Below, one piece after another: positions 1 to 64,000 of a stretch of 64,000 bases of DNA. The translations under genes were made by a program, and so were the position numbers. The stretch is from a virus (taxonomy: Duplodnaviria > Caudoviricetes): IMG/VR virus record IMGVR_UViG_3300006133_000325; one strand, given 5' to 3'. The notes under the pieces are model-generated. The model did no database searches. It saw only the letters and a program-made list of their open reading frames with translations, and was not told where the DNA came from. Positions within the stretch are counted from its first letter, which is position 1, and every line of letters starts with the position of its first letter.

Positions 1-77
1 TAACGGGATGAATCACTTTCTTTGATATCGCTGACTTTTCAATGTCATCGTGCCGTTGTTACTTGGCAAGTCTATAT
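1..77 (-). repeat. 77-nt exact copy of 2335-2411 (5' part of putative ncRNA, cut by window edge)
   Basis: taacgggatg...caagtctatat is identical at both sites. Confidence 0.9.
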
Positions 78-241
78 GAAATTCTTAGAATTTATTTATA
101 CATAAATTAAATTTATGTTTTTCTAAACTTCTTGAGTATACTATACCATAAAAAGATTGCTATGTCAATATATTTTTCTAAATTAAATTTATATTTTTCT
201 AAATTATAAAGGTAATAAAAAAAGCACCTTTTGTAAAAGTG

Positions 242-475
242 CTATTTTATCTCTAATCCATCTGGAAATATAAAACCAGAAAAATATCTACATCCTAATA
301 TAATAGCTATTTTCTCTAGTTCTTCTTGGGTGAATTTCCCACGGTCTAACCTTTGTTTAAAAGCTGATTGAGAAGTCCCTAATCGCCTTGTTAATTCTGC
401 TCTACTAATTCCAGATGCATCACATGCCATATCAATTTTCTGTTGTATAGTAATCTTTATCCCCTCCTTATTCAC
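242..475 (-). CDS. XRE-family HTH regulator (cassette 1)
   Basis: ISRAELTRRLGTSQSAFKQRL HTH; paralogue of 1358-1603 and 2578-2766; true start probably ATT after AGGAGG. Confidence 0.8.
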   Translation of the reverse strand: MNKEGIKITIQQKIDMACDASGISRAELTRRLGTSQSAFKQRLDRGKFTQEELEKIAIILGCRYFSGFIFPDGLEIK

Positions 476-749
476 TAAATAAATCAGAATGTGTCCCTGT
501 ATTGATTAGTGTTAAGACTAGTATATCTTCTTCTATAAGATAGATCAACAGCCAATCTGGCTGAATATGACATTCCCTATATTTTGACATTTTTCCTTTA
601 AGGGGATGATCTTGGTATTTTTCCTCTAGTGGAATCCTGCTTTTCAATTTTTCAACAACATTTTCCAGTAAAGATATATCCAAACCTCTTTTTGTCGCCA
701 ATTTCAAGCCTTTTTTGAATTTGCTAGAATATTTAACCTCAAGATTCAT
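468..749 (-). CDS. yafQ: YafQ-family (RelE superfamily) toxin
   Basis: DHPLKG..YRECHIQPDWLLIY..TGTHSDLF signature. Confidence 0.92.
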   Translation of the reverse strand: MNLEVKYSSKFKKGLKLATKRGLDISLLENVVEKLKSRIPLEEKYQDHPLKGKMSKYRECHIQPDWLLIYLIEEDILVLTLINTGTHSDLFSE

Positions 750-966
750 CTTCTAAAATCTCCCTGAACATTTCCTGCACATCTGTATAACTTTTTACAG
801 TTGGATCTTTACTTATCCTCTCTGCTTCTTCAAATGCTTCTAGCGTTTCTTTATTTAGTTCCGCTCTGCCTCCATCCGTTAGTCCTTGTAAATAAGTTAT
901 AGCATAAGTCAATTTATAATCTGGTATATCATCCACTAATTGGAATAATTTTTCTCTCTCACTCAA
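739..966 (-). CDS. Antitoxin with DinJ/RelB-like C-terminus
   Basis: NKETLEAFEEAERI..KSYTDVQEMF; acidic; overlaps the toxin start. Confidence 0.75.
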   Translation of the reverse strand: MSEREKLFQLVDDIPDYKLTYAITYLQGLTDGGRAELNKETLEAFEEAERISKDPTVKSYTDVQEMFREILEDES

Positions 967-1002
967 TAAAAATCCCTCTTTCTATACTAAACTGATAATT
1001 TC

Positions 1003-1030
1003 ATTATACCAAATCCAAAAGATTTTTCAA
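1003..1030 (-). promoter_or_regulatory. sigmaA promoter of TA cassette (similar copies at ~2103-2130, ~3232-3259, ~3790-3817)
   Basis: minus strand TTGAAA-16nt-TATAAT with TG extension; same GCTTGAAAA..TATAAT block before each cassette. Confidence 0.75.
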
Positions 1031-1037
1031 GCATTTT

Positions 1038-1099
1038 TTCTATACTCTGCATTACAGGCTTGTAATCATTTAAGTTTTTACTCAAGCTGCATTACAGGA
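1038..1099 (-). ncRNA. Twister ribozyme, degenerate copy
   Basis: CUG-UAA-UGCA-GC-[P3]-UGAUUACAAGCCUG-UAA-UGCA-GAG-UA-UAG; P4 weakened. Confidence 0.6.
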
Positions 1100-1357
1100 A
1101 TATTCTCTTTTTTTCATGCGTCTACTTTTTCAAGTTGCGGAAATTCTTCATCCGTTGGACTCTTTCACTTCGCATGGGCTTTTATAGTGGCTAACCATCC
1201 ACTTTATAAAGAATAACTTATTTTTATAAGTTTTTTCTTATTTCTACTTAATTTTAACTCCAGTATTTTAGTTTGTCAATACTTTTTTATTATATTTATA
1301 AGTTTTTCCTTATTTATTATGACAATAAAAAAGCATCTACTCACAAAAGTAAATGCT

Positions 1358-1603
1358 TTAATATTCTTTACCGTCTGGAAATTTAAAATATGAAATATAT
1401 TCACAATCCAAAATTCCTGCTATTTTTTCTAGTTCTTCTCTTGTAAATTTTCCCGTTTTCATTCTTTGTGAAAATCCTGGCTGACTAATACCAAATTGTT
1501 TTGCTAGTTCTGTTATGCTTATATTTGCATGTATGCAAGCTGTTTTTATTTGTTCTTGTATAGTAATCTTTATCCCCTCCTTATAAATTAAATAATTCAT
1601 CAA
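1358..1603 (-). CDS. XRE-family HTH regulator (cassette 2)
   Basis: ISITELAKQFGISQPGFSQRMKTGKF. Confidence 0.8.
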   Translation of the reverse strand: MMNYLIYKEGIKITIQEQIKTACIHANISITELAKQFGISQPGFSQRMKTGKFTREELEKIAGILDCEYISYFKFPDGKEY

Positions 1604-2078
1604 AATCTGTTTTTAGATTTGGAAACATCACAAGTTGTAAGTCGTCCTTATTTTCCTTTGTAACTGTTTTATACAAATAGAAGCAGGTAGTACCATCCTC
1701 TTTTCCATCATTCAAATATATTTCAACTTGTTTTTTTCTCCAATCAACAATCCAATATTCCGAAACTCCAACCTTCTGGTAAATTTCCATTTTCTCGCCG
1801 CGATCATATTCTTCTGTTGACTTGGATAAAACCTCCATAATCATTCTGGGGATTCCGGTCAATGATACATTTTTTCTATCTCTTGTATTACAGTTAATAG
1901 AAACATCCGGTATAACAATCTTGTCATCATTTTCGTGCCATTGATACTGTACCCCATCCCCCAACACACGGCATAAAGAATCTTTTATTTGTTTCCCAAT
2001 CATAACAACAAAATTATTGATAATAAAAGAATGCTCTACAAAAGTATTGCTCATATCTTCTACTGGTATCGAAGACAT
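1581..2078 (-). CDS. Uma2 (DUF820) family endonuclease
   Basis: PDVSI..PRMIMEVLSKSTEEYDRGEKMEIYQKVGVSEYWIVD. Confidence 0.9.
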   Translation of the reverse strand: MSSIPVEDMSNTFVEHSFIINNFVVMIGKQIKDSLCRVLGDGVQYQWHENDDKIVIPDVSINCNTRDRKNVSLTGIPRMIMEVLSKSTEEYDRGEKMEIYQKVGVSEYWIVDWRKKQVEIYLNDGKEDGTTCFYLYKTVTKENKDDLQLVMFPNLKTDFDELFNL

Positions 2079-2137
2079 TTTTTCATCCCCTTTCTTTTTC
2101 TTATTATACCAAAATCAAGCAAATTTTCAAGCATTTT

Positions 2138-2198
2138 TTCTGTACTCTGCATTACGGGCTTGTGACCGGCTGAATTTTACTCAAGCTGCATTACAAAA
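2138..2198 (-). ncRNA. Twister ribozyme (type P1, with P3 hairpin)
   Basis: UUUUG-UAA-UGCA-GC-[UUGAG..UUCAG]-C-CGGUCACAAGCCCG-UAA-UGCA-GAG-UA-CAGAA matches the twister core. Confidence 0.85.
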
Positions 2199-2214
2199 CA
2201 TTTTTTACTAACCT

Positions 2215-2460
2215 ATTGAATGGTTTATAGTATTCTAGTTTTTATAGCCGATTCCGATACGGACACGTCAACATATACTGTCAGCAACCTAGATTGATGG
2301 AGGCGCTCTCCACCTACTACCAGGCATCCCACTATAACGGGATGAATCACTTTCTTTGATATCGCTGACTTTTCAATGTCATCGTGCCGTTGTTACTTGG
2401 CAAGTCTATATTCAGTTCTTGAAATGTTGGATAAACTTAATTTATTTAGTTTTTTCTACA
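2215..2460 (-). ncRNA. Putative structured ncRNA of unknown family
   Basis: Follows TTGACA-17-TATACT promoter (~2473-2501); GC-richer with several hairpins (CAUCCCG/UGGGAUG, GUGGAG/CUCCAU); no RBS-led ORF; duplicated at 1-77. Confidence 0.55.
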
Positions 2461-2577
2461 TTTTATAGCTATAGTATAACACGTACTGAAGATTATGTCA
2501 ATAGGTTTTTTGATATTTTTGTAGTTTTTTCTACATTTATATCATATACAAAAAGCAACCGTTTTATACGATTGCTC

Positions 2578-2766
2578 TTAGATTTCTTTGCCATCTTTAA
2601 ATTTGAAATAAGAAATATACTCAGCATCTAGAACACTTGCTATTGTTTCAAGTTCCGCTTGAGTAAATTTTCCAGTTTTGAGGCGCTGCCCAAATGCGGA
2701 AGGTGTAACCCCTAACTTATCCGCTATATCCTTTTTTGTGACATTTTCAGAATAGGCTAATGCCAT
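2578..2766 (-). CDS. XRE-family HTH regulator (cassette 3)
   Basis: VTKKDIADKLGVTPSAFGQRLKTGKF; frame extends upstream as ITIQQKID like its paralogues. Confidence 0.8.
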   Translation of the reverse strand: MALAYSENVTKKDIADKLGVTPSAFGQRLKTGKFTQAELETIASVLDAEYISYFKFKDGKEI

Positions 2767-2806
2767 GTCAATTTTTTGTTGTATGGTAATCTCTATCCCC
2801 TCCTAT

Positions 2807-2984
2807 CTAAACCTGCGTAACAGAAAATGACGGTTCAGGAATTTCTATATTCATGTCCTTAGCAGATTCCAACCATAAAGATTCGGCACTTTCAAATTGC
2901 TTTATATAATAGTTTGCGTTTGCTTTCTGGTTGTTTTTTGATAAACTTTTGAGCCTTTTTATCAATACTAATTTTGTATATCAT
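2807..2984 (-). pseudogene. Truncated RelE-like N-terminus joined to a HicB-like C-terminal remnant
   Basis: 2984-2892 MIYKISIDKKAQKFIKKQPESKRKLLYKAI*; another frame reads ESAESLWLESAKDMNIEIPEP to a stop at 2807. Confidence 0.6.
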
Positions 2985-3195
2985 TCATTGTCAGCCCCGA
3001 TTCTTTTATTGCTTCCTCAAAAGAAATTATCTCATGCTCTGGATCATTTAAATATCTTTCTGCCAACCTTTCACAAAATAACTCATCTTCTATTTCATCA
3101 TCTATTTGTATGCCTTTTAACAAATATAAAATTTTTGTTATTTTATAATCCGGAAGCTGATCTAAAATCTGTATAACCTGTTCTCTTTCACTCAT
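2968..3195 (-). CDS. Putative antitoxin
   Basis: N-terminus MSEREQVIQILDQLPDYKI paralogous to 739-966; acidic tail; precedes RelE remnant. Confidence 0.65.
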   Translation of the reverse strand: MSEREQVIQILDQLPDYKITKILYLLKGIQIDDEIEDELFCERLAERYLNDPEHEIISFEEAIKESGLTMNDIQN

Positions 3196-3274
3196 ACTTT
3201 CACCTTCTGTTATTATTTTCTTTACAAATTCATTATATCAGATTTCATGACTTTTTCAAGCATATACCGTCCTA

Positions 3275-3487
3275 TCAATCCCAATTTATAACATCATGAG
3301 AAACTGTTCCATTTTCTTCTATATCTCTTTCTATTTCTTCTAACTCTTTTCGTTCTCTCGGTGTAACTTTTGTAAAATCTGGATCCCATGCTATAACAAG
3401 CTTTCTAATGAATTCAAGTGCAAAGTTCTGATCACTTTCTGGTAATATTTCCATAAGGTTTATAGCTTCCTTTATTGCTGCACTCAT
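3275..3487 (-). CDS. Putative antitoxin
   Basis: 70 aa acidic protein directly downstream of a RelE toxin. Confidence 0.65.
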   Translation of the reverse strand: MSAAIKEAINLMEILPESDQNFALEFIRKLVIAWDPDFTKVTPRERKELEEIERDIEENGTVSHDVINWD

Positions 3488-3502
3488 ATAAACACTTCCT
3501 TT

Positions 3503-3763
3503 CTATTTATAAATATCGCCCCTTGTATCAACATTCATAATATATAATATTGTAATTTCTCCATCTTGCTCATAATTATATATTATTCTATACTTTCCTA
3601 TCCTTAACCGTTTTCTACCATCTGAATAGCCTTGCATTGTCTTTATATCGCCTTTTGGTGGATTTTCTGTTAATCCTTCAATGCCAATTTTAATCCGTTG
3701 TTTTGTAGGTCTATCTAACGCATTTATATACTTTGCTGCTTTATTACTATATTTTATTTGCAC
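3503..3763 (-). CDS. RelE/ParE family toxin
   Basis: GDIKTMQG..RLRIGKYRIIY..TRGDIYK. Confidence 0.9.
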   Translation of the reverse strand: MQIKYSNKAAKYINALDRPTKQRIKIGIEGLTENPPKGDIKTMQGYSDGRKRLRIGKYRIIYNYEQDGEITILYIMNVDTRGDIYK

Positions 3764-3862
3764 GTTATATTAACCTCCAATCTGAATTCATTATATCAGA
3801 TTTCACAACTTTTTCAAGCCAAAATTTCCTGCCCCTCACTATACAAACAAAGAACCTTTTCG

Positions 3863-4363
3863 TTATGCTGTAATTACTTCCGGCTCCATCGTCCGTGTTT
3901 GAAATCTTTCTGATCCATACATAGATCGGATATCCTCCATACTCTTTTCCGTTTTCCCGCGTTTCCGGTATGGCTCAGAATGAAAATACCATGCTGATTT
4001 TTTCGGACTCCATTTAAAACGCAAATTTTTTAATATATCCTTTGCTGCAAAGGTATTCCCTGTTACCCACAACCAAGAACCACAAAGTTCTATTACAATG
4101 CCAGGAATTTTCAATAAAGCGTTGATAATGTCCATATAAGCCGATGCCGTTTCGCTGGATTCTTTTGTATAGGTTTCCCCATCCGCATTCATATGAATAT
4201 CCTTCAAACGTTTCCAAACAGATTCAAAATCTGCTTGCATTTGTTTAAACTCTTCTGTAGTATCCTTATCCGGATTATAGTCAGGATGAAACTGCCGTGC
4301 AAGCTTTTTATATTCCTGCTTTGCCTCCTCTGCAGTTTTGCAGTTTTGAAAATATTTCAACAT
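3863..4363 (-). CDS. J-domain (DnaJ-like) phage protein
   Basis: YKKLARQFHPD J motif; IELCGSWLWVTG C-domain; start set at ATG 4363 (MLKYF). Confidence 0.8.
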   Translation of the reverse strand: MLKYFQNCKTAEEAKQEYKKLARQFHPDYNPDKDTTEEFKQMQADFESVWKRLKDIHMNADGETYTKESSETASAYMDIINALLKIPGIVIELCGSWLWVTGNTFAAKDILKNLRFKWSPKKSAWYFHSEPYRKRGKTEKSMEDIRSMYGSERFQTRTMEPEVITA

Positions 4364-4900
4364 GATATTTCCCCCCCTTTTTGATTTTTTACTATAAGGC
4401 ACTATTAAAGACAGAACAGAAATAAGTAACAGCCATAACGAAAGGATGAATGAGCTAAGGAAGCAAAGTTTTTATCAAATAGTTGACATGGTTGCCGAAG
4501 AAAAGACAAAAAATAAAGTGGTAGAATAGTATGCCGCTTTTATTGTGTTCTCTCGCTTGCGTATTCGCCCCAAATTCGCCTTGAAATTGATTTGACGTAT
4601 ATATAGGGCAAGATAATAAAACGCCTTAAATCGAAAAAATACAACCTTTGAAATTCTTCGGTAAATGTTGTATAATAAATATATGATATAGAACAAGTGT
4701 CACATTGCACAAATCAAAAATAGTAGTTTATGTGATTTTGCACAATGTTTGGAGGATGGTGGATGTATGATTTTATCCATACGCAGAATGATGTTTTGCG
4801 CGAGTGGTACATTGCCGGCGCGGACTTGGTCGGCAATTATCAAGTACCACAGCTACATCCGATAAATGCAAGGCTTACACTCCCTGCGCCGCTAGTCTGC

Positions 4901-5329
4901 CTAATATCTCGCAAATCCCCTAACATAGTTTACGGTGTCAACTCCATACTTATTGTAAATCCTGTCAAGCTTATACATCCATCTGTCTGGATGTGATTTT
5001 TTCATGTTCCACAAATCGAATAGGCATTTGCTTACTTCGCTTTCATAATCAAATTCATACTCCAAAGCAAGTCCATCTTTACTGTATGCACTTGTTATAA
5101 ATTTAACATCACAGTATGTGATATAATTACAAGCATATGTTCCTAAATTGCTATAAATTAAAAGTTCCTGCCCATTGTCATAAAATTTAATTTCTTTTTC
5201 CGATAATTCATGATTTTTAATCCACAAATCCTGAAGCAGTCCTAATCCGCTGTGATAGTTTGACTTGATAAAAGTTTCATAATTTCCGCAAGCTTCCCCT
5301 TTTGTAAGTTCGCAAAGCATATTTAACAT
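4901..5329 (-). CDS. Hypothetical phage protein
   Basis: Start moved to ATG 5329 after GGAGG; upstream extension is the ribozyme. Confidence 0.6.
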   Translation of the reverse strand: MLNMLCELTKGEACGNYETFIKSNYHSGLGLLQDLWIKNHELSEKEIKFYDNGQELLIYSNLGTYACNYITYCDVKFITSAYSKDGLALEYEFDYESEVSKCLFDLWNMKKSHPDRWMYKLDRIYNKYGVDTVNYVRGFARY

Positions 5330-5356
5330 GATTTTCCCTCCTGATTTTTCTTTTTT

Positions 5357-5407
5357 CCTGCACTCTGCATTTTCCGGGCTTGTGACCGTCTTCGGCTGCA
5401 TTACAGG
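5357..5407 (-). ncRNA. Twister ribozyme (type P1), canonical copy
   Basis: CCUG-UAA-UGCA-GC-CGAAGA-CGGUCACAAGCCCG-GAAAA-UGCA-GAG-UG-CAGG: P1, P2, P4 and both pseudoknots; predicted U|A cut at 5403/5402; intergenic. Confidence 0.9.
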
Positions 5408-5423
5408 GGCGGAACGTGTCCGC

Positions 5424-5609
5424 CTACATATACCAGTGATTTTTCACATACTCAATATGCGAGTTGGTCGGCAACGTCACATATACATCTTTTGCGTTTG
5501 GATTTGGTCTTAAAATTTCAACTGTGTTATTTTCATCGTCAAAATTGATTTTTGCTAACCTATAATTAAAGTCTTTATCCATTCCTTTATAATTAACTGT
5601 CATATCCAT
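5424..5609 (-). CDS. Hypothetical protein
   Basis: 61-aa ORF with GGGGG RBS and upstream TTGACA promoter. Confidence 0.55.
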   Translation of the reverse strand: MDMTVNYKGMDKDFNYRLAKINFDDENNTVEILRPNPNAKDVYVTLPTNSHIEYVKNHWYM

Positions 5610-5655
5610 TCCCCCTGTTTGGTTTGTTGTTTGCTTGTTTCTGACATTATAATAC

Positions 5656-6021
5656 CACTAAAATTAGTGCTTGTCAACACTAAAATTAAAGTTTTTTGAA
5701 AAATATTTTTGGAGTTGATTTTTTATGGATTTTGGTTTATAATGATTAAAAGCAAAAGAAAGGAAGTGGGGGAATGTGGCGATATAAGATTGATATATTG
5801 AAAGAGCTATCAAATAGAGGTTATACCAGTACCAAAATGAGAAAAGATAAAATAATGTCAGAGGGTACAATGCAACACATCCGCAAGGGGCATGGCATAT
5901 CGGTAGATACATTAAATACAATATGTTTAATCCTGCGGTTGGAACCATCTGATATAATAGAGATAGTTCCCACAGACGAGGAAAAGATAAAATATTTTTA
6001 GAAAACACTAAAATTAGTGTT
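5656..6021. promoter_or_regulatory. Palindromic operators CACTAAAATTAGTG (5656-5669, 6006-6019) at outward-facing TTGACA promoters around an HTH gene
   Basis: Identical 14-mers beside -35 boxes on both sides of 5774-6001. Confidence 0.65.
5774..6001 (+). CDS. Cro/C1-type HTH regulator
   Basis: MSEGTMQHIRKG..ISVDTLNTICLILRLEPSDIIE. Confidence 0.85.
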   Translation: MWRYKIDILKELSNRGYTSTKMRKDKIMSEGTMQHIRKGHGISVDTLNTICLILRLEPSDIIEIVPTDEEKIKYF

Positions 6022-6101
6022 GACAAGTGACAGAAAGCATGTTAATATATAATTGTCCAAAGGAACAAGGACAATAACCCAAAAGGGAGAAAGGAGAACA
6101 G

Positions 6102-6257
6102 ATGGACGATATGACGAAAGAAGAAATGCAACGCTTCTTAAACCGTGAAGCTGAAAAGGGAAGTACAGAGTACGAAGCTTTGAAAGCATTAGCGGATATT
6201 CTGGGAATTGAGTTTCCAGAATTGAAGCAACAGAAGCAAAACAAAGGGGCTGAATAA
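6102..6257 (+). CDS. Small hypothetical protein (51 aa)
   Basis: AAGGAG RBS then MDDMTKEEMQRFLNREAEKG..; below ORF-track cutoff. Confidence 0.55.
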   Translation: MDDMTKEEMQRFLNREAEKGSTEYEALKALADILGIEFPELKQQKQNKGAE

Positions 6258-6595
6258 ACAGCCCCGACACACAACAGAACGGGCGGCGAAAAAACCGCCC
6301 CACCTGTAAAAAGAAAAATATCGGATGGAGGCTGAAAAAATCTGTTTGGGGAATAAATGAAAAAACAGCACATAAGAAAAAATAAAGCCGGGAAATTGCT
6401 TCCTGGCTGTTTTTATGCTATTGCTACTCTCATAATCGTGTTACTCCCTTTAATCGCTGTTACATATATCGTCATGGCTTGTGCCTCCTTCATTAAAAAT
6501 GTCTTTCTTTTTTTATGTGCTTGTGCTATACTGTTTTATAGATAGGATTATGCGGGGACTTACATTGATTTTCATCAAATGCCCCGTTCCGGTGA

Positions 6596-6694
6596 CTAGG
6601 TTATATAGTCAATGTATTCGGCTTCAGTCGCAAACAACTGATATCTGCCGTTTACATATCCCATATAACCATAGGCTGTATAATAGCCTTTCAT
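6596..6694 (-). CDS. Small Tyr-rich protein (32 aa)
   Basis: AGGAGGTG RBS; MKGYYTAYGYMGYVNGRYQLFATEAEYIDYIT. Confidence 0.6.
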   Translation of the reverse strand: MKGYYTAYGYMGYVNGRYQLFATEAEYIDYIT

Positions 6695-6927
6695 GGTATC
6701 ACCTCCTATTCAGTTATTTAAGATAAGCAAGGGTTTTAGTTTGCTAGGCTGCTGCCCTTGCTTTATCTTATGTACTTATTATACTCTATAAACCGTGTAT
6801 AGTCTATTGACAAAACACACAAACATACACCGTAAAAAATGTATATTTTATACGCTTTAAACAGTGTATATTATGTTATAATAGACTTGCATATTTATAA
6901 GAAATTTAGAAAGAGAGGTTTTATAAT

Positions 6928-7143
6928 ATGGCAGGTACTATAAAATACGACAAACTTTTAAAACTCATGGAACAAAAAGGACTTTCTACCTATAAAATAA
7001 GAAAAGAAAAAATAATTTCTGAAAGTACATTACAAAATATTAGAAACAACGGACGCATAACAACAGATACAATAGCAAACTTATGTAATGCTTTAAACTG
7101 CCAGCCAGGGGATATATTAGAGTATGTGCCAGATGAAAATTAG
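6928..7143 (+). CDS. Cro/C1-type HTH regulator
   Basis: ISESTLQNIRN..TIANLCNALNCQPGDILEY. Confidence 0.88.
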   Translation: MAGTIKYDKLLKLMEQKGLSTYKIRKEKIISESTLQNIRNNGRITTDTIANLCNALNCQPGDILEYVPDEN

Positions 7144-8301
7144 ATATGTTTTGTAGGTATAATAGATATATAAGTATAATATATAAGCATTACTATTTAT
7201 CACTGATGCAAAGCCAATATATAGTTGTGTTTACGACATGGTTATATTTATAGTCTTGTTTGTATCATGATTATAATATCGTCATTATGATATTATTATA
7301 TTTACGACATTGTTAGTATTTTAATATTATATTGTAACTGTTGTTAGTATTTCTTGAGACTTTTTGTTACTTCTGTCTGTACTTGTTTCCTATTATTGAT
7401 ATTGTTTTTATTTTGACAACATATTTATGTTACAATTATAGTTATTATTATGATGTTATCTATATTTATATTGTTGATATATCAACAATACTATATGTGA
7501 TATGTTATTGTTGATGTTATGATTATATTATATATTGTATAATATTGTTATTATTATAACATGATATCAAAATGATTTCAAAATTATATCATTTTTCTCG
7601 AACCCACTTTCTCGAGGTCATAGACAGCAAAATATTGTCGTAATTATAACGTGTTTTAACAAGCGCAAACACAGTCATAAACACAATATTCATTGTTGTT
7701 ATTATGACATGATTTGGGTACTAACTTGTTACTTTGCTTGCTGTCTGTAAGTTACACTTTTGGGTAAAAGTATAACTTTTTAAGGGTTTTCACTGATTTT
7801 GGTAGAGGGGGTATATTTACATAAAAAGTGAATTTTTCATGCTACTAGATTGGTCAAGCAGTTCCATTTACACATCACAAAAAATTTTCAACCACCTCCA
7901 ATGAAATTGAAAATAGTTCGGGACATTGTTCGGCAGCCCTATATTTTTCCTATGTTTCATCCATTTTCAAAATTGAATTTTTTCAATTTTTCTCAAAAAT
8001 CTTCCACATTTCCTATAAAAAATAGACTTTTCTCGAACTCACCTATAAAACGGCATTTGCCTATTTCCATCACTCCTCTCTCACCATCATATCAATGGTA
8101 ATTTTCTTAAAAAAATCAGGCTTTTTATCACGAATAAATAGCTCGAATTTTTCCATTTTCCGAACTCATCTATAAAAAACATATAAAACCAATAACACAA
8201 ATTTTTTTGTAATTCTGAAAATACATAAGAAAATCCTATACAAAAATAGAATATAACCTTGTAACCAAAAACTTTGCATTTTCTCCCGTTTTAGGTGTAT
8301 A

Positions 8302-9081
8302 ATGAGTCAAAAAAATGATAAAATGGGAGGTAAAACAGAAATGGAGGAACTTTACAATTTTATGCTTTGGGGAGATTACAATAAACGAATGGAAGAACTT
8401 GCTGCTATGACACTGCCAGAACCTTGGAGTTTTACTGGAAAAAGTGATAATGCTATTCTCAAAAACTACCTCAAATATACTTATTGGAAATTGCGTCGGG
8501 AAACAAAAGTAGTTGAAAATGAAGAATATTGCTTATTTAACACTGGTCTTTTTACTACTTACTATGAGCCAATTTATGTGTATGGTGAGGCAAATACCGG
8601 TGATGAACCAGGTTGGAAATTCAAGGGATTCCTCACTGAATATGAATTGGGTTCATTGGGAATTGCTGATTATCCAGAGAGAACTGACTATTTTTCAGAT
8701 CCGTCTTTACTTGTATTTGACTGGCATTGTAAAATCAATACCCAATACAAGCACATATTAGAAGATGAGGAAAACCGTACAAGGCTACCAGAAAGCTTAC
8801 TTAATAGTGTTGCACCATTAGAAATGTTAAAAGGAGTAATAGATACTGCCATTAAGAAAGTAATGGCAAATTATAAATTGGCAGTACCACATTATTTCAA
8901 AAATCAAATTCAGCTTATGATACCATTATACTTTGGTAAAGCAAATACACCAGATTTAGCCTTAGTTCTTACAAAAATGCCAAAAGGTTATTATCAAGCT
9001 CATACGTGTTTAACTATGGATATGGCATATCTTGATGCCAGACTTATAGCCAAACCGGAAAGTAACTGGTTATTGCCATGA
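8302..9081 (+). CDS. DUF3825 domain protein
   Basis: ILKNYLKYTY..FNTGL..NYKLAVPHY..QLMIPL..TCLTMDMAYLDARLI; TTGCAT..TATAAT promoter suggests start at 8341. Confidence 0.85.
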   Translation: MSQKNDKMGGKTEMEELYNFMLWGDYNKRMEELAAMTLPEPWSFTGKSDNAILKNYLKYTYWKLRRETKVVENEEYCLFNTGLFTTYYEPIYVYGEANTGDEPGWKFKGFLTEYELGSLGIADYPERTDYFSDPSLLVFDWHCKINTQYKHILEDEENRTRLPESLLNSVAPLEMLKGVIDTAIKKVMANYKLAVPHYFKNQIQLMIPLYFGKANTPDLALVLTKMPKGYYQAHTCLTMDMAYLDARLIAKPESNWLLP

Positions 9082-9126
9082 GAATAACATTACTTTTCCC
9101 GTAAAAGAAATTATATAAAAAGAATG

Positions 9127-9166
9127 ATAAGACAAGTGATATGAATTCATTTGTCTTATTTTTTTT
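9127..9166 (+). terminator. Intrinsic terminator
   Basis: gataagacaa..ttgtcttatt stem plus T run. Confidence 0.65.
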
Positions 9167-10349
9167 GAGAATTACAAAACATCGCGATATATTACTACTC
9201 TCTCACTTCCTTTAAATGCAAAAAATATCCTATATCTCCAAATTTTCATAGAAGAAATAATTCAAAAGAAAAATTTATATACATACTCAAAGACTACCGT
9301 CTGAAGCAAAAGAAAAAGATATCCACCTGTGAAGGGAAGATATATTTATACTCAAAGATTATCGTTTGATATAAAACTGCCGGGTATCTAATGGTCTATA
9401 AGAAGAAAATATATCCATGCTCATAAACATGTCTTATCTAACTGCAGAATAATTTTAGGAAATCAATCTTCCTAAACTGAATTTTTTTATAAGGAAAAAT
9501 ATAGGTTTTTGAGCGTAAGTCTTAACATAAAAAAGTAGTAAAAATATAATATTGAATAACTTATAGCAGGTAGCCAATAAAGTGGAAAAAGAACCCAGAA
9601 GGGAGAAATATTATATATCTATATCTAATTATATCAACAAGGCAGCGTAGAATGAGATATAAACAGAGAAACAGATATCTTTTTCTTTTACAGGAAAGAA
9701 GGTAGTCAACTTTTATCTAAGATCGATATTTACAGGCATACGAGAGAAAAAGCAAGGTGCCGGATGGCATAATATAAACGTACCGTCTGCCAATAGTTGC
9801 TCAATAAAGAGAGAAATGTATACGTGTTTATAGATATCAAAAAGATATTATCATATTTCCTCTATAAAGGAAAGAAAGAGATTTTTATTTATATAGGTAT
9901 TGGCATTGACGGCAGTTTTGTTTCCTGTCTCACGCTTATATAGTGCCATGCGGCATCTGTTTTTCCTCTCTTATTGCTTACTGGCTACCCGTAAGGTTAT
10001 ACAGGACATTAGATAGAGAGTTTCTATTTATTGTTACAGGCTACACGGCAGTTTTTTCTATACCAATAGATACAATATATATATTTTCCTTCCCTTTCTT
10101 CTGGTTATTGGATACCCGATTGTGCTACAGGGAACGGCAGGTTGTGAGGTGAAAATTTATCCTCAAGATAAAAAACAACAAATTTTAAAATATATATCTA
10201 TATTAATATATATAGTAATCTTACAAATAAGATCTATAAATATTAATATATATATCTTATTTCTGTTCAGTTTACACCCATAAATGTGGTGTCTACTGAA
10301 CGGGTGTCACTTTAGTGACAACATACAAGAAATAATGGAGAATTTAATC

Positions 10350-11114
10350 ATGAAAAACAAAGAGTATTTTACAAAAATCCCAAATAAATACATTCAATGT
10401 GATATTAGAAAAAAATTTGGGATAAACAGAAAGTTCTATGTTACCTACATATTACTGGACAAGTACCGCTCATATGAAGGGTATAGTTGGATTACGATTG
10501 ATAAGATTTTTAAATTTTATGGATATAAAAAAACTATTAAAAAACCAAAAGCATTTAAAGAAGTATTAGATATACTGAAATACCTTACACAAAAAAGAAT
10601 GATAGAAATAAAACAAAACTTATCTTCTATCTCATATGATACTGGAATTGAAATTAAAATCATACCAGAAAATTTTTGCCCTACTGGTAATTTTACAAAA
10701 CTATCATCTACGCAATTCAATACAATTATGATGGCAGATTTGGAATTAAACAAAGAAAATATCCTTATGACGTTCCTTTATATTAACTCATATATAGGAA
10801 ATAATACAAAAATTACAGGCAATCGTGGTTTTGGGAACACAAAAAAGTATCCTAAAGCTTTTTGGGGAAGTATTGAAAATATGGCAAAAGATTTATCTAT
10901 GTCAAAAAATACAATTAACAAATGCTTACAATATTTAACTAATCCACAAAATGGGTTGCCAGCTCTTCTTATAAAGAAAGATACTAAGGACTTGCTGGTA
11001 AGTGGTATAACATTGCCACAACTCATTCCAAATATCTATGTTTTAAATAAAGACGGATACGAAAATGAAATCGCATTGGCGAAACAGAAAATAATAGAGC
11101 AATATCAAAAGTAG
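10350..11114 (+). CDS. Hypothetical phage protein with HTH-like segment
   Basis: SIENMAKDLSMSKNTINKCLQYL; start MKNKEY after GGAG. Confidence 0.6.
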   Translation: MKNKEYFTKIPNKYIQCDIRKKFGINRKFYVTYILLDKYRSYEGYSWITIDKIFKFYGYKKTIKKPKAFKEVLDILKYLTQKRMIEIKQNLSSISYDTGIEIKIIPENFCPTGNFTKLSSTQFNTIMMADLELNKENILMTFLYINSYIGNNTKITGNRGFGNTKKYPKAFWGSIENMAKDLSMSKNTINKCLQYLTNPQNGLPALLIKKDTKDLLVSGITLPQLIPNIYVLNKDGYENEIALAKQKIIEQYQK

Positions 11115-11225
11115 TCAAATGACGAAAAAATAAAAGAGCATTAAACAGAGAAGTACGGGATAGAAGCTCCCACTCTTCTATCCTTGCAACTATAAAAATT
11201 TCAAAATAAGGAAGGAACTAACACT

Positions 11226-11900
11226 ATGAATGAATCATTATTTATAGAAAACAAGGAAGCAAGAAATGAGTATGTGAAATACTATGAAGTTTTGGAAAAG
11301 GTAAAAGAATTATTATTGATTCCAGAACTTGAAGTCATGACAACAGAACAAGTAGCTAAGTACTATGAAGTAGAATATGATGCAATTAAAAAAATATCAC
11401 AACGAAACGAAGAAGAATTGAAAAGTGATGGAATGTATCTCGAAAAAGCCGAAAATTTTCTAAAGGTACAAAATGTCTCTTTGGAAAAAGAGCTGAATAA
11501 AACCATCTTGATATACGATAATGGGATAACATTTTCAGTAACCAATAGAGGTTTGAAGGTTTTTCCACGAAGAGCAATTCTACGTATTGGAATGCTACTT
11601 AGAGATTCAAGAGTAGCTAAAGAAGTCAGAACACAATTACTTAATATTGAAGAAAAAGCCTCCAAAGATACTAAAGTCCAAGACATCAACGAGGAACAGT
11701 CTCTCATGTTAGCAGTTGGTATGGCCGTTGCCAGTGGAGATGCTGCAGCAGTTGCCGTTGCATCCGCCAATTTAATAGAATTCAAAAACAGACATATTAA
11801 ACGGTTAGAAAATGACAACAAAGCACTCTCCGCCGGAATTTTGGAATGGAGTGATAGAAAGAAACTCAATGCAGGCGTAAGAAAACTGGCATCTGTGTAA
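11226..11900 (+). CDS. Phage DNA-binding/antirepressor-like protein, C-terminus apparently frameshifted
   Basis: VMTTEQVAKYYEV..RAILRIGMLLRDS; protein-like KQRGNSPYIQWVKE.. continues in another frame after the stop. Confidence 0.55.
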   Translation: MNESLFIENKEARNEYVKYYEVLEKVKELLLIPELEVMTTEQVAKYYEVEYDAIKKISQRNEEELKSDGMYLEKAENFLKVQNVSLEKELNKTILIYDNGITFSVTNRGLKVFPRRAILRIGMLLRDSRVAKEVRTQLLNIEEKASKDTKVQDINEEQSLMLAVGMAVASGDAAAVAVASANLIEFKNRHIKRLENDNKALSAGILEWSDRKKLNAGVRKLASV

Positions 11901-12123
11901 AGCAGCGTGGTAATTCACCGTACATACAATGGGTAAAGGAAAAGGAATGGGACAAAGTGGTCAAAACTTTCTGTGCAATGTGTGAGGCTTATAACCAATC
12001 ACCAACAGAAATATTTCAGCAAATCACTCCTTTGGACAAACTAAAAAAACAAATAGAGAAGTATAGGTTGGAGGGAAACCTCCAACCAAAGAAACATATC
12101 ATTTTTAAAAGAAAGGAAGTTAA

Positions 12124-13189
12124 AATGCAGGAATTAAAGAAAGAAGGAAAAATTAAAGTATCAGAATTAACGCCACATCCAAAGAATAATTACTATTTTG
12201 ATGATATGGAAGGGGATTCCTGGGATTCACTATTGCAATCCATTAGCACATCTGGAATTACCAATGCCATTACAATTACGGATAAAAAAGTAATTATTAG
12301 CGGACATCAAAGAGTACGAGCCTGTAAAGTATTAGGAATTGAAGAAATATCTTATAAGATGATTCATTATGAGAACGAAGAAAATGAGATTAAGGATTTA
12401 ATTGAATCGAATCTACGTCAGAGAGTTCTTGGTAACACAAATCCCGTGAAGCTTGGAAAATGCTTTACATTTTTAAATGAGTACTATGGGATTCAAAATG
12501 GTGGGGACAGAAAATCAGATGCAAAAATTTTGCATCTGAAAAATAAAGAGAATCCAAACACACAATCAGAATTAGCAGACTCTTATGGAATTTCTCACCA
12601 AACCATGAACAACTATATGCGACTTGCTAATACCATCCCAGAATTAGAAGACTTAATTGATACTGGTATTGTAACAAAAGATACCGCACTTGCTATGATT
12701 CGTAATTTGTCCGATGAAGAACAGTTAGAACTCATCTCCTCTTTAGATACAACAAAGAGGATAACAAAGAAACAAATGGAGAAGTATATAGAGGAAATTA
12801 AATCCTTAAAGGAAAATCCGCCAAAACCGCAAGATTACGAATCCACCAAAAGGCAACTACAAAATTACCAATCAGATTACGCCGATTTGAAAAGGCAATT
12901 TGATAACAATATGAAAGAGCTGCAAAATTTAAAGAAACAAATAGAAACTATGAATGACAATTCGCCCTATACCCAGTACGAAAAAAAGTTGAAAGATTCT
13001 TCTCTTCTCTTCTGTTCAAAGGTTGCAACATTTATTGAACAAGTCGGCGGTTATGCTTGGCTGATTGATAAAATCAATGAAATTCCTGAATTAGAAAGAG
13101 AAGGATATATTAAGTCTATTCATGTAATCAAATCATGGGCAGATACTATGGAATACAATATTAATAACAAAACAAAGGAGATTGAATAA
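12124..13189 (+). CDS. ParB N-terminal domain protein with HTH and coiled coil
   Basis: LTPHPKN..IISGHQRVRA..LIESNLRQR; AAGGAAG RBS before ATG 12124. Confidence 0.85.
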
Positions 13190-13191
13190 TT

Positions 13192-13701
13192 ATGGCAAAG
13201 AATTATGAAGAAATTATGGAGATTCTTGGAACAACCGTAGAGGTAGTCAACAAAAACACGTCAGATACTTCTGTTATTTTAGAAGATCTTAAACAACAAA
13301 AAGCATTACTTGGTGGACTTTCACGAAATATTGAAGGTATGAATACTTCCATTAACAATATAAATAATGAGATAGAACGGTTAAAACTAAACGAAGAAGT
13401 AACTACTACACAGCAAGAATCAATTACATCGGCAGCAAGAAAAAGGCTTTATGAAATACTCGGTGATGATCGGCTTGAATGGAAAAAATATGCTGCAACT
13501 TTCTTTCACAGCTTATATAAAGATACAAGAAAATATGCAGGGCTTGGTTCAAGGATTTCCAGGACAAGAAAGGGCGATTTTCAAAGATGTATTGATTACA
13601 TAGAGGCATGGATTCCGAGCTGCGGTTTTGCAGAATTAAGAGCAAGGGCAGATAAAAATGCTGCAGCACGAGTTAAAGCAAGAGAATTAGGATATGAATA
13701 A
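13192..13701 (+). CDS. Coiled-coil/ORF6C-like protein
   Basis: C-terminal FFHSLYKD..FQRCIDYIEAW pattern. Confidence 0.5.
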   Translation: MAKNYEEIMEILGTTVEVVNKNTSDTSVILEDLKQQKALLGGLSRNIEGMNTSINNINNEIERLKLNEEVTTTQQESITSAARKRLYEILGDDRLEWKKYAATFFHSLYKDTRKYAGLGSRISRTRKGDFQRCIDYIEAWIPSCGFAELRARADKNAAARVKARELGYE

Positions 13702-14155
13702 TTCTATAAAATCAATATCTATTAGGAATGAAAAAACTTATAAGTAAGATTCCGAATAAAGAAATATATACTATGTCACTCATATAAGTCAATTCTTAAC
13801 GGCAATTACTGATATTGTTATCAGCTTAGTTTACGTTGCAATAGTTCTGAAACGCACCAAATTATCATATCGGTAATTGCCTATTTTGTTAATAGAACTT
13901 TGGTTTAAATGTAGAAGCATATGTTATGGGAGGGAATACACACATTTATAATCCCATAATTAGAAGAAGAAAAATTCTTCTGGTCGTCTCTTAGGCCGAC
14001 TGGAGAAGCTTCCGTAAGACTCATCTTATGAGCGGGAAGAACACTCCTAGAACGAGTTACTATAAGTATACCTAGCCAATAGGGTTATGAGTATTGGCGT
14101 TTCATACATGTTTGAAGTGTAGGAAGCATATGTGACTGGTAATGTTTGCCAAAGT

Positions 14156-14380
14156 GACTTACGCGCATGTGTGGGATGAGAGAGACGGGAGGATTTGGTG
14201 ATTACCATTGAACGGTGAAGCGACTTACACGCATGTATGGGATGAGAGACTTGGACGCCTTTAAACTTGCCTTATTCCTTTGTAGCAAATTACGTACATA
14301 TATGGAATGAAAATTATCTTCCGTGACGGGAATTCCCGTCACGCTCTAGGAAAGTAATACACGCATACATGGAATGATAG
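14156..14380 (+). CRISPR. Degenerate CRISPR-like mini-array, 4 repeats, no cas genes
   Basis: GACTTACRCGCATGTRTGGGATGAGAG at 14156 and 14222, diverged copies at 14287 and 14354; period 65-67 nt; unique spacers. Confidence 0.4.
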
Positions 14381-14457
14381 TAAAAGCAAATAACTAATTG
14401 ACCATAAAAAATAATCTATAAATAATTAAAAATCGAAAAGGAGAATGATATTAAAGA

Positions 14458-15033
14458 ATGACAAGGAATTGTAACACAAGAAATTATAGTATTGACCGTT
14501 CTGTTTTTGGAGGAGAAATTGATATTGAAGATTTCAATACTACTCTCCCCTCCAAAAATAGAATTCATAATCAGGTAGATGCGCTAAACCTAAAGACAAA
14601 GTTAGTAGAAGAAAATAATAAACGAAAGGAACACGAAATGCTAAAAAACATGACATTAGAAGAACTAAGAGAGATGAAACTTATATCCAATACAAACGGG
14701 CGTCCAGTAGATGGATTAACTGATGAGAAATGGCAAAGAGAATTCCAAATCAGAAAACTTTTTGTTTCGCCATATAAAGAACCAAAGAGACAAATGGGAG
14801 GGAAATATTCAAGAGATGTTATAAAATGGGATGAAGAAAAAGATGGTATCTACCATGGAATGACACATTGGCAAAGGTATTGTCAATATATCAATAGCAT
14901 TCTCTCTTCTATCCGAAGCGGGCAAATAGATTATTGTTATTACATCTATCAAATCATAGATCTTTTAAAATTCCACTATGATACTTTGCAAACAAAATAT
15001 TGTGATGGGTATTGGGAGGTATGGTTAAAGTGA
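14458..15033 (+). CDS. Hypothetical phage protein
   Basis: 191-aa ORF with AAGGAG RBS. Confidence 0.6.
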   Translation: MTRNCNTRNYSIDRSVFGGEIDIEDFNTTLPSKNRIHNQVDALNLKTKLVEENNKRKEHEMLKNMTLEELREMKLISNTNGRPVDGLTDEKWQREFQIRKLFVSPYKEPKRQMGGKYSRDVIKWDEEKDGIYHGMTHWQRYCQYINSILSSIRSGQIDYCYYIYQIIDLLKFHYDTLQTKYCDGYWEVWLK

Positions 15034-15476
15034 CAATAAGTAAAACCGATTATAAATACTTTGATAAAGCAAGACGAGCCGCCAACATATCAGATTACCA
15101 TAAAACACATATTGGTTGTATCGCCGTGTATCAAGGAGATATTATCGGAATTGGATGTAATTGCAATAAAACACATCCTATACAGAAAAAATATAATAGG
15201 TATCGGGATTTGCACGAAGATAATGGCGTAGAGGCTTTGCCTAAGCTACACGCAGAAATTAGCTGCCTTAATGCTATCAGGAATCTTGATATAAATTTTA
15301 CGAAAGTAAAAGTATACATATATCGAATACGGAAAGATCAGCTTTTCGGGATTTCCCGTCCCTGCCCATCCTGTATGGCTGCTATAAAGGATTTGGGTAT
15401 TACAGATGTCTTTTACACTACAAATGATGGATACGTCCATGAGCAACTACAAAATTCTAAAGTCGGAGGTAAATAG
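15012..15476 (+). CDS. Zn-dependent cytidine/dCMP deaminase-family protein
   Basis: HAE and PCPSC motifs. Confidence 0.85.
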   Translation: MGGMVKVTISKTDYKYFDKARRAANISDYHKTHIGCIAVYQGDIIGIGCNCNKTHPIQKKYNRYRDLHEDNGVEALPKLHAEISCLNAIRNLDINFTKVKVYIYRIRKDQLFGISRPCPSCMAAIKDLGITDVFYTTNDGYVHEQLQNSKVGGK

Positions 15477-15757
15477 TGAAAAACATAATCCATGAAATTA
15501 AAGGACTCCTCGGAAAATATGAACCAAACTACGAGTATTGGATTAATAGAGAAAAAATTAAGGTAAATCCAGATTGGAGAAAAACCAAGATTGGTAAACA
15601 GAAATTCAGTAGAAAAATCCAACATTGGTACAAAACTGGCAATTTTGCATCTCCTATTATCTTGGATAAAGATTTTAATTTGATAGATGGATACTCCAGT
15701 GTTGTTATCACTGAGTTAAAGAATCTTGAGCGTGTACCAGTATATTTTATTGATTGA
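15476..15757 (+). CDS. Small ParB-like protein
   Basis: SPIILDKDFNLIDGY motif. Confidence 0.55.
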   Translation: MKNIIHEIKGLLGKYEPNYEYWINREKIKVNPDWRKTKIGKQKFSRKIQHWYKTGNFASPIILDKDFNLIDGYSSVVITELKNLERVPVYFID

Positions 15758-15786
15758 ATATAGAAAGGAAATATATAGGGAGGTGA

Positions 15787-18558
15787 GTGAATATAGCAAA
15801 ACAAAAATCATGTCACAAGTTTATTTACAAGCTGACAAGTAAACGATTAAAACAAGCAAATTGGAACCTGACTCTTCCTCTTAAAACGGCTATGAATAAT
15901 CAAACTGACATCATAGCACTTAATGACAGCCAAATACTAAGATGGATTTGTGAATTAAATAGAATTGAGAATCTTGATGAAGAAGTATCGCATATACAAA
16001 AAGAAATCAGGCATATTAAAAAGCAGCCAAAAAATATCGAAAATAGAAACAGGATACAATCACTCTATGACAGACTATATTCATTACAATATCAAAAGGA
16101 TTACTTTTGTATGATAATGTTATCAGATAAAGATTATGATAGGGCAAATAAGGGTTTTAAAATTAATGGGTACAATTATCGACGTTTACTTGGTACAAAC
16201 GGCGGAATTAAAAAATCTACTATCACCTACATAGGAGAAAATGTTTTTGAAGAAATTGTCAAGAGAATGGAAAATGGTAGGGATAAAACTAAACCAATTA
16301 TTCCAGCGAAACTAGAAGCATACCAAGCTTTAATTTGTAGTGCCTCTATTCCTGTAACTATGCCAAGAATATTGATAGTACAAGACTGCAATGTTTCTTT
16401 TAAGGAAGATGTATTAAAAATCAGTGATGAATGTGATGGAGAACCAGAAATTACTTATGAAAAGGATTTTGAAATAGATTATTGTGATTCGGATGGTTAC
16501 GGACTTATGTCTCCCAGTTATTCTCGTATTGTCAATAAAGATTTATATGGAGAAGAATCAGAATACTTAACAATATCCGGAATCAATACCAGATATGCCT
16601 GGACAAAGGGAATGTTATTCACTTTTGACTTTGTTGAATTTGCTAGGCAGCTTAATAACGGAAATTATATAGTAAAAGACGCATGGGGAACCTGTCGGGA
16701 TGTACGCGATTACGATGTTATCCTTACTACTTCTATGGTAAAGCTTTGGGATTCCTATAAAAGCCTTGAGCATTTTATAGATTGCTGCAATGAAAACCAC
16801 TACGAATTTTCTGTTGCGAAATCCACGCCACACAAGCTTGAAAATACTAGGAATGCAAATTATCAATTCTTACAAACCTACGAACTAACAGATGGAGAAT
16901 TATATGAATTATGCAAACCAACTATTGATGAAGTCAAAGATGTACTAGGAAATGATTGGAGGAAAAGCATTGTTTTTGCAAAAGGAATGTATCTTGATGA
17001 CAACAATGTTGATTACTTAGACAATGACTTTATAAAAGCACTCATGATTGATAAACGCCTTATAAACGATTCGTTTGTAAGAAACAAAATACAATCCATG
17101 ATACAAAAGCGAATTGATATTGCTTCAAAAGGCTCCATTAAACTAGAAGGTAATTTTTCCATTGTATCTGGAGATATGTATTCTCTGGCACAATCTATAT
17201 TTGGTCTTCCCGTAACTGGGCTGCTAAAAGAAGGGGAAGTCTATCATAAATATTGGGTTGACAAACAAGTAAAAGAGATAGCTCTGTTCCGCGCTCCTAT
17301 GACCTGCCATAATAATATCCGGCGTAGAAATGTCGTCCATAATGATGAAATGGATTTCTGGTATCAATATAATACTACTGGCATTATATTAAATTCTTGG
17401 GATACTACATGTGATGCTACGAACGGAAGCGATAAAGACGGCGACATGTTCTTTACTACAAACAATAGAATCATTTTGCAGCACACATTAAATTCTACTA
17501 CGATTGAATGTATGCAAAGAAAAGCAGAAAAAGTAATCCCGTCCGAAGATGACATGGTACAGGCAAACAAGTTAGCATTTGGAGATGAAATAGGCGCTGT
17601 AACAAACCGTATCACAGCAATGATTGAACGCCAATCTTCGTTTAAAAAGGGAAGTGTAGAGTATGAGGTGTTAGATTACCGAATTAAATGCGGGCAGCAT
17701 TTTCAGCAAAACTCTATTGATAAATCAAAAGGGATAATAGCAAAACCTATGCCGAAATATTGGTATGACAGACAAGAGTGTAGGGAACTTCCTGAAAATA
17801 CTGACGAGGAAAAACAATTTAAACAACTATGTTTAAGTATTGTAGCTGATAAACACCCCTATTTCATGAAGTATGTGTATCCAGATCTTATGGCACAATA
17901 CAATAAATACATGAAAGACAGCAATAGTAAATGTATTCGGGAGTTTCATCTTAATATACAGGAACTAATGAAAAAAAAGGAAAAGTCAAAAAAAGAACTG
18001 GAATTTATAGAATACTACCATCGTTTTATGCCAGTTGGAGATAACCCTTGTCTTGTAAATAGAATTTCTTGGATATTTGAAAAAACATTTACACGCTCAG
18101 ATAGAAAGAATCACATACCGAATTTTGATTTTTCTATTTTAAAATCTGAAACAACCTATTCAGAAAAATGTAAATCTGAAATAGAGAAGTTAAAGGCAGA
18201 GTATGACATGTCTCTAAAAAATTTCCAACGTATGGCGAGCAAACACCGACTAAGTAAAGAGGAAATAAACATAAACAAAGAAATTATGCTGCGTAAATTT
18301 AAATCTGCCTGTGAAAGTATTTGTCCTAATGAAAAAGAACTTTGTAACATTATAATTGATATTTGTTATTCTTCTCCAAGTTTAAGGCAATTTGCATGGG
18401 ATATATGTAACGAAACAATTATTGATAACTTACTACATAAGAATAACTATATTATTCATTATCCAGTATTAGTCCCATCCAATGGAGAATTTGAATTTGG
18501 AGGAGAGCAATTTATCATGAAAACAAAAAAAGTAGAGGAGGCTGAAAAAATATTATAA
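15787..18558 (+). CDS. YonO-like single-subunit two-barrel RNA polymerase (RdRP-related)
   Basis: 923 aa; SDGYG, FRAP and catalytic DxDGD (GSDKDGD); SPbeta-like context. Confidence 0.85.
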   Translation: MNIAKQKSCHKFIYKLTSKRLKQANWNLTLPLKTAMNNQTDIIALNDSQILRWICELNRIENLDEEVSHIQKEIRHIKKQPKNIENRNRIQSLYDRLYSLQYQKDYFCMIMLSDKDYDRANKGFKINGYNYRRLLGTNGGIKKSTITYIGENVFEEIVKRMENGRDKTKPIIPAKLEAYQALICSASIPVTMPRILIVQDCNVSFKEDVLKISDECDGEPEITYEKDFEIDYCDSDGYGLMSPSYSRIVNKDLYGEESEYLTISGINTRYAWTKGMLFTFDFVEFARQLNNGNYIVKDAWGTCRDVRDYDVILTTSMVKLWDSYKSLEHFIDCCNENHYEFSVAKSTPHKLENTRNANYQFLQTYELTDGELYELCKPTIDEVKDVLGNDWRKSIVFAKGMYLDDNNVDYLDNDFIKALMIDKRLINDSFVRNKIQSMIQKRIDIASKGSIKLEGNFSIVSGDMYSLAQSIFGLPVTGLLKEGEVYHKYWVDKQVKEIALFRAPMTCHNNIRRRNVVHNDEMDFWYQYNTTGIILNSWDTTCDATNGSDKDGDMFFTTNNRIILQHTLNSTTIECMQRKAEKVIPSEDDMVQANKLAFGDEIGAVTNRITAMIERQSSFKKGSVEYEVLDYRIKCGQHFQQNSIDKSKGIIAKPMPKYWYDRQECRELPENTDEEKQFKQLCLSIVADKHPYFMKYVYPDLMAQYNKYMKDSNSKCIREFHLNIQELMKKKEKSKKELEFIEYYHRFMPVGDNPCLVNRISWIFEKTFTRSDRKNHIPNFDFSILKSETTYSEKCKSEIEKLKAEYDMSLKNFQRMASKHRLSKEEININKEIMLRKFKSACESICPNEKELCNIIIDICYSSPSLRQFAWDICNETIIDNLLHKNNYIIHYPVLVPSNGEFEFGGEQFIMKTKKVEEAEKIL

Positions 18559-19301
18559 TTTTAGATGAAACATCCTATGTAAATAAAGTACTCTCAAATA
18601 AATCTGTCGATCCATCAAAAGCTTATTTATTCCTGAGTACATATGCTAGGTATTTATATCACAAAAGAGGCATGAACAAACAACAAATAATTTGGGAATT
18701 AAATTTCTTTATGGAGAATTGTTATCCGCATTATAATCCCGTAGATTGGTCAGACACCATTGAGAAATATGCAGAAAAAGCAAATAAATACCCATTATGT
18801 GAATGTAAAGGCGTATGGATAACTGAAAAAGAAATTACAGCTATTGAATCACTCCAAAATAAAGTATTGGAAAGACTTGCTTTTACACTACTCTGCCTTG
18901 CTAAATTCAAAAATTTCAAAAATCCAAACAATAGCAACTGGGTTAATTATAGCAATGGAGAAATCTATTCTATGGCATGTATTACTACATCCTCCTTTGA
19001 AAAAGATAATAAATTAAGTATCTTAAAAGAAATGGATATGATAAAGTTTGCAAAGAAAATCGACAACCTGAGTATCCAAGTACTTTATATATATGATGAT
19101 AGTAAGCCTATCTTATTTATTTCAGATTTTAGACGTTTGGGATATGAATGGAGGTTATACAATGGAGAAAAATATATACGGTGTAATAAATGTGGTATCC
19201 TTGTTAAAAACACAAATGGGAAAAGGAAATTATGTAAAGATTGTGCCAAGACAAACAATAAAGAGAAAACTTTAGAGAGGTACTTTAAAAGCAAGATCTA
19301 G
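18552..19301 (+). CDS. Hypothetical protein with C-terminal CxxC..CxxC zinc ribbon
   Basis: Frame open from ATT 18552 behind GAGGAGG; CNKC..CKDC. Confidence 0.65.
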   Translation: MIILDETSYVNKVLSNKSVDPSKAYLFLSTYARYLYHKRGMNKQQIIWELNFFMENCYPHYNPVDWSDTIEKYAEKANKYPLCECKGVWITEKEITAIESLQNKVLERLAFTLLCLAKFKNFKNPNNSNWVNYSNGEIYSMACITTSSFEKDNKLSILKEMDMIKFAKKIDNLSIQVLYIYDDSKPILFISDFRRLGYEWRLYNGEKYIRCNKCGILVKNTNGKRKLCKDCAKTNNKEKTLERYFKSKI

Positions 19302-19542
19302 GAAAATTTTGATTTGCTATTTTTTTACAACAGCCCTCTAAGCCAGTAAATTCAAGGCTTCTAGAGAGCCCATCCCAAAACTGTAATTTTCCTATATGAT
19401 AAGAGAACGTAAAGACTAACACAGAAAAACTATTTCTAACACAAAGTAAAATAGAATCAGAAACATATTTTGATTTGTATAGGTGTCATCTCGTCGGCAG
19501 CCTAGTTTTAAAAAAATATATGATAAAAGGGGAAAACTATAT

Positions 19543-20175
19543 ATGAGAAAAATCAGTATCACAGAAGGGCTTAACGAATTAAAGCTATATGACGCAAAAA
19601 TCATGAAAGCAATTAACACTGCCAAACTAATTGGAGCTGCAAAGAAATCATCTGATAAAGTTGGTGTACTATCTAAAAAAGATTTTGAAAAATATGCAAA
19701 AGCATCTTATCAATCTGTCCAAGATCTTACTGCTAATCGAAATATATTAAAGTCCGCCATTGTGAAATCAAATGCAATTACTACTGCTACTGTGAATAAC
19801 AAAATTATGACAATCGCTGAAATCATTGAACGTAAGAAGTCTATTGCATATGAGAAACTTTTTCTTGATTCTATTAAGTCACAATATACTTCTGCTGTTT
19901 CAACTGTAGATAAGGAAAATAAAAAGGTTGATTTAAAAGTAGATGAACTACTCACGACTTTAGTTGGAAAAGATTCTACTAAGAAAATCAGTCCAGAAGA
20001 ACAGGAAGCAGTTGAACGTCCATATCGTGAAAACAACGAGTACTGTTTAGTCGATCCGCTGAATCTTTACGAGATTATTTCAGATCTAGAAGCAGAAATT
20101 GATGGTTTTCTATCTAATTGTGATACTGCATTAGTATTGTCAAATGCCACTACTTTCATTGAAATTGATTTGTAA
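19543..20175 (+). CDS. Conserved helical hypothetical protein
   Basis: MRKISITEGLNELKLYD..MTIAEIIERK..LVLSNATTFIE; start after AAGGGG. Confidence 0.65.
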   Translation: MRKISITEGLNELKLYDAKIMKAINTAKLIGAAKKSSDKVGVLSKKDFEKYAKASYQSVQDLTANRNILKSAIVKSNAITTATVNNKIMTIAEIIERKKSIAYEKLFLDSIKSQYTSAVSTVDKENKKVDLKVDELLTTLVGKDSTKKISPEEQEAVERPYRENNEYCLVDPLNLYEIISDLEAEIDGFLSNCDTALVLSNATTFIEIDL

Positions 20176-20194
20176 TGTATATTCTAATATATTT

Positions 20195-20510
20195 GTAACT
20201 ATTACGAAAACCTAGTACTTACGTCCCGTGCCGTGTGCGGGTTATCACATGGAAAATAGATTTCAAATATTTGGATTATTTGAATATATAATTTATGGCA
20301 ATTAGAAATAGATTGCTATATTAAAGAAAGGAAAACATTCTTGTAGTTAAAATTCAAAAATCATATTTTAAAACCTTAAAATTTACGTTTCAAAATTCTT
20401 TTTTAACTAAAGTTCAAAGTATAAATACTAAAATTCGATAAAATCCTTGAGTAAGTTTCATGCGTGCTGCGTAATTGACGCTGTGGTTTGTACAAGGCTG
20501 TAATGGCTAC
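20195..20510 (+). ncRNA. Putative ~315-nt structured RNA
   Basis: Ends pair (gtaactattac/gtaatggctac); nested stems; internal AAA(A/G)TTC repeats. Confidence 0.45.
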
Positions 20511-20616
20511 TAAAAAACTCGTTCACTTCGGAAGTTTGTCAAACTTCCATATTTCAATTACAGGTGACGGTACTACTATTCTGGTGGTATCGTCACTTGA
20601 TTTTCTAAAAATATAT

Positions 20617-20690
20617 CGCGGAGTGGAGCAGTCTGGAAGCTCGCTTGGTTCATATCCAAGAAGTCGCGGGTTCAAATCCTGTCTCCGCAA
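20617..20690 (+). tRNA. tRNA-Met(CAT), initiator-like
   Basis: Cloverleaf; CAT at 20651-20653; C1/A72 mismatch; TTCAAAT T-loop; CCA not encoded. Confidence 0.9.
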
Positions 20691-20930
20691 TCACCCATTT
20701 AGGGAATATATACAGAAAGAAGGAATCACCAATCGTTTCTATTACAAAACTTGAATCACAAGAACTACAACAACTAGGTCATAAATTTGGATATGAAGGA
20801 ACGCTTCATCATTCTTATAGTAAACATCCAAAGTATTATCTAACAGAATCCAAAAAAGCATTATCTGATTTAGAAGAAGTTCGCAAAGCACGAAAACTAC
20901 AAGAAAATACAGGAAAGGCGGCGCATCCAA

Positions 20931-22373
20931 ATCAGCAAAAAGAAAAAGGACATAACACTTGAAGTAGTTGGCGGCAATGCCACTGGTGTTACTGGAAGTT
21001 GTACCAAAGTTGAATTCTCTGGACGTACTATCTTATTTGAACTTGGAATGATACAAGATAACAATACCATACTTGGTAATTACCGAGATAACTGTGATAT
21101 TTTCAATCGTATTAAGCCAAAAAACATTGAAATGGTCATAATTGGACATTGCCATTGTGATCATATAGGTTTAATCCCTATGTTATTTGCACGTGGAAAT
21201 TCTGATGCAAAAATCATAGTTCCAAAAGGAAGTTCTTGCATTTTAAAGGAAATGTGGTTAGATTGTGCTTATATTTGTGAGAGAGACTGCGAAGTATTGA
21301 ATCATAAAGGGCATAAATCCTATACCCCACTTTATACACAAAACGAAGTAGAAATTGCATTAAAAAATATTGTGGAACTTGAGATTGGAAAAATAATAGA
21401 TATTGATGAAAATATTGCTATTCGATATACTCCTGCAGGACATATATTAAAGTCTTGTCAAACAGAACTATTTATAAATAGTTCTTCTCATACAAAGAAA
21501 ATCTATTTTTCTTCTGATCTTGGTAATAGACAAATAGAAGACAAAAAAGTCTTTGTTGAAAAATTTCAGCCTGTAACCAGCGCAACTATATCTATTGTAG
21601 AATCCACATACGGAAAACGAAATAGATCTGTCACAAAAAAAGAAATTGAATTAGATCGTCGGAAAATGAAGTCTGTTATCCAGGAATTTTGTATAAGCAG
21701 AAACCGCCGTGTTTTAATTCCAACCTTTTCTTTGGATCGAATGCCTTTTATTTTATGGGAGCTATTTCAATTGTTTGGTCACGACGAATCATTTCACATA
21801 CCAGTTCTGGTAGATAGCCCACTTGCCAATAGATTATTAGACTGCTACTCTTCTATTCTAACAAATGAAATCAAAAAACAGTTTGATCAAATGATAGCAT
21901 GGAAAAATATTCAGAGGATTATTTCATCAGAAGATAGCAAAGCAGCAATCCTTGATAAAAGAGCAAAGATTATATGCTCCTCTTCTGGAATGCTTACTGC
22001 CGGAAGGAGTGTTAAATGGGTACAAAGTATCCTTCCTAATGAAAATGACTGTATCTTATTTGTTGGATATGCTGGTTTGGATACTTTAGCTGGACATATC
22101 AAGCATGGAAATGGGCAAAAAACCATTACCATAAATGGAAAACCCTATAAAAACAAAGCTACTCTAGTTGATTTAACCTCCTACAGTAGTCATATGCAGC
22201 ATAACGACTTAGTTCAATACTATAAAAACCTAAACTGTGAAAAAATCTATCTTGTGCATGGAGATAAAACAGCACGAATGGAATTAAAGGAAGATTTAGA
22301 AAGAGCATTAGCAGCTTGTTATAAATCAACAAAAGTGCTTATTGTAAATAAAGGAACAAAAATTTCGCTATAA
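20931..22373 (+). CDS. MBL-fold/beta-CASP metallo-hydrolase
   Basis: HCHCDH, AGH, ESTYG, SSGM, YSSH, LVHG; frame extends to ATC 20931 and includes VTGSC. Confidence 0.88.
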   Translation: MSKKKKDITLEVVGGNATGVTGSCTKVEFSGRTILFELGMIQDNNTILGNYRDNCDIFNRIKPKNIEMVIIGHCHCDHIGLIPMLFARGNSDAKIIVPKGSSCILKEMWLDCAYICERDCEVLNHKGHKSYTPLYTQNEVEIALKNIVELEIGKIIDIDENIAIRYTPAGHILKSCQTELFINSSSHTKKIYFSSDLGNRQIEDKKVFVEKFQPVTSATISIVESTYGKRNRSVTKKEIELDRRKMKSVIQEFCISRNRRVLIPTFSLDRMPFILWELFQLFGHDESFHIPVLVDSPLANRLLDCYSSILTNEIKKQFDQMIAWKNIQRIISSEDSKAAILDKRAKIICSSSGMLTAGRSVKWVQSILPNENDCILFVGYAGLDTLAGHIKHGNGQKTITINGKPYKNKATLVDLTSYSSHMQHNDLVQYYKNLNCEKIYLVHGDKTARMELKEDLERALAACYKSTKVLIVNKGTKISL

Positions 22374-22377
22374 AGGA

Positions 22378-22995
22378 GTGTTTTACATCGAGGAATTATT
22401 ATTTTCATTAACTGACGAGGATTGTATTTACAACGAAATTATTAAGAAAAATTTGAATGATAGACGCATCGTCATTAACCAGGAAATCACGGATGATCTG
22501 TTAGAAAATATTGTCCTTATGATTTTAAATTGGAATGCAGATGACAAAAATATTCCAGTTGATAAACGTAAGAAAATATATCTTTATATTAACAGTGACG
22601 GCGGAGATTGCGTTATGGGTATGCAAATTCTAAGTGCAATTAAGTATTCTGCTACTCCCGTTGTTACCGTTGGATTTGCTAAGTGTGCTTCTATGGCTAG
22701 TTATATTTTGGCAGCCGGAGCAACAAGATATTGCTTTCCTAATACTGTTGTACTATATCATGATGGTACAACTGGATATGTCTCTAGCGGCAACAAAGGA
22801 AAGGATATCCAAAAATTCTATGATGAATTAGATGAACGTATGACAAAATTCATGGTGGAACATACTTCTATGACAGATGAATTTATTTCTAAAATTAAGG
22901 ATCGTGAGTATTATATGTTCGCAGAAGAAGCAAAGGAACATGGTATTATAGATTTTATTATTGGTGTAGATTGCCAATTAGAAGAAATCCTATAA
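22378..22995 (+). CDS. ClpP-family protease
   Basis: LYINSDGG, CASMAS (catalytic Ser), LYHD, AEEAKEHGIID. Confidence 0.9.
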   Translation: MFYIEELLFSLTDEDCIYNEIIKKNLNDRRIVINQEITDDLLENIVLMILNWNADDKNIPVDKRKKIYLYINSDGGDCVMGMQILSAIKYSATPVVTVGFAKCASMASYILAAGATRYCFPNTVVLYHDGTTGYVSSGNKGKDIQKFYDELDERMTKFMVEHTSMTDEFISKIKDREYYMFAEEAKEHGIIDFIIGVDCQLEEIL

Positions 22996-23033
22996 TCAAA
23001 TTATTATTGTATAAAAGTTTGTTTAACTATTAA

Positions 23034-23252
23034 ATGGAGGATTTTATGGCTAATTTTTCATATAAACGTACAGAAACTACTACAATGAAGGTTGCAGGAA
23101 TTTTTGATGCAAAAAGAATGGTAATTGACGTAGATGGAGAAGAAAAACCCCTTTCTACTCTTCTATCTGATTTTGATGGAGGAGCCATTGAAGTAAACAT
23201 CAAAGTAAAGAACGAAGAAGATTTAATAGAACCTGCTCCTGAAGCTGAGTAA
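23034..23252 (+). CDS. Small acidic protein, YonK-like
   Basis: Size and position before the phosphoesterase, as in SPbeta. Confidence 0.45.
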   Translation: MEDFMANFSYKRTETTTMKVAGIFDAKRMVIDVDGEEKPLSTLLSDFDGGAIEVNIKVKNEEDLIEPAPEAE

Positions 23253-23260
23253 GAAAGCTG

Positions 23261-24475
23261 GTGGAAACAATTATAAATTTACATAAATCACACAACGAAA
23301 ACGAAGAAGAATATTTGTGGCGGCTTGGACAGGCAAAAGATTCTGGGCTTTTAGATATGGACTGGAACGAACTAGCAGACACCATAAACAAAGAATTGGG
23401 AAATGATGAGAAACCATATTCTGAGGCAGCATTTCGCAAACCATATCAATCTGCTAAAAGATTTTATGAAGCTGGTGTTTTTACTCCTAAAACAGAGGAG
23501 CATTACATAAAAAAATTAAAAGTTCAAAAACAAGAACTTGAAAAAGAAAAGGTAAAGATTCGGGACGAGCGAAACGAATTACGTCGTGTTATTAGAGAAG
23601 AGGCTCGTAAAGAAAGTTATCAGGAGCAACTTTTACGAAGCATTTCTGAATATCAAGGCAAACCACTTTCTTATGATGAGTCTAAAAAATTTAAAGGTGT
23701 TATAAAAACAGATAATGATATCGTATGTACTTTCTTTGATGTACATACAGGATTAAATATAAATAATCATTTTAACACTTTTAATGAAATAATCTTGAAA
23801 AATAGAATCAATCAATATCTCGATAAAATTTTTGAAATTTATGTACGTCATAGCTCTGAGAATATCAGTGTTATTTTAAGTGAGTTAGTTAGTGGCATTA
23901 TTCATCTTGCACTTCGCATTGAAAATAATCAAAACTTAATTGAACAATTTTTAACTATTACAGATTATATTTCTCAATTCCTTGCAGAATTGAGTTACCG
24001 TTTTAACACTGTAAATGTATATGTATGTCCTGGGAACCATTCCAGATGCCAAGCAAAAAGGGAAGATAATATGCGTGGTGAAAATATGGACTTATTAGCT
24101 ATTCCATATTTACAGGCAAAACTACAAAATTTCTATAATATAAAATTCCACGAAAACACAATAGACTCTTCCATCGCAATGTTTAGTGTACGTGGTCAGA
24201 AAATTTTTAGTGTTCATGGTGATAAAGATTCTTTAAAATCTGTTGTACAAAAACTTACTATGTATACCACTATAAAACCAGATATTATTTATATGGGACA
24301 CCAACATACAAATGCAATGTTTACTTCCTATGACACAAAGGTATTGCAGGCAGGATGTTTCTCTGGCGGTGGAGATGAATATTGCTTAGATAAAAGATTA
24401 AGAAATAAGGCAGAACAAATCATATCTGTTATTACAGATAAAGGATTGGACTGTATTTATGACGTGAAATTTTGA
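23261..24475 (+). CDS. Metallophosphoesterase-fold protein
   Basis: DVH, PGNH, HGD, GHQH motifs. Confidence 0.8.
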   Translation: METIINLHKSHNENEEEYLWRLGQAKDSGLLDMDWNELADTINKELGNDEKPYSEAAFRKPYQSAKRFYEAGVFTPKTEEHYIKKLKVQKQELEKEKVKIRDERNELRRVIREEARKESYQEQLLRSISEYQGKPLSYDESKKFKGVIKTDNDIVCTFFDVHTGLNINNHFNTFNEIILKNRINQYLDKIFEIYVRHSSENISVILSELVSGIIHLALRIENNQNLIEQFLTITDYISQFLAELSYRFNTVNVYVCPGNHSRCQAKREDNMRGENMDLLAIPYLQAKLQNFYNIKFHENTIDSSIAMFSVRGQKIFSVHGDKDSLKSVVQKLTMYTTIKPDIIYMGHQHTNAMFTSYDTKVLQAGCFSGGGDEYCLDKRLRNKAEQIISVITDKGLDCIYDVKF

Positions 24476-24509
24476 TTAAAATATAAAAACAAAAGGAGAA
24501 TATAAAATT

Positions 24510-24806
24510 ATGACAAAGACGGAACTGATTACAAATATTACAAATACATTAGAGAAAAACGGAGAAAAAATGGCTAAAGCAAAAGTTATCGCTGTATTAG
24601 ATGCTTTGGAAGTCGTAACAAGAGAAGCCATATTAAAAGGAGAATCTGTCACCGTGCCTGGTATTTGCAAGATTGACAGTAAAATCGTAGCTGCGCGAAC
24701 AGGAATTGTAATGATGGGAGACAATAAAGGCAGTACTTGGACAAAGCCAGAGCATAAAGCTGTCACTGTCAAACCAGTAAGTACCTTGAAAAAGGTATTT
24801 GAATAA
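24510..24806 (+). CDS. HU-family DNA-binding protein
   Basis: MTKTELI..GESVTVPG..AARTG..KPVSTLK. Confidence 0.88.
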   Translation: MTKTELITNITNTLEKNGEKMAKAKVIAVLDALEVVTREAILKGESVTVPGICKIDSKIVAARTGIVMMGDNKGSTWTKPEHKAVTVKPVSTLKKVFE

Positions 24807-24811
24807 TTTGA

Positions 24812-25426
24812 TTGGTGGTGACATCAATGAAACAACAAGTTTTTTCTAGCTTTAGAGATTTTGTCAAAACTGTTTCTAATACGTATCAATCAATATCAGA
24901 TGATGAAGATATTTCTATTATTGCAAAATACGATGAGGCACAAGAAATCTTATATGAACTATCTTGCTTAAATTATAGACTTATATTTGTAGAGTTTGAA
25001 CATCCTAAATATAGTAATTACAATGATGAATATATTATCTCTATTTTTGAAAATCAAATTTGGTGTGAAAAAATGAAACGAAATAGAGAATATTTAAATG
25101 ACGATTCATTTATAATCTATGTTTTAGACAACTGCTCTTCTACCTGTTTAAAATATTTATCAGATAAAACCATATATGAAGTCAGTATCAGAAATACAGA
25201 AGATTCTAATTCGGTTAAAGGAACTGCGGAGTGTGCTTGTACTGAGAATGAATGTAACTCTAAACATAGCGTCGTTAATCGGGATAAAAATGGAAAAGTA
25301 AAAGGATTCCGTAAATCTTGGACAAGTACGCATGATGGTATAACCAAACATGAAAGTTATAGCTATTATAGTAATAATGCAAAGACTTTAGAAGAAATGG
25401 CAAAATTTTTCGGAATTGAATTGTAA
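24812..25426 (+). CDS. Hypothetical phage protein
   Basis: In-operon ORF. Confidence 0.55.
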   Translation: MVVTSMKQQVFSSFRDFVKTVSNTYQSISDDEDISIIAKYDEAQEILYELSCLNYRLIFVEFEHPKYSNYNDEYIISIFENQIWCEKMKRNREYLNDDSFIIYVLDNCSSTCLKYLSDKTIYEVSIRNTEDSNSVKGTAECACTENECNSKHSVVNRDKNGKVKGFRKSWTSTHDGITKHESYSYYSNNAKTLEEMAKFFGIEL

Positions 25427-25555
25427 TTAAGATAAGCGTAGGATTTACTACTGTCATAGGTAGCAAATCCTTTAAAATAACTATCTATCAATATATTAGT
25501 TAGTTAAAAAATAAGTAATATTGCAGATTGATAAAATCTGCATAATATACAATCA

Positions 25556-26584
25556 TCTGCCAGTGATGAAGCTGGCTACAAATAGAACGGAAAGACCATT
25601 GTGGAAGGAATGCGTAGGGTATGCTCCTACCGCCACAGCAATGGAGAGACTTGTCGGATAATTACCGACCCTCTCCTTTTACTAGAAAATATTTTTAGAA
25701 AAGGAGAAATAAAAATGGATGAAATTTTAAAAGTAAATTATGACACAGAACAACCAACAGTATCAGCGAGAGATCTACACAAAGCACTTGGAATTGAAAA
25801 GCGGTTCAGTGCATGGTTTGAAACCAATTCACAAGGATTTGTTGAAAATGAAGACTTCAAAGGTGTGTACCTACAGGTACAGAGCAACCAATACGGTGGA
25901 ACAAAGAATTTACAGGATTATGAAATGTCCGTTGACATGGCAAAACACATCTGTCTTATGAGTCGCACAGAAAAAGGTAAACAATGCCGTCAGTATCTTA
26001 TTGATTTAGAGAAAGCATGGAATACTCCAGAACAAGTTATGGCAAGAGCATTAAAACTTGCAGATAAAACAATCGAAACACTAAAACTGACTATAGAAGA
26101 ACAACGTCCTCTTGTTGATTTTGCGAATAAAGTTTCTGATAGTAGCAACCTAATTGATATGGGAAAAATGGCTAAGTTGTTAAAGGATGAGCATATCAAT
26201 ATTGGACGCAATAGGTTGTTTAATTGGCTTAGAAAAAAGGAAATTTTAATGAAAAATAATATGCCTTATCAAAGATATATCGATGGTGAATATTTTCAAA
26301 TCAAGAAATCCGTATATGAAACTGCATATGGAACTAAGACGCAACAAACAACATATGTTACAGGACGTGGACAAATATACATAACAGAGAAGTTAAGAAA
26401 AGAATATAAATAATAAAGTCATATACTTGATGTTAAATAAAATCTTAATTATCCATTTTTACAGAGATATATACGTGGTGAAAGTTGCGTGTCTGCCAGT
26501 GACGAGGCTGGCTACAAATAAAACGGAAAGACCATTGTGGAAAGGAATATGTAGGGTATACTCCTACTGCCACAGCAATGGAGA
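25556..26584 (+). repeat. Duplicated ~92-nt structured leader (25556-25647, 26492-26584; partial copy 27464-27513)
   Basis: tctgccagtga..ccacagcaatggaga near-identical upstream of antirepressor genes. Confidence 0.8.
25715..26413 (+). CDS. AntA/AntB plus KilAC antirepressor
   Basis: VSARDLHKAL..DMAKHICL; IGRNRLFNWLR..VTGRGQ. Confidence 0.9.
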   Translation: MDEILKVNYDTEQPTVSARDLHKALGIEKRFSAWFETNSQGFVENEDFKGVYLQVQSNQYGGTKNLQDYEMSVDMAKHICLMSRTEKGKQCRQYLIDLEKAWNTPEQVMARALKLADKTIETLKLTIEEQRPLVDFANKVSDSSNLIDMGKMAKLLKDEHINIGRNRLFNWLRKKEILMKNNMPYQRYIDGEYFQIKKSVYETAYGTKTQQTTYVTGRGQIYITEKLRKEYK

Positions 26585-26658
26585 ACGCTCATGTCGTGAG
26601 ACAGCAATAAGTCGTTCTCCTTTTGATAAAAAATAATATTTCAAAAGGAGAAATAAAA

Positions 26659-27456
26659 ATGGATGAAATTGTATTACAAAACAAAAATGGTAAAGTTTTA
26701 GCAAGTAGTAGAGATGTTGCTAAGAAGTTCGGGAAAAGACACGCTGAAGTTATTTATGCAATTGAAGGACGAGTTGATAGCAATGGAAACCTTAAAAATA
26801 ATGGACTTTTAATGAGTGGGATTTCCCAACTATCTCAAATGTTTATTAAATCTGAATATAAGGATTCAATGAACCGTGAAAAGTATGAATATCTTATGGA
26901 TCGTGATGGATTTTCTTTATTAGTAATGGGATTTACAGGGAAAAATGCTTTAGAATGGAAACTAAAATACATAGAAGCATTCAATAAAATGGAAGAAAAA
27001 CTAAAATCAGGCGATTATCTTTCTAAAGAAGAAAAACTTAAACTTCAACTTTTTAGCAAAGATCCAGTAGAAGTCGCATCGGCACATAAGAAACTTGTTG
27101 AGTTAGAAGTAAGCAAGGCTACTGCTCCACTCATCCCAAAGGCAGAATTTCATGATGCTATAAGTGTCGCTGAAAATTGTATCAATTTTGGGAAATTCGC
27201 TGCCACATTTCAAAACAATACTAAAATTTCTTTTGGCAGGAATAAAATTATGGATTGGTGTAGAGAGCATGAATATTTATGTTCTAGTTATAGCCTAAAG
27301 AACAAACCATCACAGGAAATGATTGATAGTGGATATATGAAATATAAAGAAAGTACAAATGAACGGGATGGAAAACAGTATATTTCGTATACGCCTCTAT
27401 TAACAGGTAAAGGTCAGATCTGGCTAACGAGAAAACTAATTGAATACTTTAAATAA
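26659..27456 (+). CDS. Rha plus KilAC regulatory protein
   Basis: SSRDVAKKFGKRH..MDRDGFSLLVMGFTG..WKLKYIEAFNKME; TGKGQ. Confidence 0.9.
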   Translation: MDEIVLQNKNGKVLASSRDVAKKFGKRHAEVIYAIEGRVDSNGNLKNNGLLMSGISQLSQMFIKSEYKDSMNREKYEYLMDRDGFSLLVMGFTGKNALEWKLKYIEAFNKMEEKLKSGDYLSKEEKLKLQLFSKDPVEVASAHKKLVELEVSKATAPLIPKAEFHDAISVAENCINFGKFAATFQNNTKISFGRNKIMDWCREHEYLCSSYSLKNKPSQEMIDSGYMKYKESTNERDGKQYISYTPLLTGKGQIWLTRKLIEYFK

Positions 27457-27801
27457 AATTTATAGAGATATATACACGGTGAAAGTTGTGTGTCTACCAG
27501 TGATGAGGTTGGTTAGCTATTCCACATAAGATAACAATTCTATTATTAGAAAAGAAAATATAAAGAGAATATATTATTAACGATTATGAGAGAACCATCA
27601 GTTTCACTAACTGGTAATCGTATTAGTGGTAAACATGTGGACTTGCAAACCATATGGAGTAGGTGACTCCGACCTACTCTTCCACTATTGTTGATGCGGA
27701 GCAGTTTTACTCACTATGGGAGGAATAAAAAGTGAAAGATGAAACAAAATGGTACAGGTGTACTACAAGAGAAGAAATGGTATTGTTAGTAGCTATTGGG
27801 T

Positions 27802-28569
27802 ATGAATGAATTAGAAATTTTTAAAAATGAAAAATTTGGCGAGATTAGAACAGTAACTATTGATAATGAACCGTGGTTTGTGGGGAAGGATATTGCTTTA
27901 GCATTGGGATATGGAAAAGGAAAATCCTTGAATAATGCTGTTGCTAATCATGTAGATGAGGATGATAAAGGTGTCACTGAAATAATGACCCCTGGTGGGG
28001 AACAAAAGATGATTATCATTAACGAATCCGGATTATATAGCCTTATCCTTTCGAGTAAACTTCCTAATACTAAAAAATTTAAGCATTGGATTACTTCAGA
28101 AGTTCTACCATCAATTCGTAAACATGGTGCTTATATGGACGATGAAGTCATAGAACGGACATTAACTGATCCAGATTATCTCATTCGATTAGCAACTGCA
28201 TTAAAAGAAGAACGTCAGGCAAGAAAAGCTGCAGAACAAACTCTTGAGCAACAAAAACCACTTGTTGAGTTTGCAAATCAGGTGTCTGATACAAAGGATC
28301 TGATCGATATGAAAACTATGGCAAAATTGCTCAAATATAAAGATATTGATATTGGAAGAAACCGACTATTTGACTTTTTAAGACACCGCAAAATTCTGAT
28401 GAATGACAATCAACCATATCAGGAATATGTTGATGCTGGATATTTCAAAGTCAATGAATATACTTATACAAATACGTTTGGTCAAACAAAAACCAATAGG
28501 CAAACTCTTATTACTGGAAAGGGGCAATTATATATTGCTAAGAAAGTAAGAGACTATATGAGAAAATAA
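27802..28569 (+). CDS. Bro-N plus KilAC antirepressor
   Basis: EPWFVGKD..INESGLYSLILSS..EVLPSIRKHG; TGKGQ. Confidence 0.92.
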   Translation: MNELEIFKNEKFGEIRTVTIDNEPWFVGKDIALALGYGKGKSLNNAVANHVDEDDKGVTEIMTPGGEQKMIIINESGLYSLILSSKLPNTKKFKHWITSEVLPSIRKHGAYMDDEVIERTLTDPDYLIRLATALKEERQARKAAEQTLEQQKPLVEFANQVSDTKDLIDMKTMAKLLKYKDIDIGRNRLFDFLRHRKILMNDNQPYQEYVDAGYFKVNEYTYTNTFGQTKTNRQTLITGKGQLYIAKKVRDYMRK

Positions 28570-28652
28570 AATGGAAGAATGTACTCCCTAATCATCTAAA
28601 GAAATGTAATAAATATGAGAGTTTGATATAATTTCCAAATAAAAAAAGGTAG

Positions 28653-29831
28653 GTGGTAATAATAGCAACTACTAAAACACAAAAAAATCAAACCCAATGT
28701 TGTACTTCTTGTAGTAAAGAATTACCACTTAAAGATTTTTACATTAGTAAAAGCCCAATGTTTGCTTTATACGGCAGGGTTCCTATTTGTAAAAATTGTG
28801 TAATAAATAATTCCTTGAACAAAGATAGTACAATAAACGAGCTGCTATTAAATAAAATACTAAGACAAATAGATAAGCCTTATTATAAAGACTGTATAGA
28901 ATCCGCAAAAAATCAATTTAAAAAAGAAAATTCTTATATTGAAGATAACGACATTAAATTTTATGGGAAAGAAATTTTGCAAATTTATTTTAAAAATATC
29001 GCAATGAGACAAGATATCGGCAAGTCTTATGATGATTCTGAAAAGGAAGGTTTTATTCATCATAAAAGTCATTCATCTATTAGCGTAAAAAGGCAAATTG
29101 CCCAAAAATATGATGATATACAATCCAATAAAAATCAAGAAAAACAAACATCCAATACTGAATCAAATACAGATATAAAATGGACAAAAAAAGATAAACA
29201 AAACATGAAATATGTTATTTCCGTCATTGGATACGATCCTTTTGAAGACGTTGGATTATCTGAATCTGATAAAAGATATTGTTTTAATATTCTATCTGGT
29301 TATTGTGATACAGAGGGAATTACAGAAGATGGACATAAATTACAAAGCGTAATTGAAATGACAATGCTTTATTATCAATGTAAAAAAATAACAGAAACGA
29401 TGAATTTAGAACTTGAAAAAGATCTCCCTAATGATATGACGCTTCAGAAATTAACCTCGTCAAAAGCCTCTCTCCTATCTGCTATCAATGCAATTGCAAA
29501 AGACAATAATATTTCTTCTAATTATAATAAAAATTCTAAACAAGGTCAAAGTTCTTTAACTTCTAAAATGAAAGAAATGGCAGAAAACGGTTTTCAGGAA
29601 ATTGGCGTAAACTTATTTGATATAAAAACAAGTGAAGCATTTCGCCAAATTGATGAAATCAGTAATTCCAATATAGCAAATCAATTAATGTTAGACAACA
29701 ATGAATATACCGAGATAGTCAAAGAACAACGTGACATAATTCAAAAATATGATAAAGAGCTAGAGGAATTAAAAGAAGAAAATCGTATTCTAAAAAATAA
29801 AATTATAGACCTAGAGAACAAAAAGAGGTAA
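28653..29831 (+). CDS. Zn-finger protein upstream of terminase (possible small subunit)
   Basis: CTSC..CKNC; position before TerL. Confidence 0.55.
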   Translation: MVIIATTKTQKNQTQCCTSCSKELPLKDFYISKSPMFALYGRVPICKNCVINNSLNKDSTINELLLNKILRQIDKPYYKDCIESAKNQFKKENSYIEDNDIKFYGKEILQIYFKNIAMRQDIGKSYDDSEKEGFIHHKSHSSISVKRQIAQKYDDIQSNKNQEKQTSNTESNTDIKWTKKDKQNMKYVISVIGYDPFEDVGLSESDKRYCFNILSGYCDTEGITEDGHKLQSVIEMTMLYYQCKKITETMNLELEKDLPNDMTLQKLTSSKASLLSAINAIAKDNNISSNYNKNSKQGQSSLTSKMKEMAENGFQEIGVNLFDIKTSEAFRQIDEISNSNIANQLMLDNNEYTEIVKEQRDIIQKYDKELEELKEENRILKNKIIDLENKKR

Positions 29832-29836
29832 TGTAA

Positions 29837-31681
29837 ATGGAAATATATAAGCCTCTATCGCACAAAGAACTAAGCCAAAAAAAATTAGAAGAATATAATA
29901 AAATGGCAAAAATCATACAATGGGGACGGAAGTTTCCTGTAAAATTTGCAGAACTATTCTTTGGATTAAAACTAATTGATTATCAAGCATATTGTTTTAT
30001 GCGTACCTGGGTATGCCAATTCGCTTTATGGGCGGAATGTCGCGGGGCGGGAAAAGATACTCTTGCCGCTGTTTACTATATGACCAGACTTCTTTTAATA
30101 CCAGATTATAGTTTATATATCAGCAGTAATACATATGCCCAAAGTGTAGAATCTTTTAATAAATTACGTGATATTGCTTTAAAAAGAATCCCATCTTTTG
30201 AAAGTGCTACTGATATATTTGCTAGGGAAGTTGACAAAACAGGTAGTAATAGTGAAACTGGATTTTTACAAGCCCCTACCTGCAAATTTAGATTATATAA
30301 TAATTCAAAAATGGAAGCACTCTCCTCTAACCTTGAGGCTATCCGAGGTAAACGTGGCGCAGTATGGTTTAACGAAACCGCATGGAAAACTGCAGAAGAA
30401 CTTGCCGTTGTAGAGAATTATATCAACGTAGATACCAGCTTCTCAACTTCTACAAAAAAAATAAAATATTATAAACCTCAACAAATGCCATTACAAATTT
30501 TATATACTTCTAGCGTTGGAGATGTGACATATCCATTCTTTGATAAATATAAAACATTCTATAAAAAAATGCTAATTGGAAACAAAAACTACTTCTGCTT
30601 TGATATCAATGCCTATGATATCTTAAACCATTCTACTATTGACGGAAAAGCTATTAAAGCTCATTTAACAGAAGAGCAAATTATAAAAGCTATTGAAGAA
30701 GATCCTGATAATGCAGATGTAGAATTATTCAATAAGTTTCGGAAAGGTGGAGGTCAGAATGCAGTTGTAACTATGGATGAGTTAATTCGTAACTCTTCTG
30801 TCCGAAAGCCACTCCTATATAATGATACCGGAAAGAAAAAATTTATTTTTTGTTACGATCCAGCGCGAAATTATGATGGTAGTGTTCTGGCAATTTTTCA
30901 AGTCATCAATGATAAAGAATTTGGATATAAATTACGTCTTGAAAACATTGTATCTATGGTTGATCAAAACACCAAAAATAAAACTCCTCTCCCTATGCCA
31001 GAGCAGCTAGACATTATCAAAGATTTAATGATGAAATACAATGGAGAACGGGCAGCAGAATGGGAAAATATCGAATTTTATATTGATGCTGGTTCCGGAG
31101 GCGGCGGTATTAGCGCAGTAGCAGATCAACTTATGGAAGATTGGTTTGATAAGTATGGTAAAAAACACCGTGGCATTATCGATCCAGAACATAAGCAATA
31201 TGAAACTGCAAGAAAAAAATATACGAATGCAATGCCAATCGTACATTTAGTGGATCCGCAAGGACATAAAAAAATCATGTACGATGCTATTTCAAAAATG
31301 GTAAAATTAAATCTTATAGAATTTACAGAATATGATAACAAAGAATATATTTTAATTGAAAATAAATCTGGAGGTTTTGATACTATACAACTTAGTTTTG
31401 AGGAAAAACTAGCTTTAACAAATATGAATCTAGCTAAAATGCAACTTTCTTATATGTGCCGCTATGACACACCAAATGGAGGTGTTCAATATGAGCTGGC
31501 AAAAGACAAAAAGAATATGCACGATGATATGGCGTACACGCTAGCAGAGGGTGGATACGCTCTTGCTATTTTAAGAAGAGAAGATTTATTAAAAAAGCCA
31601 AAATCAGCTAGCAGTAACATCTCAAATATCACTTCTCTCGCCAGAAAACCTAGATTATATTCTTATCAGGAAAGGCGGTGA
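29837..31681 (+). CDS. terL: Terminase large subunit
   Basis: Walker A CRGAGKD, IRGKRG..WFNE (atypical Walker B), nuclease YDPAR and HDDM. Confidence 0.88.
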   Translation: MEIYKPLSHKELSQKKLEEYNKMAKIIQWGRKFPVKFAELFFGLKLIDYQAYCFMRTWVCQFALWAECRGAGKDTLAAVYYMTRLLLIPDYSLYISSNTYAQSVESFNKLRDIALKRIPSFESATDIFAREVDKTGSNSETGFLQAPTCKFRLYNNSKMEALSSNLEAIRGKRGAVWFNETAWKTAEELAVVENYINVDTSFSTSTKKIKYYKPQQMPLQILYTSSVGDVTYPFFDKYKTFYKKMLIGNKNYFCFDINAYDILNHSTIDGKAIKAHLTEEQIIKAIEEDPDNADVELFNKFRKGGGQNAVVTMDELIRNSSVRKPLLYNDTGKKKFIFCYDPARNYDGSVLAIFQVINDKEFGYKLRLENIVSMVDQNTKNKTPLPMPEQLDIIKDLMMKYNGERAAEWENIEFYIDAGSGGGGISAVADQLMEDWFDKYGKKHRGIIDPEHKQYETARKKYTNAMPIVHLVDPQGHKKIMYDAISKMVKLNLIEFTEYDNKEYILIENKSGGFDTIQLSFEEKLALTNMNLAKMQLSYMCRYDTPNGGVQYELAKDKKNMHDDMAYTLAEGGYALAILRREDLLKKPKSASSNISNITSLARKPRLYSYQERR

Positions 31682-31686
31682 TTTAA

Positions 31687-33261
31687 ATAGAATCAGAAGA
31701 AACAAAAAACTCTTCTTATAAAACTGCTCTAGCACAAACGATACAAAAGCAACATCAAAATGATAAAGAGAATATTGAAAACTTTTTAGAGCATAAGTCT
31801 CCAACATTTGATATCTACAGCCTGCGTCGGCTCGTCTTATCAGAATTATGCTATAAAGGCGCTTTTAGATATAATCGCATTTGTGGATTTACTCGTAAAC
31901 AAATTGCAGCTATGGCTCAATTTCCGGAGCGGTATGGTTCACAAATTGTCCGTCTATCTGAATACATGATGTTAAAAAGCGGCTATTATAAAAGACTGAT
32001 TGATTACTTTGTCAATATGGCAGTTATCAACTGGACAATTGATTTAGAAGCAAAAACAGTAAAACTTTATGAACCTGATGAGAGAATGCAAAAAGCTATC
32101 AGAACAAATTATTTTAAATGTGTTTCACAAATCAATAAATTCAAATTAGATAACCGCATTACAGATATTATACGTCGATTATTTGTGGATGATGCCTGCT
32201 TTGGGTTTATTGTAGAAAATGATATCGAAACATCTATCTTTTTTCTAAATCCAATGTATTGTGAAATAAAGAAAAATATTGGTGGAAATGTTTATGGGTA
32301 TGCTGTTAATAGAAGCTTAATTGATAGCAGCTATTACGAAACTCTTCCATTAGAATTGCAGCGAATCATTGAAGAATCTAAAGAATTATCTCTAAATAAT
32401 ATGGTTATGATACCAGACAAAAATTCTTTTTGTTTGAAATATCATAATGACTTCACTTATTTATATCCTCCTTTTCTGCCTTTACTTTCTGAATTATTAG
32501 ATATCGACGACGCAAAAGAGCTTGCTAAAGCAAAATCAGAGGCAGATGCCTATAAATTGATTTATTTCAAAATCCCATTAACGCAAGATTCCCAAATTGC
32601 AATCGGTGATGAGATTATTAGTAGTTTTGTTGAAATGGCAAAGGCAATACTTCCAGAAAGATTCGGCGTTATTCCCTCTCCTATGGATTTACAACTCGTA
32701 GAAACAAAATCAACTGTATCAGATGATACAAATAAGGTAGAACAGGCTGTAGAAAATTATTATGGGGAAGCTGGTGTATCAAAAGCACTTATCTCCTCTG
32801 CTTCTAGTGGTTCCGAATTAAAGTTATCTATGAAAGTTGACAGTTCCGACATATACCGAATTTATAGAATGATAGAAGCATGGGTAGATTTGCAGATAAA
32901 GCTGCGTGGATTTATATATAGTGATTATCAGTTTGTCTATCGGATTCTTCCTACTACTATATTCGATATAAACGACTATATTGATACCCAGCTTAAAATG
33001 GCTCAAGCTTCTATGATAAATAAGGGAGTTCTTGCTGCGGCAAACGGAATCAATGCTGCAAAAATGTTAGGGAATACAGTATTAGAAAACAAGGTCTTGG
33101 GTGATATCTTTGATTCTTGGAATCCTTTACGTAGCAGTTATACAGAATCTGGAGGTTCTTCAGACGGTGTTGGCGCACCCAAAAAGGCTGAAACTGAAAT
33201 TAGTGAGGTTACAGAGGCTACACGGGCAAACGATGGGAATGATCCGGATAATAGGGTGTAG
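31687..33261 (+). CDS. Portal protein
   Basis: Follows TerL; ~525 aa when extended in frame to ATA 31687 behind AGGCGGTG. Confidence 0.75.
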   Translation: MESEETKNSSYKTALAQTIQKQHQNDKENIENFLEHKSPTFDIYSLRRLVLSELCYKGAFRYNRICGFTRKQIAAMAQFPERYGSQIVRLSEYMMLKSGYYKRLIDYFVNMAVINWTIDLEAKTVKLYEPDERMQKAIRTNYFKCVSQINKFKLDNRITDIIRRLFVDDACFGFIVENDIETSIFFLNPMYCEIKKNIGGNVYGYAVNRSLIDSSYYETLPLELQRIIEESKELSLNNMVMIPDKNSFCLKYHNDFTYLYPPFLPLLSELLDIDDAKELAKAKSEADAYKLIYFKIPLTQDSQIAIGDEIISSFVEMAKAILPERFGVIPSPMDLQLVETKSTVSDDTNKVEQAVENYYGEAGVSKALISSASSGSELKLSMKVDSSDIYRIYRMIEAWVDLQIKLRGFIYSDYQFVYRILPTTIFDINDYIDTQLKMAQASMINKGVLAAANGINAAKMLGNTVLENKVLGDIFDSWNPLRSSYTESGGSSDGVGAPKKAETEISEVTEATRANDGNDPDNRV

Positions 33262-33324
33262 TCATAAAAAATCAAGAAGGAGAATTTATAAGCACAACAA
33301 AAAGAAAGTGATAAAGATAATTAT

Positions 33325-33513
33325 ATGGGTGAAGTAATATTTTTAGATAAATTCAAGGCTGATACTCTCCTATCGCTTGGATTTAAATATATTGTTAAAA
33401 TTATTGATGGTAAAGAAACATTTGTATTTATTCAAACAAAAGAGTTGATGATGGAACTAAACTCAAAATTTGAGAAAGGTTCTTTTTTTTGTACGAAAAA
33501 TTTATGTTTTTGA
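33325..33513 (+). CDS. Small hypothetical protein
   Basis: In-operon ORF. Confidence 0.5.
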   Translation: MGEVIFLDKFKADTLLSLGFKYIVKIIDGKETFVFIQTKELMMELNSKFEKGSFFCTKNLCF

Positions 33514-33529
33514 TAAAAGGAAAGGAGGA

Positions 33530-35023
33530 ATGGTTAATTTGGATTTTGACAAAAATCAAACTTTAAATTTTACATCAAAACTATCCCATTTTGAAATTGT
33601 CAATCAAGAATTCATTCGGTGTAAATGCTATATGTTAGCAACTGGAGACAATGTAAACGGATCAGATATTACTTTGGAATCTGTCAAAAAAGCGTTGGCA
33701 AGAAATGAGTTTGACAATAAACCTGTTATAGCACATTTATATCAAGATATTGAAGATAATGGAAAATGGCGAGTTGGCGGACATGATTCTAAATGGATTA
33801 TTACAAATACGTCTATTGATATGATAAATGAATGTATACCATTTGGAGTGATACCTGAATCTGCAAACCTGCAATTAGAAGAAGTTCTTGAGGCAGATGG
33901 CGTGACAACGAATACCTATTTAACATGTCAGATTCTTCTTTGGACAGGAAGATTTAATATCATGGATGCTGCCTATAGTGATGATATTTATTTTAACCAA
34001 AGCTGTGAAATATCTGTCAATGAATACCATTATAAAGACAATGGTGTTTGTGCCATTGATGATTTTACGTTCAGTGCATTATGTCTATTGAATAAATCTT
34101 CTGATTTAGAGAAAAATGTTCGTCCTTGTTTCCCTTCTTGTCGAGTGGAAAAAATAAAAAATTTTTCTATTAACGAAGATAGTTTCAAACAAAATTTCAA
34201 TTTAATGCTTAAAAAATTAAAGCAATATGAAGCAGATGGAATTACCACTGTTCAAAATAAAGTAACAAAAAATCAGAAAGGAGAACGAACTATGGATTTA
34301 AAAAAATTCATGCAAACCCTTTCAAGCGAAAAAAGCGGGAATTACAGGCTATTAAGTGTAAACGATACCCAAATTTTTGCTTTAGATATGGAAGATTATA
34401 AACCATATGGGTTCAATTATGGTATCTCTAAAGAAAACGACGAGGAGTTTCTTACTATTGATTTTGAATCTAAGGTTGAACTGTCTTTATCTGCAACTGA
34501 AAAAATTACAGAGGAAGACTTTGAGGAGTTTGATATCAAAAATGAAATTGATACCATCAAGGAAGCTTATTCCAAAAAGAATGTAGAAGAAAAAGTAGCC
34601 GAGGCAACTGCTGCTGTTTCTGCAGAATTTCAAAAAGACTATGATAGTTTAAAAGAAGCATATGATACTCTCTTAGAGGCACATAAATTAGCAACCACTA
34701 AAGTAGATGAATATGAAAGGCAGGAAAAAGAGTTTGAACTTCAACAGCATAAAAATAAGATTGATGAGCTTGTCAATAAATATGCTGAAAAACTCGGAAA
34801 ATATTCTTCTTTTCTAGTATACAAGGCTAATATCGAAACCCATTACTCTAAAACCTGTGAACAAGTAGAACAGGATCTTATTCTTATGGCTGGAAAATAT
34901 CTTACCAGTAAAGAAAATCTAAAAAATAAAGCATTCTCTTATGCCCCAACAGAAACAAAAGCTTGTCGCATAACGGCAGCCGAATCCAAGTACGGGCATC
35001 TATTAGACAAATATATTCAATAA
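33530..35023 (+). CDS. Prohead protease/scaffold-like protein
   Basis: Between portal and capsid; QSCEI..FSALCLL..PCF N-domain, coiled-coil tail; AGGAGG RBS. Confidence 0.65.
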   Translation: MVNLDFDKNQTLNFTSKLSHFEIVNQEFIRCKCYMLATGDNVNGSDITLESVKKALARNEFDNKPVIAHLYQDIEDNGKWRVGGHDSKWIITNTSIDMINECIPFGVIPESANLQLEEVLEADGVTTNTYLTCQILLWTGRFNIMDAAYSDDIYFNQSCEISVNEYHYKDNGVCAIDDFTFSALCLLNKSSDLEKNVRPCFPSCRVEKIKNFSINEDSFKQNFNLMLKKLKQYEADGITTVQNKVTKNQKGERTMDLKKFMQTLSSEKSGNYRLLSVNDTQIFALDMEDYKPYGFNYGISKENDEEFLTIDFESKVELSLSATEKITEEDFEEFDIKNEIDTIKEAYSKKNVEEKVAEATAAVSAEFQKDYDSLKEAYDTLLEAHKLATTKVDEYERQEKEFELQQHKNKIDELVNKYAEKLGKYSSFLVYKANIETHYSKTCEQVEQDLILMAGKYLTSKENLKNKAFSYAPTETKACRITAAESKYGHLLDKYIQ

Positions 35024-35038
35024 AAGGAGGAACAATTT

Positions 35039-35569
35039 ATGGACAACAAATATATGGTAGCTGAAAGCACCTTGCTTACCAATGCAAGGATTTTTAGTAT
35101 GCAGTCTACAAAGGATCTCCAGAATGGTGCCATTGTAGGAAAAGGTGAACTAATGACTGGCGAAGACCAGATTTATACTGCTCTTGATGACTATGCAGAC
35201 GGAGAATACTTAGTTTTAAATCCAGCATGGAGCTATAAGGGTGATAGTATTGTCAATCAGAATGAGGAGAATTATGTAAACAAAGCTGGACGTGCCTTTC
35301 GAGCATATCGGCTTGAAAAAGATCACAAATACAAAATCTATAATATAGAGGAAACATTTGAGATTGGTGATGCTGTAAAATACGATGCTGCTACAGGCAA
35401 GTACACAAAAGATGAATCTTCTAACTTAAAAGTAGTTGCTATTGAAGAAACTGGTTTTCCTTTTTGTATCGGAAGTATTGGCGTTCAATTAGCAGGTGAT
35501 GATGCAAATGAATACGGATATGCAACTGGAGCCAAAACTGTAAAATATACCATTGAAAAAGTAAAATAA
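35039..35569 (+). CDS. Putative capsid decoration protein
   Basis: Position directly before the major capsid gene; strong RBS. Confidence 0.5.
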   Translation: MDNKYMVAESTLLTNARIFSMQSTKDLQNGAIVGKGELMTGEDQIYTALDDYADGEYLVLNPAWSYKGDSIVNQNEENYVNKAGRAFRAYRLEKDHKYKIYNIEETFEIGDAVKYDAATGKYTKDESSNLKVVAIEETGFPFCIGSIGVQLAGDDANEYGYATGAKTVKYTIEKVK

Positions 35570-35588
35570 TTAAAGGAGGAGATAAGAT

Positions 35589-36602
35589 ATGAGTATGGTT
35601 ACTGACCTTACTGCGTTAATGAACGATGGTCTTTCTAATAAGATTGGTCTTTTTAATGAACACGCAGCAAAATATACTGACCAGGCTGTTAGAGAAGCTT
35701 TCTTTGAAATCTTGGGTGAAGACAAGCTAACCTATCAGAACTGGAGAGCAAATAAAAATGACTTATTTTCTATTATGGAAAATGTTTTGACCACCAACCT
35801 TCCACTAGCATGGGAAAATTCTTCTTTTTATGATCAGTTTGTAGAAATTAGAAATGGGGCTACGGGAGATTCCAATGAATTTATTGTTCCAGATAATTCT
35901 ATTATGGTGGCAAGTAGAATTTCTGGAAACCACTGGGATATTAATAGACAGAAAATCCAAGGTAATCGAGGATTTAGTGTTGTGACTGAATGGATTGGTA
36001 TCAGAGTATACGAAGAGTTGGAACGTTTCTTAAAGGGAATTACTACTCTAGTTGAAATGATGACCAAACTACAGAAGTCCTTTCAGACAGAAATTGATTC
36101 TCGTGTCTATGCTGCCTTTAATGGTATTGGAACCTATCTTCCAGCTAAATTCCAGGAAAGTGGTAGTTATGATAAAAGTACTATGAATGACTTAATTCAA
36201 AGAGTACAAGTTGCTTCTCAGAAAAATGTTATTCTGGCTGGTACAAGATCTGCTCTCTCTACTGTTGCAGAAGGCTTGGGTACTGCATGGATTTCTGAAG
36301 CTGCAAAACAGGAGTTAGCAACTACTGGTATGGTAATTGAAAACATTGGGCTTCCATGTAAAACAATGCTGATTCCACAAACGTTTTTACGTGGCACTTA
36401 TGATTTTAAGGTAGATAATAGTACTTTATATGTGCTTCCTGAAAACAGCAAGCCAATCAAGCTTTTCTTTGAAGGAGAAACTCGTACTTTAGAAAGAGGA
36501 TATCAGGAAAACAAGGATATGACTTTTGATGCTATCATTGAACAAAAGTTGGGCGCTGCTATTATCGTAGATTCCCTAGTAGGAAAATATACAATCGTCT
36601 AA
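35589..36602 (+). CDS. Major capsid protein
   Basis: 337 aa, synteny, strong RBS, downstream hairpin at 36618-36663. Confidence 0.75.
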   Translation: MSMVTDLTALMNDGLSNKIGLFNEHAAKYTDQAVREAFFEILGEDKLTYQNWRANKNDLFSIMENVLTTNLPLAWENSSFYDQFVEIRNGATGDSNEFIVPDNSIMVASRISGNHWDINRQKIQGNRGFSVVTEWIGIRVYEELERFLKGITTLVEMMTKLQKSFQTEIDSRVYAAFNGIGTYLPAKFQESGSYDKSTMNDLIQRVQVASQKNVILAGTRSALSTVAEGLGTAWISEAAKQELATTGMVIENIGLPCKTMLIPQTFLRGTYDFKVDNSTLYVLPENSKPIKLFFEGETRTLERGYQENKDMTFDAIIEQKLGAAIIVDSLVGKYTIV

Positions 36603-36688
36603 ATAATATGAAAACGTTCAGCACCTGAAAAGGTGTATTTTTATGCTTATTTTTAGGTGCTGATATTTTTAAGGAGGATCTTAACTAT

Positions 36689-37435
36689 ATGGATTTTGAA
36701 AAAATGGATCTGGACGAATTAAAAGAATATGCTAAATCCATTGGTCTAACTGTTGGCAATATTGGAAAAGAGAAATTAGTTGCAAAAATCAGGGAAAAAA
36801 CCTCTGACAATACTCCTATTAAATCTTTATTAGAAGATGATGATTTAGAAGAAAGGAAAAGTATTCCTACTTCTATTGACAACTCTGCCGATTCTACTTC
36901 TTTGCTTGGCTCTATTTCTTCTGCTATTGATGAATTAGATGAAGCTGCCAACGAAAAAGTAGAAGAAATGGTTGACTTACCAATGGAAACACAAATTCCT
37001 GTAAAGTCTATCACTTTTGGAGGGCTAACTTATATTTCAAGAACAACAAATGCTGTTTTCAGATGGAATCAAATTGGTGCAGTTGAATATATGACAGTCG
37101 CCCAATTAAATGAGATGAGTAATTATAAGAGTGATTTTTTACGTAAGCCTATGGTAATCCTTATGGACGAACGTGCTATTAAAAAATTCCGTCTAACATC
37201 AGTCTATGAAAACGTCGCTAAAATCAATAATCTTACCTCTGTATTTCAATCTGATTTAAATACAATCTCTAAAGTGATTGACGATGCTTTGCGTGTTAAT
37301 ATGAGAGATATTTTAATCTCAAAGGTTCGTCAAATGTACAAAAACAAAAAATTAGTTGATATTAATATTATTCGTTTATTAGAAAACAAATTAAAATTCG
37401 ACCTATCTGATAGTGATTTATCTGATACCAAATAA
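36689..37435 (+). CDS. Phage protein with Rho-N-like N-terminus
   Basis: MDLDELKEYAKSIGL..KEKLVAKI. Confidence 0.55.
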   Translation: MDFEKMDLDELKEYAKSIGLTVGNIGKEKLVAKIREKTSDNTPIKSLLEDDDLEERKSIPTSIDNSADSTSLLGSISSAIDELDEAANEKVEEMVDLPMETQIPVKSITFGGLTYISRTTNAVFRWNQIGAVEYMTVAQLNEMSNYKSDFLRKPMVILMDERAIKKFRLTSVYENVAKINNLTSVFQSDLNTISKVIDDALRVNMRDILISKVRQMYKNKKLVDINIIRLLENKLKFDLSDSDLSDTK

Positions 37436-37455
37436 ATTTAAAGGCAGGTGATACT

Positions 37456-37914
37456 ATGCCTTATACCACATACCGAGAATTAGAAGATGCGGTATTTAAT
37501 AAAATCAAAGAATTGGATTTTGTTGCTTTGACAGAAGATACTGCATATGAAATCGTACATAGTTATATGCGTCCAGCGATTGTTCAATTTCAATCTGCGA
37601 AACAGGATTTGTCTGATAGAGATGATAAACTTGCCCGTTTTAATTTCACACTTACAGATGAAACCTTTATTATTTTAGTAAATTATATGATAATTGAATG
37701 GTTAGATTCTAATTATTTACTTACCACTAATGCACTAAAAGCACGTCTTACATCAAGTGATTTTAAATCTCTGAATCTGCCGCAGCAGTTAGATAAGGTT
37801 ATGGCACTACGTACTATGTTAAAGTCAGAAAACAATCAGCTTGCTATCAATAAATCTTATCACTCTTCTACTCTATTTGACTTGGTTACTGGTAGAAAGA
37901 AGGTGCAGGCTTGA
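37456..37914 (+). CDS. Putative head-tail adaptor
   Basis: Synteny and size. Confidence 0.5.
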   Translation: MPYTTYRELEDAVFNKIKELDFVALTEDTAYEIVHSYMRPAIVQFQSAKQDLSDRDDKLARFNFTLTDETFIILVNYMIIEWLDSNYLLTTNALKARLTSSDFKSLNLPQQLDKVMALRTMLKSENNQLAINKSYHSSTLFDLVTGRKKVQA

Positions 37915-38948
37915 GTTTACATCTTATGAAAGAACGAATCCAGCGAAGTGGCACAACTCTTTATCAGGAACAGATAAAAGATGGGCAAGATGTCCTGACT
38001 TATGGCTTTCAAGACGATGTTTCCTATAATCCAAATATCATTTTATATCATACAGAAGAATCCATACCAATTAAAATGTTCAATCAAAAATCAAGCGCCT
38101 CTTATGGCTTTGCTATCAGTTTTTTATCTCCACATGATACTCCAGTGGAACTAGGGCAGATTCTATATGATACAAAGAAAAATGAATACTGGCTTTGTGT
38201 AGAATCATTTGACGTATCCGGAATCCACTACGATGGGAAATTAGGAAAGTGTGGACACTTCTTACGTTGGCAGGATAAAAAGGGTGTTATTCAGGAGTAT
38301 CCTATGATTGTCACCTCGGCTGCAAAATATAACAACGGAGAACGGAAATGGGGATCCGTAGAGCTTGCCTCTGATCAAATTATGGTATTTACACAATTAA
38401 ATGAAGATACCATTCAACTTGATCGCGGAGATTGTTTCTTTGTAGATGAAAATAGAGTACATCCATCTGTCTATGAACTAACCCGTACTGATACTGCCCT
38501 TTATACTTATATGGGAACTGGATTTTTAGGCATGATTCTAACGGAAAGTGCTTATACCCCTTCAAAAGAAGAATTGGAACTGGGTGTTTGTTATTATAAA
38601 TATTTTCCAGAACCTACTCTCCCGCCCGTGCCACCAGAAACAGAAGATCCAGATGAATCTCCTGTTCTACTCTCTTCTATATCTGGCAGCAAAAGTCTAA
38701 AAGTAGGATTTCCACGCACTTATACAGCTAGATTCACAGATGAAAACGGAGAAGAACTGGATTGGAATAATATCTCGTTTACTTGGGAAGTTGAAGCAGA
38801 TTTTGAAGTAGTAAAAACAGAATATAATAACAAAATAACTCTATTGGCAGAAAGGGAAGATATCATTGAAAAGTCTATCCTTTTGAAGCTTCTGATAGAG
38901 GATGAAACTGCAGCAGATCTTAAAATCAATATAACCGCTGTTGCATAG
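37911..38948 (+). CDS. Putative head-closure/neck protein with Ig-like C-terminus
   Basis: Synteny; Pro-rich linker then beta-rich domain. Confidence 0.5.
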   Translation: MSLHLMKERIQRSGTTLYQEQIKDGQDVLTYGFQDDVSYNPNIILYHTEESIPIKMFNQKSSASYGFAISFLSPHDTPVELGQILYDTKKNEYWLCVESFDVSGIHYDGKLGKCGHFLRWQDKKGVIQEYPMIVTSAAKYNNGERKWGSVELASDQIMVFTQLNEDTIQLDRGDCFFVDENRVHPSVYELTRTDTALYTYMGTGFLGMILTESAYTPSKEELELGVCYYKYFPEPTLPPVPPETEDPDESPVLLSSISGSKSLKVGFPRTYTARFTDENGEELDWNNISFTWEVEADFEVVKTEYNNKITLLAEREDIIEKSILLKLLIEDETAADLKINITAVA

Positions 38949-38958
38949 GAGGATTTCA

Positions 38959-39555
38959 ATGGCGAATTTATACTACGCTGCCAATTATAAAAATAAAATT
39001 ATCAATCTTCTATTAAAAAACCAGGACTTTATCCGTCTGATAAATCCTATTCCGTGTCCGCATGATGAACTTGACATTGTAGATGTATTATTAGGCGGCG
39101 AATGGATTATAAATGGAGAGGTTTATAAAGAACAAGGGCATATCTTTGATTATAATTTCGTAAATGACACGATTACAGATAAAAAAACATTTGTATTTGT
39201 AGAAACTGACATTGATACAGTTAGGGATGATATTTTTACAGACTTTAATTTATATATATGTATTTTTACAGAAAAAGAGCTTGTCAGGATTACAGATAAT
39301 AGTATACCTACTGTAAACCAAATAAAAGAAATGGGTTATTTTGTAGGAAACCGCGCTAATCGGATAGATGTCTTGTGTGATATTGTGGATAGGATTTTGA
39401 ATGGTTCAAGTGAACTGAATGGGATAGGACGTATACGACCATGCCCTATGGACTATATGACTATTTTTTGCCCAAGTAATAACTATTATGGAAAATGCCT
39501 AAAATATAGAATTTCTAATTATAATGAAGGAGGAACTGACTGTGGATATCAATAA
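38959..39555 (+). CDS. Putative tail completion protein
   Basis: Synteny; AGGAGG before ATG 38959. Confidence 0.45.
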   Translation: MANLYYAANYKNKIINLLLKNQDFIRLINPIPCPHDELDIVDVLLGGEWIINGEVYKEQGHIFDYNFVNDTITDKKTFVFVETDIDTVRDDIFTDFNLYICIFTEKELVRITDNSIPTVNQIKEMGYFVGNRANRIDVLCDIVDRILNGSSELNGIGRIRPCPMDYMTIFCPSNNYYGKCLKYRISNYNEGGTDCGYQ

Positions 39556-40318
39556 AGAATCCCTGCAATCTTTCCTTATTTTCAACAAGGAAATTCCATA
39601 CAATAAATTTATTACTTTATATCCTATTCGTATGAAGGATTACTTATCTTTCCAACAATTCCAACTTGCCCTGACATTACGTAAGGATTCTATTTTCCGA
39701 AAAAAAGAATTCGTCAAAATGGGCTATCTTGAGTTCATTCAATATGCTTGCCGCAACACGGCTCTTGCTGAAGAATATAAATTAACTTTTCTTCCTTTTT
39801 ATTATGATTTTATTATAGGGATTTTACAGTTGGTTTGTAGGGAAGATGCAAAAATTAAATACTCTCCTCAAACTCTTGAAATTACGATAAATGACTTTGC
39901 TATTACGAATAGCGTATTTGACGATTTAAGAAAAATTATTATTATTCAAAATGATATTGCGTTTGATGTTGATGAATTTATGAACATTGATACGGTTCAT
40001 GCTTTGGAAAAGGCAAGAGAATTTGAAGCAAAAAAAAAGAAAGAAACTGCAGATATAGAAGATTATGTTGATTCTTTGATTGTAAGCCTGAAAATGGACG
40101 AGGAATATGTGTCCAATCTAACAATAAGAAAATTTTGGAGATATATTAAACGTATCAACAAACATGAAGAATATATAGCCTGCCGTTCAGGGCAAATGAG
40201 TGGAATGGTGACTTTTAAGGAGCCATTGCAGCATTGGATGACAAGTATAGAAGTCCTGGATAAAGATGAAAATTTCAAAGCAAACGAAAGTGAAGTAAGA
40301 AATAAAGTATTAGGCTAA
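39524..40318 (+). CDS. Hypothetical tail-assembly protein
   Basis: In-operon ORF. Confidence 0.45.
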   Translation: MKEELTVDINKESLQSFLIFNKEIPYNKFITLYPIRMKDYLSFQQFQLALTLRKDSIFRKKEFVKMGYLEFIQYACRNTALAEEYKLTFLPFYYDFIIGILQLVCREDAKIKYSPQTLEITINDFAITNSVFDDLRKIIIIQNDIAFDVDEFMNIDTVHALEKAREFEAKKKKETADIEDYVDSLIVSLKMDEEYVSNLTIRKFWRYIKRINKHEEYIACRSGQMSGMVTFKEPLQHWMTSIEVLDKDENFKANESEVRNKVLG

Positions 40319-40356
40319 TTCTTCTATAAAAATATTATAAGAAAGTGAGGAACTAT

Positions 40357-41376
40357 ATGGGAAATGTATTAGATGAACGTTCAAAAGATTTTTTAGTCTC
40401 TTCTGCTGATATTGCATTTATTGTAAACGGTATGTTAGCATTTACAGGGACTACTTCTTTAAACACTTCTATTTCTGTTTCTACTGAAGATCAGGAAATT
40501 ACAGGTGGCAAGGGTGGTAAAACACTTTACAAGTACAAATATGGTAGGAAATTAGCTCTTTCTATTGAAATGGCAGAATGGCGATTATCTTATATTGCGG
40601 CTAACGTAGGTTCTACCATTTTTGAGGGACTAAAAGATGTATTCTCTGTCGCAGAATGCGTTACTCTAACGAATGGTGTGGGAACTCTAAAGAAAATACC
40701 GGTTGGGAATGTTTATGTAGAAACACCAGATGGTTCTACTTTAGAAGTAACTCCGACTGGTTCTACTATTACCGTAGGGGAACTAGAGGGTTCTGTTTTA
40801 GCAACCTATCAGTACAGCACTAATGTGAAACGCATCACTATTGACGCTGCCTCTACTCCATTTGTTGGCAAACTAGTGATGACTGCAGAAAAACATAATA
40901 ATAAAAAGGGTAAAGTTGGAGAAGTACAAATTGAGATTCCTTCCTTCCAGCTTTCTGGTACATTCGATATCTCACTAGAATCTAGTGGAAGTACTACAAC
41001 TCAGTTAGATGGTGACGCACTGGCTGTAGAAAGCGATTCTTGTTCCGAAGGTACTGTGTACGGCTATATTACCGAAATTGCCTCTGAAGCTTCTACTGTC
41101 ACTGTGAATGATATTGCTGCTACTCCTGCTGTTATTAGCTTGGCTGTTGGGGAGCAAAGCACTATTTCTGTCATTGGTATTAAGGGCGGCTTATATAGCA
41201 ATGTAGCCATTGATGTAGCAGACTGCACGATTACATCAGAAGCACCAGCTACCGCAACTGTAGAAAACGGCATCGTTACAGCTATTGCAGAAGGAGAGAC
41301 TTATATTAACGTTGATTATAATGGTATCAAAGATATCATTAAAGTTATCGTTAGTACTGCAGTAGAAACCCCGTAA
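40357..41376 (+). CDS. Major tail (tube) protein with C-terminal Ig-like domain
   Basis: Thr/Ser/Gly-rich; SEAPATATVENGIVTAIAEGETYI Big_2-like; hairpin follows. Confidence 0.7.
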   Translation: MGNVLDERSKDFLVSSADIAFIVNGMLAFTGTTSLNTSISVSTEDQEITGGKGGKTLYKYKYGRKLALSIEMAEWRLSYIAANVGSTIFEGLKDVFSVAECVTLTNGVGTLKKIPVGNVYVETPDGSTLEVTPTGSTITVGELEGSVLATYQYSTNVKRITIDAASTPFVGKLVMTAEKHNNKKGKVGEVQIEIPSFQLSGTFDISLESSGSTTTQLDGDALAVESDSCSEGTVYGYITEIASEASTVTVNDIAATPAVISLAVGEQSTISVIGIKGGLYSNVAIDVADCTITSEAPATATVENGIVTAIAEGETYINVDYNGIKDIIKVIVSTAVETP

Positions 41377-41440
41377 AAATAGAAGAATTAAGGAGTTGTT
41401 GTACTGAAAAAGTACTTCAGCTCCATTTCTGGAGGTAAAA

Positions 41441-41704
41441 ATGGAAGAAAAATCAAACTATGAGGAAGCCTCCAAAGAAGAGGTCAAATCAACGAAAAAA
41501 ACAGGAACAGCGCGACATAAAAGGGAACATTATAAAACAGAACGATGTAAAGTTCTTTTATATAATAAGCTAACAAAAGAACTGGATATTAACTTTATGG
41601 GATATGGAATCCGAATATCCCATGCTGAGCATATTGATTCAGACTATGTTACCATAAAATATCTTGGAGAAATTGGTAAACCTAATTTTGTCTGTGAATT
41701 GTAG
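41441..41704 (+). CDS. Hypothetical protein
   Basis: GGAGG RBS. Confidence 0.55.
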   Translation: MEEKSNYEEASKEEVKSTKKTGTARHKREHYKTERCKVLLYNKLTKELDINFMGYGIRISHAEHIDSDYVTIKYLGEIGKPNFVCEL

Positions 41705-41712
41705 GTGATTCC

Positions 41713-41901
41713 ATGTGCAAAAACTGTTATGAAGAATTTGTGGCACGTAGTGGTAAAATCATGCTTTTTTGCAAACTATTAGAGAAAAATAATGAATCAA
41801 AAAACATTATGACCAGGCTATGTCTGTGTCAACGGTACTGCCGTGATAGAGATAAATATATCCCAAATCAACAAAATTCGGGATGTAAAAATTTTGAGTG
41901 A
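41713..41901 (+). CDS. Small Cys-rich protein
   Basis: 7 Cys in 62 aa; AGGTG RBS. Confidence 0.5.
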   Translation: MCKNCYEEFVARSGKIMLFCKLLEKNNESKNIMTRLCLCQRYCRDRDKYIPNQQNSGCKNFE

Positions 41902-42005
41902 ATAATATATTAGCGTAAAAAAGAAAAATGGGTAAGGTATATACGCTAATATGTTTTAGCTATACGCTTTACCCATTTTTTTACGCTTGAAAGAGGGGGG
42001 CTATA

Positions 42006-42233
42006 ATCATCAAAATAGACCATGAATATAGCAGTAACTGGAAAGAGGAAATGTCCTATTTAGAGAACCAGGGAATCCATTATCGTTTTGTAAAAACAAT
42101 CAATGGTGTTACTGTATGGAAATATGAAAAAACAGAAGAATTATTTCGTGCATTGGCTGATTTTTACAGTAATGTATATCAAATGACGCATAAAGATATC
42201 TTTAATTCTAAATGGAGGAAAGAAAACAAATGA
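42006..42233 (+). CDS. Small hypothetical phage protein
   Basis: Frame open upstream of the ORF-track ATG to ATA/ATC behind GAGGGGGG. Confidence 0.5.
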   Translation: MIKIDHEYSSNWKEEMSYLENQGIHYRFVKTINGVTVWKYEKTEELFRALADFYSNVYQMTHKDIFNSKWRKENK

Positions 42234-42541
42234 GTGATAATTTATTCAAAATAGTCATGGCTCTTATCCCCGTCATAGGGGCAATCGTTACAGGGTTTCT
42301 TATACCTTATATCAAAACAAAAATATCTGCAGCCCAGTTGGATGAAATCAGCCAATGGGTAACAAAAACCGTACAAGCGGCGGAAGTTCTGTTCAATACA
42401 CCCAAATCTGGTGACGAAAAAAGAGGATATGTAATAGATATGATTGACCAAATGTTCAATTCTAAAAAAGAGGTCATTACAAAAGAACAGATCCGTATTT
42501 TATTAGAAGCGGCTTGGAAAGAAATGAGCGAAACTGTATGA
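42230..42541 (+). CDS. Phage holin, LL-H-like
   Basis: N-terminal TM; VQAAEVLF..SGDEK..LLEAA. Confidence 0.78.
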   Translation: MSDNLFKIVMALIPVIGAIVTGFLIPYIKTKISAAQLDEISQWVTKTVQAAEVLFNTPKSGDEKRGYVIDMIDQMFNSKKEVITKEQIRILLEAAWKEMSETV

Positions 42542-42581
42542 GCAATTATTTGACAGAAAAATAGAAAGGTATATTTAGATA

Positions 42582-43091
42582 ATGGATACAATAACAGAAT
42601 TAACAAAACTAGACTTTTCTTTTCTCTTTCTTTCCATCTTTGTTGTACTTATCGGAGTCAAAGCAATTGTTTCCATTTTTGAGTGGTTCATAGATAAATT
42701 GGGATTAGAAACAAAATGGATGAGAAAAAAAAGAGAAGATCACGAATTACTTTTAACCACTTCTAAAAATTTAATTATGTTAGAAGAACATCACAAAAAG
42801 GATATGGAAAAATCAGACAGGCTTGATAGTGAAATGCGTAATGACATAAAAAAATTAACCAATATGTTTATTGATAAAGAAATCGACGATATGCGCTGGG
42901 AAATTAACAATTTCGCTACTAAAGTAGCAGAAGGAAAGCCTTGCAATAAAGATAGCTTCTCACACTGTATACGCAGTTATGAACGTTATGAGAAACTATT
43001 AGAGGAAAACGGACTGGAAAACGGAGAAGTAGAGTTATCTATGGAGATTATCAATGAAGAATATAAACGGAAACTGAAAGAAGGATTTTAA
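42582..43091 (+). CDS. Membrane protein, holin-like
   Basis: N-terminal TM then coiled coil; next to holin. Confidence 0.55.
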   Translation: MDTITELTKLDFSFLFLSIFVVLIGVKAIVSIFEWFIDKLGLETKWMRKKREDHELLLTTSKNLIMLEEHHKKDMEKSDRLDSEMRNDIKKLTNMFIDKEIDDMRWEINNFATKVAEGKPCNKDSFSHCIRSYERYEKLLEENGLENGEVELSMEIINEEYKRKLKEGF

Positions 43092-43637
43092 ATTAGTAAA
43101 TCAATTGGAAAAACATTTGAGACAAATTGGAAAGCAAGTTGTCCCGAATGGCTATTTGTATATAGACCACCAGATGCTGCACAGTCTTTTCATATGACAG
43201 GGTATTTACGATTTAGCCAAAAAAGTCCTTGTGATTATATGATGTTTTACGGAGAAGCCGGACTGTTTTTTACATTGGAATTAAAGACATTCCTGGATTC
43301 CTGCTCTTTTGAAAGAATGGAAACCGACAATGGTATTATCCACTCCTATCAAATAGAGTCATTAAAAAAATTTCATACTTATCCAAATGTAATAAGTGGT
43401 TTTATCCTGGATTTCAGAAAATCAGATACCACTTATTTTTTATCCATTGTAGATTTTTGTAATATGATTAAAGGTATTACCAAAAAGAGTTTTACCGAAA
43501 AAGATATGCTGAACTATTGCAAACCGATAAAAATAGAAAAAAAGAAGTTAAGGGTGAACTACCGATATAACATCGAAAAATTTTTGCAGGAAGTAAAAGA
43601 GCAACAGCAGATTGCAAAACCTGCAATATCTACATAG
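43092..43637 (+). CDS. RecU-like Holliday junction resolvase
   Basis: GKTFE..SPCDY..LELK..QIESL; frame extends to ATT 43092. Confidence 0.75.
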   Translation: MSKSIGKTFETNWKASCPEWLFVYRPPDAAQSFHMTGYLRFSQKSPCDYMMFYGEAGLFFTLELKTFLDSCSFERMETDNGIIHSYQIESLKKFHTYPNVISGFILDFRKSDTTYFLSIVDFCNMIKGITKKSFTEKDMLNYCKPIKIEKKKLRVNYRYNIEKFLQEVKEQQQIAKPAIST

Positions 43638-43653
43638 CCCAATGGAGGATTTT

Positions 43654-43995
43654 ATGCTTAAAAAGATGAAAGAATATTTAGAATATAGAAAAAATAAAAG
43701 AATTGCAAAACGGGAGCTTGTAAAAGCTGCAGCAACCGTTCTGCCTGTCGTGAGAACTTTTTCAGAGAAGAAAGCAGAAAGCTTACGCTTTTTCTTTCGG
43801 CTTTTAGACAGTACAAAACAAATCGGAAGCGATACTCTTATGATAGAAGTATTGAATATTTTAGCGGATAAATTAGCGACTGACGAGTCGCGTTTATTAG
43901 AAATTCTTCAATATATGGCTTCTCTGTCAAGTGAAGATATTCAAAAAATTCTAGGGCATTCCATAATTAAAACTATGCCAGAAGAAATAAAATGA
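43654..43995 (+). CDS. Hypothetical protein
   Basis: GGAGG RBS before MLKKMKEY. Confidence 0.5.
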   Translation: MLKKMKEYLEYRKNKRIAKRELVKAAATVLPVVRTFSEKKAESLRFFFRLLDSTKQIGSDTLMIEVLNILADKLATDESRLLEILQYMASLSSEDIQKILGHSIIKTMPEEIK

Positions 43996-44317
43996 CAGTT
44001 TCATTTTACTAAAACAATGAGTCGATTTAACTTTTACTTAAAACTATCGCACAAATAAATAAAATCACTTTAATTTGGAGCGTAATATTTTATACTTTTA
44101 TACAGAAAATAACTTCAATATATGTTAAATATATTTTAGCTACAATATTACTTCTTGATCTTGTCTTGTTCAAAACACAACTTATTTTCGAGAATTTTTT
44201 AAAATCTTATTGAAATTATTAAGGAAAATCTTGCTATTCGTACCAAAATAATGTATAATTTATAATAACTATGATAATTTCTATCGTAAAACTAAATACA
44301 TATATGGAGAAATATAT

Positions 44318-45316
44318 ATGATGAAAATAAATAGTTTTTATAAATATATTAGTGAATATGTTAGCAATGAAAGCAAGTCGTACAAGGAAGACTTACGCGC
44401 CAATTTGCTTCACTTTTTAAATTTTTTTCCACATTTTCCAGATATAGAACTTATTACTGATTTATCCAGAGAAAATTATGAGCGAAAAAACTGTGCTGCT
44501 ACCCTTGTATTTTTACCTTTTCAAGTTGAGGTGGGAAATAATTTAGCATCTTTTTCATTCTCAAATAAAGAAATTTGCTTTTCTAATGAGAATATACGCT
44601 TAATCAGAAAAATTTTGGAATCATTGGATAACCATCATTTTCTCCTTCTTGAATTTGACTCAAAAGAAAGCAAATATTTTATCAGATTTATATGCAAAAA
44701 ATCAAATATAAATCAATTAACCTTTGATTACTACTATATTGATATAACTGGATATTTAAAATGGAAAGCCCACTGTAAGAATTTTAGATTGCTTGGCTAT
44801 AACGAGGGAAAATTTTGTGATTTTGTCGATAATAATACTTTTTTGAAAACATTGATTTCCTCTGCGCTTTCTAAATTTCAAGAAAGCTTTTCTAAGAGTA
44901 ACAAAGAAAGTAAACAGAAGTTGAAAAAAATCCTTACCCTTATTCTCAAACAAGAACATGGAACATCTTTTATAGTTTTTAGTTCAGAACAAAATGCTAA
45001 AGACGAGACAGAGCGGTTATGTAATGCAGGACGCGGTTTTAAATCAGAAAATTTGCTATCATATAACGAATTACTCCAGTGTATTCCACAGTTTACAAAA
45101 GTTGATGGAGGGCTTATTCTTGATAAGAACTTTAACTGTTACGCATATGGAGTTATATATGATGGGTATGTGGATAATTCTTATTCTGGTTCATTAGAAC
45201 GGGGATCGCGTTATAATTCCACTAAGCTATATGTCCACACTCTAAACAATAAACATTTTACTTGTGTTGGATTTGTTTTTTCTGATGATGGCGGAATAGA
45301 GTATGTGGATGAATAA
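44318..45316 (+). CDS. DisA_N/DAC-like domain protein with N-terminal extension
   Basis: HGTSFIV..VDGGLIL..GVIYDG..RGSRYNS..VFSDDG resembles DAC DGA and RHR motifs; own promoter. Confidence 0.7.
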   Translation: MMKINSFYKYISEYVSNESKSYKEDLRANLLHFLNFFPHFPDIELITDLSRENYERKNCAATLVFLPFQVEVGNNLASFSFSNKEICFSNENIRLIRKILESLDNHHFLLLEFDSKESKYFIRFICKKSNINQLTFDYYYIDITGYLKWKAHCKNFRLLGYNEGKFCDFVDNNTFLKTLISSALSKFQESFSKSNKESKQKLKKILTLILKQEHGTSFIVFSSEQNAKDETERLCNAGRGFKSENLLSYNELLQCIPQFTKVDGGLILDKNFNCYAYGVIYDGYVDNSYSGSLERGSRYNSTKLYVHTLNNKHFTCVGFVFSDDGGIEYVDE

Positions 45317-45448
45317 AACTAAAATAGTCAAATTGACCAAATTTTGTTTTTAATTTTATATTTTTTGGCAAATATTCACAGTTGACTTTTTATGAAAACC
45401 ATGATAAAATAAGAGATACTATGAATCTCTAACAAAGGAGAATTTTAA

Positions 45449-45610
45449 ATGTTACAGCCAAAATTAATTTCATCTAAACCTAAATTAGATATTCCAGTTA
45501 GTTATTTAACTGAAACAGAAACAAAACAAAAATCATGCTTTATTGACAATAATAGAGTTGATACCGTAAAAACTGCCAAAATTATTGCGGACAAAAAACA
45601 AAAAGATTGA
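45449..45610 (+). CDS. Small protein (53 aa)
   Basis: TTGACT..TAAAAT promoter, AAGGAG RBS, MLQPKLISSKPKLD..; hairpin 45612-45650 follows. Confidence 0.5.
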   Translation: MLQPKLISSKPKLDIPVSYLTETETKQKSCFIDNNRVDTVKTAKIIADKKQKD

Positions 45611-45680
45611 ATTTTAAGCCAAGCACACAAACAAGTGTCTTGGCTTAAAAATTAAAACTGATTTTATAGAGGTAGCAAAA

Positions 45681-48206
45681 ATGAAGAATTTTCTGTTAAT
45701 ATTACTAGGAAAAGGAACAAATGATTCTATTAAACGGCATACTGAAGGACTGTTCAAATCAGAATGCTACTATGATTGGATTAAATTAAAAATAATCAGT
45801 AGTTCCAAGAGTCACCCATTTAAAAATGCCGAATCTCAACTTATTGCAAGTTACAAAGAAGAAATAAAGTTAAGGCAAGAAACACTTACTGATGGGATAC
45901 ATATACAGCAAGGTATTATTGCCTTACCCGTTGATGATGAAAACGATAATGTTTATTATAATTTTTTACAAGAACTTGTTAAAACAAGCATCATTTTTAT
46001 TTCTTTTATAAATATCCCATCATGGTCACAAAACAATCCTATAATTTCAAATAGAAATCCAGATCAAATTCAGAATTTAAATGAATTGATAAAGAAAAAT
46101 ATAAGTAGCAATATAGATAAATCAATTATGAGGTTATTTTACACTTTTGACCACAACGATTTAGTATTGATTTGTAATGGAAAAAATATGGAACTAAAAA
46201 ACTATCTGGAAACACTTGAGAAAATACGTTTTAGCCATTTAACAAATGGATATTTTGCCATACATGATATTACTACTATTTATGGATATAAAAATGTTCA
46301 TAATGAAGATTTAGACAAAATAGACAACATTAGTGTTGTTGTTAGTGTTAGTGGAAAAAACATTTCTCCTAGTAATATTCAAAGTTCATTCAGACTGGAA
46401 ACTATTGGAAGATACGATCACTTATCTGGATATAAAAATATTACATGGAAACAGATTTCCGAGTTAAGCAAAGAACTCCATGGGAAAGATGTTATTGCCT
46501 CGCGAGTACATATTGGTTATGAATTACCTGATAATTTGGTAGAAGAAAAAAATAAATTATATCTTTCTAACACAATATCATCGCCTTTATATTCTATATT
46601 TAAAGAAAAATATAAAAAAGAAATTGCTTCTTTAGATTTTAGTAAATTAGTTGAAATTTATGGTAACGATAAAGAGTACGTTGATTCATTAAAACTAATG
46701 TTGAGCGAAATTGGATTTGCTATAAACATAACATTACAAAGGGGATTCTCAAAATACAACAGTGTATGTTATATAGAGCCATACTTCTCTTTTATAAGAT
46801 ATATAAAAGAGAAAATAATTGAGAAATTTATTAATGAATCAGAAAAAAATCCATATTTAAAAGATACTATTGCCAAAGATTTGGCCGAATCGTTAGTGGA
46901 TATTTCTAATTCTTTCTATAAAAGTATTTTAACACTAGATTCAAGTATTATGCACAGTGAGCGTAGATTCATTATGTCAGACCCCCATCAATTAACGCTT
47001 TTTGATATCCCACCAAAACTAATTGCATATTATACTTCTATTGCTAGTGAAATGACAACGCTATTAAACAAAGACTCGAATAACACTTATGTATTTCTTA
47101 TTACCCCTGATATTAAAAAAGATATATATGTTGAGTCAATTACTCGTAATAGAGATATAGATAATGAAATAAATATACTTGTCATACATATAAATGAAAG
47201 AAGTATTTATAATGTTGCGTATACCACTAAAATCCTTGCTCATGAAATCGCTCACCATGTTGGGCAAAATAGTGACCTTAGAAAAGAAAGAGCAAATTAT
47301 TTCATAAAGTGCTATATAGCATTATTATTAAGAAGAGGACTTGATCCAGATTTATTTTTGAATTTTAACAAGGTTGAAGAAGCAACGAATTTTATTGGAG
47401 ATCTTGTCACAAAACTTTTTGCCCTTGTAGAGAAGTCTGATTTCACCGAAAATCAAAATAACTACTTCTATATGGATGAATTAGAGAAAGAATTTCATTC
47501 ATTTATAATAAAAAATTTAAGAGAATATAATGATATAGATCTCGATATATATAAAATATTTTCAAATTGTTTTGATGATAATATCACTACCAAATATATT
47601 CGCAATTCTAAAAGATTTTTTGCGAGTGAATTTGACTTACCAAGTGATGCTATTTTAAAAAATTATGTATGGAGACAGATACTTAATTCCGTATATACTA
47701 ATCTCCAAGAATATTTTGATAATTCTGAACAAATAAATGAAGATCGAAAGGGTATTCGATTTATACTTCAAGAAGGATATGCTGACATCCAAATGATATT
47801 GCTTACTGAAAATCAAAATTTACAAGTTGAGAAAATAACAAATAATTATTCGCAGCTTTTTAAAGGTTTAGAGGGAAAATCTGATGAAATGATTCGCATA
47901 TCAGCAGTTATCAATGCTTTCTGGGAAAAAGAAAAGAGGGATTATAGTAGTATTGCAGATTTACCTTTGATTTGTAATGATTCCCTTCTTGAGCGAGCTT
48001 ATTATACATATATTTGCAAACAGGCTTCTCTATACTTTACAATAGTCAAAGAAGATCACAATAACATGACAACATTATCAAATCATGATGAACTATATGA
48101 TTATTCTAAAACTTCTTTATTTATGTCTAATGATATAAATAAAATTATACAAGAGGTAGACAATACCATAGCATCTTATGTTAAAAATATTTTAATGAAA
48201 AATTAA
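45681..48206 (+). CDS. Large hypothetical protein with HExxH motif
   Basis: 841 aa; LAHEIAHHVG and downstream EGYAD. Confidence 0.6.
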   Translation: MKNFLLILLGKGTNDSIKRHTEGLFKSECYYDWIKLKIISSSKSHPFKNAESQLIASYKEEIKLRQETLTDGIHIQQGIIALPVDDENDNVYYNFLQELVKTSIIFISFINIPSWSQNNPIISNRNPDQIQNLNELIKKNISSNIDKSIMRLFYTFDHNDLVLICNGKNMELKNYLETLEKIRFSHLTNGYFAIHDITTIYGYKNVHNEDLDKIDNISVVVSVSGKNISPSNIQSSFRLETIGRYDHLSGYKNITWKQISELSKELHGKDVIASRVHIGYELPDNLVEEKNKLYLSNTISSPLYSIFKEKYKKEIASLDFSKLVEIYGNDKEYVDSLKLMLSEIGFAINITLQRGFSKYNSVCYIEPYFSFIRYIKEKIIEKFINESEKNPYLKDTIAKDLAESLVDISNSFYKSILTLDSSIMHSERRFIMSDPHQLTLFDIPPKLIAYYTSIASEMTTLLNKDSNNTYVFLITPDIKKDIYVESITRNRDIDNEINILVIHINERSIYNVAYTTKILAHEIAHHVGQNSDLRKERANYFIKCYIALLLRRGLDPDLFLNFNKVEEATNFIGDLVTKLFALVEKSDFTENQNNYFYMDELEKEFHSFIIKNLREYNDIDLDIYKIFSNCFDDNITTKYIRNSKRFFASEFDLPSDAILKNYVWRQILNSVYTNLQEYFDNSEQINEDRKGIRFILQEGYADIQMILLTENQNLQVEKITNNYSQLFKGLEGKSDEMIRISAVINAFWEKEKRDYSSIADLPLICNDSLLERAYYTYICKQASLYFTIVKEDHNNMTTLSNHDELYDYSKTSLFMSNDINKIIQEVDNTIASYVKNILMKN

Positions 48207-48265
48207 AAGGATATAGATTTTCTTGCTACTTTATTTTATATAGATTGATACATTAAACAGTAATA

Positions 48266-48323
48266 TAGAACAATAAAACACTGGCTGAAAATAAAATAGT
48301 TCAGCCAGTGTTTTATTGTTCTA
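48266..48323. terminator. Long perfect inverted repeat, bidirectional terminator
   Basis: tagaacaataaaacactggctgaa / ttcagccagtgttttattgttcta. Confidence 0.75.
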
Positions 48324-48369
48324 TGCTACGAAAATTATTTTTAACATTTGAAAGGAGACAAACAATTGC

Positions 48370-48858
48370 CCATTAGATAAACTATTAAAAACAATCAAAA
48401 TCAGAAATCTAAGATACCCTGGTACGAATTTAACTTATGAACAAATTCTGAAAACGGAATTACATAGATTCAAAAATATTCTACAGTCTCATATTAACTC
48501 CTACTACTCTTCTTACCAACCCCATATTTATGAACGTGGGAAACACGGCGGCGATTTGCGAAAGTCGATTAAAGTAGATGAGATATGCAAATTATCCGCT
48601 AAAGACAAACTAATTACTTGCAGGGTATTGATCAACGAAAATGCAATACATGATTCTGTTGTGGCTGGAAAAAAAGCAAATGCCTTTTGGTTAATCAACG
48701 ACGGCTGGAAGGTAAAAAAGGCAGTTCCGTTTAAAGGGATTTACAGATTCGGCTATTATGAAGGCGCGCATTTCGTAGAAGATGCCATAGCGGAATTTCA
48801 AAAAACAAATCCTTATGGAATCAAAATAGAAGTGATACGTCCTTTACTGTATTATTGA
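48370..48858 (+). CDS. Phage protein upstream of tape measure; start unclear
   Basis: Frame open from ~48352; the TTG after AAAGGAG is one base out of frame. Confidence 0.5.
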   Translation, partial: PLDKLLKTIKIRNLRYPGTNLTYEQILKTELHRFKNILQSHINSYYSSYQPHIYERGKHGGDLRKSIKVDEICKLSAKDKLITCRVLINENAIHDSVVAGKKANAFWLINDGWKVKKAVPFKGIYRFGYYEGAHFVEDAIAEFQKTNPYGIKIEVIRPLLYY

Positions 48859-48919
48859 TACTCTTTAACGCTGGCTATTGTCAGTTTTTTTATGCAAAAA
48901 ATAAGGATGGTGATTATGT

Positions 48920-51433
48920 TTGGCAAGAAACGTTGACGGTGAAATTATTATCGGCATAGACCAGCCAAAATCCAACGCTGTGATAGAATCTGATTTAAAA
49001 TCCATTTTATCACAAATTAAAGATCTGGAAGCAAAAATCAACCAAGCGACATTAAGCAATGAGGCTATTACCTCTCTGCAAAAGCAAATTGAAGATTTAC
49101 AAACTTCTATCGAAATCTCAAATATCCATTTTAATACCAGCCAAGCTGCAAAAGCTGCACAAACTACTGGTGCCGAGATCGGACGGCAAATGTCTGATGG
49201 GATTAGTTCTGCGATTCAAAAAGGAGATTTTGAAAAAGAATTCTCTTTTAACAAAGGTGATAAAAATAAAGTCGCTAAAGTTGCAGAACAATACTTCCAA
49301 AAGATTACCGATGGCGCTGTATCTGTTCGTGAGCAGATGGATAAACTTGACAAAGCAACCGCATTGAATGGTTTTACAGTAGGTATTAAACACGCCAGCG
49401 GCGAAGTAGAGGAATTACAATATGTCCTCAAAAAAGTGTCCGAAGATGGGAAGGAAATTTTTCAATACACTGGTGGAAATATTAATGATTCTAATGTAGA
49501 AAAGCAAGCACAGAAAGTTCAAAATTCTATTGCTAAAATTGAGAGTGACATAGCGAATTTTGAAAATAATAACAGAAATATCTTATCCGGATTAAGTTCT
49601 CCATTAGAAGATTTTTATTTAAACTTAGAAAAACTAAGAAATAGAACTGGTAGCATTGATGAAGTTAAAAATTCATTTAAGAGACTAGAAACAGAAGCTT
49701 CCAATATCATGTCCAATCTAGATAATCAATTTAATAAAGTTGATACAGCGGTCAGAAATATTGAGAAAGGTCAAGACACCATTGCAGGGCTACGCGCCGA
49801 ATTCAAAGGGCTTACCAATACTCCCAAAGATATTGAATCTGAATTAAATAGGTTGTCCACTTCCCTTTCTAAGATTAAGGAAATTGAACAAACAGAAGGA
49901 CGGACAAAAAACTGGACGGTAGCCTATAAAGAATGGGAAGAACAGTTAAAATCTATCACGGAACGATTAAGAGTCCTAAAAAAAGAACAGAAAAATGCTG
50001 CTTCTACTCAGATATACCATACTGATGATTTAAAGAAGAACAACGTTCTTTACATGCAAAAGGTATTTAATACCATTGAAAAACAGATAGAGGAAATCCA
50101 ACATCTATCCAATGGACAAGGTTGGCAAAATTTCAAAGTTACCGGATTTGAAGAAGCCGATGGGCTAATTAAAAAGCTTACCCTTACTGTAACAGACGCA
50201 GAAGGTGCTATGAAAAGGCTAAATTTCCAAAGAGAGAAATTACAAGGTAGGGGTAAAGCCCAAAATGGACTTATACAGGTGGGCGATGTCCAAATTATAA
50301 AAACTGCTGCAGAAACATGTAAGGAGCTTGCACAGGAAGCACAGAAAGTCCGCTCTTCTATGGATGGTACTGGGAAAACCGATTACAATCTCCAGCTTGC
50401 AAAGATTGAAAAAGATTATCGTAATTTAGGTTTTACCCAAGAAGAAGTTAGCCAAAAAACAGAAAAACTTTCTACAGCACATAATGAATTGCGGCGGGTT
50501 ATAGACAGCACAGATTTCTCTACTGAGGTTGAGAAAAACAAAGCAATTGTCGCAGCAGATAAAGAACGTATAAAGGCACTGAACCAAGTCAGTAATGCTT
50601 ATAAGACTTTACGTCAAGATTCTGACAAATTTTATAATGAGAAAAAACAGATCAATCTCACAAACAGAATTCAAAAATGGCTTGAAACAAATACAAATGC
50701 TTCGGATAATGCCAGACAAGCTATTCAGGAATACTATAAGGAATTAAGTAGCGACCGCGTTTCTGTAGATAGACTCGATTATATTGAAAAATCTCTAAAA
50801 CGTATTAACACAGCACAGCACGGGCTTGGTAAAATAAGCAGTTTTGCAAAGCAATGGGGAAAAGAGGCAATATCACAACTAACTTCTATTGGAAGTTCTG
50901 CTCTTTCCTTTATGGAAATAGTAAACACTGCCAAAAAAGGGATTGCAACAATTACAGAATTAGATACTTCCTTGGTAGATCTAAGAAAAACCACTTCTAT
51001 GAACAGAGATGAATTAGAGGCATTTTACTATTCTTCTAATGACGTTGCAAAACAAATGGGTGTTTCTACAAAAGAAATTATTGATCAGGCTTCCTCTTGG
51101 AGCAGGCTTGGTTATTCTACTTCTGAAGCAGCTACACAAATGGCGAAAATTGCCTCTCAATTTAAACTAATCTCCCCTGGTATGTCATCTGACGAAGCAA
51201 CCTCTGGGCTTGTTAGTATCATGAAGGCTTATGATATAGATGTAGAAAATGTATTAGATGGCATTATGTCAAAAGTAAATGTTATTGGTAATAAATTTGC
51301 GCTTTCAAATGCTGATATTATCGCCATGCTACAGGATTCTGTTTCTGCAATGAAGGAAGCAAACAATTCATTGGAAGAAACAATTGCTTTAGAAACAGCA
51401 GCTTATGAAATCGCACAAGATAGAAGTGTCGGT
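48920..51433 (+). CDS. Tail tape measure protein, exon 1
   Basis: Long helical protein; ELDTSLVDLRKT..WSRLGYS..GNKFALS TMP core; ends ..DRSVG at the splice site. Confidence 0.9.
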
Positions 51434-51613
51434 AAATTATATCCATTGCCGACTAGCATAGTAATATGTTATTAATAAAAGTAGCTATATCGGTTAAAAT
51501 CCAGAGATGGACAAGACCGAGGAAAGACTAATTTTAGATTTTTTATGAAAAAGTATGGATTTATCTTCGATTGTAGTGTATAATATTGGCATTACAACTG
51601 AAGGGGTGAATTT

Positions 51614-52042
51614 GTGGAACTAGATGTAAGTCTATTTAATGAAACTATCAAAGTTCAATCTATTGGACGTTTCAGTCCAAAAGTGATCGAATTTATATTA
51701 AGTAAAAAAACAAGTTTTACTAATAGAATATCCTCAGATAATGATATCTTGTTTTGGGCTGCACGTGTAAAACATACAGAACGCCATCGAAAAGATTTTG
51801 CTAGTGATGACGAATTTGAACAATGTTTAAAAGAAATACCTTTGATTATTCAAAACCCTGATTATATTAGTATACACCCTACCGATGAGAGTATTTCTTT
51901 TATTAAAAAATATACGAAACATGTATCTGTTGCCATTAAGATATCTATTGATGGAAAAATGGTGTATAGAACGATGTATCCTTTGCGTGAAGAACAATTA
52001 AATGAATATATAGCAAATGGACGGGCTTGGAAATATACTTGA
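51614..52042 (+). CDS. Intron-encoded PBECR-type nuclease-fold protein
   Basis: KHTERH..LKEIPLIIQNPDYI..VAIKI..RTMY; no LAGLIDADG, GIY-YIG or HNH motif; lies in the P6 loop. Confidence 0.7.
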   Translation: MELDVSLFNETIKVQSIGRFSPKVIEFILSKKTSFTNRISSDNDILFWAARVKHTERHRKDFASDDEFEQCLKEIPLIIQNPDYISIHPTDESISFIKKYTKHVSVAIKISIDGKMVYRTMYPLREEQLNEYIANGRAWKYT

Positions 52043-52074
52043 CAAATTCCTTCTTATGTTGTAATATAATTATA

Positions 52075-52200
52075 GATGAAAGACATATACTATGAAAGAG
52101 AAGATGTAAATAAGGACGGAACAGGCAGCCGTCACTCCACTTTTGTGGACTTAAAGAGATACTGGAGTGCCACCCAGTTATTTACATTCTTCTCTTTTTT
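52075..52200 (+). ncRNA. Putative sRNA downstream of the PBECR gene
   Basis: TTGACA(52039)-17-TAATAT promoter; closing stem aagagaagatgtaaataa/ttatttacattcttctctt; inner stems; U tail. Confidence 0.55.
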
Positions 52201-52477
52201 TATTGTTTTTTATATCGAAGCAACGAAAATGTCTATAATAAAAATATTTTTTGCAAAATTCTTTATTAAATCTAATATTAGAATCCGTAGAGACTGTAAT
52301 ACTACATATGGTAACATTTGTGGTTCCGCTACTCTCCTATTTTTATAGGATGAAGATCCAGTCCGAACTTACAATATAATTGAAATATAAAATGTAAGAA
52401 CATGCCAGAAATGACATGTCGCCATATTACAAATATGGTCAGTACCTATTTGCTAGGGAAAGTAACAGATTTTTTTG

Positions 52478-53029
52478 AATGGATTTAAAACAGTTGCTCT
52501 AAGACTAAGAGGACTTAATGAAGAAACAGAAGAAGTTGACGAATCTCTAAAAACTATTAAAGGAGATTTGTATGAACTTACTGGTGTTTCTATTATGGCA
52601 GATGAAAACACTTATAAAAGTACATACCAAATTTTAAAAGAGATGAGTGAAGTTTGGGGTGTTCTTACAGATAAAACAAAAGCAGAAGCTTTAGAGCTAA
52701 TGTTTGGAAAGCTTCGTGCAAATATTGGAGCTTCTGTATTAAAAAATTTCTCTGCTGCAGAAAAAGCTATGAATGATATGGCGAACAGTGCTGGTAGTGC
52801 CGATGCCGAAATGTCTATCGCCATGGATTCTATTGAATATAAAATAAATTCCTTAAAAGAAACTGGAACAGGTATTGCTCAGAATATTTTCAATAGAGAT
52901 GATATGAAATCAGTAATTGATATCTTTGGAAGTTTTGCAAATGCAATTGATACAATTACTGACAAACTTGGATTTTTCGGTACTATTGGTGCAGGTATCG
53001 GTACTTTTACTATATTAAAGAACTTAGGT
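52478..53029 (+). CDS. Tail tape measure protein, exon 2
   Basis: NGFKTVALRLRG..KSTYQILKE..SAGSA..KNLG TMP sequence with no RBS of its own. Confidence 0.9.
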
Positions 53030-53516
53030 AGGGGAAAAAGGTATCCCCTTATATCGAATATGCCTATTATAGTATTGTTCCCTGTCTAAATGACAGGTCT
53101 TATATATTATCCTTTGTGAAATACACAATTGAATTCGCAGATATGGTATCCCTCTACATTATGGATGCACCCTTTAGCAATTAAGGGGCTTGAAGGTACG
53201 TAAACCCATTACTACTCTTCTACTATGGCGACATAGTAGAATTGTGACAATGTAATGGCTCGTACTACGAGCAGATGACAGCGTACAATATGTACAAAAA
53301 CCTTATTAAAGGTGAAATCTCATTTCTATGAGTGCTAATCTCAACGACTACCAGGGCGAGTGGTATCCGGTGAAACTCCTGATACTGCAAGGAATAGTCT
53401 AGACTTTGCCGAATGTAACGGTTAGTAATTGCTGTTAGGAACTCATCTCCTACGTTTACAGTTTGTGGAACCCTTGTTGTCAGGGTGGATGAGATGACAA
53501 CTAAATTATATTATAA

Positions 53517-53810
53517 GTGACGTATTCCCCCCTACTTTAAAAAGTGGGGCTTTCTGCTCAATAGCCCTAATGGACTAAGTATCAACGAGCTAACCCCGTC
53601 CGCCCGACGCTTTCACGGATGATGTTTGATTCGTACCTTGGATATTTTATGCACAGAAGGACGCTTGGTTTTCGCATATTGGTTTTCTCTGTGCAACCTG
53701 CTATATCCCAGTTGTCAATGTACGAATCATTATGCTTGGTATAACAGAAATTTTGGAGAAATGAAAGAGGAACACAATTATCCCTAACCTTAGAGGTCGG
53801 AGTCTTCTTG
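53517..53810 (-). mobile_element. Non-autonomous IS200/IS605 derivative retaining a TnpB omegaRNA-like right end
   Basis: Minus strand: left end CAAGAAGACTCCGACCTCTAAGGTTAGGG; right end CGTCGGGCGGACGGGGTTAGC..AAGCCCCACTT..GTCAC. Confidence 0.7.
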
Positions 53811-53939
53811 CTGAAAAGGGATAAAATGTCGAAATAAAAAATACGATTTTTTATCATTTTTCAAATTAACTATTGACAAAAATCCCAAAGTATACTAATC
53901 TAAAAATATCATTTTTTAATATTTGGGGAGGTAGCAATT

Positions 53940-54920
53940 ATGAAGGATTTACAAATTAAAACACGAGCATTGTCGTCACTTTTAAAGGATATTCAAAAAG
54001 GAAAATTTAACTTTAATCATCCTTTACAAAGACAAAGTGGACAATGGAACAGAGCAATGATGAGTAAGCTAATTGATACTATTCTACGTTTATACCCTGT
54101 CTATCCTGCATTAGTAGAAGATAACGGAAGTAATGGATACGGGGTTATAGATGGTAAGCAACGACTCACGATATTTGAATCTTATGTTAATGATGGATTT
54201 TCGCTTAGTAAAACTTTACTTCCTATTGAAATTGATGGGGTTCAATATGAAATTGCTGGAAAGAAATTTTCAAAATTAGACGAGGTTTTAAAAGATAGAT
54301 TTTTATCCAGAGAAATACAGCTATATATTATGACTGATGCTACGGAAGATGATATCCGTGAAATATTTGCCAGAATAAATTCCTCCAAGGGCTTATCTAA
54401 TACTCAAAAACGTACTACTGTTGAAAATGAGAAATTGGCAAAGATAATTTTCGATCTGAAATCTCATCCATTATTTGAGAAAATTACTACCCCTAATCAA
54501 CGTAAGAAAGATGAAGATAAAGATATTGTTCGTCAAACTCTTATGTTGTTGACTGCGGGCAAAGATTACGATTTTGGTTCTTTTCGGAATGATGATATTA
54601 ACAAATTCTTAGTTATGTATAATGATAATATCGATCATGATAAAATTGACTTATTAAAAGAAGCTATGGATAGTCTGGATACAGCATTTGAAACACTTTC
54701 TGTGAAAAAGACTACTGCTCCTATCCTACTCTACTCTTACTATAGAGTGATTAAGGACAAAAAGGATATCCAGAAATGGAATGAATGGGTTAAAAAATTC
54801 TTGGAAACATACGATACTAACGAAGAATATTTGAAGTATTGTAATGGTAGCGGAACTGCTTCTGGTGAAATGGTGAAAGGACGTTTGGATTATTTCAGAA
54901 ATGCGTTAAGAGAACTTTAA
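53940..54920 (+). CDS. DUF262 (GmrS/ParB-like) domain protein
   Basis: QR..W, VIDGKQRLT, IFARINS motifs; own TTGACA..TATACT/TAATCT promoter. Confidence 0.88.
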   Translation: MKDLQIKTRALSSLLKDIQKGKFNFNHPLQRQSGQWNRAMMSKLIDTILRLYPVYPALVEDNGSNGYGVIDGKQRLTIFESYVNDGFSLSKTLLPIEIDGVQYEIAGKKFSKLDEVLKDRFLSREIQLYIMTDATEDDIREIFARINSSKGLSNTQKRTTVENEKLAKIIFDLKSHPLFEKITTPNQRKKDEDKDIVRQTLMLLTAGKDYDFGSFRNDDINKFLVMYNDNIDHDKIDLLKEAMDSLDTAFETLSVKKTTAPILLYSYYRVIKDKKDIQKWNEWVKKFLETYDTNEEYLKYCNGSGTASGEMVKGRLDYFRNALREL

Positions 54921-54930
54921 TAATAGAATG

Positions 54931-54969
54931 AAAAAAAGAGCTTGCTGTGAGGGCAGGCTCTTTTTATTT
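54931..54969 (+). terminator. Intrinsic terminator
   Basis: aaagagcttgc..gcaggctcttttt. Confidence 0.8.
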
Positions 54970-55095
54970 ATTACAACAAGAATTGTATTCGCATATAAAA
55001 GCATATTATATATTGTAAACACGATATTGCTATTATTTGTATATTATGTTATAGTAATTATGGTAGTATAAATATAAATGTAAGGTGGATAAAAC

Positions 55096-56301
55096 ATGAA
55101 GATACCTAACTTCCTTATAAAAGATGCTTATCTACAAAATCCTATTATGCGTCGTTTTTTAAAGGAACATAAATTAGATTTTGTAGATAATAAAACAGAT
55201 TACATAAAAACTATAACAGCGTTTGCAAATCTTAATAAAGAAAATGAAAAAGAAGTACTAAATTGGCTTTTAAAAGTTTCAAAAGAAGGTAGCAAAGAAA
55301 TATGTTATCGAAAAATTTATGGCATTGAAGAATATTCTAAAAATCCTTCATTTTTAGAGAATATAATTAAAGATGCATGTCCAGATTGTCCTATGAAAAA
55401 CATCTTATCTTATAAGAATACTCATGAAAGAAAGATGATTGAATATAAAATTATTACTAATGATAATAACGAAGCTATTAGAATAGATTTTACATTTTCC
55501 CGATTATTTTTTTATAAAAATGGAGAAAATATAGAAGGTGAAACAGTTTTCCCTATATTTATTGAAGTTTATTTAGATAAAGGATTTATTATAAGTAGAG
55601 CAAAGGCTAAATCTACGCTTTGTGATTGCAGGAATAATGAACAAAATAATAACGATGTTACAAAAATAAATACCATAGACTATGCGATATCTACTATTAA
55701 TGCAATTATTCATATATTAAATTTTAATGCTGAATCTAATACTAAAATAGTAAATAGCGAAGTCTCTCAAATGCTCTATGGATTATATAAGCAATATTCA
55801 TTTACACCAGAAGATATAGAACATAAAATCAATTCACAAAATTCTTTAATAAATGAATTTGTTAATCATTTTTTTGATAATTTGCATCTCAACATAAGAA
55901 ATAAAGAAAGTGCTATTATGGATACAAAGATTCTTTTAGAAAAATATATATCTGTTAATGGAGATACTGAATCAATATTCAAAAATGATAGAGATGCATA
56001 TCTTACAAAGATTCGTGCTGATGATGAAAGTGAGCTTACAATAATTGACACAACATCTTATAAAAGCGTACCATTACAGTGTACAGAAGCATTTTTTGAT
56101 AGTAAAAAATATGTTATAAGAAGTAAGGCATGCAAACGTTTAAAATTAATTTTTAAGCGTATCGATGAGACTTATTTTAAAGGGAACCCTCTTGTCGTAC
56201 AATTTGGAATATATAAAAATTGTGGTTATGTAAAAACTATGCAATATGCAGAGGAGGCTGATATACAAAATGTTTTACAAACAATTTTTAAAAATTACTG
56301 A
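55096..56301 (+). CDS. Hypothetical protein, first gene of a two-gene operon
   Basis: 401 aa, very AT-rich, own promoter, overlaps the next gene. Confidence 0.65.
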   Translation: MKIPNFLIKDAYLQNPIMRRFLKEHKLDFVDNKTDYIKTITAFANLNKENEKEVLNWLLKVSKEGSKEICYRKIYGIEEYSKNPSFLENIIKDACPDCPMKNILSYKNTHERKMIEYKIITNDNNEAIRIDFTFSRLFFYKNGENIEGETVFPIFIEVYLDKGFIISRAKAKSTLCDCRNNEQNNNDVTKINTIDYAISTINAIIHILNFNAESNTKIVNSEVSQMLYGLYKQYSFTPEDIEHKINSQNSLINEFVNHFFDNLHLNIRNKESAIMDTKILLEKYISVNGDTESIFKNDRDAYLTKIRADDESELTIIDTTSYKSVPLQCTEAFFDSKKYVIRSKACKRLKLIFKRIDETYFKGNPLVVQFGIYKNCGYVKTMQYAEEADIQNVLQTIFKNY

Positions 56302-57343
56302 TGTTTTAAATTCTTCTTTTGTTGAAAATTTTGATTATTGGCTTGCCACTTTACCAAAAAATAATCAAAAAAGTATAACAGCATCTCTTGTTTCTGCGAA
56401 GTTTGGTGTAAAGTATTCTTTTTCCGAATTTATTCTTGACTTTGCTGAAAAACAGGGAATACTTGAAAAGTATTATTTAGTAAGATGTCCAGACTGTGAT
56501 TACCCATTAGAATCTTGTACAGAAGAAGCAGCAAATATTTTAGTAAATCCTATTTATTGCGATGAATGTGAGGAGTACAAATATATCTCCTCAGACGATA
56601 TTTACGTAATTTATAAAGTTATAATGCAACCAGATGCTACTGAAGATGAAATATCGGCAGCAATAGAAATGAGATTAGAACAGACCAAAAATGCAAAAGT
56701 AAATTTTTGTCATGCTGATTCACTTTCCAATAATATATCTTCCTTATATGAAATCTTCTATAATCCAAGTGAATCAGCTTATAATGAGCTTAAATTATTA
56801 AGGGGAAAACTTGATTTGGATTATGGAAGTAATACCACTGATAAAGGAAATTCTTTAGAAATACTAATTTCAAAAATTTTTAATCTCATCAAACACGTAT
56901 CAGTAACAACTGATATAAAAACTAAAACCAATCAATTTGATTGTACTGCTTTATGTAGAGTAAATTCCACATATCCTTCTGTATTTAATTACCTATCTCC
57001 TTATTTTGTTATCGAGTGTAAAAATGAAAAGAAGAAGCCTGATAACACTTATACTAATAAATTAGAAAGTATATTAGATACTAACGAAGCACAATTAGGA
57101 ATCATTTTCGGAAGACAAAATGCAACAAAAACATGTTTTAATATTTCCAGAGAACATTATTTATTAAATAGGAACTCTAAAAAGCAACAAATTATTATAT
57201 CATGTTGTGATGATGATTTAAAATACATAATTGACAAAAAGGTAAATTTATTACAATATATAGAATTTAAAATTTTTCAAATTACTTCTAATAGCCCTTC
57301 TTCAACATTTGAAATAAGGCTACCGCAATCCCACTGGCTTTAG
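56270..57343 (+). CDS. Zn-ribbon plus PD-(D/E)XK (Mrr-like) nuclease; extreme C-terminus hit by IS
   Basis: CPDC..CDEC; KGNSLE..QFD..IECK; GAGGAGG RBS before ATG 56270. Confidence 0.7.
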   Translation: MFYKQFLKITDVLNSSFVENFDYWLATLPKNNQKSITASLVSAKFGVKYSFSEFILDFAEKQGILEKYYLVRCPDCDYPLESCTEEAANILVNPIYCDECEEYKYISSDDIYVIYKVIMQPDATEDEISAAIEMRLEQTKNAKVNFCHADSLSNNISSLYEIFYNPSESAYNELKLLRGKLDLDYGSNTTDKGNSLEILISKIFNLIKHVSVTTDIKTKTNQFDCTALCRVNSTYPSVFNYLSPYFVIECKNEKKKPDNTYTNKLESILDTNEAQLGIIFGRQNATKTCFNISREHYLLNRNSKKQQIIISCCDDDLKYIIDKKVNLLQYIEFKIFQITSNSPSSTFEIRLPQSHWL

Positions 57344-57392
57344 ACGGTGGGTTAAGGTAGCCAAAAGTGGCGGTTTGTGTTATACTTGCGTC

Positions 57393-57797
57393 ATGGGAAC
57401 ATGGAAATCAAAAAACAGGCACAAATATTTGTTACAGTATCATATTATTTTTGTATGTAAATACAGAAAGAAGCTGTTTGCATCAGAACATATATCGGAT
57501 GATATAAAACAGCTTTCGTACGAGATATGCCAGAAACATCATGTGATTATCAGATATATGGAAACTGACAAAGACCATATCCATTACATGATAGAAACAG
57601 AACCGACAATGTCTGTCAGTAAAATAGTAAATCTGATGAAGAGTTACACGACATACCATATATGGAAAAAGTATCAAAACTATCTGCGAAAGCATTTTTG
57701 GAAGGAGCGCACATTCTGGACGGATGGATATTTTGCGTGTAGCGTTGGAAATGTTTCGGAAGAAATGCTTAAAAAATATATAGAAAACCAGGGATAG
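57393..57797 (+). CDS. tnpA: Y1 HUH transposase
   Basis: YHIIFVCKYR, DHIH, FWTDGYF, YIENQ. Confidence 0.95.
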   Translation: MGTWKSKNRHKYLLQYHIIFVCKYRKKLFASEHISDDIKQLSYEICQKHHVIIRYMETDKDHIHYMIETEPTMSVSKIVNLMKSYTTYHIWKKYQNYLRKHFWKERTFWTDGYFACSVGNVSEEMLKKYIENQG

Positions 57798-57813
57798 GGG
57801 GAGACGGCAGCAA

Positions 57814-58917
57814 ATGTTAAAAGCGTACAAATATAGGATATATCCAAATAATGAGCAGAAAGTGCAGATTGCAAAAACATTTGGCTGCTGCCGTTTTGTC
57901 TATAACCAGACTTTAGCACATAGGAAAAATGCTTATGAAAAAGAAAAGAAATCTGTCAGCAGAACAGACTGTAATAATTATTGTAACAGAGAGTTAAAGA
58001 AGGAATATGAGTGGCTGAAGGAAGTGGACAAATTCGCCCTTACAAATGCCATTTATAACATGGATGCGGCATTTCAGAAGTTTTTTAGGGAACATACAGG
58101 ATATCCGAAATTCAAAAGTAAGCATGATAACCATAAGTCTTATACTACAAATTTCACAAATGGGAATATTGCTGCAGATTTTGAGGACGGGAAGATAAAA
58201 CTGCCAAAGTTAAAGCAGGTAAAGGCAAAATTCCACAGGGAATTTGATGGACAGATAAAATCAGCCACAATTTCCCAGGTACCAAGTGGAAAATATTATG
58301 TGTCAATACTTGTGGAAACAGAACATGGAGAACTACCGCAAACAGGCAAAAATATAGGTTTAGATTTAGGCATAAAAGATTTATGCATTACGTCAGAGGG
58401 GAAGAAATACGAAAATCCAAAGACAATAAAAAAATATGAGAAAAAACTGGCAAAACTGCAAAGACAGCTTGCACATAAAGAGAAAAGAAGCAGAAATTAT
58501 TATAAACAGAAAAGGAAAATCGCACGTTGCCATGAGAAAATTACAAATACCAGAAAAGATTATCTGCATAAAGTTTCCCATAAGATTATCAGCGAAAACC
58601 AAGTGATAGTTTCGGAAAACCTGCAGATAAAAAATATGGTAAAAAACCATCAACTGGCAAAAACAATATCAGATGTGTCGTGGTACGAATTAACAAGACA
58701 GTTAGGGTATAAGGCAGAATGGAATGGGAGACAGTACATAAAAATAGATACATTCTATGCAAGCAGCCAGATATGCTCAGCCTGTGGGTATCAGAATACA
58801 GACATAAAAGATTTATCCGTAAGGGAATGGATATGCCCAAAGTGCAGAGCGAAACATGATAGAGACATCAATGCTGCAAAGAATATATTGGCGGAAGGAT
58901 TACGGCAGATAGCATAG
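57814..58917 (+). CDS. tnpB: RNA-guided endonuclease TnpB
   Basis: RuvC GLDLG, SENL, HDRDINAA; CSAC..CPKC zinc finger. Confidence 0.95.
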   Translation: MLKAYKYRIYPNNEQKVQIAKTFGCCRFVYNQTLAHRKNAYEKEKKSVSRTDCNNYCNRELKKEYEWLKEVDKFALTNAIYNMDAAFQKFFREHTGYPKFKSKHDNHKSYTTNFTNGNIAADFEDGKIKLPKLKQVKAKFHREFDGQIKSATISQVPSGKYYVSILVETEHGELPQTGKNIGLDLGIKDLCITSEGKKYENPKTIKKYEKKLAKLQRQLAHKEKRSRNYYKQKRKIARCHEKITNTRKDYLHKVSHKIISENQVIVSENLQIKNMVKNHQLAKTISDVSWYELTRQLGYKAEWNGRQYIKIDTFYASSQICSACGYQNTDIKDLSVREWICPKCRAKHDRDINAAKNILAEGLRQIA

Positions 58918-59312
58918 GATAATAAAATAGGGATGGTGCAGCCCGAATTTACGCCTGTGGAGATAGTAGGTTACGAGGTCGATGAAGCAGGAAGCCCATT
59001 GGCTTTAGACAATGGGTAGTTCACATGTTTTGTAAAGGCAATTAATTTTTATTCTGCTTATTTAAAGAAAAAGTTATTAAAACAACGATTAATGAAGGCT
59101 TGATAATTAACAATAAGAAAATGAATTTTGGGGATGCGGATAGAGTTTTACAGTATATTGCAGAGTTTGAGTTCAAACATCAATATCGTCATTTTTGTTA
59201 TTTTAATGTCATATGCGTATTAGATAAAGAGAATCATATAATAGAACTACTAGATACATTATCAAATCCCAAGAGGATTTCTTTCAGACAAAAGAAAGGA
59301 AAGTTTCTATTC

Positions 59313-61435
59313 ATGAAAAAATTTGATGAATTAAAAGCAGAATATAATAGATTCCACAATAAAGACAAAAGTGTCAATTGCTTCTTGCCAGTTCATTTAA
59401 CAAATGGAAAAGTCGAAACCAATCTTTTTAAAAAGAATGGTACACATAATGAACAATATTACAAATGGCAATTCCTAAATTGTTTTGTCGAAGCAGGATT
59501 ATGTTCAAAAGATTATATTGGAACTGAAGTAAATTTTCCTAAAGGAAATAAAAGTTCTACTATGATAAAATTAGATGGTGCAATTTTTGATGATAAAAAT
59601 TGGTTTGACCATTATCAATCTTTGCATACCAAGAAAGATGATTCCAGATGGGATGAATTAAATTGGTTAAAAGAACATCTTATATGTGCTTTAGAGTTTA
59701 AAAAAGAAGGTTCAAAAGATATAAAGGGCGTATTTAATAGCCAATTAAAAACCTACATGAATGAATCTTCAAAAGAAATAGTGCTTGGTATTTTATATGA
59801 TGAAGAGAGACTATATTTATTTAAATCTGAAGGAAAAAATATTATCGTTTAAGTGATGAATTTAATATCGAAAACAAAGGTAAACTTGAACCTACTTTTG
59901 ATATTCCTGATGGATATAGTAATCTATTAAGTTTTGATGAAATCATAAAGTATGATACATCCAAAAAAACTCTTAAAGATTATTCTGGAAGACAATTAAG
60001 TGAATTAAGTATTATTTCAAAAACTGATTCTAAAAGATTAAATGATGCTCTTTATCAAATCTTACACACCATGGATAAATGTGGTTTAGTTAATCAGAAA
60101 GGCTATAATATATTGATTCAACTACTTACGTTAAAAATATATGATGAAAAAAATAATTTTTCTGATTTAAAGTATTATATTAATCCAGCAGAATCTACAT
60201 ATAAAAAAATATCAGAAGATGGTCTGCAAGAATTTTTACAAAGAATTGAACAAATTCGTATAAAGGCAAAAACACAATATAAGAAAATTCTTAAAGAGAA
60301 TTACTTTGATCATAAAAACGAAAACCAAATTAAAGTTGTTATTGAAATTGTTCGCCAATTTCAAAATTATAGTTTTACTTGTTCAGAAAGAAATAATTTA
60401 TATCAATTAGTATTTTATCAATTTGCCTCTCAATTCAGCAAGGCGGATAATGCTCAATTTGTAACTCCATTACAAATAATTGATTTTATTGTGGATATGA
60501 TAAATCCAAAACACAATGAAAGTATTATTGATCCTACTGTTGGTATTGCTGACTTTTTATCCGTATCTTATGTAAAATCAAACGGAACATTAGATGATAA
60601 AAATTTCTATGGGCTTGATATAGATGAAGATATGGTTAAACTAGCAACTCTTAATATGCTTTTAAATGGTGATGGAAATGCTACGATTGAGGCACAGACA
60701 GATGGACTTGGTTCGATAAACACAAAGTTTGATGATGAAGGTAACTTGATTAAGCTTGTGCCAAAAACAGAAAAGCAAGAACATAATTATAACGGCAAAT
60801 GGGACAACAGAGTTGATGGAAAATCCCTGAAAAAATTTAATATAGTTTTAACAAATCCGCCATTTGGTGAAGCAAGATCATGGATCCCAACAGGAAGCGA
60901 AAAAGATATTGCTGAATGCTATGAATTATGGAACAAATATAAGCAAACAAAAATTGATTTAGGTGTAATTTTTCTTGAAAATGCAGTACGTATTTTAGAG
61001 CGTAATGGTAGAATGGCTATCGTTTTATCAAATTCGATTGCATCTATTGATGCTCATAAAGAAGCCAGAAAATGGTTGTGTGAAAATATGAGAATTGTTG
61101 CAATTATTGATTTACCTGCAAATATTTTTGCGGAAGCAGGAGTCGCTCCTACTATTATTATCGCCTATAAACCAGATAACGCAGAGTTGATGAAATTAAA
61201 AAACAATAATTATCAAGTTTTTTCAAAGGAAATAAAGAAGGTGGGATATGAAGTCAAAACCAAAAATAAAGTTAAGTGTTTTGAAACTCAATATAAATTA
61301 AATCCAGAAACTTTTGAAAAAGAAATTAATGACGATGGAACCGCAAAATTAGATGAAGAATTTACAGAGACAGTATTAGCCTTTAAACAATGGTGTAACA
61401 AACAAGAAGATACTTTGAAAAAACTATTTTTGTAA
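59313..61435 (+). pseudogene. Fused endonuclease/N6-adenine methyltransferase (type IIB/IIG-like), split by a 1-nt frameshift at A6 59834-59839
   Basis: E..D..EFK nuclease N-domain; DPTVG and NPPF MTase motifs; second frame is open from 59840. Confidence 0.8.
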
Positions 61436-61454
61436 AAAAGGGGCAGTACCTAAA

Positions 61455-62954
61455 ATGAAGAAACAATATATTGACATTCCTCTCTTTACTACTTTTGAAG
61501 ATATAATTAACAAAGATTATACTTTATCAGCTACACAATACAAATCTTTTTTATGTAAAAACAAGAATATTAAACCAGTTTCTGAATTTTTGGATCGAGA
61601 TTTACAAAGAAAAGATTTAGGAAGTGAAGTTGGGAGTGAATCCTATGTAGAAAATTCTCCTTTCTTTTTTATCAAAACAAAGGCTTTACAGCCAGAATCA
61701 TATTTATTAGATATTACAAAAGAATCTATTCCAAGCATAACGCCAAAGAATTATATCGAAATGAATTTAAGACAGGGAGACTTATTAATATCAAAAGACA
61801 GCAATGTAGGCGAAATAGTTATATTAGATAAAGATTATCCAAACACCATGCTTTGTGGTGGTATTTATCGATTACCTATTACAAAAAATAAATATTATTT
61901 GTTAGCCTTTATTAAAAGTGATATTTTTTCCATGCAAATAGATTTCCTTGTTCCAAGAGGTTCTACAATTAGACATGGAAAAACAAAATTTTTGGATTGC
62001 ATGATTCCAATGCCAAATAAAAATCCTAAAGAAACGATTCAATATATAGAATTATTAATACAGGCTATTATTAGTAAAGAAATTAAAATAAGAAAAAAAC
62101 ACAAACAAATTATTAATGAAATCCAAAAAGAACTAGAATTAAATCAAAATAATAGAGAGTTTAAATATAATTTACCAAATATATCTGAAATAATGAACTT
62201 GGACAGAATGGATTCGTCTTTGTATTCTGAAGAATTTAAAAAGAAAGAATTTCTTATTAGCAATTATAAATATGGTGTATCTTCTATAAAAGAATTGGGA
62301 TTTGAAATTACTAGAGGTCAAAATTTGCAAATATCAAATATAGGAAAGTCTATTCAGACTGATACATATAAAGAAGGATACTACACTCTTATATTACCTA
62401 AATTCTTATCAAAATATGGAACGGTATACAAACAAGAATATTTAGGAAATCCCAACAAATTAAAGACTTTAAAAAAAGGAGATATAATATTTGGTGCAGA
62501 AGGAAATGAAAAAGGTAGGTCTTTAGCAATAATAGAAGAGCAAAATAATGCAATTACCAATATACATGGAATTACTTTAAACCAAAAACAGCATAATTTA
62601 ACAAAGGGTATTTTTATCAAATTATTTTTAGATTATTATAGGACACATGGTATGATAGACTCCTATGCTGTTGGAGGTAATGGTGGAAGTTTGGCAATAA
62701 AGTATTGGGATTTTTTAAAATTTCCAAATTTTTTAGATGATAAGGAAGCCGAAATTGTACAGTTATACCACAATGAAAATGTTACTTATTCTCCTGGAAG
62801 ATGTACTTTAAATGACTTTTTGGATTATGATTCTGCATTTAATAAAGAAGCTGGAATATATGAAATAGACAAAACTATAAAATATTTACAAAAAAAATTA
62901 AACAATGCTATCAATAATATTGTTGATGATAATGAAGTTAAGATCGAATTTTAA
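61455..62954 (+). CDS. R-M specificity (HsdS-like) subunit
   Basis: Two TRD-like halves (LRQGDLLIS, LKKGDIIFG) with helical spacers; follows the MTase. Confidence 0.75.
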   Translation: MKKQYIDIPLFTTFEDIINKDYTLSATQYKSFLCKNKNIKPVSEFLDRDLQRKDLGSEVGSESYVENSPFFFIKTKALQPESYLLDITKESIPSITPKNYIEMNLRQGDLLISKDSNVGEIVILDKDYPNTMLCGGIYRLPITKNKYYLLAFIKSDIFSMQIDFLVPRGSTIRHGKTKFLDCMIPMPNKNPKETIQYIELLIQAIISKEIKIRKKHKQIINEIQKELELNQNNREFKYNLPNISEIMNLDRMDSSLYSEEFKKKEFLISNYKYGVSSIKELGFEITRGQNLQISNIGKSIQTDTYKEGYYTLILPKFLSKYGTVYKQEYLGNPNKLKTLKKGDIIFGAEGNEKGRSLAIIEEQNNAITNIHGITLNQKQHNLTKGIFIKLFLDYYRTHGMIDSYAVGGNGGSLAIKYWDFLKFPNFLDDKEAEIVQLYHNENVTYSPGRCTLNDFLDYDSAFNKEAGIYEIDKTIKYLQKKLNNAINNIVDDNEVKIEF

Positions 62955-62964
62955 CCCAACGCAG

Positions 62965-63003
62965 CAAGAAGCCCCCGCCTCTTAGGCGGCGGGAGTATGT
63001 CAC
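62965..63003 (+). mobile_element. Minimal ~39-bp IS200/IS605 end remnant
   Basis: CAAGAAG start as in the 53.8-kb left end, one hairpin CCCGCC/GGCGG, GTCAC end. Confidence 0.6.
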
Positions 63004-63015
63004 TAACTTATTAAA

Positions 63016-63267
63016 ATATTTGATAAACCAATAACAGCGATAAAGGGAATTATTGATGAGTTAAAGTCGTATAACTCCGTGCTTTCTGAGTCAACAGACC
63101 TACAGAAATCGCACATTGATGTAGTGACGCAGCAAAATTCTTCATTAGGAAATTATTTATCTGGGTTAAATGGTGCTGAAGCATCGCTGGGCGGTTATGC
63201 AAAGTCTTTAGTTAAGTCAAAAATTGCTTCTATCGGACTACAGGCTGCTTCTATTGCGCTAAATGCT
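63016..63267 (+). CDS. Tail tape measure protein, predicted exon 3
   Basis: IFDKPITAIKG..LGNYLSGLNGAEASLGGYAKSLV..AASIALNA is TMP-like; no RBS; in frame with exon 2. Confidence 0.65.
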
Positions 63268-63340
63268 AAGCTTGATAATTTATCCTCATGTAAAATTAAC
63301 CAGGAACACTTTTATAGGCATTCCTGGTTATGCTGCTTTT

Positions 63341-63970
63341 CTATTCTTTGATAAAATCGACACATAATATTCCATCTTCTGTATCATAAAAAATAGTCAA
63401 TAATCCATCACTATCTTTACATGTAACCTTATTTCCTTCCACTTCATATGTTCCAGTTTTTGTTTCTACTACTTGATAATCATGAACATGTGATTCACTA
63501 TTATTACAACCAGAACATGCCATATAAATAAATTCAACTGTATTATCTTTATTAAATTGAATTGTGTCAGCTATTGACCAATTTTCATATGTTACCTCTG
63601 TTTCTTGATTTTGAAGTGGTAATTCACCTTCCCATTTATAACAAATCATATTTTTATAAACATAGCCAAAATCTGAACCAAGTTCTATATCGTCAGATTC
63701 CTCTTCTCCATTAAATAATGTTAGCTTATTTTCATCAATTCTATATGTTCCATAATCAAACCAAGTAATTCCCATATCATCCAATTCTTCTCCAAATCCA
63801 TCAATGTCATAATAATTAGTAGAATATGTTCCATCTTTTGAAAACCTAAAATAGACTTCTGTGTTTAAACCTATATATTTACCCTCAAGTATATTTCTAT
63901 TGGAGTTACATGCTATCAACCCTAATAAAAACACCATCATTATCAAAATTATATTGACTTTCTTTTTCAT
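63341..63970 (-). CDS. Lipoprotein with two repeated beta domains
   Basis: Signal peptide with LIAC lipobox; FSKDGTY..GTYRID and FNKDNTV..GTYEVE repeats; GGAGG RBS. Confidence 0.8.
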   Translation of the reverse strand: MKKKVNIILIMMVFLLGLIACNSNRNILEGKYIGLNTEVYFRFSKDGTYSTNYYDIDGFGEELDDMGITWFDYGTYRIDENKLTLFNGEEESDDIELGSDFGYVYKNMICYKWEGELPLQNQETEVTYENWSIADTIQFNKDNTVEFIYMACSGCNNSESHVHDYQVVETKTGTYEVEGNKVTCKDSDGLLTIFYDTEDGILCVDFIKE

Positions 63971-64000
63971 TTTAAAACCCTCCCGTTATTTTTTATCAAT

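Follow-up and report, generated by a model that had tools for sequence, protein, structure and literature searches.

Twister matches in the accessory arm

Three matches to the type-P1 twister ribozyme were located on the minus strand of the accessory arm of a mouse-gut Caudoviricetes virus (IMG/VR record IMGVR_UViG_3300006133_000325), within a 64,000-nucleotide stretch that was analysed as a whole (the window). Copy 1 (5357..5407) lay between two small open reading frames, copy 2 (2139..2197) between an untranslated leader and a Uma2 cassette, and copy 3 (1039..1098) between a second leader and a toxin cassette. When the Rfam model RF03160 was run at a permissive threshold, exactly these three matches were returned from the window and no further ones, copy 1 (5357-5407) scoring 50.8 bits (E 2e-8), copy 2 (2139-2197) 42.6 bits (E 5e-6), and copy 3 (1039-1098) 29.3 bits (E 0.03), all E values being for the whole window. 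The first-pass annotation of this DNA had placed the matches within 1 nt of these coordinates, and the U|A sites that it named, at 5403/5402, 2193/2192 and 1094/1093, were the cleavage positions predicted by the model. The Rfam search that it proposed gave its three matches, and no other ribozyme family, at the permissive threshold only; at the gathering score, the Rfam scan of the window found no twister. All three copies scored below the curated RF03160 cut-off of 67.2 bits, which appeared too strict for the phage subtype, because the scores of ten canonical phage copies ranged over just 44-65 bits (10/10 below the cut-off).

A structure descriptor search written for this analysis recovered copies 1, 2 and 3, and gave no matches in 437 kb of shuffled DNA. 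A weak descriptor match at 3377-3432 fell inside an ORF and was taken as chance. A phage-family model was trained on 84 phage copies, with copies 2 and 3 outside the training set; it scored copy 2 at 36.1 bits and copy 3 at 26.9 bits, while the next-best match in the window reached 11.2 bits. By sequence, all three were type-P1 twister matches, and for the first two copies the claimed identity was well supported. Copy 3 was without P4 and looked more like a relic than a working ribozyme, so that two working twisters and one relic was the more likely tally under these models.

A twister subtype common in phages

The type-P1 class is that of Roth et al. 2014, with rice Osa-1-4 as the P3-less model form (reviewed in PMC5408937). 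As in RF03160, the elements followed the order P1, L1 (UAA), P2, T2 (GC), optional P3, P4, L4 (U-NNN-AAGC) and the 3' strand of L1 (GA plus the T1 partner), with the same conserved nucleotides and predicted U|A site; optional P0 and P3 arms are known for the class. The phage copies differed from the Rfam consensus, in which T1 is CCC/GGG, by an A-U middle T1 pair (CAC/GUG, UAC/GUA) and a self-complementary UGCA as P2, and those tested all fell below the Rfam cut-off. Two further differences were the C·A in the T1 pseudoknot of copy 2 and the want of a workable P4 in copy 3. The subtype, with P2 UGCA/UGCA and loop L4 U-NNN-AAGC as its hallmarks, was present in more than 114 IMG/VR contigs and is very common in phages.

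Among 84 distinct copies, 97.6% of cells were paired compared with 82.7% after shuffling, and both-sided changes occurred at 11 of 17 pairs; the observed values were reached by 0 of 500 shuffles. Over the phage contigs, CAC stood with GUG in 126 of 127 cases and UAC with GUA in all 33, and the further T1 combinations CCC/GGG, CGC/GCG and CUC/GAG also occurred. In the 126 copies for which P1 lay outside the search pattern, it kept at least three of its four pairs in 113, against 32% expected. The pseudoknot covariation that had been reported within the window was seen in copy 1 (CAC/GUG) and copy 3 (UAC/GUA), but copy 2 broke it with CAC/GUA, a C·A mismatch.

The placement of the subtype was also consistent across 162 non-redundant phage copies, whose median position was 29 nt past a co-oriented stop and 37 nt ahead of the next start. 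Distances of at most 100 nt were found for 74% (to the stop) and 60% (to the start), compared with ~28% of random positions, and 20% of the copies fell inside a sense ORF, compared with 66% of random positions. A P0 hairpin abutted P1 in 80 of 132 phage copies (61%), against ~30% of control windows. Related phage arms also carried a type-P5 twister and a hammerhead-like match.

Copy 1 and its two-gene operon

The unit containing copy 1 was headed by a promoter-like site, TTGACA-17-TATTAT with TG (5649..5677, minus strand), which matched 11 of 12 consensus positions. A 61-aa ORF (5424..5609) preceded the ribozyme and a 142-aa ORF (4901..5329) followed it, both on the minus strand and both with no family match. 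The order between them was stop codon, P0 hairpin, twister, A-rich linker, RBS and start codon, with the RBS and ATG of the 142-aa ORF 27 nt past copy 1. The P0 hairpin, GGCGGA-CACGU-UCCGCC (5408..5424, minus strand; fold -9.5 kcal/mol), started within the stop codon of the 61-aa ORF and abutted P1. A contig of run X10 joined 4904 to 5352 and skipped the 142-aa ORF, through a weak joint.

Copy 1, of canonical type P1 without P3, looked fully intact, with P1 CCUG/CAGG, P2 UGCA/UGCA, P4 CGG/CCG, T1 CAC/GUG and T2 GC/GC, and its minimum-energy fold was the twister fold. In its counterparts at loci L149 and L150, T1 was UCC/GGA, a compensatory change, and the P0 pairing was likewise kept by compensatory changes; P4 in L149 had changed in the same compensatory way to UGG/CCA. 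The cleavage in the cell and the fate of the fragments are what we infer from this arrangement. Cleavage at U5403/A5402 would split the two-gene message, leaving an upstream piece that ends in the P0 hairpin and a 2',3'-cyclic phosphate, with P0 capping the released 3' end, and a downstream piece whose 5'-hydroxyl, a short way before the RBS, is enclosed by the compact twister fold. Each cistron would gain its own ends, stability and translation, independent of its neighbour.

Copies 2 and 3 ahead of cassette promoters

The ribozymes and promoter-like sites of the copy 2 and copy 3 units, and the leader of copy 2, were on the minus strand. An HTH gene (2578-2766) lay just ahead of a promoter-like site, TTGACA-17-TATACT with TG (2473..2501), with direct repeats on either side (2440-2463 and 2515-2538). 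The gene and the repeats were conserved together in L053, L147 and L148, and the repeats were probable operators of the HTH protein, which would control this promoter. The untranslated leader that had been annotated as a putative ncRNA (2198..2466; fold z-score -2.45) extended between this promoter and copy 2. A cassette promoter, TTGAAA-16-TATAAT with TG (2103..2130), started 8 nt past copy 2 and drove the Uma2 gene (1581-2078) and an HTH gene (1358-1603). Copy 2 would cut the ~270-nt leader off before the transcript enters the Uma2 cassette.

Upstream of copy 3, a promoter-like site, TTGACA-17-TAAAAT (1251..1279), again with direct repeats on either side (1218-1243 and 1290-1315), drove a leader of ~150 nt that ended at the ribozyme. 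A cassette promoter of the sequence TTGAAA-16-TATAAT with TG (1003..1030) started 8 nt past copy 3 and drove an antitoxin-like gene (739-966), a YafQ-type toxin gene (468-749) and an HTH gene (242-475). The annotated 8-nt spacing of copies 2 and 3 from the -35 boxes (TTGAAA at 2130 and 1030) was thereby reproduced, as was the RNA upstream of each, with a promoter-like site ~150-270 nt upstream and no long ORF between.

Copy 2, of type P1 with a P3 arm (UUGAG/UUCAG) and predicted cleavage at U2193/A2192, had complete catalytic and loop residues and a twister-like minimum-energy fold. Its P4-to-P2 linker was the shortest of the phage set. The C·A in T1 (CAC vs GUA) was its single flaw, and this mismatch was found in none of ~170 phage copies; contigs of all four mouse-gut runs had U in place of the C, restoring UAC/GUA. 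In published in vitro work, 94% of natural twister candidates cleaved; with one mismatch in the three-pair pseudoknot the mean cleaved fraction was still 0.65, compared with 0.76, and C·A was one of the mismatches that were tolerated better (PMC11662667). Searches of viral, metagenome and genome collections gave no match to the twister portions of the copy 2/3 unit.

Copy 3 was a paralogue of copy 2, the two being 80% identical over a 76-nt repeat that included the cassette promoter. Its catalytic residues, T1 and T2 were intact, P1 was weakened, and what remained of P4 was A-U, U·G and G·U with an A·C closing mismatch; the alignment to the phage-family model skipped P4/L4. The twister secondary structure of copy 3 was computed at -0.5 kcal/mol, compared with -14.0 for a competing hairpin, and the P1, P2 and P4 pairs had zero probability in the ensemble. 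According to these models copy 3 almost certainly misfolds, and because stem P4 was lost and the competing hairpin preferred, it is probably inactive, a decayed duplicate of a copy 2-type unit that would probably no longer cleave.

This decay could extend to both copies, if they were functionless relics of a duplicated "twister plus promoter" block that decay because the cassettes are served by promoters of their own. The state of copy 3, the paralogy within a promoter-containing repeat, and the T1 mismatch of copy 2, absent from the mouse-gut contigs and other phage copies, would all agree with this. Cassette promoters of the same type at 3790-3817 and 3232-3259 were also without a twister, and no remnant of one was found there with the phage-family model. 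A twister was likewise absent downstream of 73 of 80 related HTH loci; as only 7 of the 80 had one, the link of the twister to the HTH module is optional. However, copy 2 kept its catalytic and loop residues and the correct fold with one well-tolerated defect, and the leader-twister-gene layout turned up independently in several phages. A differing P3 in a related mouse-gut contig still paired perfectly over 7 bp, which pointed to selection on the fold. We regard it as rather unlikely that both copies are mere passengers.

Probable removal of a variable leader

The first-pass annotation had proposed that the twisters define ncRNA 3' ends. Under this proposal, the RNA ahead of each of copies 2 and 3 would be a functional small RNA, such as an antitoxin, decoy or regulator, whose exact 3' end the twister sets. 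Each leader lacked a long ORF and was preceded by a strong promoter-like site of its own, the copy 2 leader was GC-richer and somewhat structured, and part of it was repeated at window positions 1-91 (repeat D2, 95% identity). A twister also suits upstream trimming, as it cuts near its own 5' end and leaves nearly all of the ribozyme on the downstream piece. However, the copy 2 leader had no match in Rfam, a 31-mer taken from it was unmatched in the viral collection, and the duplication at 1-91 may just be recent. Homology of this region with the close relatives L147 and L148 ended ~30 nt past the transcription start, and the copy 2 leader was unrelated to that of copy 3. In L053, L147, L149 and L150, a like promoter stood directly behind an HTH gene of the related type and was followed by a different leader, a twister and genes; the leaders of L053, L147 and L149 resembled one another neither in sequence nor in length, and a small ORF lay in one of them. 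The layout of HTH gene, promoter with repeats, leader, twister and gene recurred in L053/L163-165, L147, L149/L150 and L202. Because the leader was not conserved, cutting away a 5' leader is a better fit than ncRNA maturation; small RNAs with ribozyme-set ends seem distinctly improbable to us, and the stretch upstream of copy 2 appears to be a 5' leader of variable sequence that the ribozyme would remove.

The suggestion that the twisters insulate toxin cassettes from read-through was not supported: cleavage leaves transcription running and the cassette stays on the downstream fragment. The effect to be expected is that cleavage would detach the cassette message from the RNA ahead of it. Since independent promoters follow copies 2 and 3, the cassettes can do without a processed read-through transcript, which weakens the case that these copies matter. 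In E. coli, reporter expression was unchanged when a twister cut its 5' UTR (PMC5052635).

Twisters at mosaic junctions

Twisters had also been put forward as homology blocks for cassette shuffling. The 131 twister copies fell into 91 locus families; 16 pairs of families had just the upstream flank in common, and 21 just the downstream one. Homology ended within -10..+40 nt of the twister 3' end in 30 of 37 cases and started within -60..+10 nt of the twister 5' end in 62 of 66. Between L149 and L150 the flanking proteins were 100% identical and only the genes around the twister differed, and the copy 1 unit sat between unrelated genes in three phages. Contigs of mouse-gut runs broke inside copy 2, and weak joints replaced single cassettes. 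Variation of the genes flanked by ribozymes has been reported (Perreault et al., PMC3088659). These observations would suit a chief role at the DNA level, in which the twister (50-90 bp with P0) is a shared linker for cassette exchange by recombination and RNA cleavage is secondary, or merely why the sequence stays conserved. However, phage mosaic junctions and twisters both favour gene boundaries, so the pile-up at twister edges may mean nothing extra. The conserved core is also short (~45 nt) and broken by the variable P1 and P3, and the mouse-gut joints have sides of 25-36 nt and could stem from other organisms. A chiefly DNA-level role is unlikely in our view. Twister edges did bound homology far more often than elsewhere, but this is a correlation, and any intergenic gap could act as a junction; cassette shuffling at twisters is compatible with these data.

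Comparison with known ribozyme systems

The reading that we favour, with a probability of roughly 70%, is that the twisters are self-cleaving ribozymes on the minus-strand RNA of the accessory arm, where copies 1 and 2 would cut messages and copy 3 has decayed. It draws on observations of sequence identity and fold, on covariation, on where the copies lie with respect to genes and promoters, and on the repeated appearance of the layout. RiboJ, associated with Lou et al. 2012, is reportedly an engineered hammerhead-type insulator with an added hairpin. It resembles the phage arrangement in that a ribozyme between a promoter-derived leader and an RBS removes variable upstream RNA and yields a constant 5' end; the two are not relatives, however, and an insulating effect of phage twisters would be an analogy. 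In the glmS ribozyme of Firmicutes, the 5'-hydroxyl end and RNase J1 reportedly decide the fate of the downstream mRNA (Collins et al. 2007). In contrast to the twister, glmS is ligand-dependent and marks its own mRNA for decay. Because the 5' end of the twister downstream fragment is reported to be buried in the fold, a twister may protect the mRNA instead of marking it for decay (PMC8782182).

Clustered ribozymes cutting polycistronic phage transcripts were proposed in 2011, and cleavage of hammerhead arrays was shown (PMC3088659). Twister and hammerhead neighbourhoods were noted by Roth et al. 2014 (cited in PMC5408937 and PMC6765202). As in the prophage clusters, several ribozymes lay within a few kb, past one stop codon and before the following start, in the orientation of small phage genes whose identity varies, and the role proposed for them is to divide long transcripts into gene-length messages. 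The classic gene-to-gene position was held only by copy 1, whereas copies 2 and 3 lay between the untranslated leader of an HTH-adjacent promoter and the second promoter of the cassette, a layout for which we found no description in the literature. The window would be an ordinary example of the ribozyme-between-cassettes arrangement already described in phages.

Identity of the three twister matches

A Rfam search of the whole 64-kb window at a permissive threshold returned exactly three matches to the type-P1 twister family RF03160, all on the minus strand: copy 1 at 5357-5407 (50.8 bits, E 2e-8), copy 2 at 2139-2197 (42.6 bits, E 5e-6) and copy 3 at 1039-1098 (29.3 bits, E 0.03). No other ribozyme family was matched in the window at this threshold, and at curated thresholds the sole Rfam reports were a skipping-rope RNA and tRNA. 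The three twisters proposed in the first-pass annotation were therefore recovered by Rfam, but none of them reached the RF03160 gathering cut-off of 67.2 bits. The same held for canonical phage twisters from public viral contigs (n = 10, 44-65 bits) and for twisters in related arms (n = 4, 44-58 bits), examples being those at L006:3688-3751 and L119:5240-5292. As all 14 fell below 67.2 bits, the cut-off shuts out the whole phage subtype, and missing it does not count against copies 1 and 2. Compared with the scores of phage twisters, that of copy 1 is ordinary, that of copy 2 is low, and that of copy 3 stands apart from the rest. Routine Rfam annotation under-reports this subtype, as the cut-off missed every phage copy that was scored.

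All three copies were also found with a custom descriptor, which gave 0 matches in 437 kb of shuffled DNA. A covariance model of 84 phage copies, with copies 2 and 3 outside its training set, scored them at 36.1 and 26.9 bits, and the next-best match in the window reached 11.2 bits. A chance origin of the three matches was ruled out by the E-values, the shuffles, and the covariation described below. A weak descriptor match at 3377-3432, inside a 70-aa ORF, was taken as chance, as it barely passed each threshold and was seen neither by Rfam nor by the 84-copy model. The conserved features of type-P1 twisters have been listed as the L1/L4 nucleotides, the general acid A1, and the general base G (PMC5408937, PMC11662667). 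The three window copies shared U|AA after P1, GA before the partner strand of pseudoknot T1, U-NNN-AAGC in L4, and GC/GC in pseudoknot T2. The U|A cleavage sites placed in the first-pass annotation agreed with those predicted here, and the -35 boxes at 2130 and 1030 lie 8 nt from copies 2 and 3, as it had stated. A megablast search of GenBank phage records gave no match to the accessory arm.

Graded integrity of the copies and predicted cleavage

Copy 1 has all class features and lacks a P3 arm; its T1 pairs CAC with GUG in three of three Watson-Crick pairs, and minimum-energy folding gave the twister fold. The same fold was obtained for copy 2, which has a P3 arm and every conserved residue, and nearly all pairs in these two copies had probabilities of 0.5-1.0. 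In T1 of copy 2, CAC faces GUA, leaving two of three pairs and one C·A mismatch, found in no other phage copy among the matches listed. Contigs from four mouse-gut sequencing runs (four studies) carry 2164 G>A on the plus strand, a U in the RNA, which returns T1 to UAC/GUA. Two of these four runs have a different P3 at copy 2, with 7 bp perfectly paired.

Copy 3 is a paralogue of copy 2, with 80% identity over 76 nt, the downstream promoter included, and a 21-mer identical between the two. Exact searches with their twister-plus-promoter block found no relative among viral or metagenome contigs, and those with the common 21-mer found none among metagenome or genome contigs. Copy 3 has intact catalytic residues, as well as an intact T1 (UAC/GUA, three of three pairs) and T2. 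Its P4 consists of A-U, U·G, and G·U with an A·C closing mismatch; the twister secondary structure came to -0.5 kcal/mol, compared with -14.0 kcal/mol for a competing hairpin, the pairs of P1, P2, and P4 had zero ensemble probability, and the 84-copy model skipped P4/L4 entirely. The twister identity proposed earlier is thus borne out for copies 1 and 2 by fold and conserved residues; for copy 3 the conserved residues stand, but a joint P1/P2/P4 fold does not. The presence of UAC/GUA in copy 3 need not be a compensation that arose there; this state would most simply be ancestral to both paralogues.

In high-throughput tests, 94% of natural twister candidates were active, P1 was not needed for activity, and P4 defects were tolerated, with the exception of the loop-closing pair (PMC11662667). 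One defect in a three-pair pseudoknot lowered the mean fraction cleaved from 0.76 to 0.65 only, and C·A was one of the better tolerated pseudoknot defects (PMC11662667). Based on these published statistics, measurable cleavage would be expected for copy 1 with a probability of about 0.9; it is also likely for copy 2, and copy 3 would probably fail to cleave measurably.

Covariation within the phage subtype

The core of the subtype, TAATGCAGC...GGTCACAAGCCCG...TGCAGAG, was present in more than 114 IMG/VR contigs, and a loop variant with TAC was present in 33 further contigs. Among the matches listed, CAC in T1 was paired with GUG in 126 of 127 copies, and UAC was paired with GUA in all 33; these counts are unbiased because the partner of the loop triplet was absent from both search patterns. 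CCC/GGG, CGC/GCG, and CUC/GAG also occurred among phage copies. The T1 covariation noted in the earlier reading of the window therefore has family-wide support and applies to copies 1 and 3, but not to copy 2 with its mismatch. P1, which was free in the search pattern, took 58 different sequences and had at least 3/4 pairs in 113 of the 126 distinct copies among the matches listed, compared with 32% when strands were dealt randomly.

When 84 distinct copies lacking P3 were aligned and both pseudoknots were counted as pairs, 97.6% of cells were paired compared with 82.7% after shuffling, and both-side changes were seen in 11 of 17 pairs; none of 500 shuffles reached any of these values. They are to be read with the fact that the pattern or descriptor used to select most of the aligned sequences already required some of the pairs; P1 and the T1 partner were left free in the family searches. 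T2 was invariantly GC/GC in the 84 copies, partly since the search required it, and it was compensated to AC/GU in the twister at L149:6068-6122, on a related phage contig. The unit formed by copy 1 and its upstream hairpin also occurs in the related loci L149 and L150. In both, T1 is UCC/GGA and the hairpin stem is compensatorily changed; P4 is UGG/CCA in the L149 counterpart, and decay has begun in that of L150. Compensatory changes in relatives keep the twister fold.

Placement of phage twisters and of copy 1

Among 162 non-redundant copies, the median distance of a phage twister from the preceding co-oriented stop codon was 29 nt, and that to the following start was 37 nt. A stop was found within 100 nt of 74% of them and a start within 100 nt of 60%, compared with ca. 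28% for random positions, and 20% were inside a sense ORF, compared with 66% of random positions. A stable hairpin abutting P1 (P0) was present in 80 of 132 phage copies and in ca. 30% of control windows.

Copy 1 shows this typical layout (stop, hairpin, twister, start) in full. Its P0 hairpin (5408-5424, minus strand) starts within the stop codon that closes a 61-aa ORF, and the RBS and ATG of a 142-aa ORF follow 27 nt downstream of the twister. Farther upstream there is a strong promoter-like site (5649-5677, minus strand), and no terminator was found between the two ORFs around copy 1. Copy 1 accordingly fits the ribozyme-punctuated phage operon of Perreault et al. (2011), in which co-oriented genes of one transcription unit flank a ribozyme near a stop and a start. 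Copies 2 and 3 fit that operon in part; they lie co-oriented in a transcribed gap, but after a leader and before a promoter.

Accessory cassettes and the leaders of copies 2 and 3

Small cassettes follow one another on the minus strand of the accessory arm. These carry a J-domain gene (3863-4363), a ParE/RelE-type toxin gene with a small partner ORF, an antitoxin-like ORF, a Uma2 nuclease gene, an antitoxin-like gene with a YafQ-type toxin gene, and three related XRE-type HTH genes (2578-2766, 1358-1603, and 242-475), all on the minus strand. A terminator scan placed terminator-like sites after two of the HTH genes (1330-1359 and 223-243, minus strand), and a similar hairpin and U-run downstream of the third was read by eye. 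Each HTH gene is followed by a promoter-like site, TTGACA-17-TATAxT, between cassette-specific direct repeats. At two sites, this promoter is followed by an untranslated stretch of ca. 270 or ca. 150 nt, the twister, 8 nt, and a second promoter, that of the next cassette. The second promoter type (TTGAAA-16-TATAAT with TG) also occurs at cassettes without a twister (3790-3817 and 3232-3259, minus strand), and the 84-copy covariance model detected no twister remnants before these two promoters. The window's J-domain gene has no adjoining twister; homologues with 38-40% identity have twisters on both sides in L002:7985-8640 and one downstream in L139:968-1540.

The untranslated stretch upstream of copy 2 had been regarded as a putative ncRNA with a twister-made 3' end. 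A conserved ncRNA is not what the comparisons showed. L147 and L148, close relatives with HTH genes 95-97% identical, have the HTH gene, terminator, promoter, and repeats in common with the window, and the homology ends ca. 30 nt past the expected transcription start. The stretch matched no Rfam family and had moderate structure only, and a 31-mer taken from it was without an exact match among viral contigs. The layout of HTH gene, promoter, leader, twister, and gene recurs with unrelated leaders. In L053 (the contig of L163; L164 and L165 are alike), HTH gene, terminator, nearly identical repeat, and promoter are followed by 130 nt, a twister, 270 nt, and an operon. L147 has the promoter, a 72-aa ORF, 380 nt of GC-rich RNA, a twister, an RBS, and a gene; L149 and L150 have the promoter, a ca. 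140-nt leader, a divergent twister, an RBS, and a gene; and in L202 a twister lies 140 nt downstream of the HTH gene. Because the leader is not conserved and the layout persists with unrelated leaders, the sequence is better read as a variable 5' leader that the twister would remove. Of 80 loci where a related HTH gene occurs, 7 had a twister downstream, as did 6 of the 19 closest; a link to HTH genes as a general rule was dropped on the first of these counts.

A direct repeat, ATGTAGAAAAAACTACA, flanks the promoter after the HTH gene upstream of copy 2 (2440-2463 and 2515-2538), and near-identical repeats occur at L053:6185-6201, L147:3233-3250, and L149:3222-3238, where the HTH proteins are 71-97% identical. 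Different repeats accompany the remaining two HTH genes in the window. This pattern fits a role of the repeats as protein-specific operators, and because the repeats travel with the upstream HTH gene, it suggests that the upstream HTH protein may control the neighbouring promoter. Positions 1-91 of the window repeat 2335-2425, part of the copy 2 leader, with 95% identity, and a mouse-gut contig (run X14, record 9) extends left of the window, where it carries a second version of 2140-2334. One more unit of leader and twister, the fourth, is therefore expected immediately left of position 1, and its T1 should be UAC/GUA.

Several further RNA elements were seen in the window and in related arms. 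L202 carries a type-P5 twister at L202:4624-4690 (47.5 bits, cut-off 37.6), and within 6 kb the equivalent arm of L149 has three twisters together with a match resembling a type II hammerhead (33.7 bits, cut-off 37), the ribozyme matches being at 1933-1984, 3431-3487, 4596-4658, and 6068-6122. Skipping-rope RNAs at L151:2831-2911 and L153:2831-2911 (76.6 bits) lie ca. 90 nt ahead of the HTH gene, a place taken by cassette cargo in the window; the window's own skipping-rope RNA (52105-52186, plus strand, 65.8 bits) is far from the cassettes. The type-P5 twister, the near-threshold hammerhead match, and the skipping-rope RNAs of related arms are in line with published clustering. Sub-threshold matches to three plant/insect microRNA precursor families, on both strands at 48246-48340, do not represent true microRNAs; they indicate a hairpin or inverted repeat that is long and almost perfect.

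Twisters at mosaic junctions

L149 and L150 encode 100% identical proteins on both sides of different genes surrounding the hairpin-plus-twister unit, which in the window lies between yet other, unrelated genes. The 131 copies with full flanks formed 91 locus families, with 16 family pairs sharing the upstream flank only and 21 the downstream flank only. Homology ended within -10 to +40 nt of the twister 3' end in 30 of 37 cases, and it started within -60 to +10 nt of the twister 5' end in 62 of 66. As homology starts and stops at their edges, twisters sit at mosaic junctions. This is compatible with the suggestion in the first-pass annotation that twisters serve as homology blocks for cassette shuffling, but it is not evidence that they cause exchange, as gene boundaries are where phage junctions lie in any case.

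Breaks in mouse-gut contigs were located within copy 2, and weak joints swap single cassettes. Two types of conserved block bracket each cassette's variable cargo (435-486, 1548-1599, 2771-2822; 998-1032, 3227-3261, 3785-3819); one is a promoter block, GCTTGAAAAAGT..TGATATAATGAATT, and the other leads from the cargo end to the RBS and start of an HTH gene. The edges of these blocks are the sites of weak metagenome-contig joints (1577->2097, 494->951, and 1581->3786).

Proposed mechanism and significance

Twister cleavage would take place close to the ribozyme's own 5' end, freeing an upstream RNA that has the P0 hairpin at its end, followed by a few nucleotides and a cyclic phosphate. The downstream RNA would start with a 5'-hydroxyl inside the compact ribozyme fold, directly before the RBS; the 5' end of the downstream twister fragment has been reported to be buried in the fold (PMC8782182). 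Neighbouring units would in this way be uncoupled, each receiving defined, structured ends. At copies 2 and 3, the unit removed would be the leader of a read-through transcript, so that the transcript would resemble one from the cassette's own promoter. Synthetic ribozyme insulators work in a way similar to this proposed uncoupling of the downstream message. The 5'-hydroxyl end may either shield the message or expose it to RNase J1, as in glmS. The insulation of toxin cassettes from read-through that had been attributed to these twisters, taken as a block of expression, is not implied by cleavage.

A transcript-processing role for clustered prophage ribozymes was proposed in 2011 (PMC3088659); processing is still rated as unproven in reviews, which also treat what twisters do in bacteria and phages as unsettled (PMC6765202, PMC5408937). 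The window twisters are members of a ribozyme class already described, and their neighbourhood is likewise of a known kind. Particular to the window are the position of copies 2 and 3 between leader and second promoter, the graded state of the three copies, and the junction statistics. We offer, as a speculative and rather doubtful possibility, that the twister with P0 in large gut phages acts as a portable joint, which as RNA would cut the cassette message from what lies upstream and as DNA would be a short exchange sequence; a variant behind a repressor-type HTH gene would strip the leader before a toxin or nuclease cassette.

The arm is a compact test case, with an intact, a slightly impaired, and a decayed copy in one phage arm, the intact copy in the classic gene-to-gene place and the other two between leader and second promoter. 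The stop/start placement, the upstream hairpin in ca. 60% of copies, and the breakpoints at the twister edges provide concrete, testable support for the idea that twisters delimit exchangeable gene units.

Follow-up and report, generated by a model that had tools for sequence, protein, structure and literature searches.

A putative 11.8-kb group I intron with variable gene cargo in the tape-measure gene of an SPbeta-like gut phage

Phage group I introns are small textbook elements that carry at most one homing endonuclease gene. In the window, the whole 64,000-nt stretch of phage DNA analysed here, the tape-measure gene loses its similarity to homologues directly after position 53029, and genes on both strands separate it from its C-terminal part. 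What interrupts the gene, and how could a single protein be made from it? The phage is SPbeta-like, comes from the gut and has its closest relatives in Lachnospiraceae. The gene is split, both splice sites can be read, the group I architecture is conserved and covaries, and one core bears variable cargo. We propose, with a probability of about 0.7, that a group I intron of 11,780 nt, which would be removed by RNA splicing, begins at 53030, with the window containing its 5' part.

A split tape-measure gene

The gene and its interruptions are arranged as follows.

48920-51432, plus strand: tape-measure exon 1, about 838 codons, C-terminal end ...DRSVG; Pfam PhageMin_Tail profile positions 2-120
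51433-52477, plus strand: putative intron 1, recognised by splice signals alone; missing from about 120 homologues
51614-52042: PBECR3 nuclease ORF in intron 1 (PBECR3, E=2.9e-16)
52105-52186: skipping-rope RNA in intron 1 (65.8 bits)
52478-53029, plus strand: tape-measure exon 2, 184 codons, NGFKTVAL...ILKNLG; PhageMin_Tail profile positions 137-201
53030-64000 and on to window-equivalent 64809, plus strand: putative intron 2, 11,780 nt in total

As the original prediction held, exon 2 ends at 53029 with a complete GGT codon. About 120 exon 2 homologues (66-97% identity) lose similarity directly after KNxG and continue into unrelated tails. Among about 200 related loci, which were not de-duplicated, the frame stops at the junction in 104 and continues in 95. 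More distant, uninterrupted homologues hold exon 1-like, exon 2-like and TMP-C-like parts in a single chain and read KNxG[V/I/L]F across the junction; the expectation that intron-less homologues would align contiguously across KNLG is borne out by these K-N-x-G-[V/I/L]-F chains. The intact locus L108 and the split locus L173 are near-identical as far as the junction. Called start positions of TMP-C homologues are erratic, which is expected if the TMP-C parts are exons.

In homologues, exon 1-like sequence runs directly into exon 2-like sequence, without intron 1. The signals of this first intron are the exon ending GTCGGT, which pairs with GCCGAC, a guide ATCCATT that pairs with the exon 2 start AATGGAT, and a last base G. 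It is matched neither by the Rfam group I model nor by the covariance model R1, which was built from 8 other loci with the window excluded.

Ribozyme core and internal guide

Directly 3' of the second 5' splice site, a complete catalytic core of about 480 nt, from P1 to P9 with a peripheral domain, is predicted.

53030-53049, plus strand: P1 extension hairpin
53052-53061, plus strand: P10 guide
53062-53066, plus strand: P1 guide strand
53081-53097, plus strand: P2
53113-53128, plus strand: P2.1
53133-53137, plus strand: 5' strand of P3
53188-53272, plus strand: P4 (GCTTG/CGAGC), P5 (GGTACG/CGTACT), P5a (CCATTAC/GTAATGG) and P5b with a GCGA tetraloop
53204-53422, plus strand: match to model R1 from P5a to P9 (61.2 bits, E=1.2e-15, full model length)
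53346-53350/53395-53399: P7, supported by covariation
53362-53367/53381-53386: P8, supported by covariation
53442-53493, plus strand: conserved 3' peripheral domain of the core, CTCATC...GATGAG stem; compensated pairs in L074

The exon ending TAGGT (53025-53029) pairs with GCCTA at 53062-53066, a complementarity that had been predicted, and T53029 opposite G53062 places a U.G pair at the splice junction. The guide TATCGAATAT (53052-53061) adjoins GCCTA. Across the family the P1 guide strand covaries with five exon endings (TAGGT/GCCTA, GTCGGT/GCCGAC, GTTGGT/GCCAAC, ACAGGT/GCCTGT, TTCGGT/GCCGAA). The internal guide, 53052-53066, would hold the 5' exon through P1, with the U.G pair at the cleavage site.

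The family alignment has 93% of its cells paired, and 30 of 38 pairs are changed on both sides (P5a, P5b, P6, P7, P8); shuffle and slid controls come nowhere near this pairing. Each of the six compact introns of the family shows covariation in both P3 and P4, and P2.1 covaries across the family. In the nearest relative, L074, the intron is 72% identical to the window intron over 514 nt with 17 compensated pairs, whereas the exon 2 proteins are just 44% identical; the similarity stops near 53510. P2 is fully compensated in L074, as is P3 (ATTCG/CGAGT, read by eye), and P4 and P5 show compensating changes in L074, L064 and L133; P3, P4 and P5 of the window intron itself are by-eye assignments. 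One uncompensated mismatch in P7 of L074 counts against the structure. The window also contains R- and S-like strands (AACGACUA ... AAUAGUCU), which we take to resemble those of td.

The Infernal check envisaged in the original prediction came out negative with the curated Rfam model RF00028, which finds nothing in the window with the E cut-off raised to 10, and positive with the custom model R1. In a scan of 21 loci, RF00028 matched L105 only, leaving the window and 19 of 20 related loci without a match. This miss is a limit of the model's reach and not a structural criterion. P1 with its U.G pair, P10, a terminal G (omega-G) and a conserved core of P4-P6 and P3-P7-P8 are all present. Guide pairing, covariation and the 61-bit R1 match bear out the group I core with P1, P7 and P8 that had been read after 53029, and on these grounds the sequence there appears to be a real, structured group I intron.

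The L105 intron (RF00028, 60.7 bits) interrupts the same codon, between G and IF, with the near-same guide CCGAATAT-GCCTA. Like the window intron, it has its core at the 5' end; the 1.5 kb between this core and the terminal G hold two antisense ORFs. It differs in its far shorter cargo and in belonging to another core lineage, since R1 misses L105 and RF00028 misses the window.

The 3' splice site

It was proposed that the intron ends at 63015 after ~10 kb, joining exon 2 to ATATTTGATA at 63016 through the junction of AACTTAGGT with ATATTTGAT. ATATTTGATA is indeed complementary to the guide (9 Watson-Crick pairs and 1 G.U) and lies in a frame open from 63007, and this part of the claim stands. 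As a 3' site it does not: base 63015 is A and not G, so omega-G is lacking, and the frame runs for 111 codons before it meets a stop at 63351, within a lipoprotein gene of convergent orientation. The segment belongs to a truncated duplicate of the exon 3 start, a decoy that shares 96% identity with the beginning of the 1870-aa gene in L005. It is one of two or three duplicated copies, of which only the last opens the 1870-codon gene. We find splicing at 63016 hardly credible.

L205, whose 5,051-nt overlap with the window (58950-64000) is 100% identical, reveals the true acceptor. Here, AAAG is followed by GTATTTGATA at window-equivalent 64809/64810, 0.8 kb beyond the window end, and the 1870-codon frame opens. 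With this site, intron 2 measures 11,780 nt and not the ~10 kb first supposed. TATCGAATAT forms 10 pairs with GTATTTGATA, two of them G.U, and through this 5' half (P10) the guide should capture exon 3 by its first 10 nt, which follow the terminal G. A terminal G, a P10 match of 7-10 nt and a long frame recur in L177, L105, L064, L139, L066 and L005, at intron lengths of about 1.0, 1.85, 6.0, 6.5, 8.9 and 10.3 kb, respectively. P10 covaries in L105, L064 and L005 (covarying positions 7-10). A nearer G-terminated site with a 9-pair P10, at 53621/53622, counts against the distant acceptor.

A helix between 53424-53439 and 62955-63008 had been suggested to return the distant site to the core. Its energy of -9.9 kcal/mol is at chance level, being equalled by 8% of random cargo windows, and the true 3' site is preceded by unrelated sequence. 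The L064 type has a 7-bp P9.0 helix immediately 5' of the terminal G. Beyond P9.0, P10 and the terminal G, no structural element returning the 3' site to the core was found to be conserved across intron types.

Splicing between these sites would join AACTTAGGT to GTATTTGAT and restore a tape-measure gene of roughly 2,880 codons, split between ...ILKNLG and VFDKPITAIK.... The expected junction peptide is NLGVFDKPITAIK, in a chain of about 2,880 residues.

SPbeta-type and other intervening elements reconstitute genes by DNA excision. Site-specific removal of the island at induction, with the RNA structure being incidental, would follow this precedent. However, the cargo has no integrase or recombinase except the genes of an IS200/IS605 element that is missing in L005, boundary repeats are absent, and joining at the shared AGGT would create an in-frame stop codon. 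Moreover, the guide covaries with both exons, which is explained only by an RNA mechanism. We give excision next to no weight.

Cargo, transcription and rival readings

In the proposed intron, the cargo would fill the whole stretch from the core to the last ~150 nt and hang off the 3' (P9) side. Within the window it comprises the following.

53940-54920, plus strand: ParB-DUF262, NsnA-like protein, 326 aa (Pfam GmrSD_N; PADLOC NsnA, 1e-32)
54933-54965, no strand assigned: two-way intrinsic terminator-like hairpin, 14-pair stem between A and T runs
55096-57343, plus strand: two overlapping ORFs, 401 and 365 aa, family not recognised; missing in L005, where other genes are in place
57375-58993, plus strand: IS200/IS605 element with tnpA and tnpB (Y1_Tnp, OrfB_IS605, Cas12f1-like_TNB)
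59100-59852 and 60071-61435, plus strand: N6-adenine methylase, type IIG- or MAD2-like, frameshifted (N6_Mtase, Eco57I, PADLOC MTase)
61455-62954, plus strand: specificity-subunit-like gene (PADLOC Specificity_I)
63010-63267, plus strand: decoy, the truncated exon 3-start duplicate; 81% identity to the true copy, which lies at window-equivalent 64811-65061
63341-63970, minus strand: Lipocalin-like lipoprotein gene (Lipocalin_4), convergent with the decoy

The DUF262 gene is the first plus-strand ORF 3' of the core in at least seven locus types, with 42-50% amino-acid identity among orthologues. It thus appears to be a conserved resident of the intron lineage and not incidental cargo, and it would carry its own promoter. 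The idea of a neutral landing pad holds for the rest of the cargo, which varies, but not for this gene. The variable part would consist of the two unassigned ORFs, the IS200/IS605 element, the frameshifted methylase with the specificity gene, and two antisense lipoprotein genes, one of them preceded by the dead exon 3-start copy. The second lipoprotein paralogue lies past the window end; paralogues are found in L005 and L205. The same core with different cargo in related phages, as had been anticipated, is seen on comparing L005 with the window and in L064, L066 and L139 (6.0, 8.9 and 6.5 kb). Several metagenomes contain near-identical phages whose cargo differs.

As originally listed, the cargo includes the DUF262 gene, an IS200/IS605 element and a methyltransferase accompanied by a specificity-like gene. 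The methylase is frameshifted; it is a single 771-aa gene in L005, and a 1-nt indel splits the window version. The supposed nuclease operon at 55096-57343 has no match in Pfam, PADLOC or NCBIfam. Profile searches of the cargo found no HsdR, and no cargo ORF matches a homing endonuclease family (LAGLIDADG, GIY-YIG, HNH, His-Cys, PD-(D/E)xK, EDxHD). A RAGATH-18-like RNA at the end of the IS element scores 27 bits, which is sub-threshold.

Classical phage introns (T4 td, nrdB and sunY; SPO1; Twort) measure 0.25-1.1 kb and loop one homing endonuclease ORF from a peripheral helix. The window intron shares with them the P1/P10 guide, the 5' U.G, the terminal G and an essential phage gene as host. 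In contrast to them, it has no recognisable homing endonuclease, its resident is ParB-DUF262 and its cargo follows a complete core. Trans-spliced organellar group I introns join far-apart exons through guide pairing. Among the group I introns of fungal mitochondria, large or nested ones reach up to about 5 kb (PMC2987802), and they likewise owe their unusual length to inserted ORFs or elements. However, the cargo of organellar introns consists of ORFs for homing endonucleases or maturases, or of further introns, and the window intron carries bacterial operons, an IS element and antisense genes. In the literature searched, no bacterial or phage counterpart of such large cargo introns was found.

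Prophages of the Bacillus cereus group likewise have group I introns in their tape-measure genes (Tourasse and Kolsto 2008, PMC2504315). There, too, a self-splicing-type intron resides in this gene, with several insertion sites and lineages per gene. As far as is known, those introns have the usual size and either encode a homing endonuclease or lack an ORF. The window intron differs in its 11.8 kb (6-10 kb in relatives), in having up to 10 genes on both strands and in being unseen by Rfam. The resident ORF can be compared with the Menshen (NsnABC), GmrSD and PD-T4-2 defence systems (PMC12065111). It matches NsnA over its full length (ParB-DUF262 and a DNA-binding C-terminal domain). Unlike in these systems, it stands alone and tied to an intron, without an NsnB ABC-ATPase, an NsnC effector or a DUF1524 nuclease domain; the ORFs that follow it match no ATPase or nuclease in Pfam, PADLOC or NCBIfam.

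The intron would be removed in late transcription to yield one full-length tape-measure protein. The precursor would most likely be a long transcript produced through terminator read-through by the phage's own RNA polymerase of the YonO type; the phage encodes a YonO homologue. Against this stand more hairpins, the convergent genes between the core and the 3' site, and a strong two-way terminator at 54933-54965, in agreement with the plus-strand terminator predicted at 54931.

It is possible that the same intron is spliced in trans, with an RNA of exons 1-2 and the core ending at the cargo terminator, and a second RNA from a divergent promoter region upstream of 64810 being captured by the guide through P10 and P9.0. 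Besides the terminator, a terminator-like hairpin at 53530-53549 fits this reading, as do the hairpin and T run directly after the core of the L064 type and the ~150 nt before the true 3' site, a promoter-type spacer beside an antisense gene. The 10-bp P10, with the 7-bp P9.0 in L064, would let two molecules dock. However, conserved complementary intron halves, as in known split organellar introns, were not found, the sequence upstream of the 3' site differs among loci with the same core (L064 versus L066 and L139), and YonO-type polymerases are highly processive (PMC5467207). We hold splicing in trans to be rather unlikely.

Alternatively, the intron could be a relic in a defective prophage or in a phage that makes two non-covalent tape-measure proteins, an N part with a 19-residue junk tail and a C part from a TTG 33 nt upstream of 64810. 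A relic would fit with the extreme length and with the terminators and antisense genes inside the intron, as it would with the failure of Rfam to see an intron and with the TTG start reported by gene callers for the C-terminal frame. Nevertheless, no Shine-Dalgarno sequence was found upstream of this TTG in L205, and the called starts of TMP-C homologues are erratic and exon-like. Lineages whose introns measure 6-12 kb retain guide, P10 and terminal G, the core has been preserved through compensating changes, and near-identical phages with different cargo occur in several metagenomes. A relic is clearly improbable.

Returning to a spliced intron, the odds seem even that giant (6-12 kb) group I introns form a widespread lineage in SPbeta-like gut phages and serve as a mobile accessory-gene platform in an essential virion gene. 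Each would have a 5' ribozyme, a ParB-DUF262 resident in place of a homing endonuclease, for mobility or maintenance, and defence-type genes, IS elements and antisense lipoproteins behind it, with accurate splicing over >10 kb from a YonO-type terminator-resistant transcript or in trans. If so, expression of the full-length tape measure would be tied to late transcription.

An intron more than ten times the usual size, with independent operons on both strands and within a virion-essential gene, would be new. If spliced, its ribozyme would be able to define splice sites across >10 kb in bacteria. Prophage introns that act as hot spots of accessory and defence genes would be a second novelty, and the systematic miss of such introns by gene callers and Rfam, with >100 related loci taken as truncated tape-measure genes, a third. 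The family would offer a natural test bed for comparing group I splicing in cis and in trans and for asking whether host terminators are ignored by YonO-type polymerases, and its resident gene may point to a new function of stand-alone ParB-DUF262 proteins.

The split tape-measure gene

The tape-measure frame (48920-51432) is interrupted for 1,045 nt and resumes at 52478-53029, and the Pfam PhageMin_Tail profile is distributed over both pieces flanking this first break. The break is absent in approximately 120 homologues, which read uninterrupted across it. At the second break, all of these homologues are 66-97% identical up to the Gly of K-N-x-G, beyond which they carry 0-45 mutually unrelated residues and then stop. 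This loss of similarity at the same residue bears out the original prediction that exon 2 ends at 53029 inside the tape-measure gene. In a set of approximately 200 related loci, drawn from genomes, viral contigs and metagenomes without de-duplication, 104 have a frame that ends at the equivalent codon and 95 a frame that stays open for more than 200 further codons.

Parts of the tape-measure locus (window or window-equivalent coordinates)
48920-51432: exon 1
51433-52477: putative intron 1
52478-53029: exon 2
53030-64809: intron 2
63010-63267: decoy, a truncated copy of the exon 3 start, within intron 2
64810 onwards: exon 3 (TMP-C), past the end of the window

A tape-measure-like segment inside the window (63007-63351) is 99% identical to residues 10-95 of P0121, a protein of 1870 aa. 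The first 300 residues of P0121 were searched with HMMER against 1.8 billion representatives. Close relatives start erratically near their own N-termini; the matches in more distant proteins, 2,000-3,200 residues long, are internal. At least 25 of the latter have exon 1-like, exon 2-like and TMP-C-like parts in colinear order within a single chain. Aligned across the proposed KNLG/IFDK junction, the uninterrupted proteins are contiguous and read K-N/G-x-G-[V/I/L]-F. In addition, L108, whose allele is intact, is nearly identical to the split allele L173 as far as the junction. On this sequence evidence the two tape-measure halves are one ancestral gene, with ...ILKNLG/VFDKP... as the expected ligation product. 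The predicted RNA junction is AACTTAGGT/GTATTTGAT, and the ligated chain of ~2,880 residues would contain the peptide NLGVFDKPITAIK. A split intein was rejected, given the 0-45 unrelated tail residues and an exon 3 that begins with Val. Translational bypass and DNA excision of the island were rejected on sequence grounds.

The first interruption, putative intron 1, has splice signals of group I type: the exon end GTCGGT/, the guide GCCGAC, the sequence ATCCATT, which matches where exon 2 begins, and G as the last base. Within it lies an ORF with the PBECR3 RNase fold followed by a skipping-rope RNA (65.8 bits), and related introns occupy the same site in L011, L021, L029, L139, L188 and other loci. 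Skipping-rope RNAs have a reported association with one protein family, and belong with drum RNA and DUF3800 to one RNA-protein association group (PMC5737381). A drum RNA lies slightly below threshold in a related locus (L101:3975-4080; 40.1 versus 43 bits), and DUF3800 genes are found at L205:2625-3359 and L003:21948-22766.

The catalytic core of intron 2

P1 is formed between TAGGT at the end of exon 2 (53025-53029) and GCCTA (53062-53066), with a U.G pair at the cleavage site. In relatives the guide strand covaries with the exon (GTCGGT/GCCGAC, GTTGGT/GCCAAC, ACAGGT/GCCTGT, TTCGGT/GCCGAA). One subtype (L045-L051 and L126-L129) combines the exon end ...GTCGGC with the guide ACCGAC, which places C.A instead of U.G at the cleavage site with both partners altered; it has a P1-extension hairpin from +1, like the other subtypes.

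The intron is 72% identical to that of the related locus L074 over 514 nt, while the exon 2 proteins are just 44% identical. RNAalifold on this pair finds 17 base pairs altered on both sides. A second alignment, of eight other introns at the same site (L177, L124, L101, L138, L054, L045, L064 and L133), yields P5a, a GNRA-capped P5b, P6, P8 and a P7 enclosing P8, with 25 of 38 pairs compensated. We built a covariance model, R1, from these eight introns, leaving out the window and L074. R1 matches the window over the full model length (53204-53422, 61 bits, E=1.2e-15), as well as L003, L029 and L074, and in total 14 of the 51 sources scanned (50 loci and the window). A 14-sequence alignment has 93% of cells paired and changes on both sides in 30 of 38 pairs; these values are not attained in any shuffle, and slid controls fall to 28-41% paired.

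Since MAFFT placed P3 incorrectly between intron subgroups, P3 and P4 pairs were counted after anchoring on motifs. The P3 strands lie immediately 5' of CAAUA(A/U) and immediately 3' of GACAAC, and P4 is AGCGGG/UCCGCU or a variant of it; in each of the six compact members, both helices pair and show covariation. The window's own P3, P4 and P5 are each compensated in L074, L064 or L133.

Core elements in the window (P3, P4 and P5 read by eye)
53133-53137 with 53357-53361: P3
53188-53192 with 53268-53272: P4
AA: J4/5
53195-53200 with 53261-53266: P5
53206-53212 with 53252-53258: P5a
53220-53239: P5b
53346-53350 with 53395-53399: P7
53362-53367 with 53381-53386: P8
AAGGAA: J8/7
UUU with AAA preceding the terminal G: P9.0 (short)
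53408-53411 with 53419-53422: P9
to ~53510: conserved outer domain

The guide/exon covariation, the R1 match and the compensated pairs support the group I core with P1, P7 and P8 that had been proposed directly after 53029. In Rfam searches of the window and 21 related loci, at gathering and permissive thresholds, the sole match is the RF00028 intron of L105 (60.7 bits, E=1e-12), located directly after ...KGIG and bearing the guide CCGAATAT-GCCTA. RF00028 misses the window even at permissive thresholds. This is recorded as a failed test and taken as a sensitivity limit, not as evidence against group I membership. Exact-pattern scans of IMG/VR with two conserved core blocks returned the L074 contig only. 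GACTA...TAGTC hairpins in L003, L074 and L124 were considered as P7 and dropped; they form a separate, highly conserved cargo element.

The distant 3' splice site

The ten bases adjoining the P1 guide strand on its 5' side (53052-53061) are complementary to the start of exon 3. Exon 3 was located in six loci. In each, G comes directly before it, 7-10 nt of it match the guide, and more than 1,000 codons are open where the contig permits. P10 positions 7-10 covary (CGGT/ACCG, AAAA/TTTT, GATA/TATC). Intron lengths are ~1.0 kb (L177), ~1.85 kb (L105), ~6.0 kb (L064), ~6.5 kb (L139), ~8.9 kb (L066) and ~10.3 kb (L005). In L105, the terminal G is found 1.85 kb downstream, past two antisense ORFs, and exon 3 (ATATTCGGT...) follows it. 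The L064 type (L064:10576-16589, L066, L139) has a 7-bp P9.0, in which GUACUAU just after P7 pairs with the seven bases preceding the terminal G (AUAGUAC or AUAGUAU) and is maintained through a G-C to G.U change. As judged from this pairing, P9.0 ties a 3' splice site 6-9 kb distant to the core.

Two contigs locate the site for the window. L205, a JGI metagenome contig (reverse-complemented), is 100% identical to 58950-64000 (5,051 nt, zero mismatch) and extends ~10 kb beyond the window-equivalent end; it evidently represents the same phage. L205 contains the decoy, followed by a pair of antisense lipoprotein genes of lipocalin-like type; the 1870-codon frame opens after them, at ...GGTATAAAG/GTATTTGATAAACC.... 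The terminal G is at window-equivalent 64809 and exon 3 starts at 64810; the intron is therefore 11,780 nt long. L005 is 99.5% identical to the window over 53300-54939 and 97% over 59047-64000. It contains three copies of the ~260-nt exon 3 start, and the 1870-codon frame is opened by the last copy only.

The 3' site first proposed, at 63016, falls in the decoy: A precedes it, and its frame ends after 111 codons inside a convergent lipoprotein gene. A docking helix proposed between 53424-53439 and 62955-63008 adjoins the decoy rather than the true site, is equalled by 8% of random cargo windows and was dismissed as a chance pairing. When the core tail is folded as a long-range duplex with the true 3' flank, the score is no better than for shuffled sequences. 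A nearer G-terminated site (53621/53622, 592 nt into the intron) has a 9-pair guide match. It gains only 40 junk codons and its apparent L074 counterpart lies inside an antisense ORF, and we treat it as chance or cryptic; splicing at this position would yield the N-terminal part of the tape measure with 40 extra residues.

From 63010-63970 and beyond (in L205 and L005), exon 3 start copies and antisense lipocalin-like lipoprotein genes follow one another in alternation. There is one dead copy in the window/L205 phage and two in L005. Cassettes were probably inserted beside the 3' splice site through recombination events in which the exon flank was duplicated. A small hairpin is found ~45 nt upstream of the true site (L205 ~9190-9215, window-equivalent ~64756-64781; L005 9974-9993), with compensating changes (ACGG..CCGT in L005, ACGAC..GTCGT in L205).

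Cargo, transcription and splicing

Directly past the core, a promoter-like site is followed by a 326-aa ParB-DUF262 protein (53940-54920) that matches PADLOC NsnA over its full length. Full-length orthologues (42-50% identity) occur in at least seven locus types, whose core subtypes differ, as the first + strand gene, 0.6-2.7 kb past the 5' splice site, indicating that this is the intron's resident gene and not a chance passenger. A stand-alone NsnA-like gene is the conserved first ORF of the introns of this lineage, in the window as in L003, L058, L064, L066, L074, L101, L125 and L139. In NsnABC, NsnA comes with NsnB and NsnC (PMC12065111), whereas no such partners and no nuclease domain were found for the intron gene. 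The protein may act in mobility, maintenance or exclusion, and is a candidate for a new type of intron-associated protein that takes the place of a homing endonuclease.

The cargo behind it is a mosaic: two ORFs of no known family and an IS200/IS605 element in the window versus three small ORFs in L005. A 466-nt core is common to L064, L066 and L139, whose cargo differs by blocks. Related phages with the same core and different cargo, as anticipated, thus exist. The nuclease label given to 55096-57343 found no supporting match in domain and defence profile searches. A type IIG- or MAD2-like methylase gene (59100-61435) is a single 771-aa ORF in L005:3266-5581; in the window and the identical L205, a 1-nt indel splits it into ORFs of 250 and 454 aa.

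Group I introns in prophage tape-measure genes are already known (PMC2504315), so the kind of intron is not new. Full-text literature searches, with incomplete coverage, returned no report of introns such as these. The new features are the size with its multi-gene, two-strand cargo, the DUF262 resident replacing a homing endonuclease, a core lineage invisible to Rfam, and the commonness: of some 200 related loci, about half have a frame that ends at this codon, yet R1 matches only 14 of 51 sources.

The window is a segment from an SPbeta-like phage of gut Firmicutes. It encodes the terminase large subunit, portal and virion proteins, and a 923-aa homologue (15787-18558) of SPbeta YonO, the single-chain late-gene RNA polymerase, with 23% identity to SPbeta yonO and 37-40% to Enterocloster and Clostridium phage proteins. 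Tape-measure relatives occur in genomes of Lachnospiraceae and other Clostridia, as well as in gut viral contigs, adjoining YomU-, YomV- and YomW-like tail genes. Against isolated phages, blastn gave no relevant match and tblastn no match for the N-terminal 887 residues of TMP-C; single-protein scans of IMG/VR gave none. Between the tail genes and the tape-measure gene, 44318-48206 looks like a moron-type insert, with two large ORFs (332 and 841 aa) that matched nothing in Pfam, PHROGs or PADLOC.

A strong terminator (54933-54965) and convergent genes lie between the core and the true 3' site, and cis-splicing would need the polymerase to pass through them. In SPbeta, late transcription by YonO yields a single long RNA and pauses little. 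This polymerase also has no flap domain, on which hairpin-dependent termination relies in multisubunit polymerases (PMC5467207). Together these properties make read-through of the terminator plausible. The main alternative is trans-splicing from two transcripts. A less likely possibility is that the intron is a relic and the tape measure is made as two separate proteins; counting against it, no Shine-Dalgarno sequence precedes the called TTG start, which lies 33 nt upstream of the true 3' site. The core, guide, P10 and terminal G are conserved or covary even across a 6-12 kb interval, and near-identical phages with differing cargo recur in independent metagenomes. These patterns show that intron 2 is maintained, and argue that the full-length tape measure still depends on splicing.
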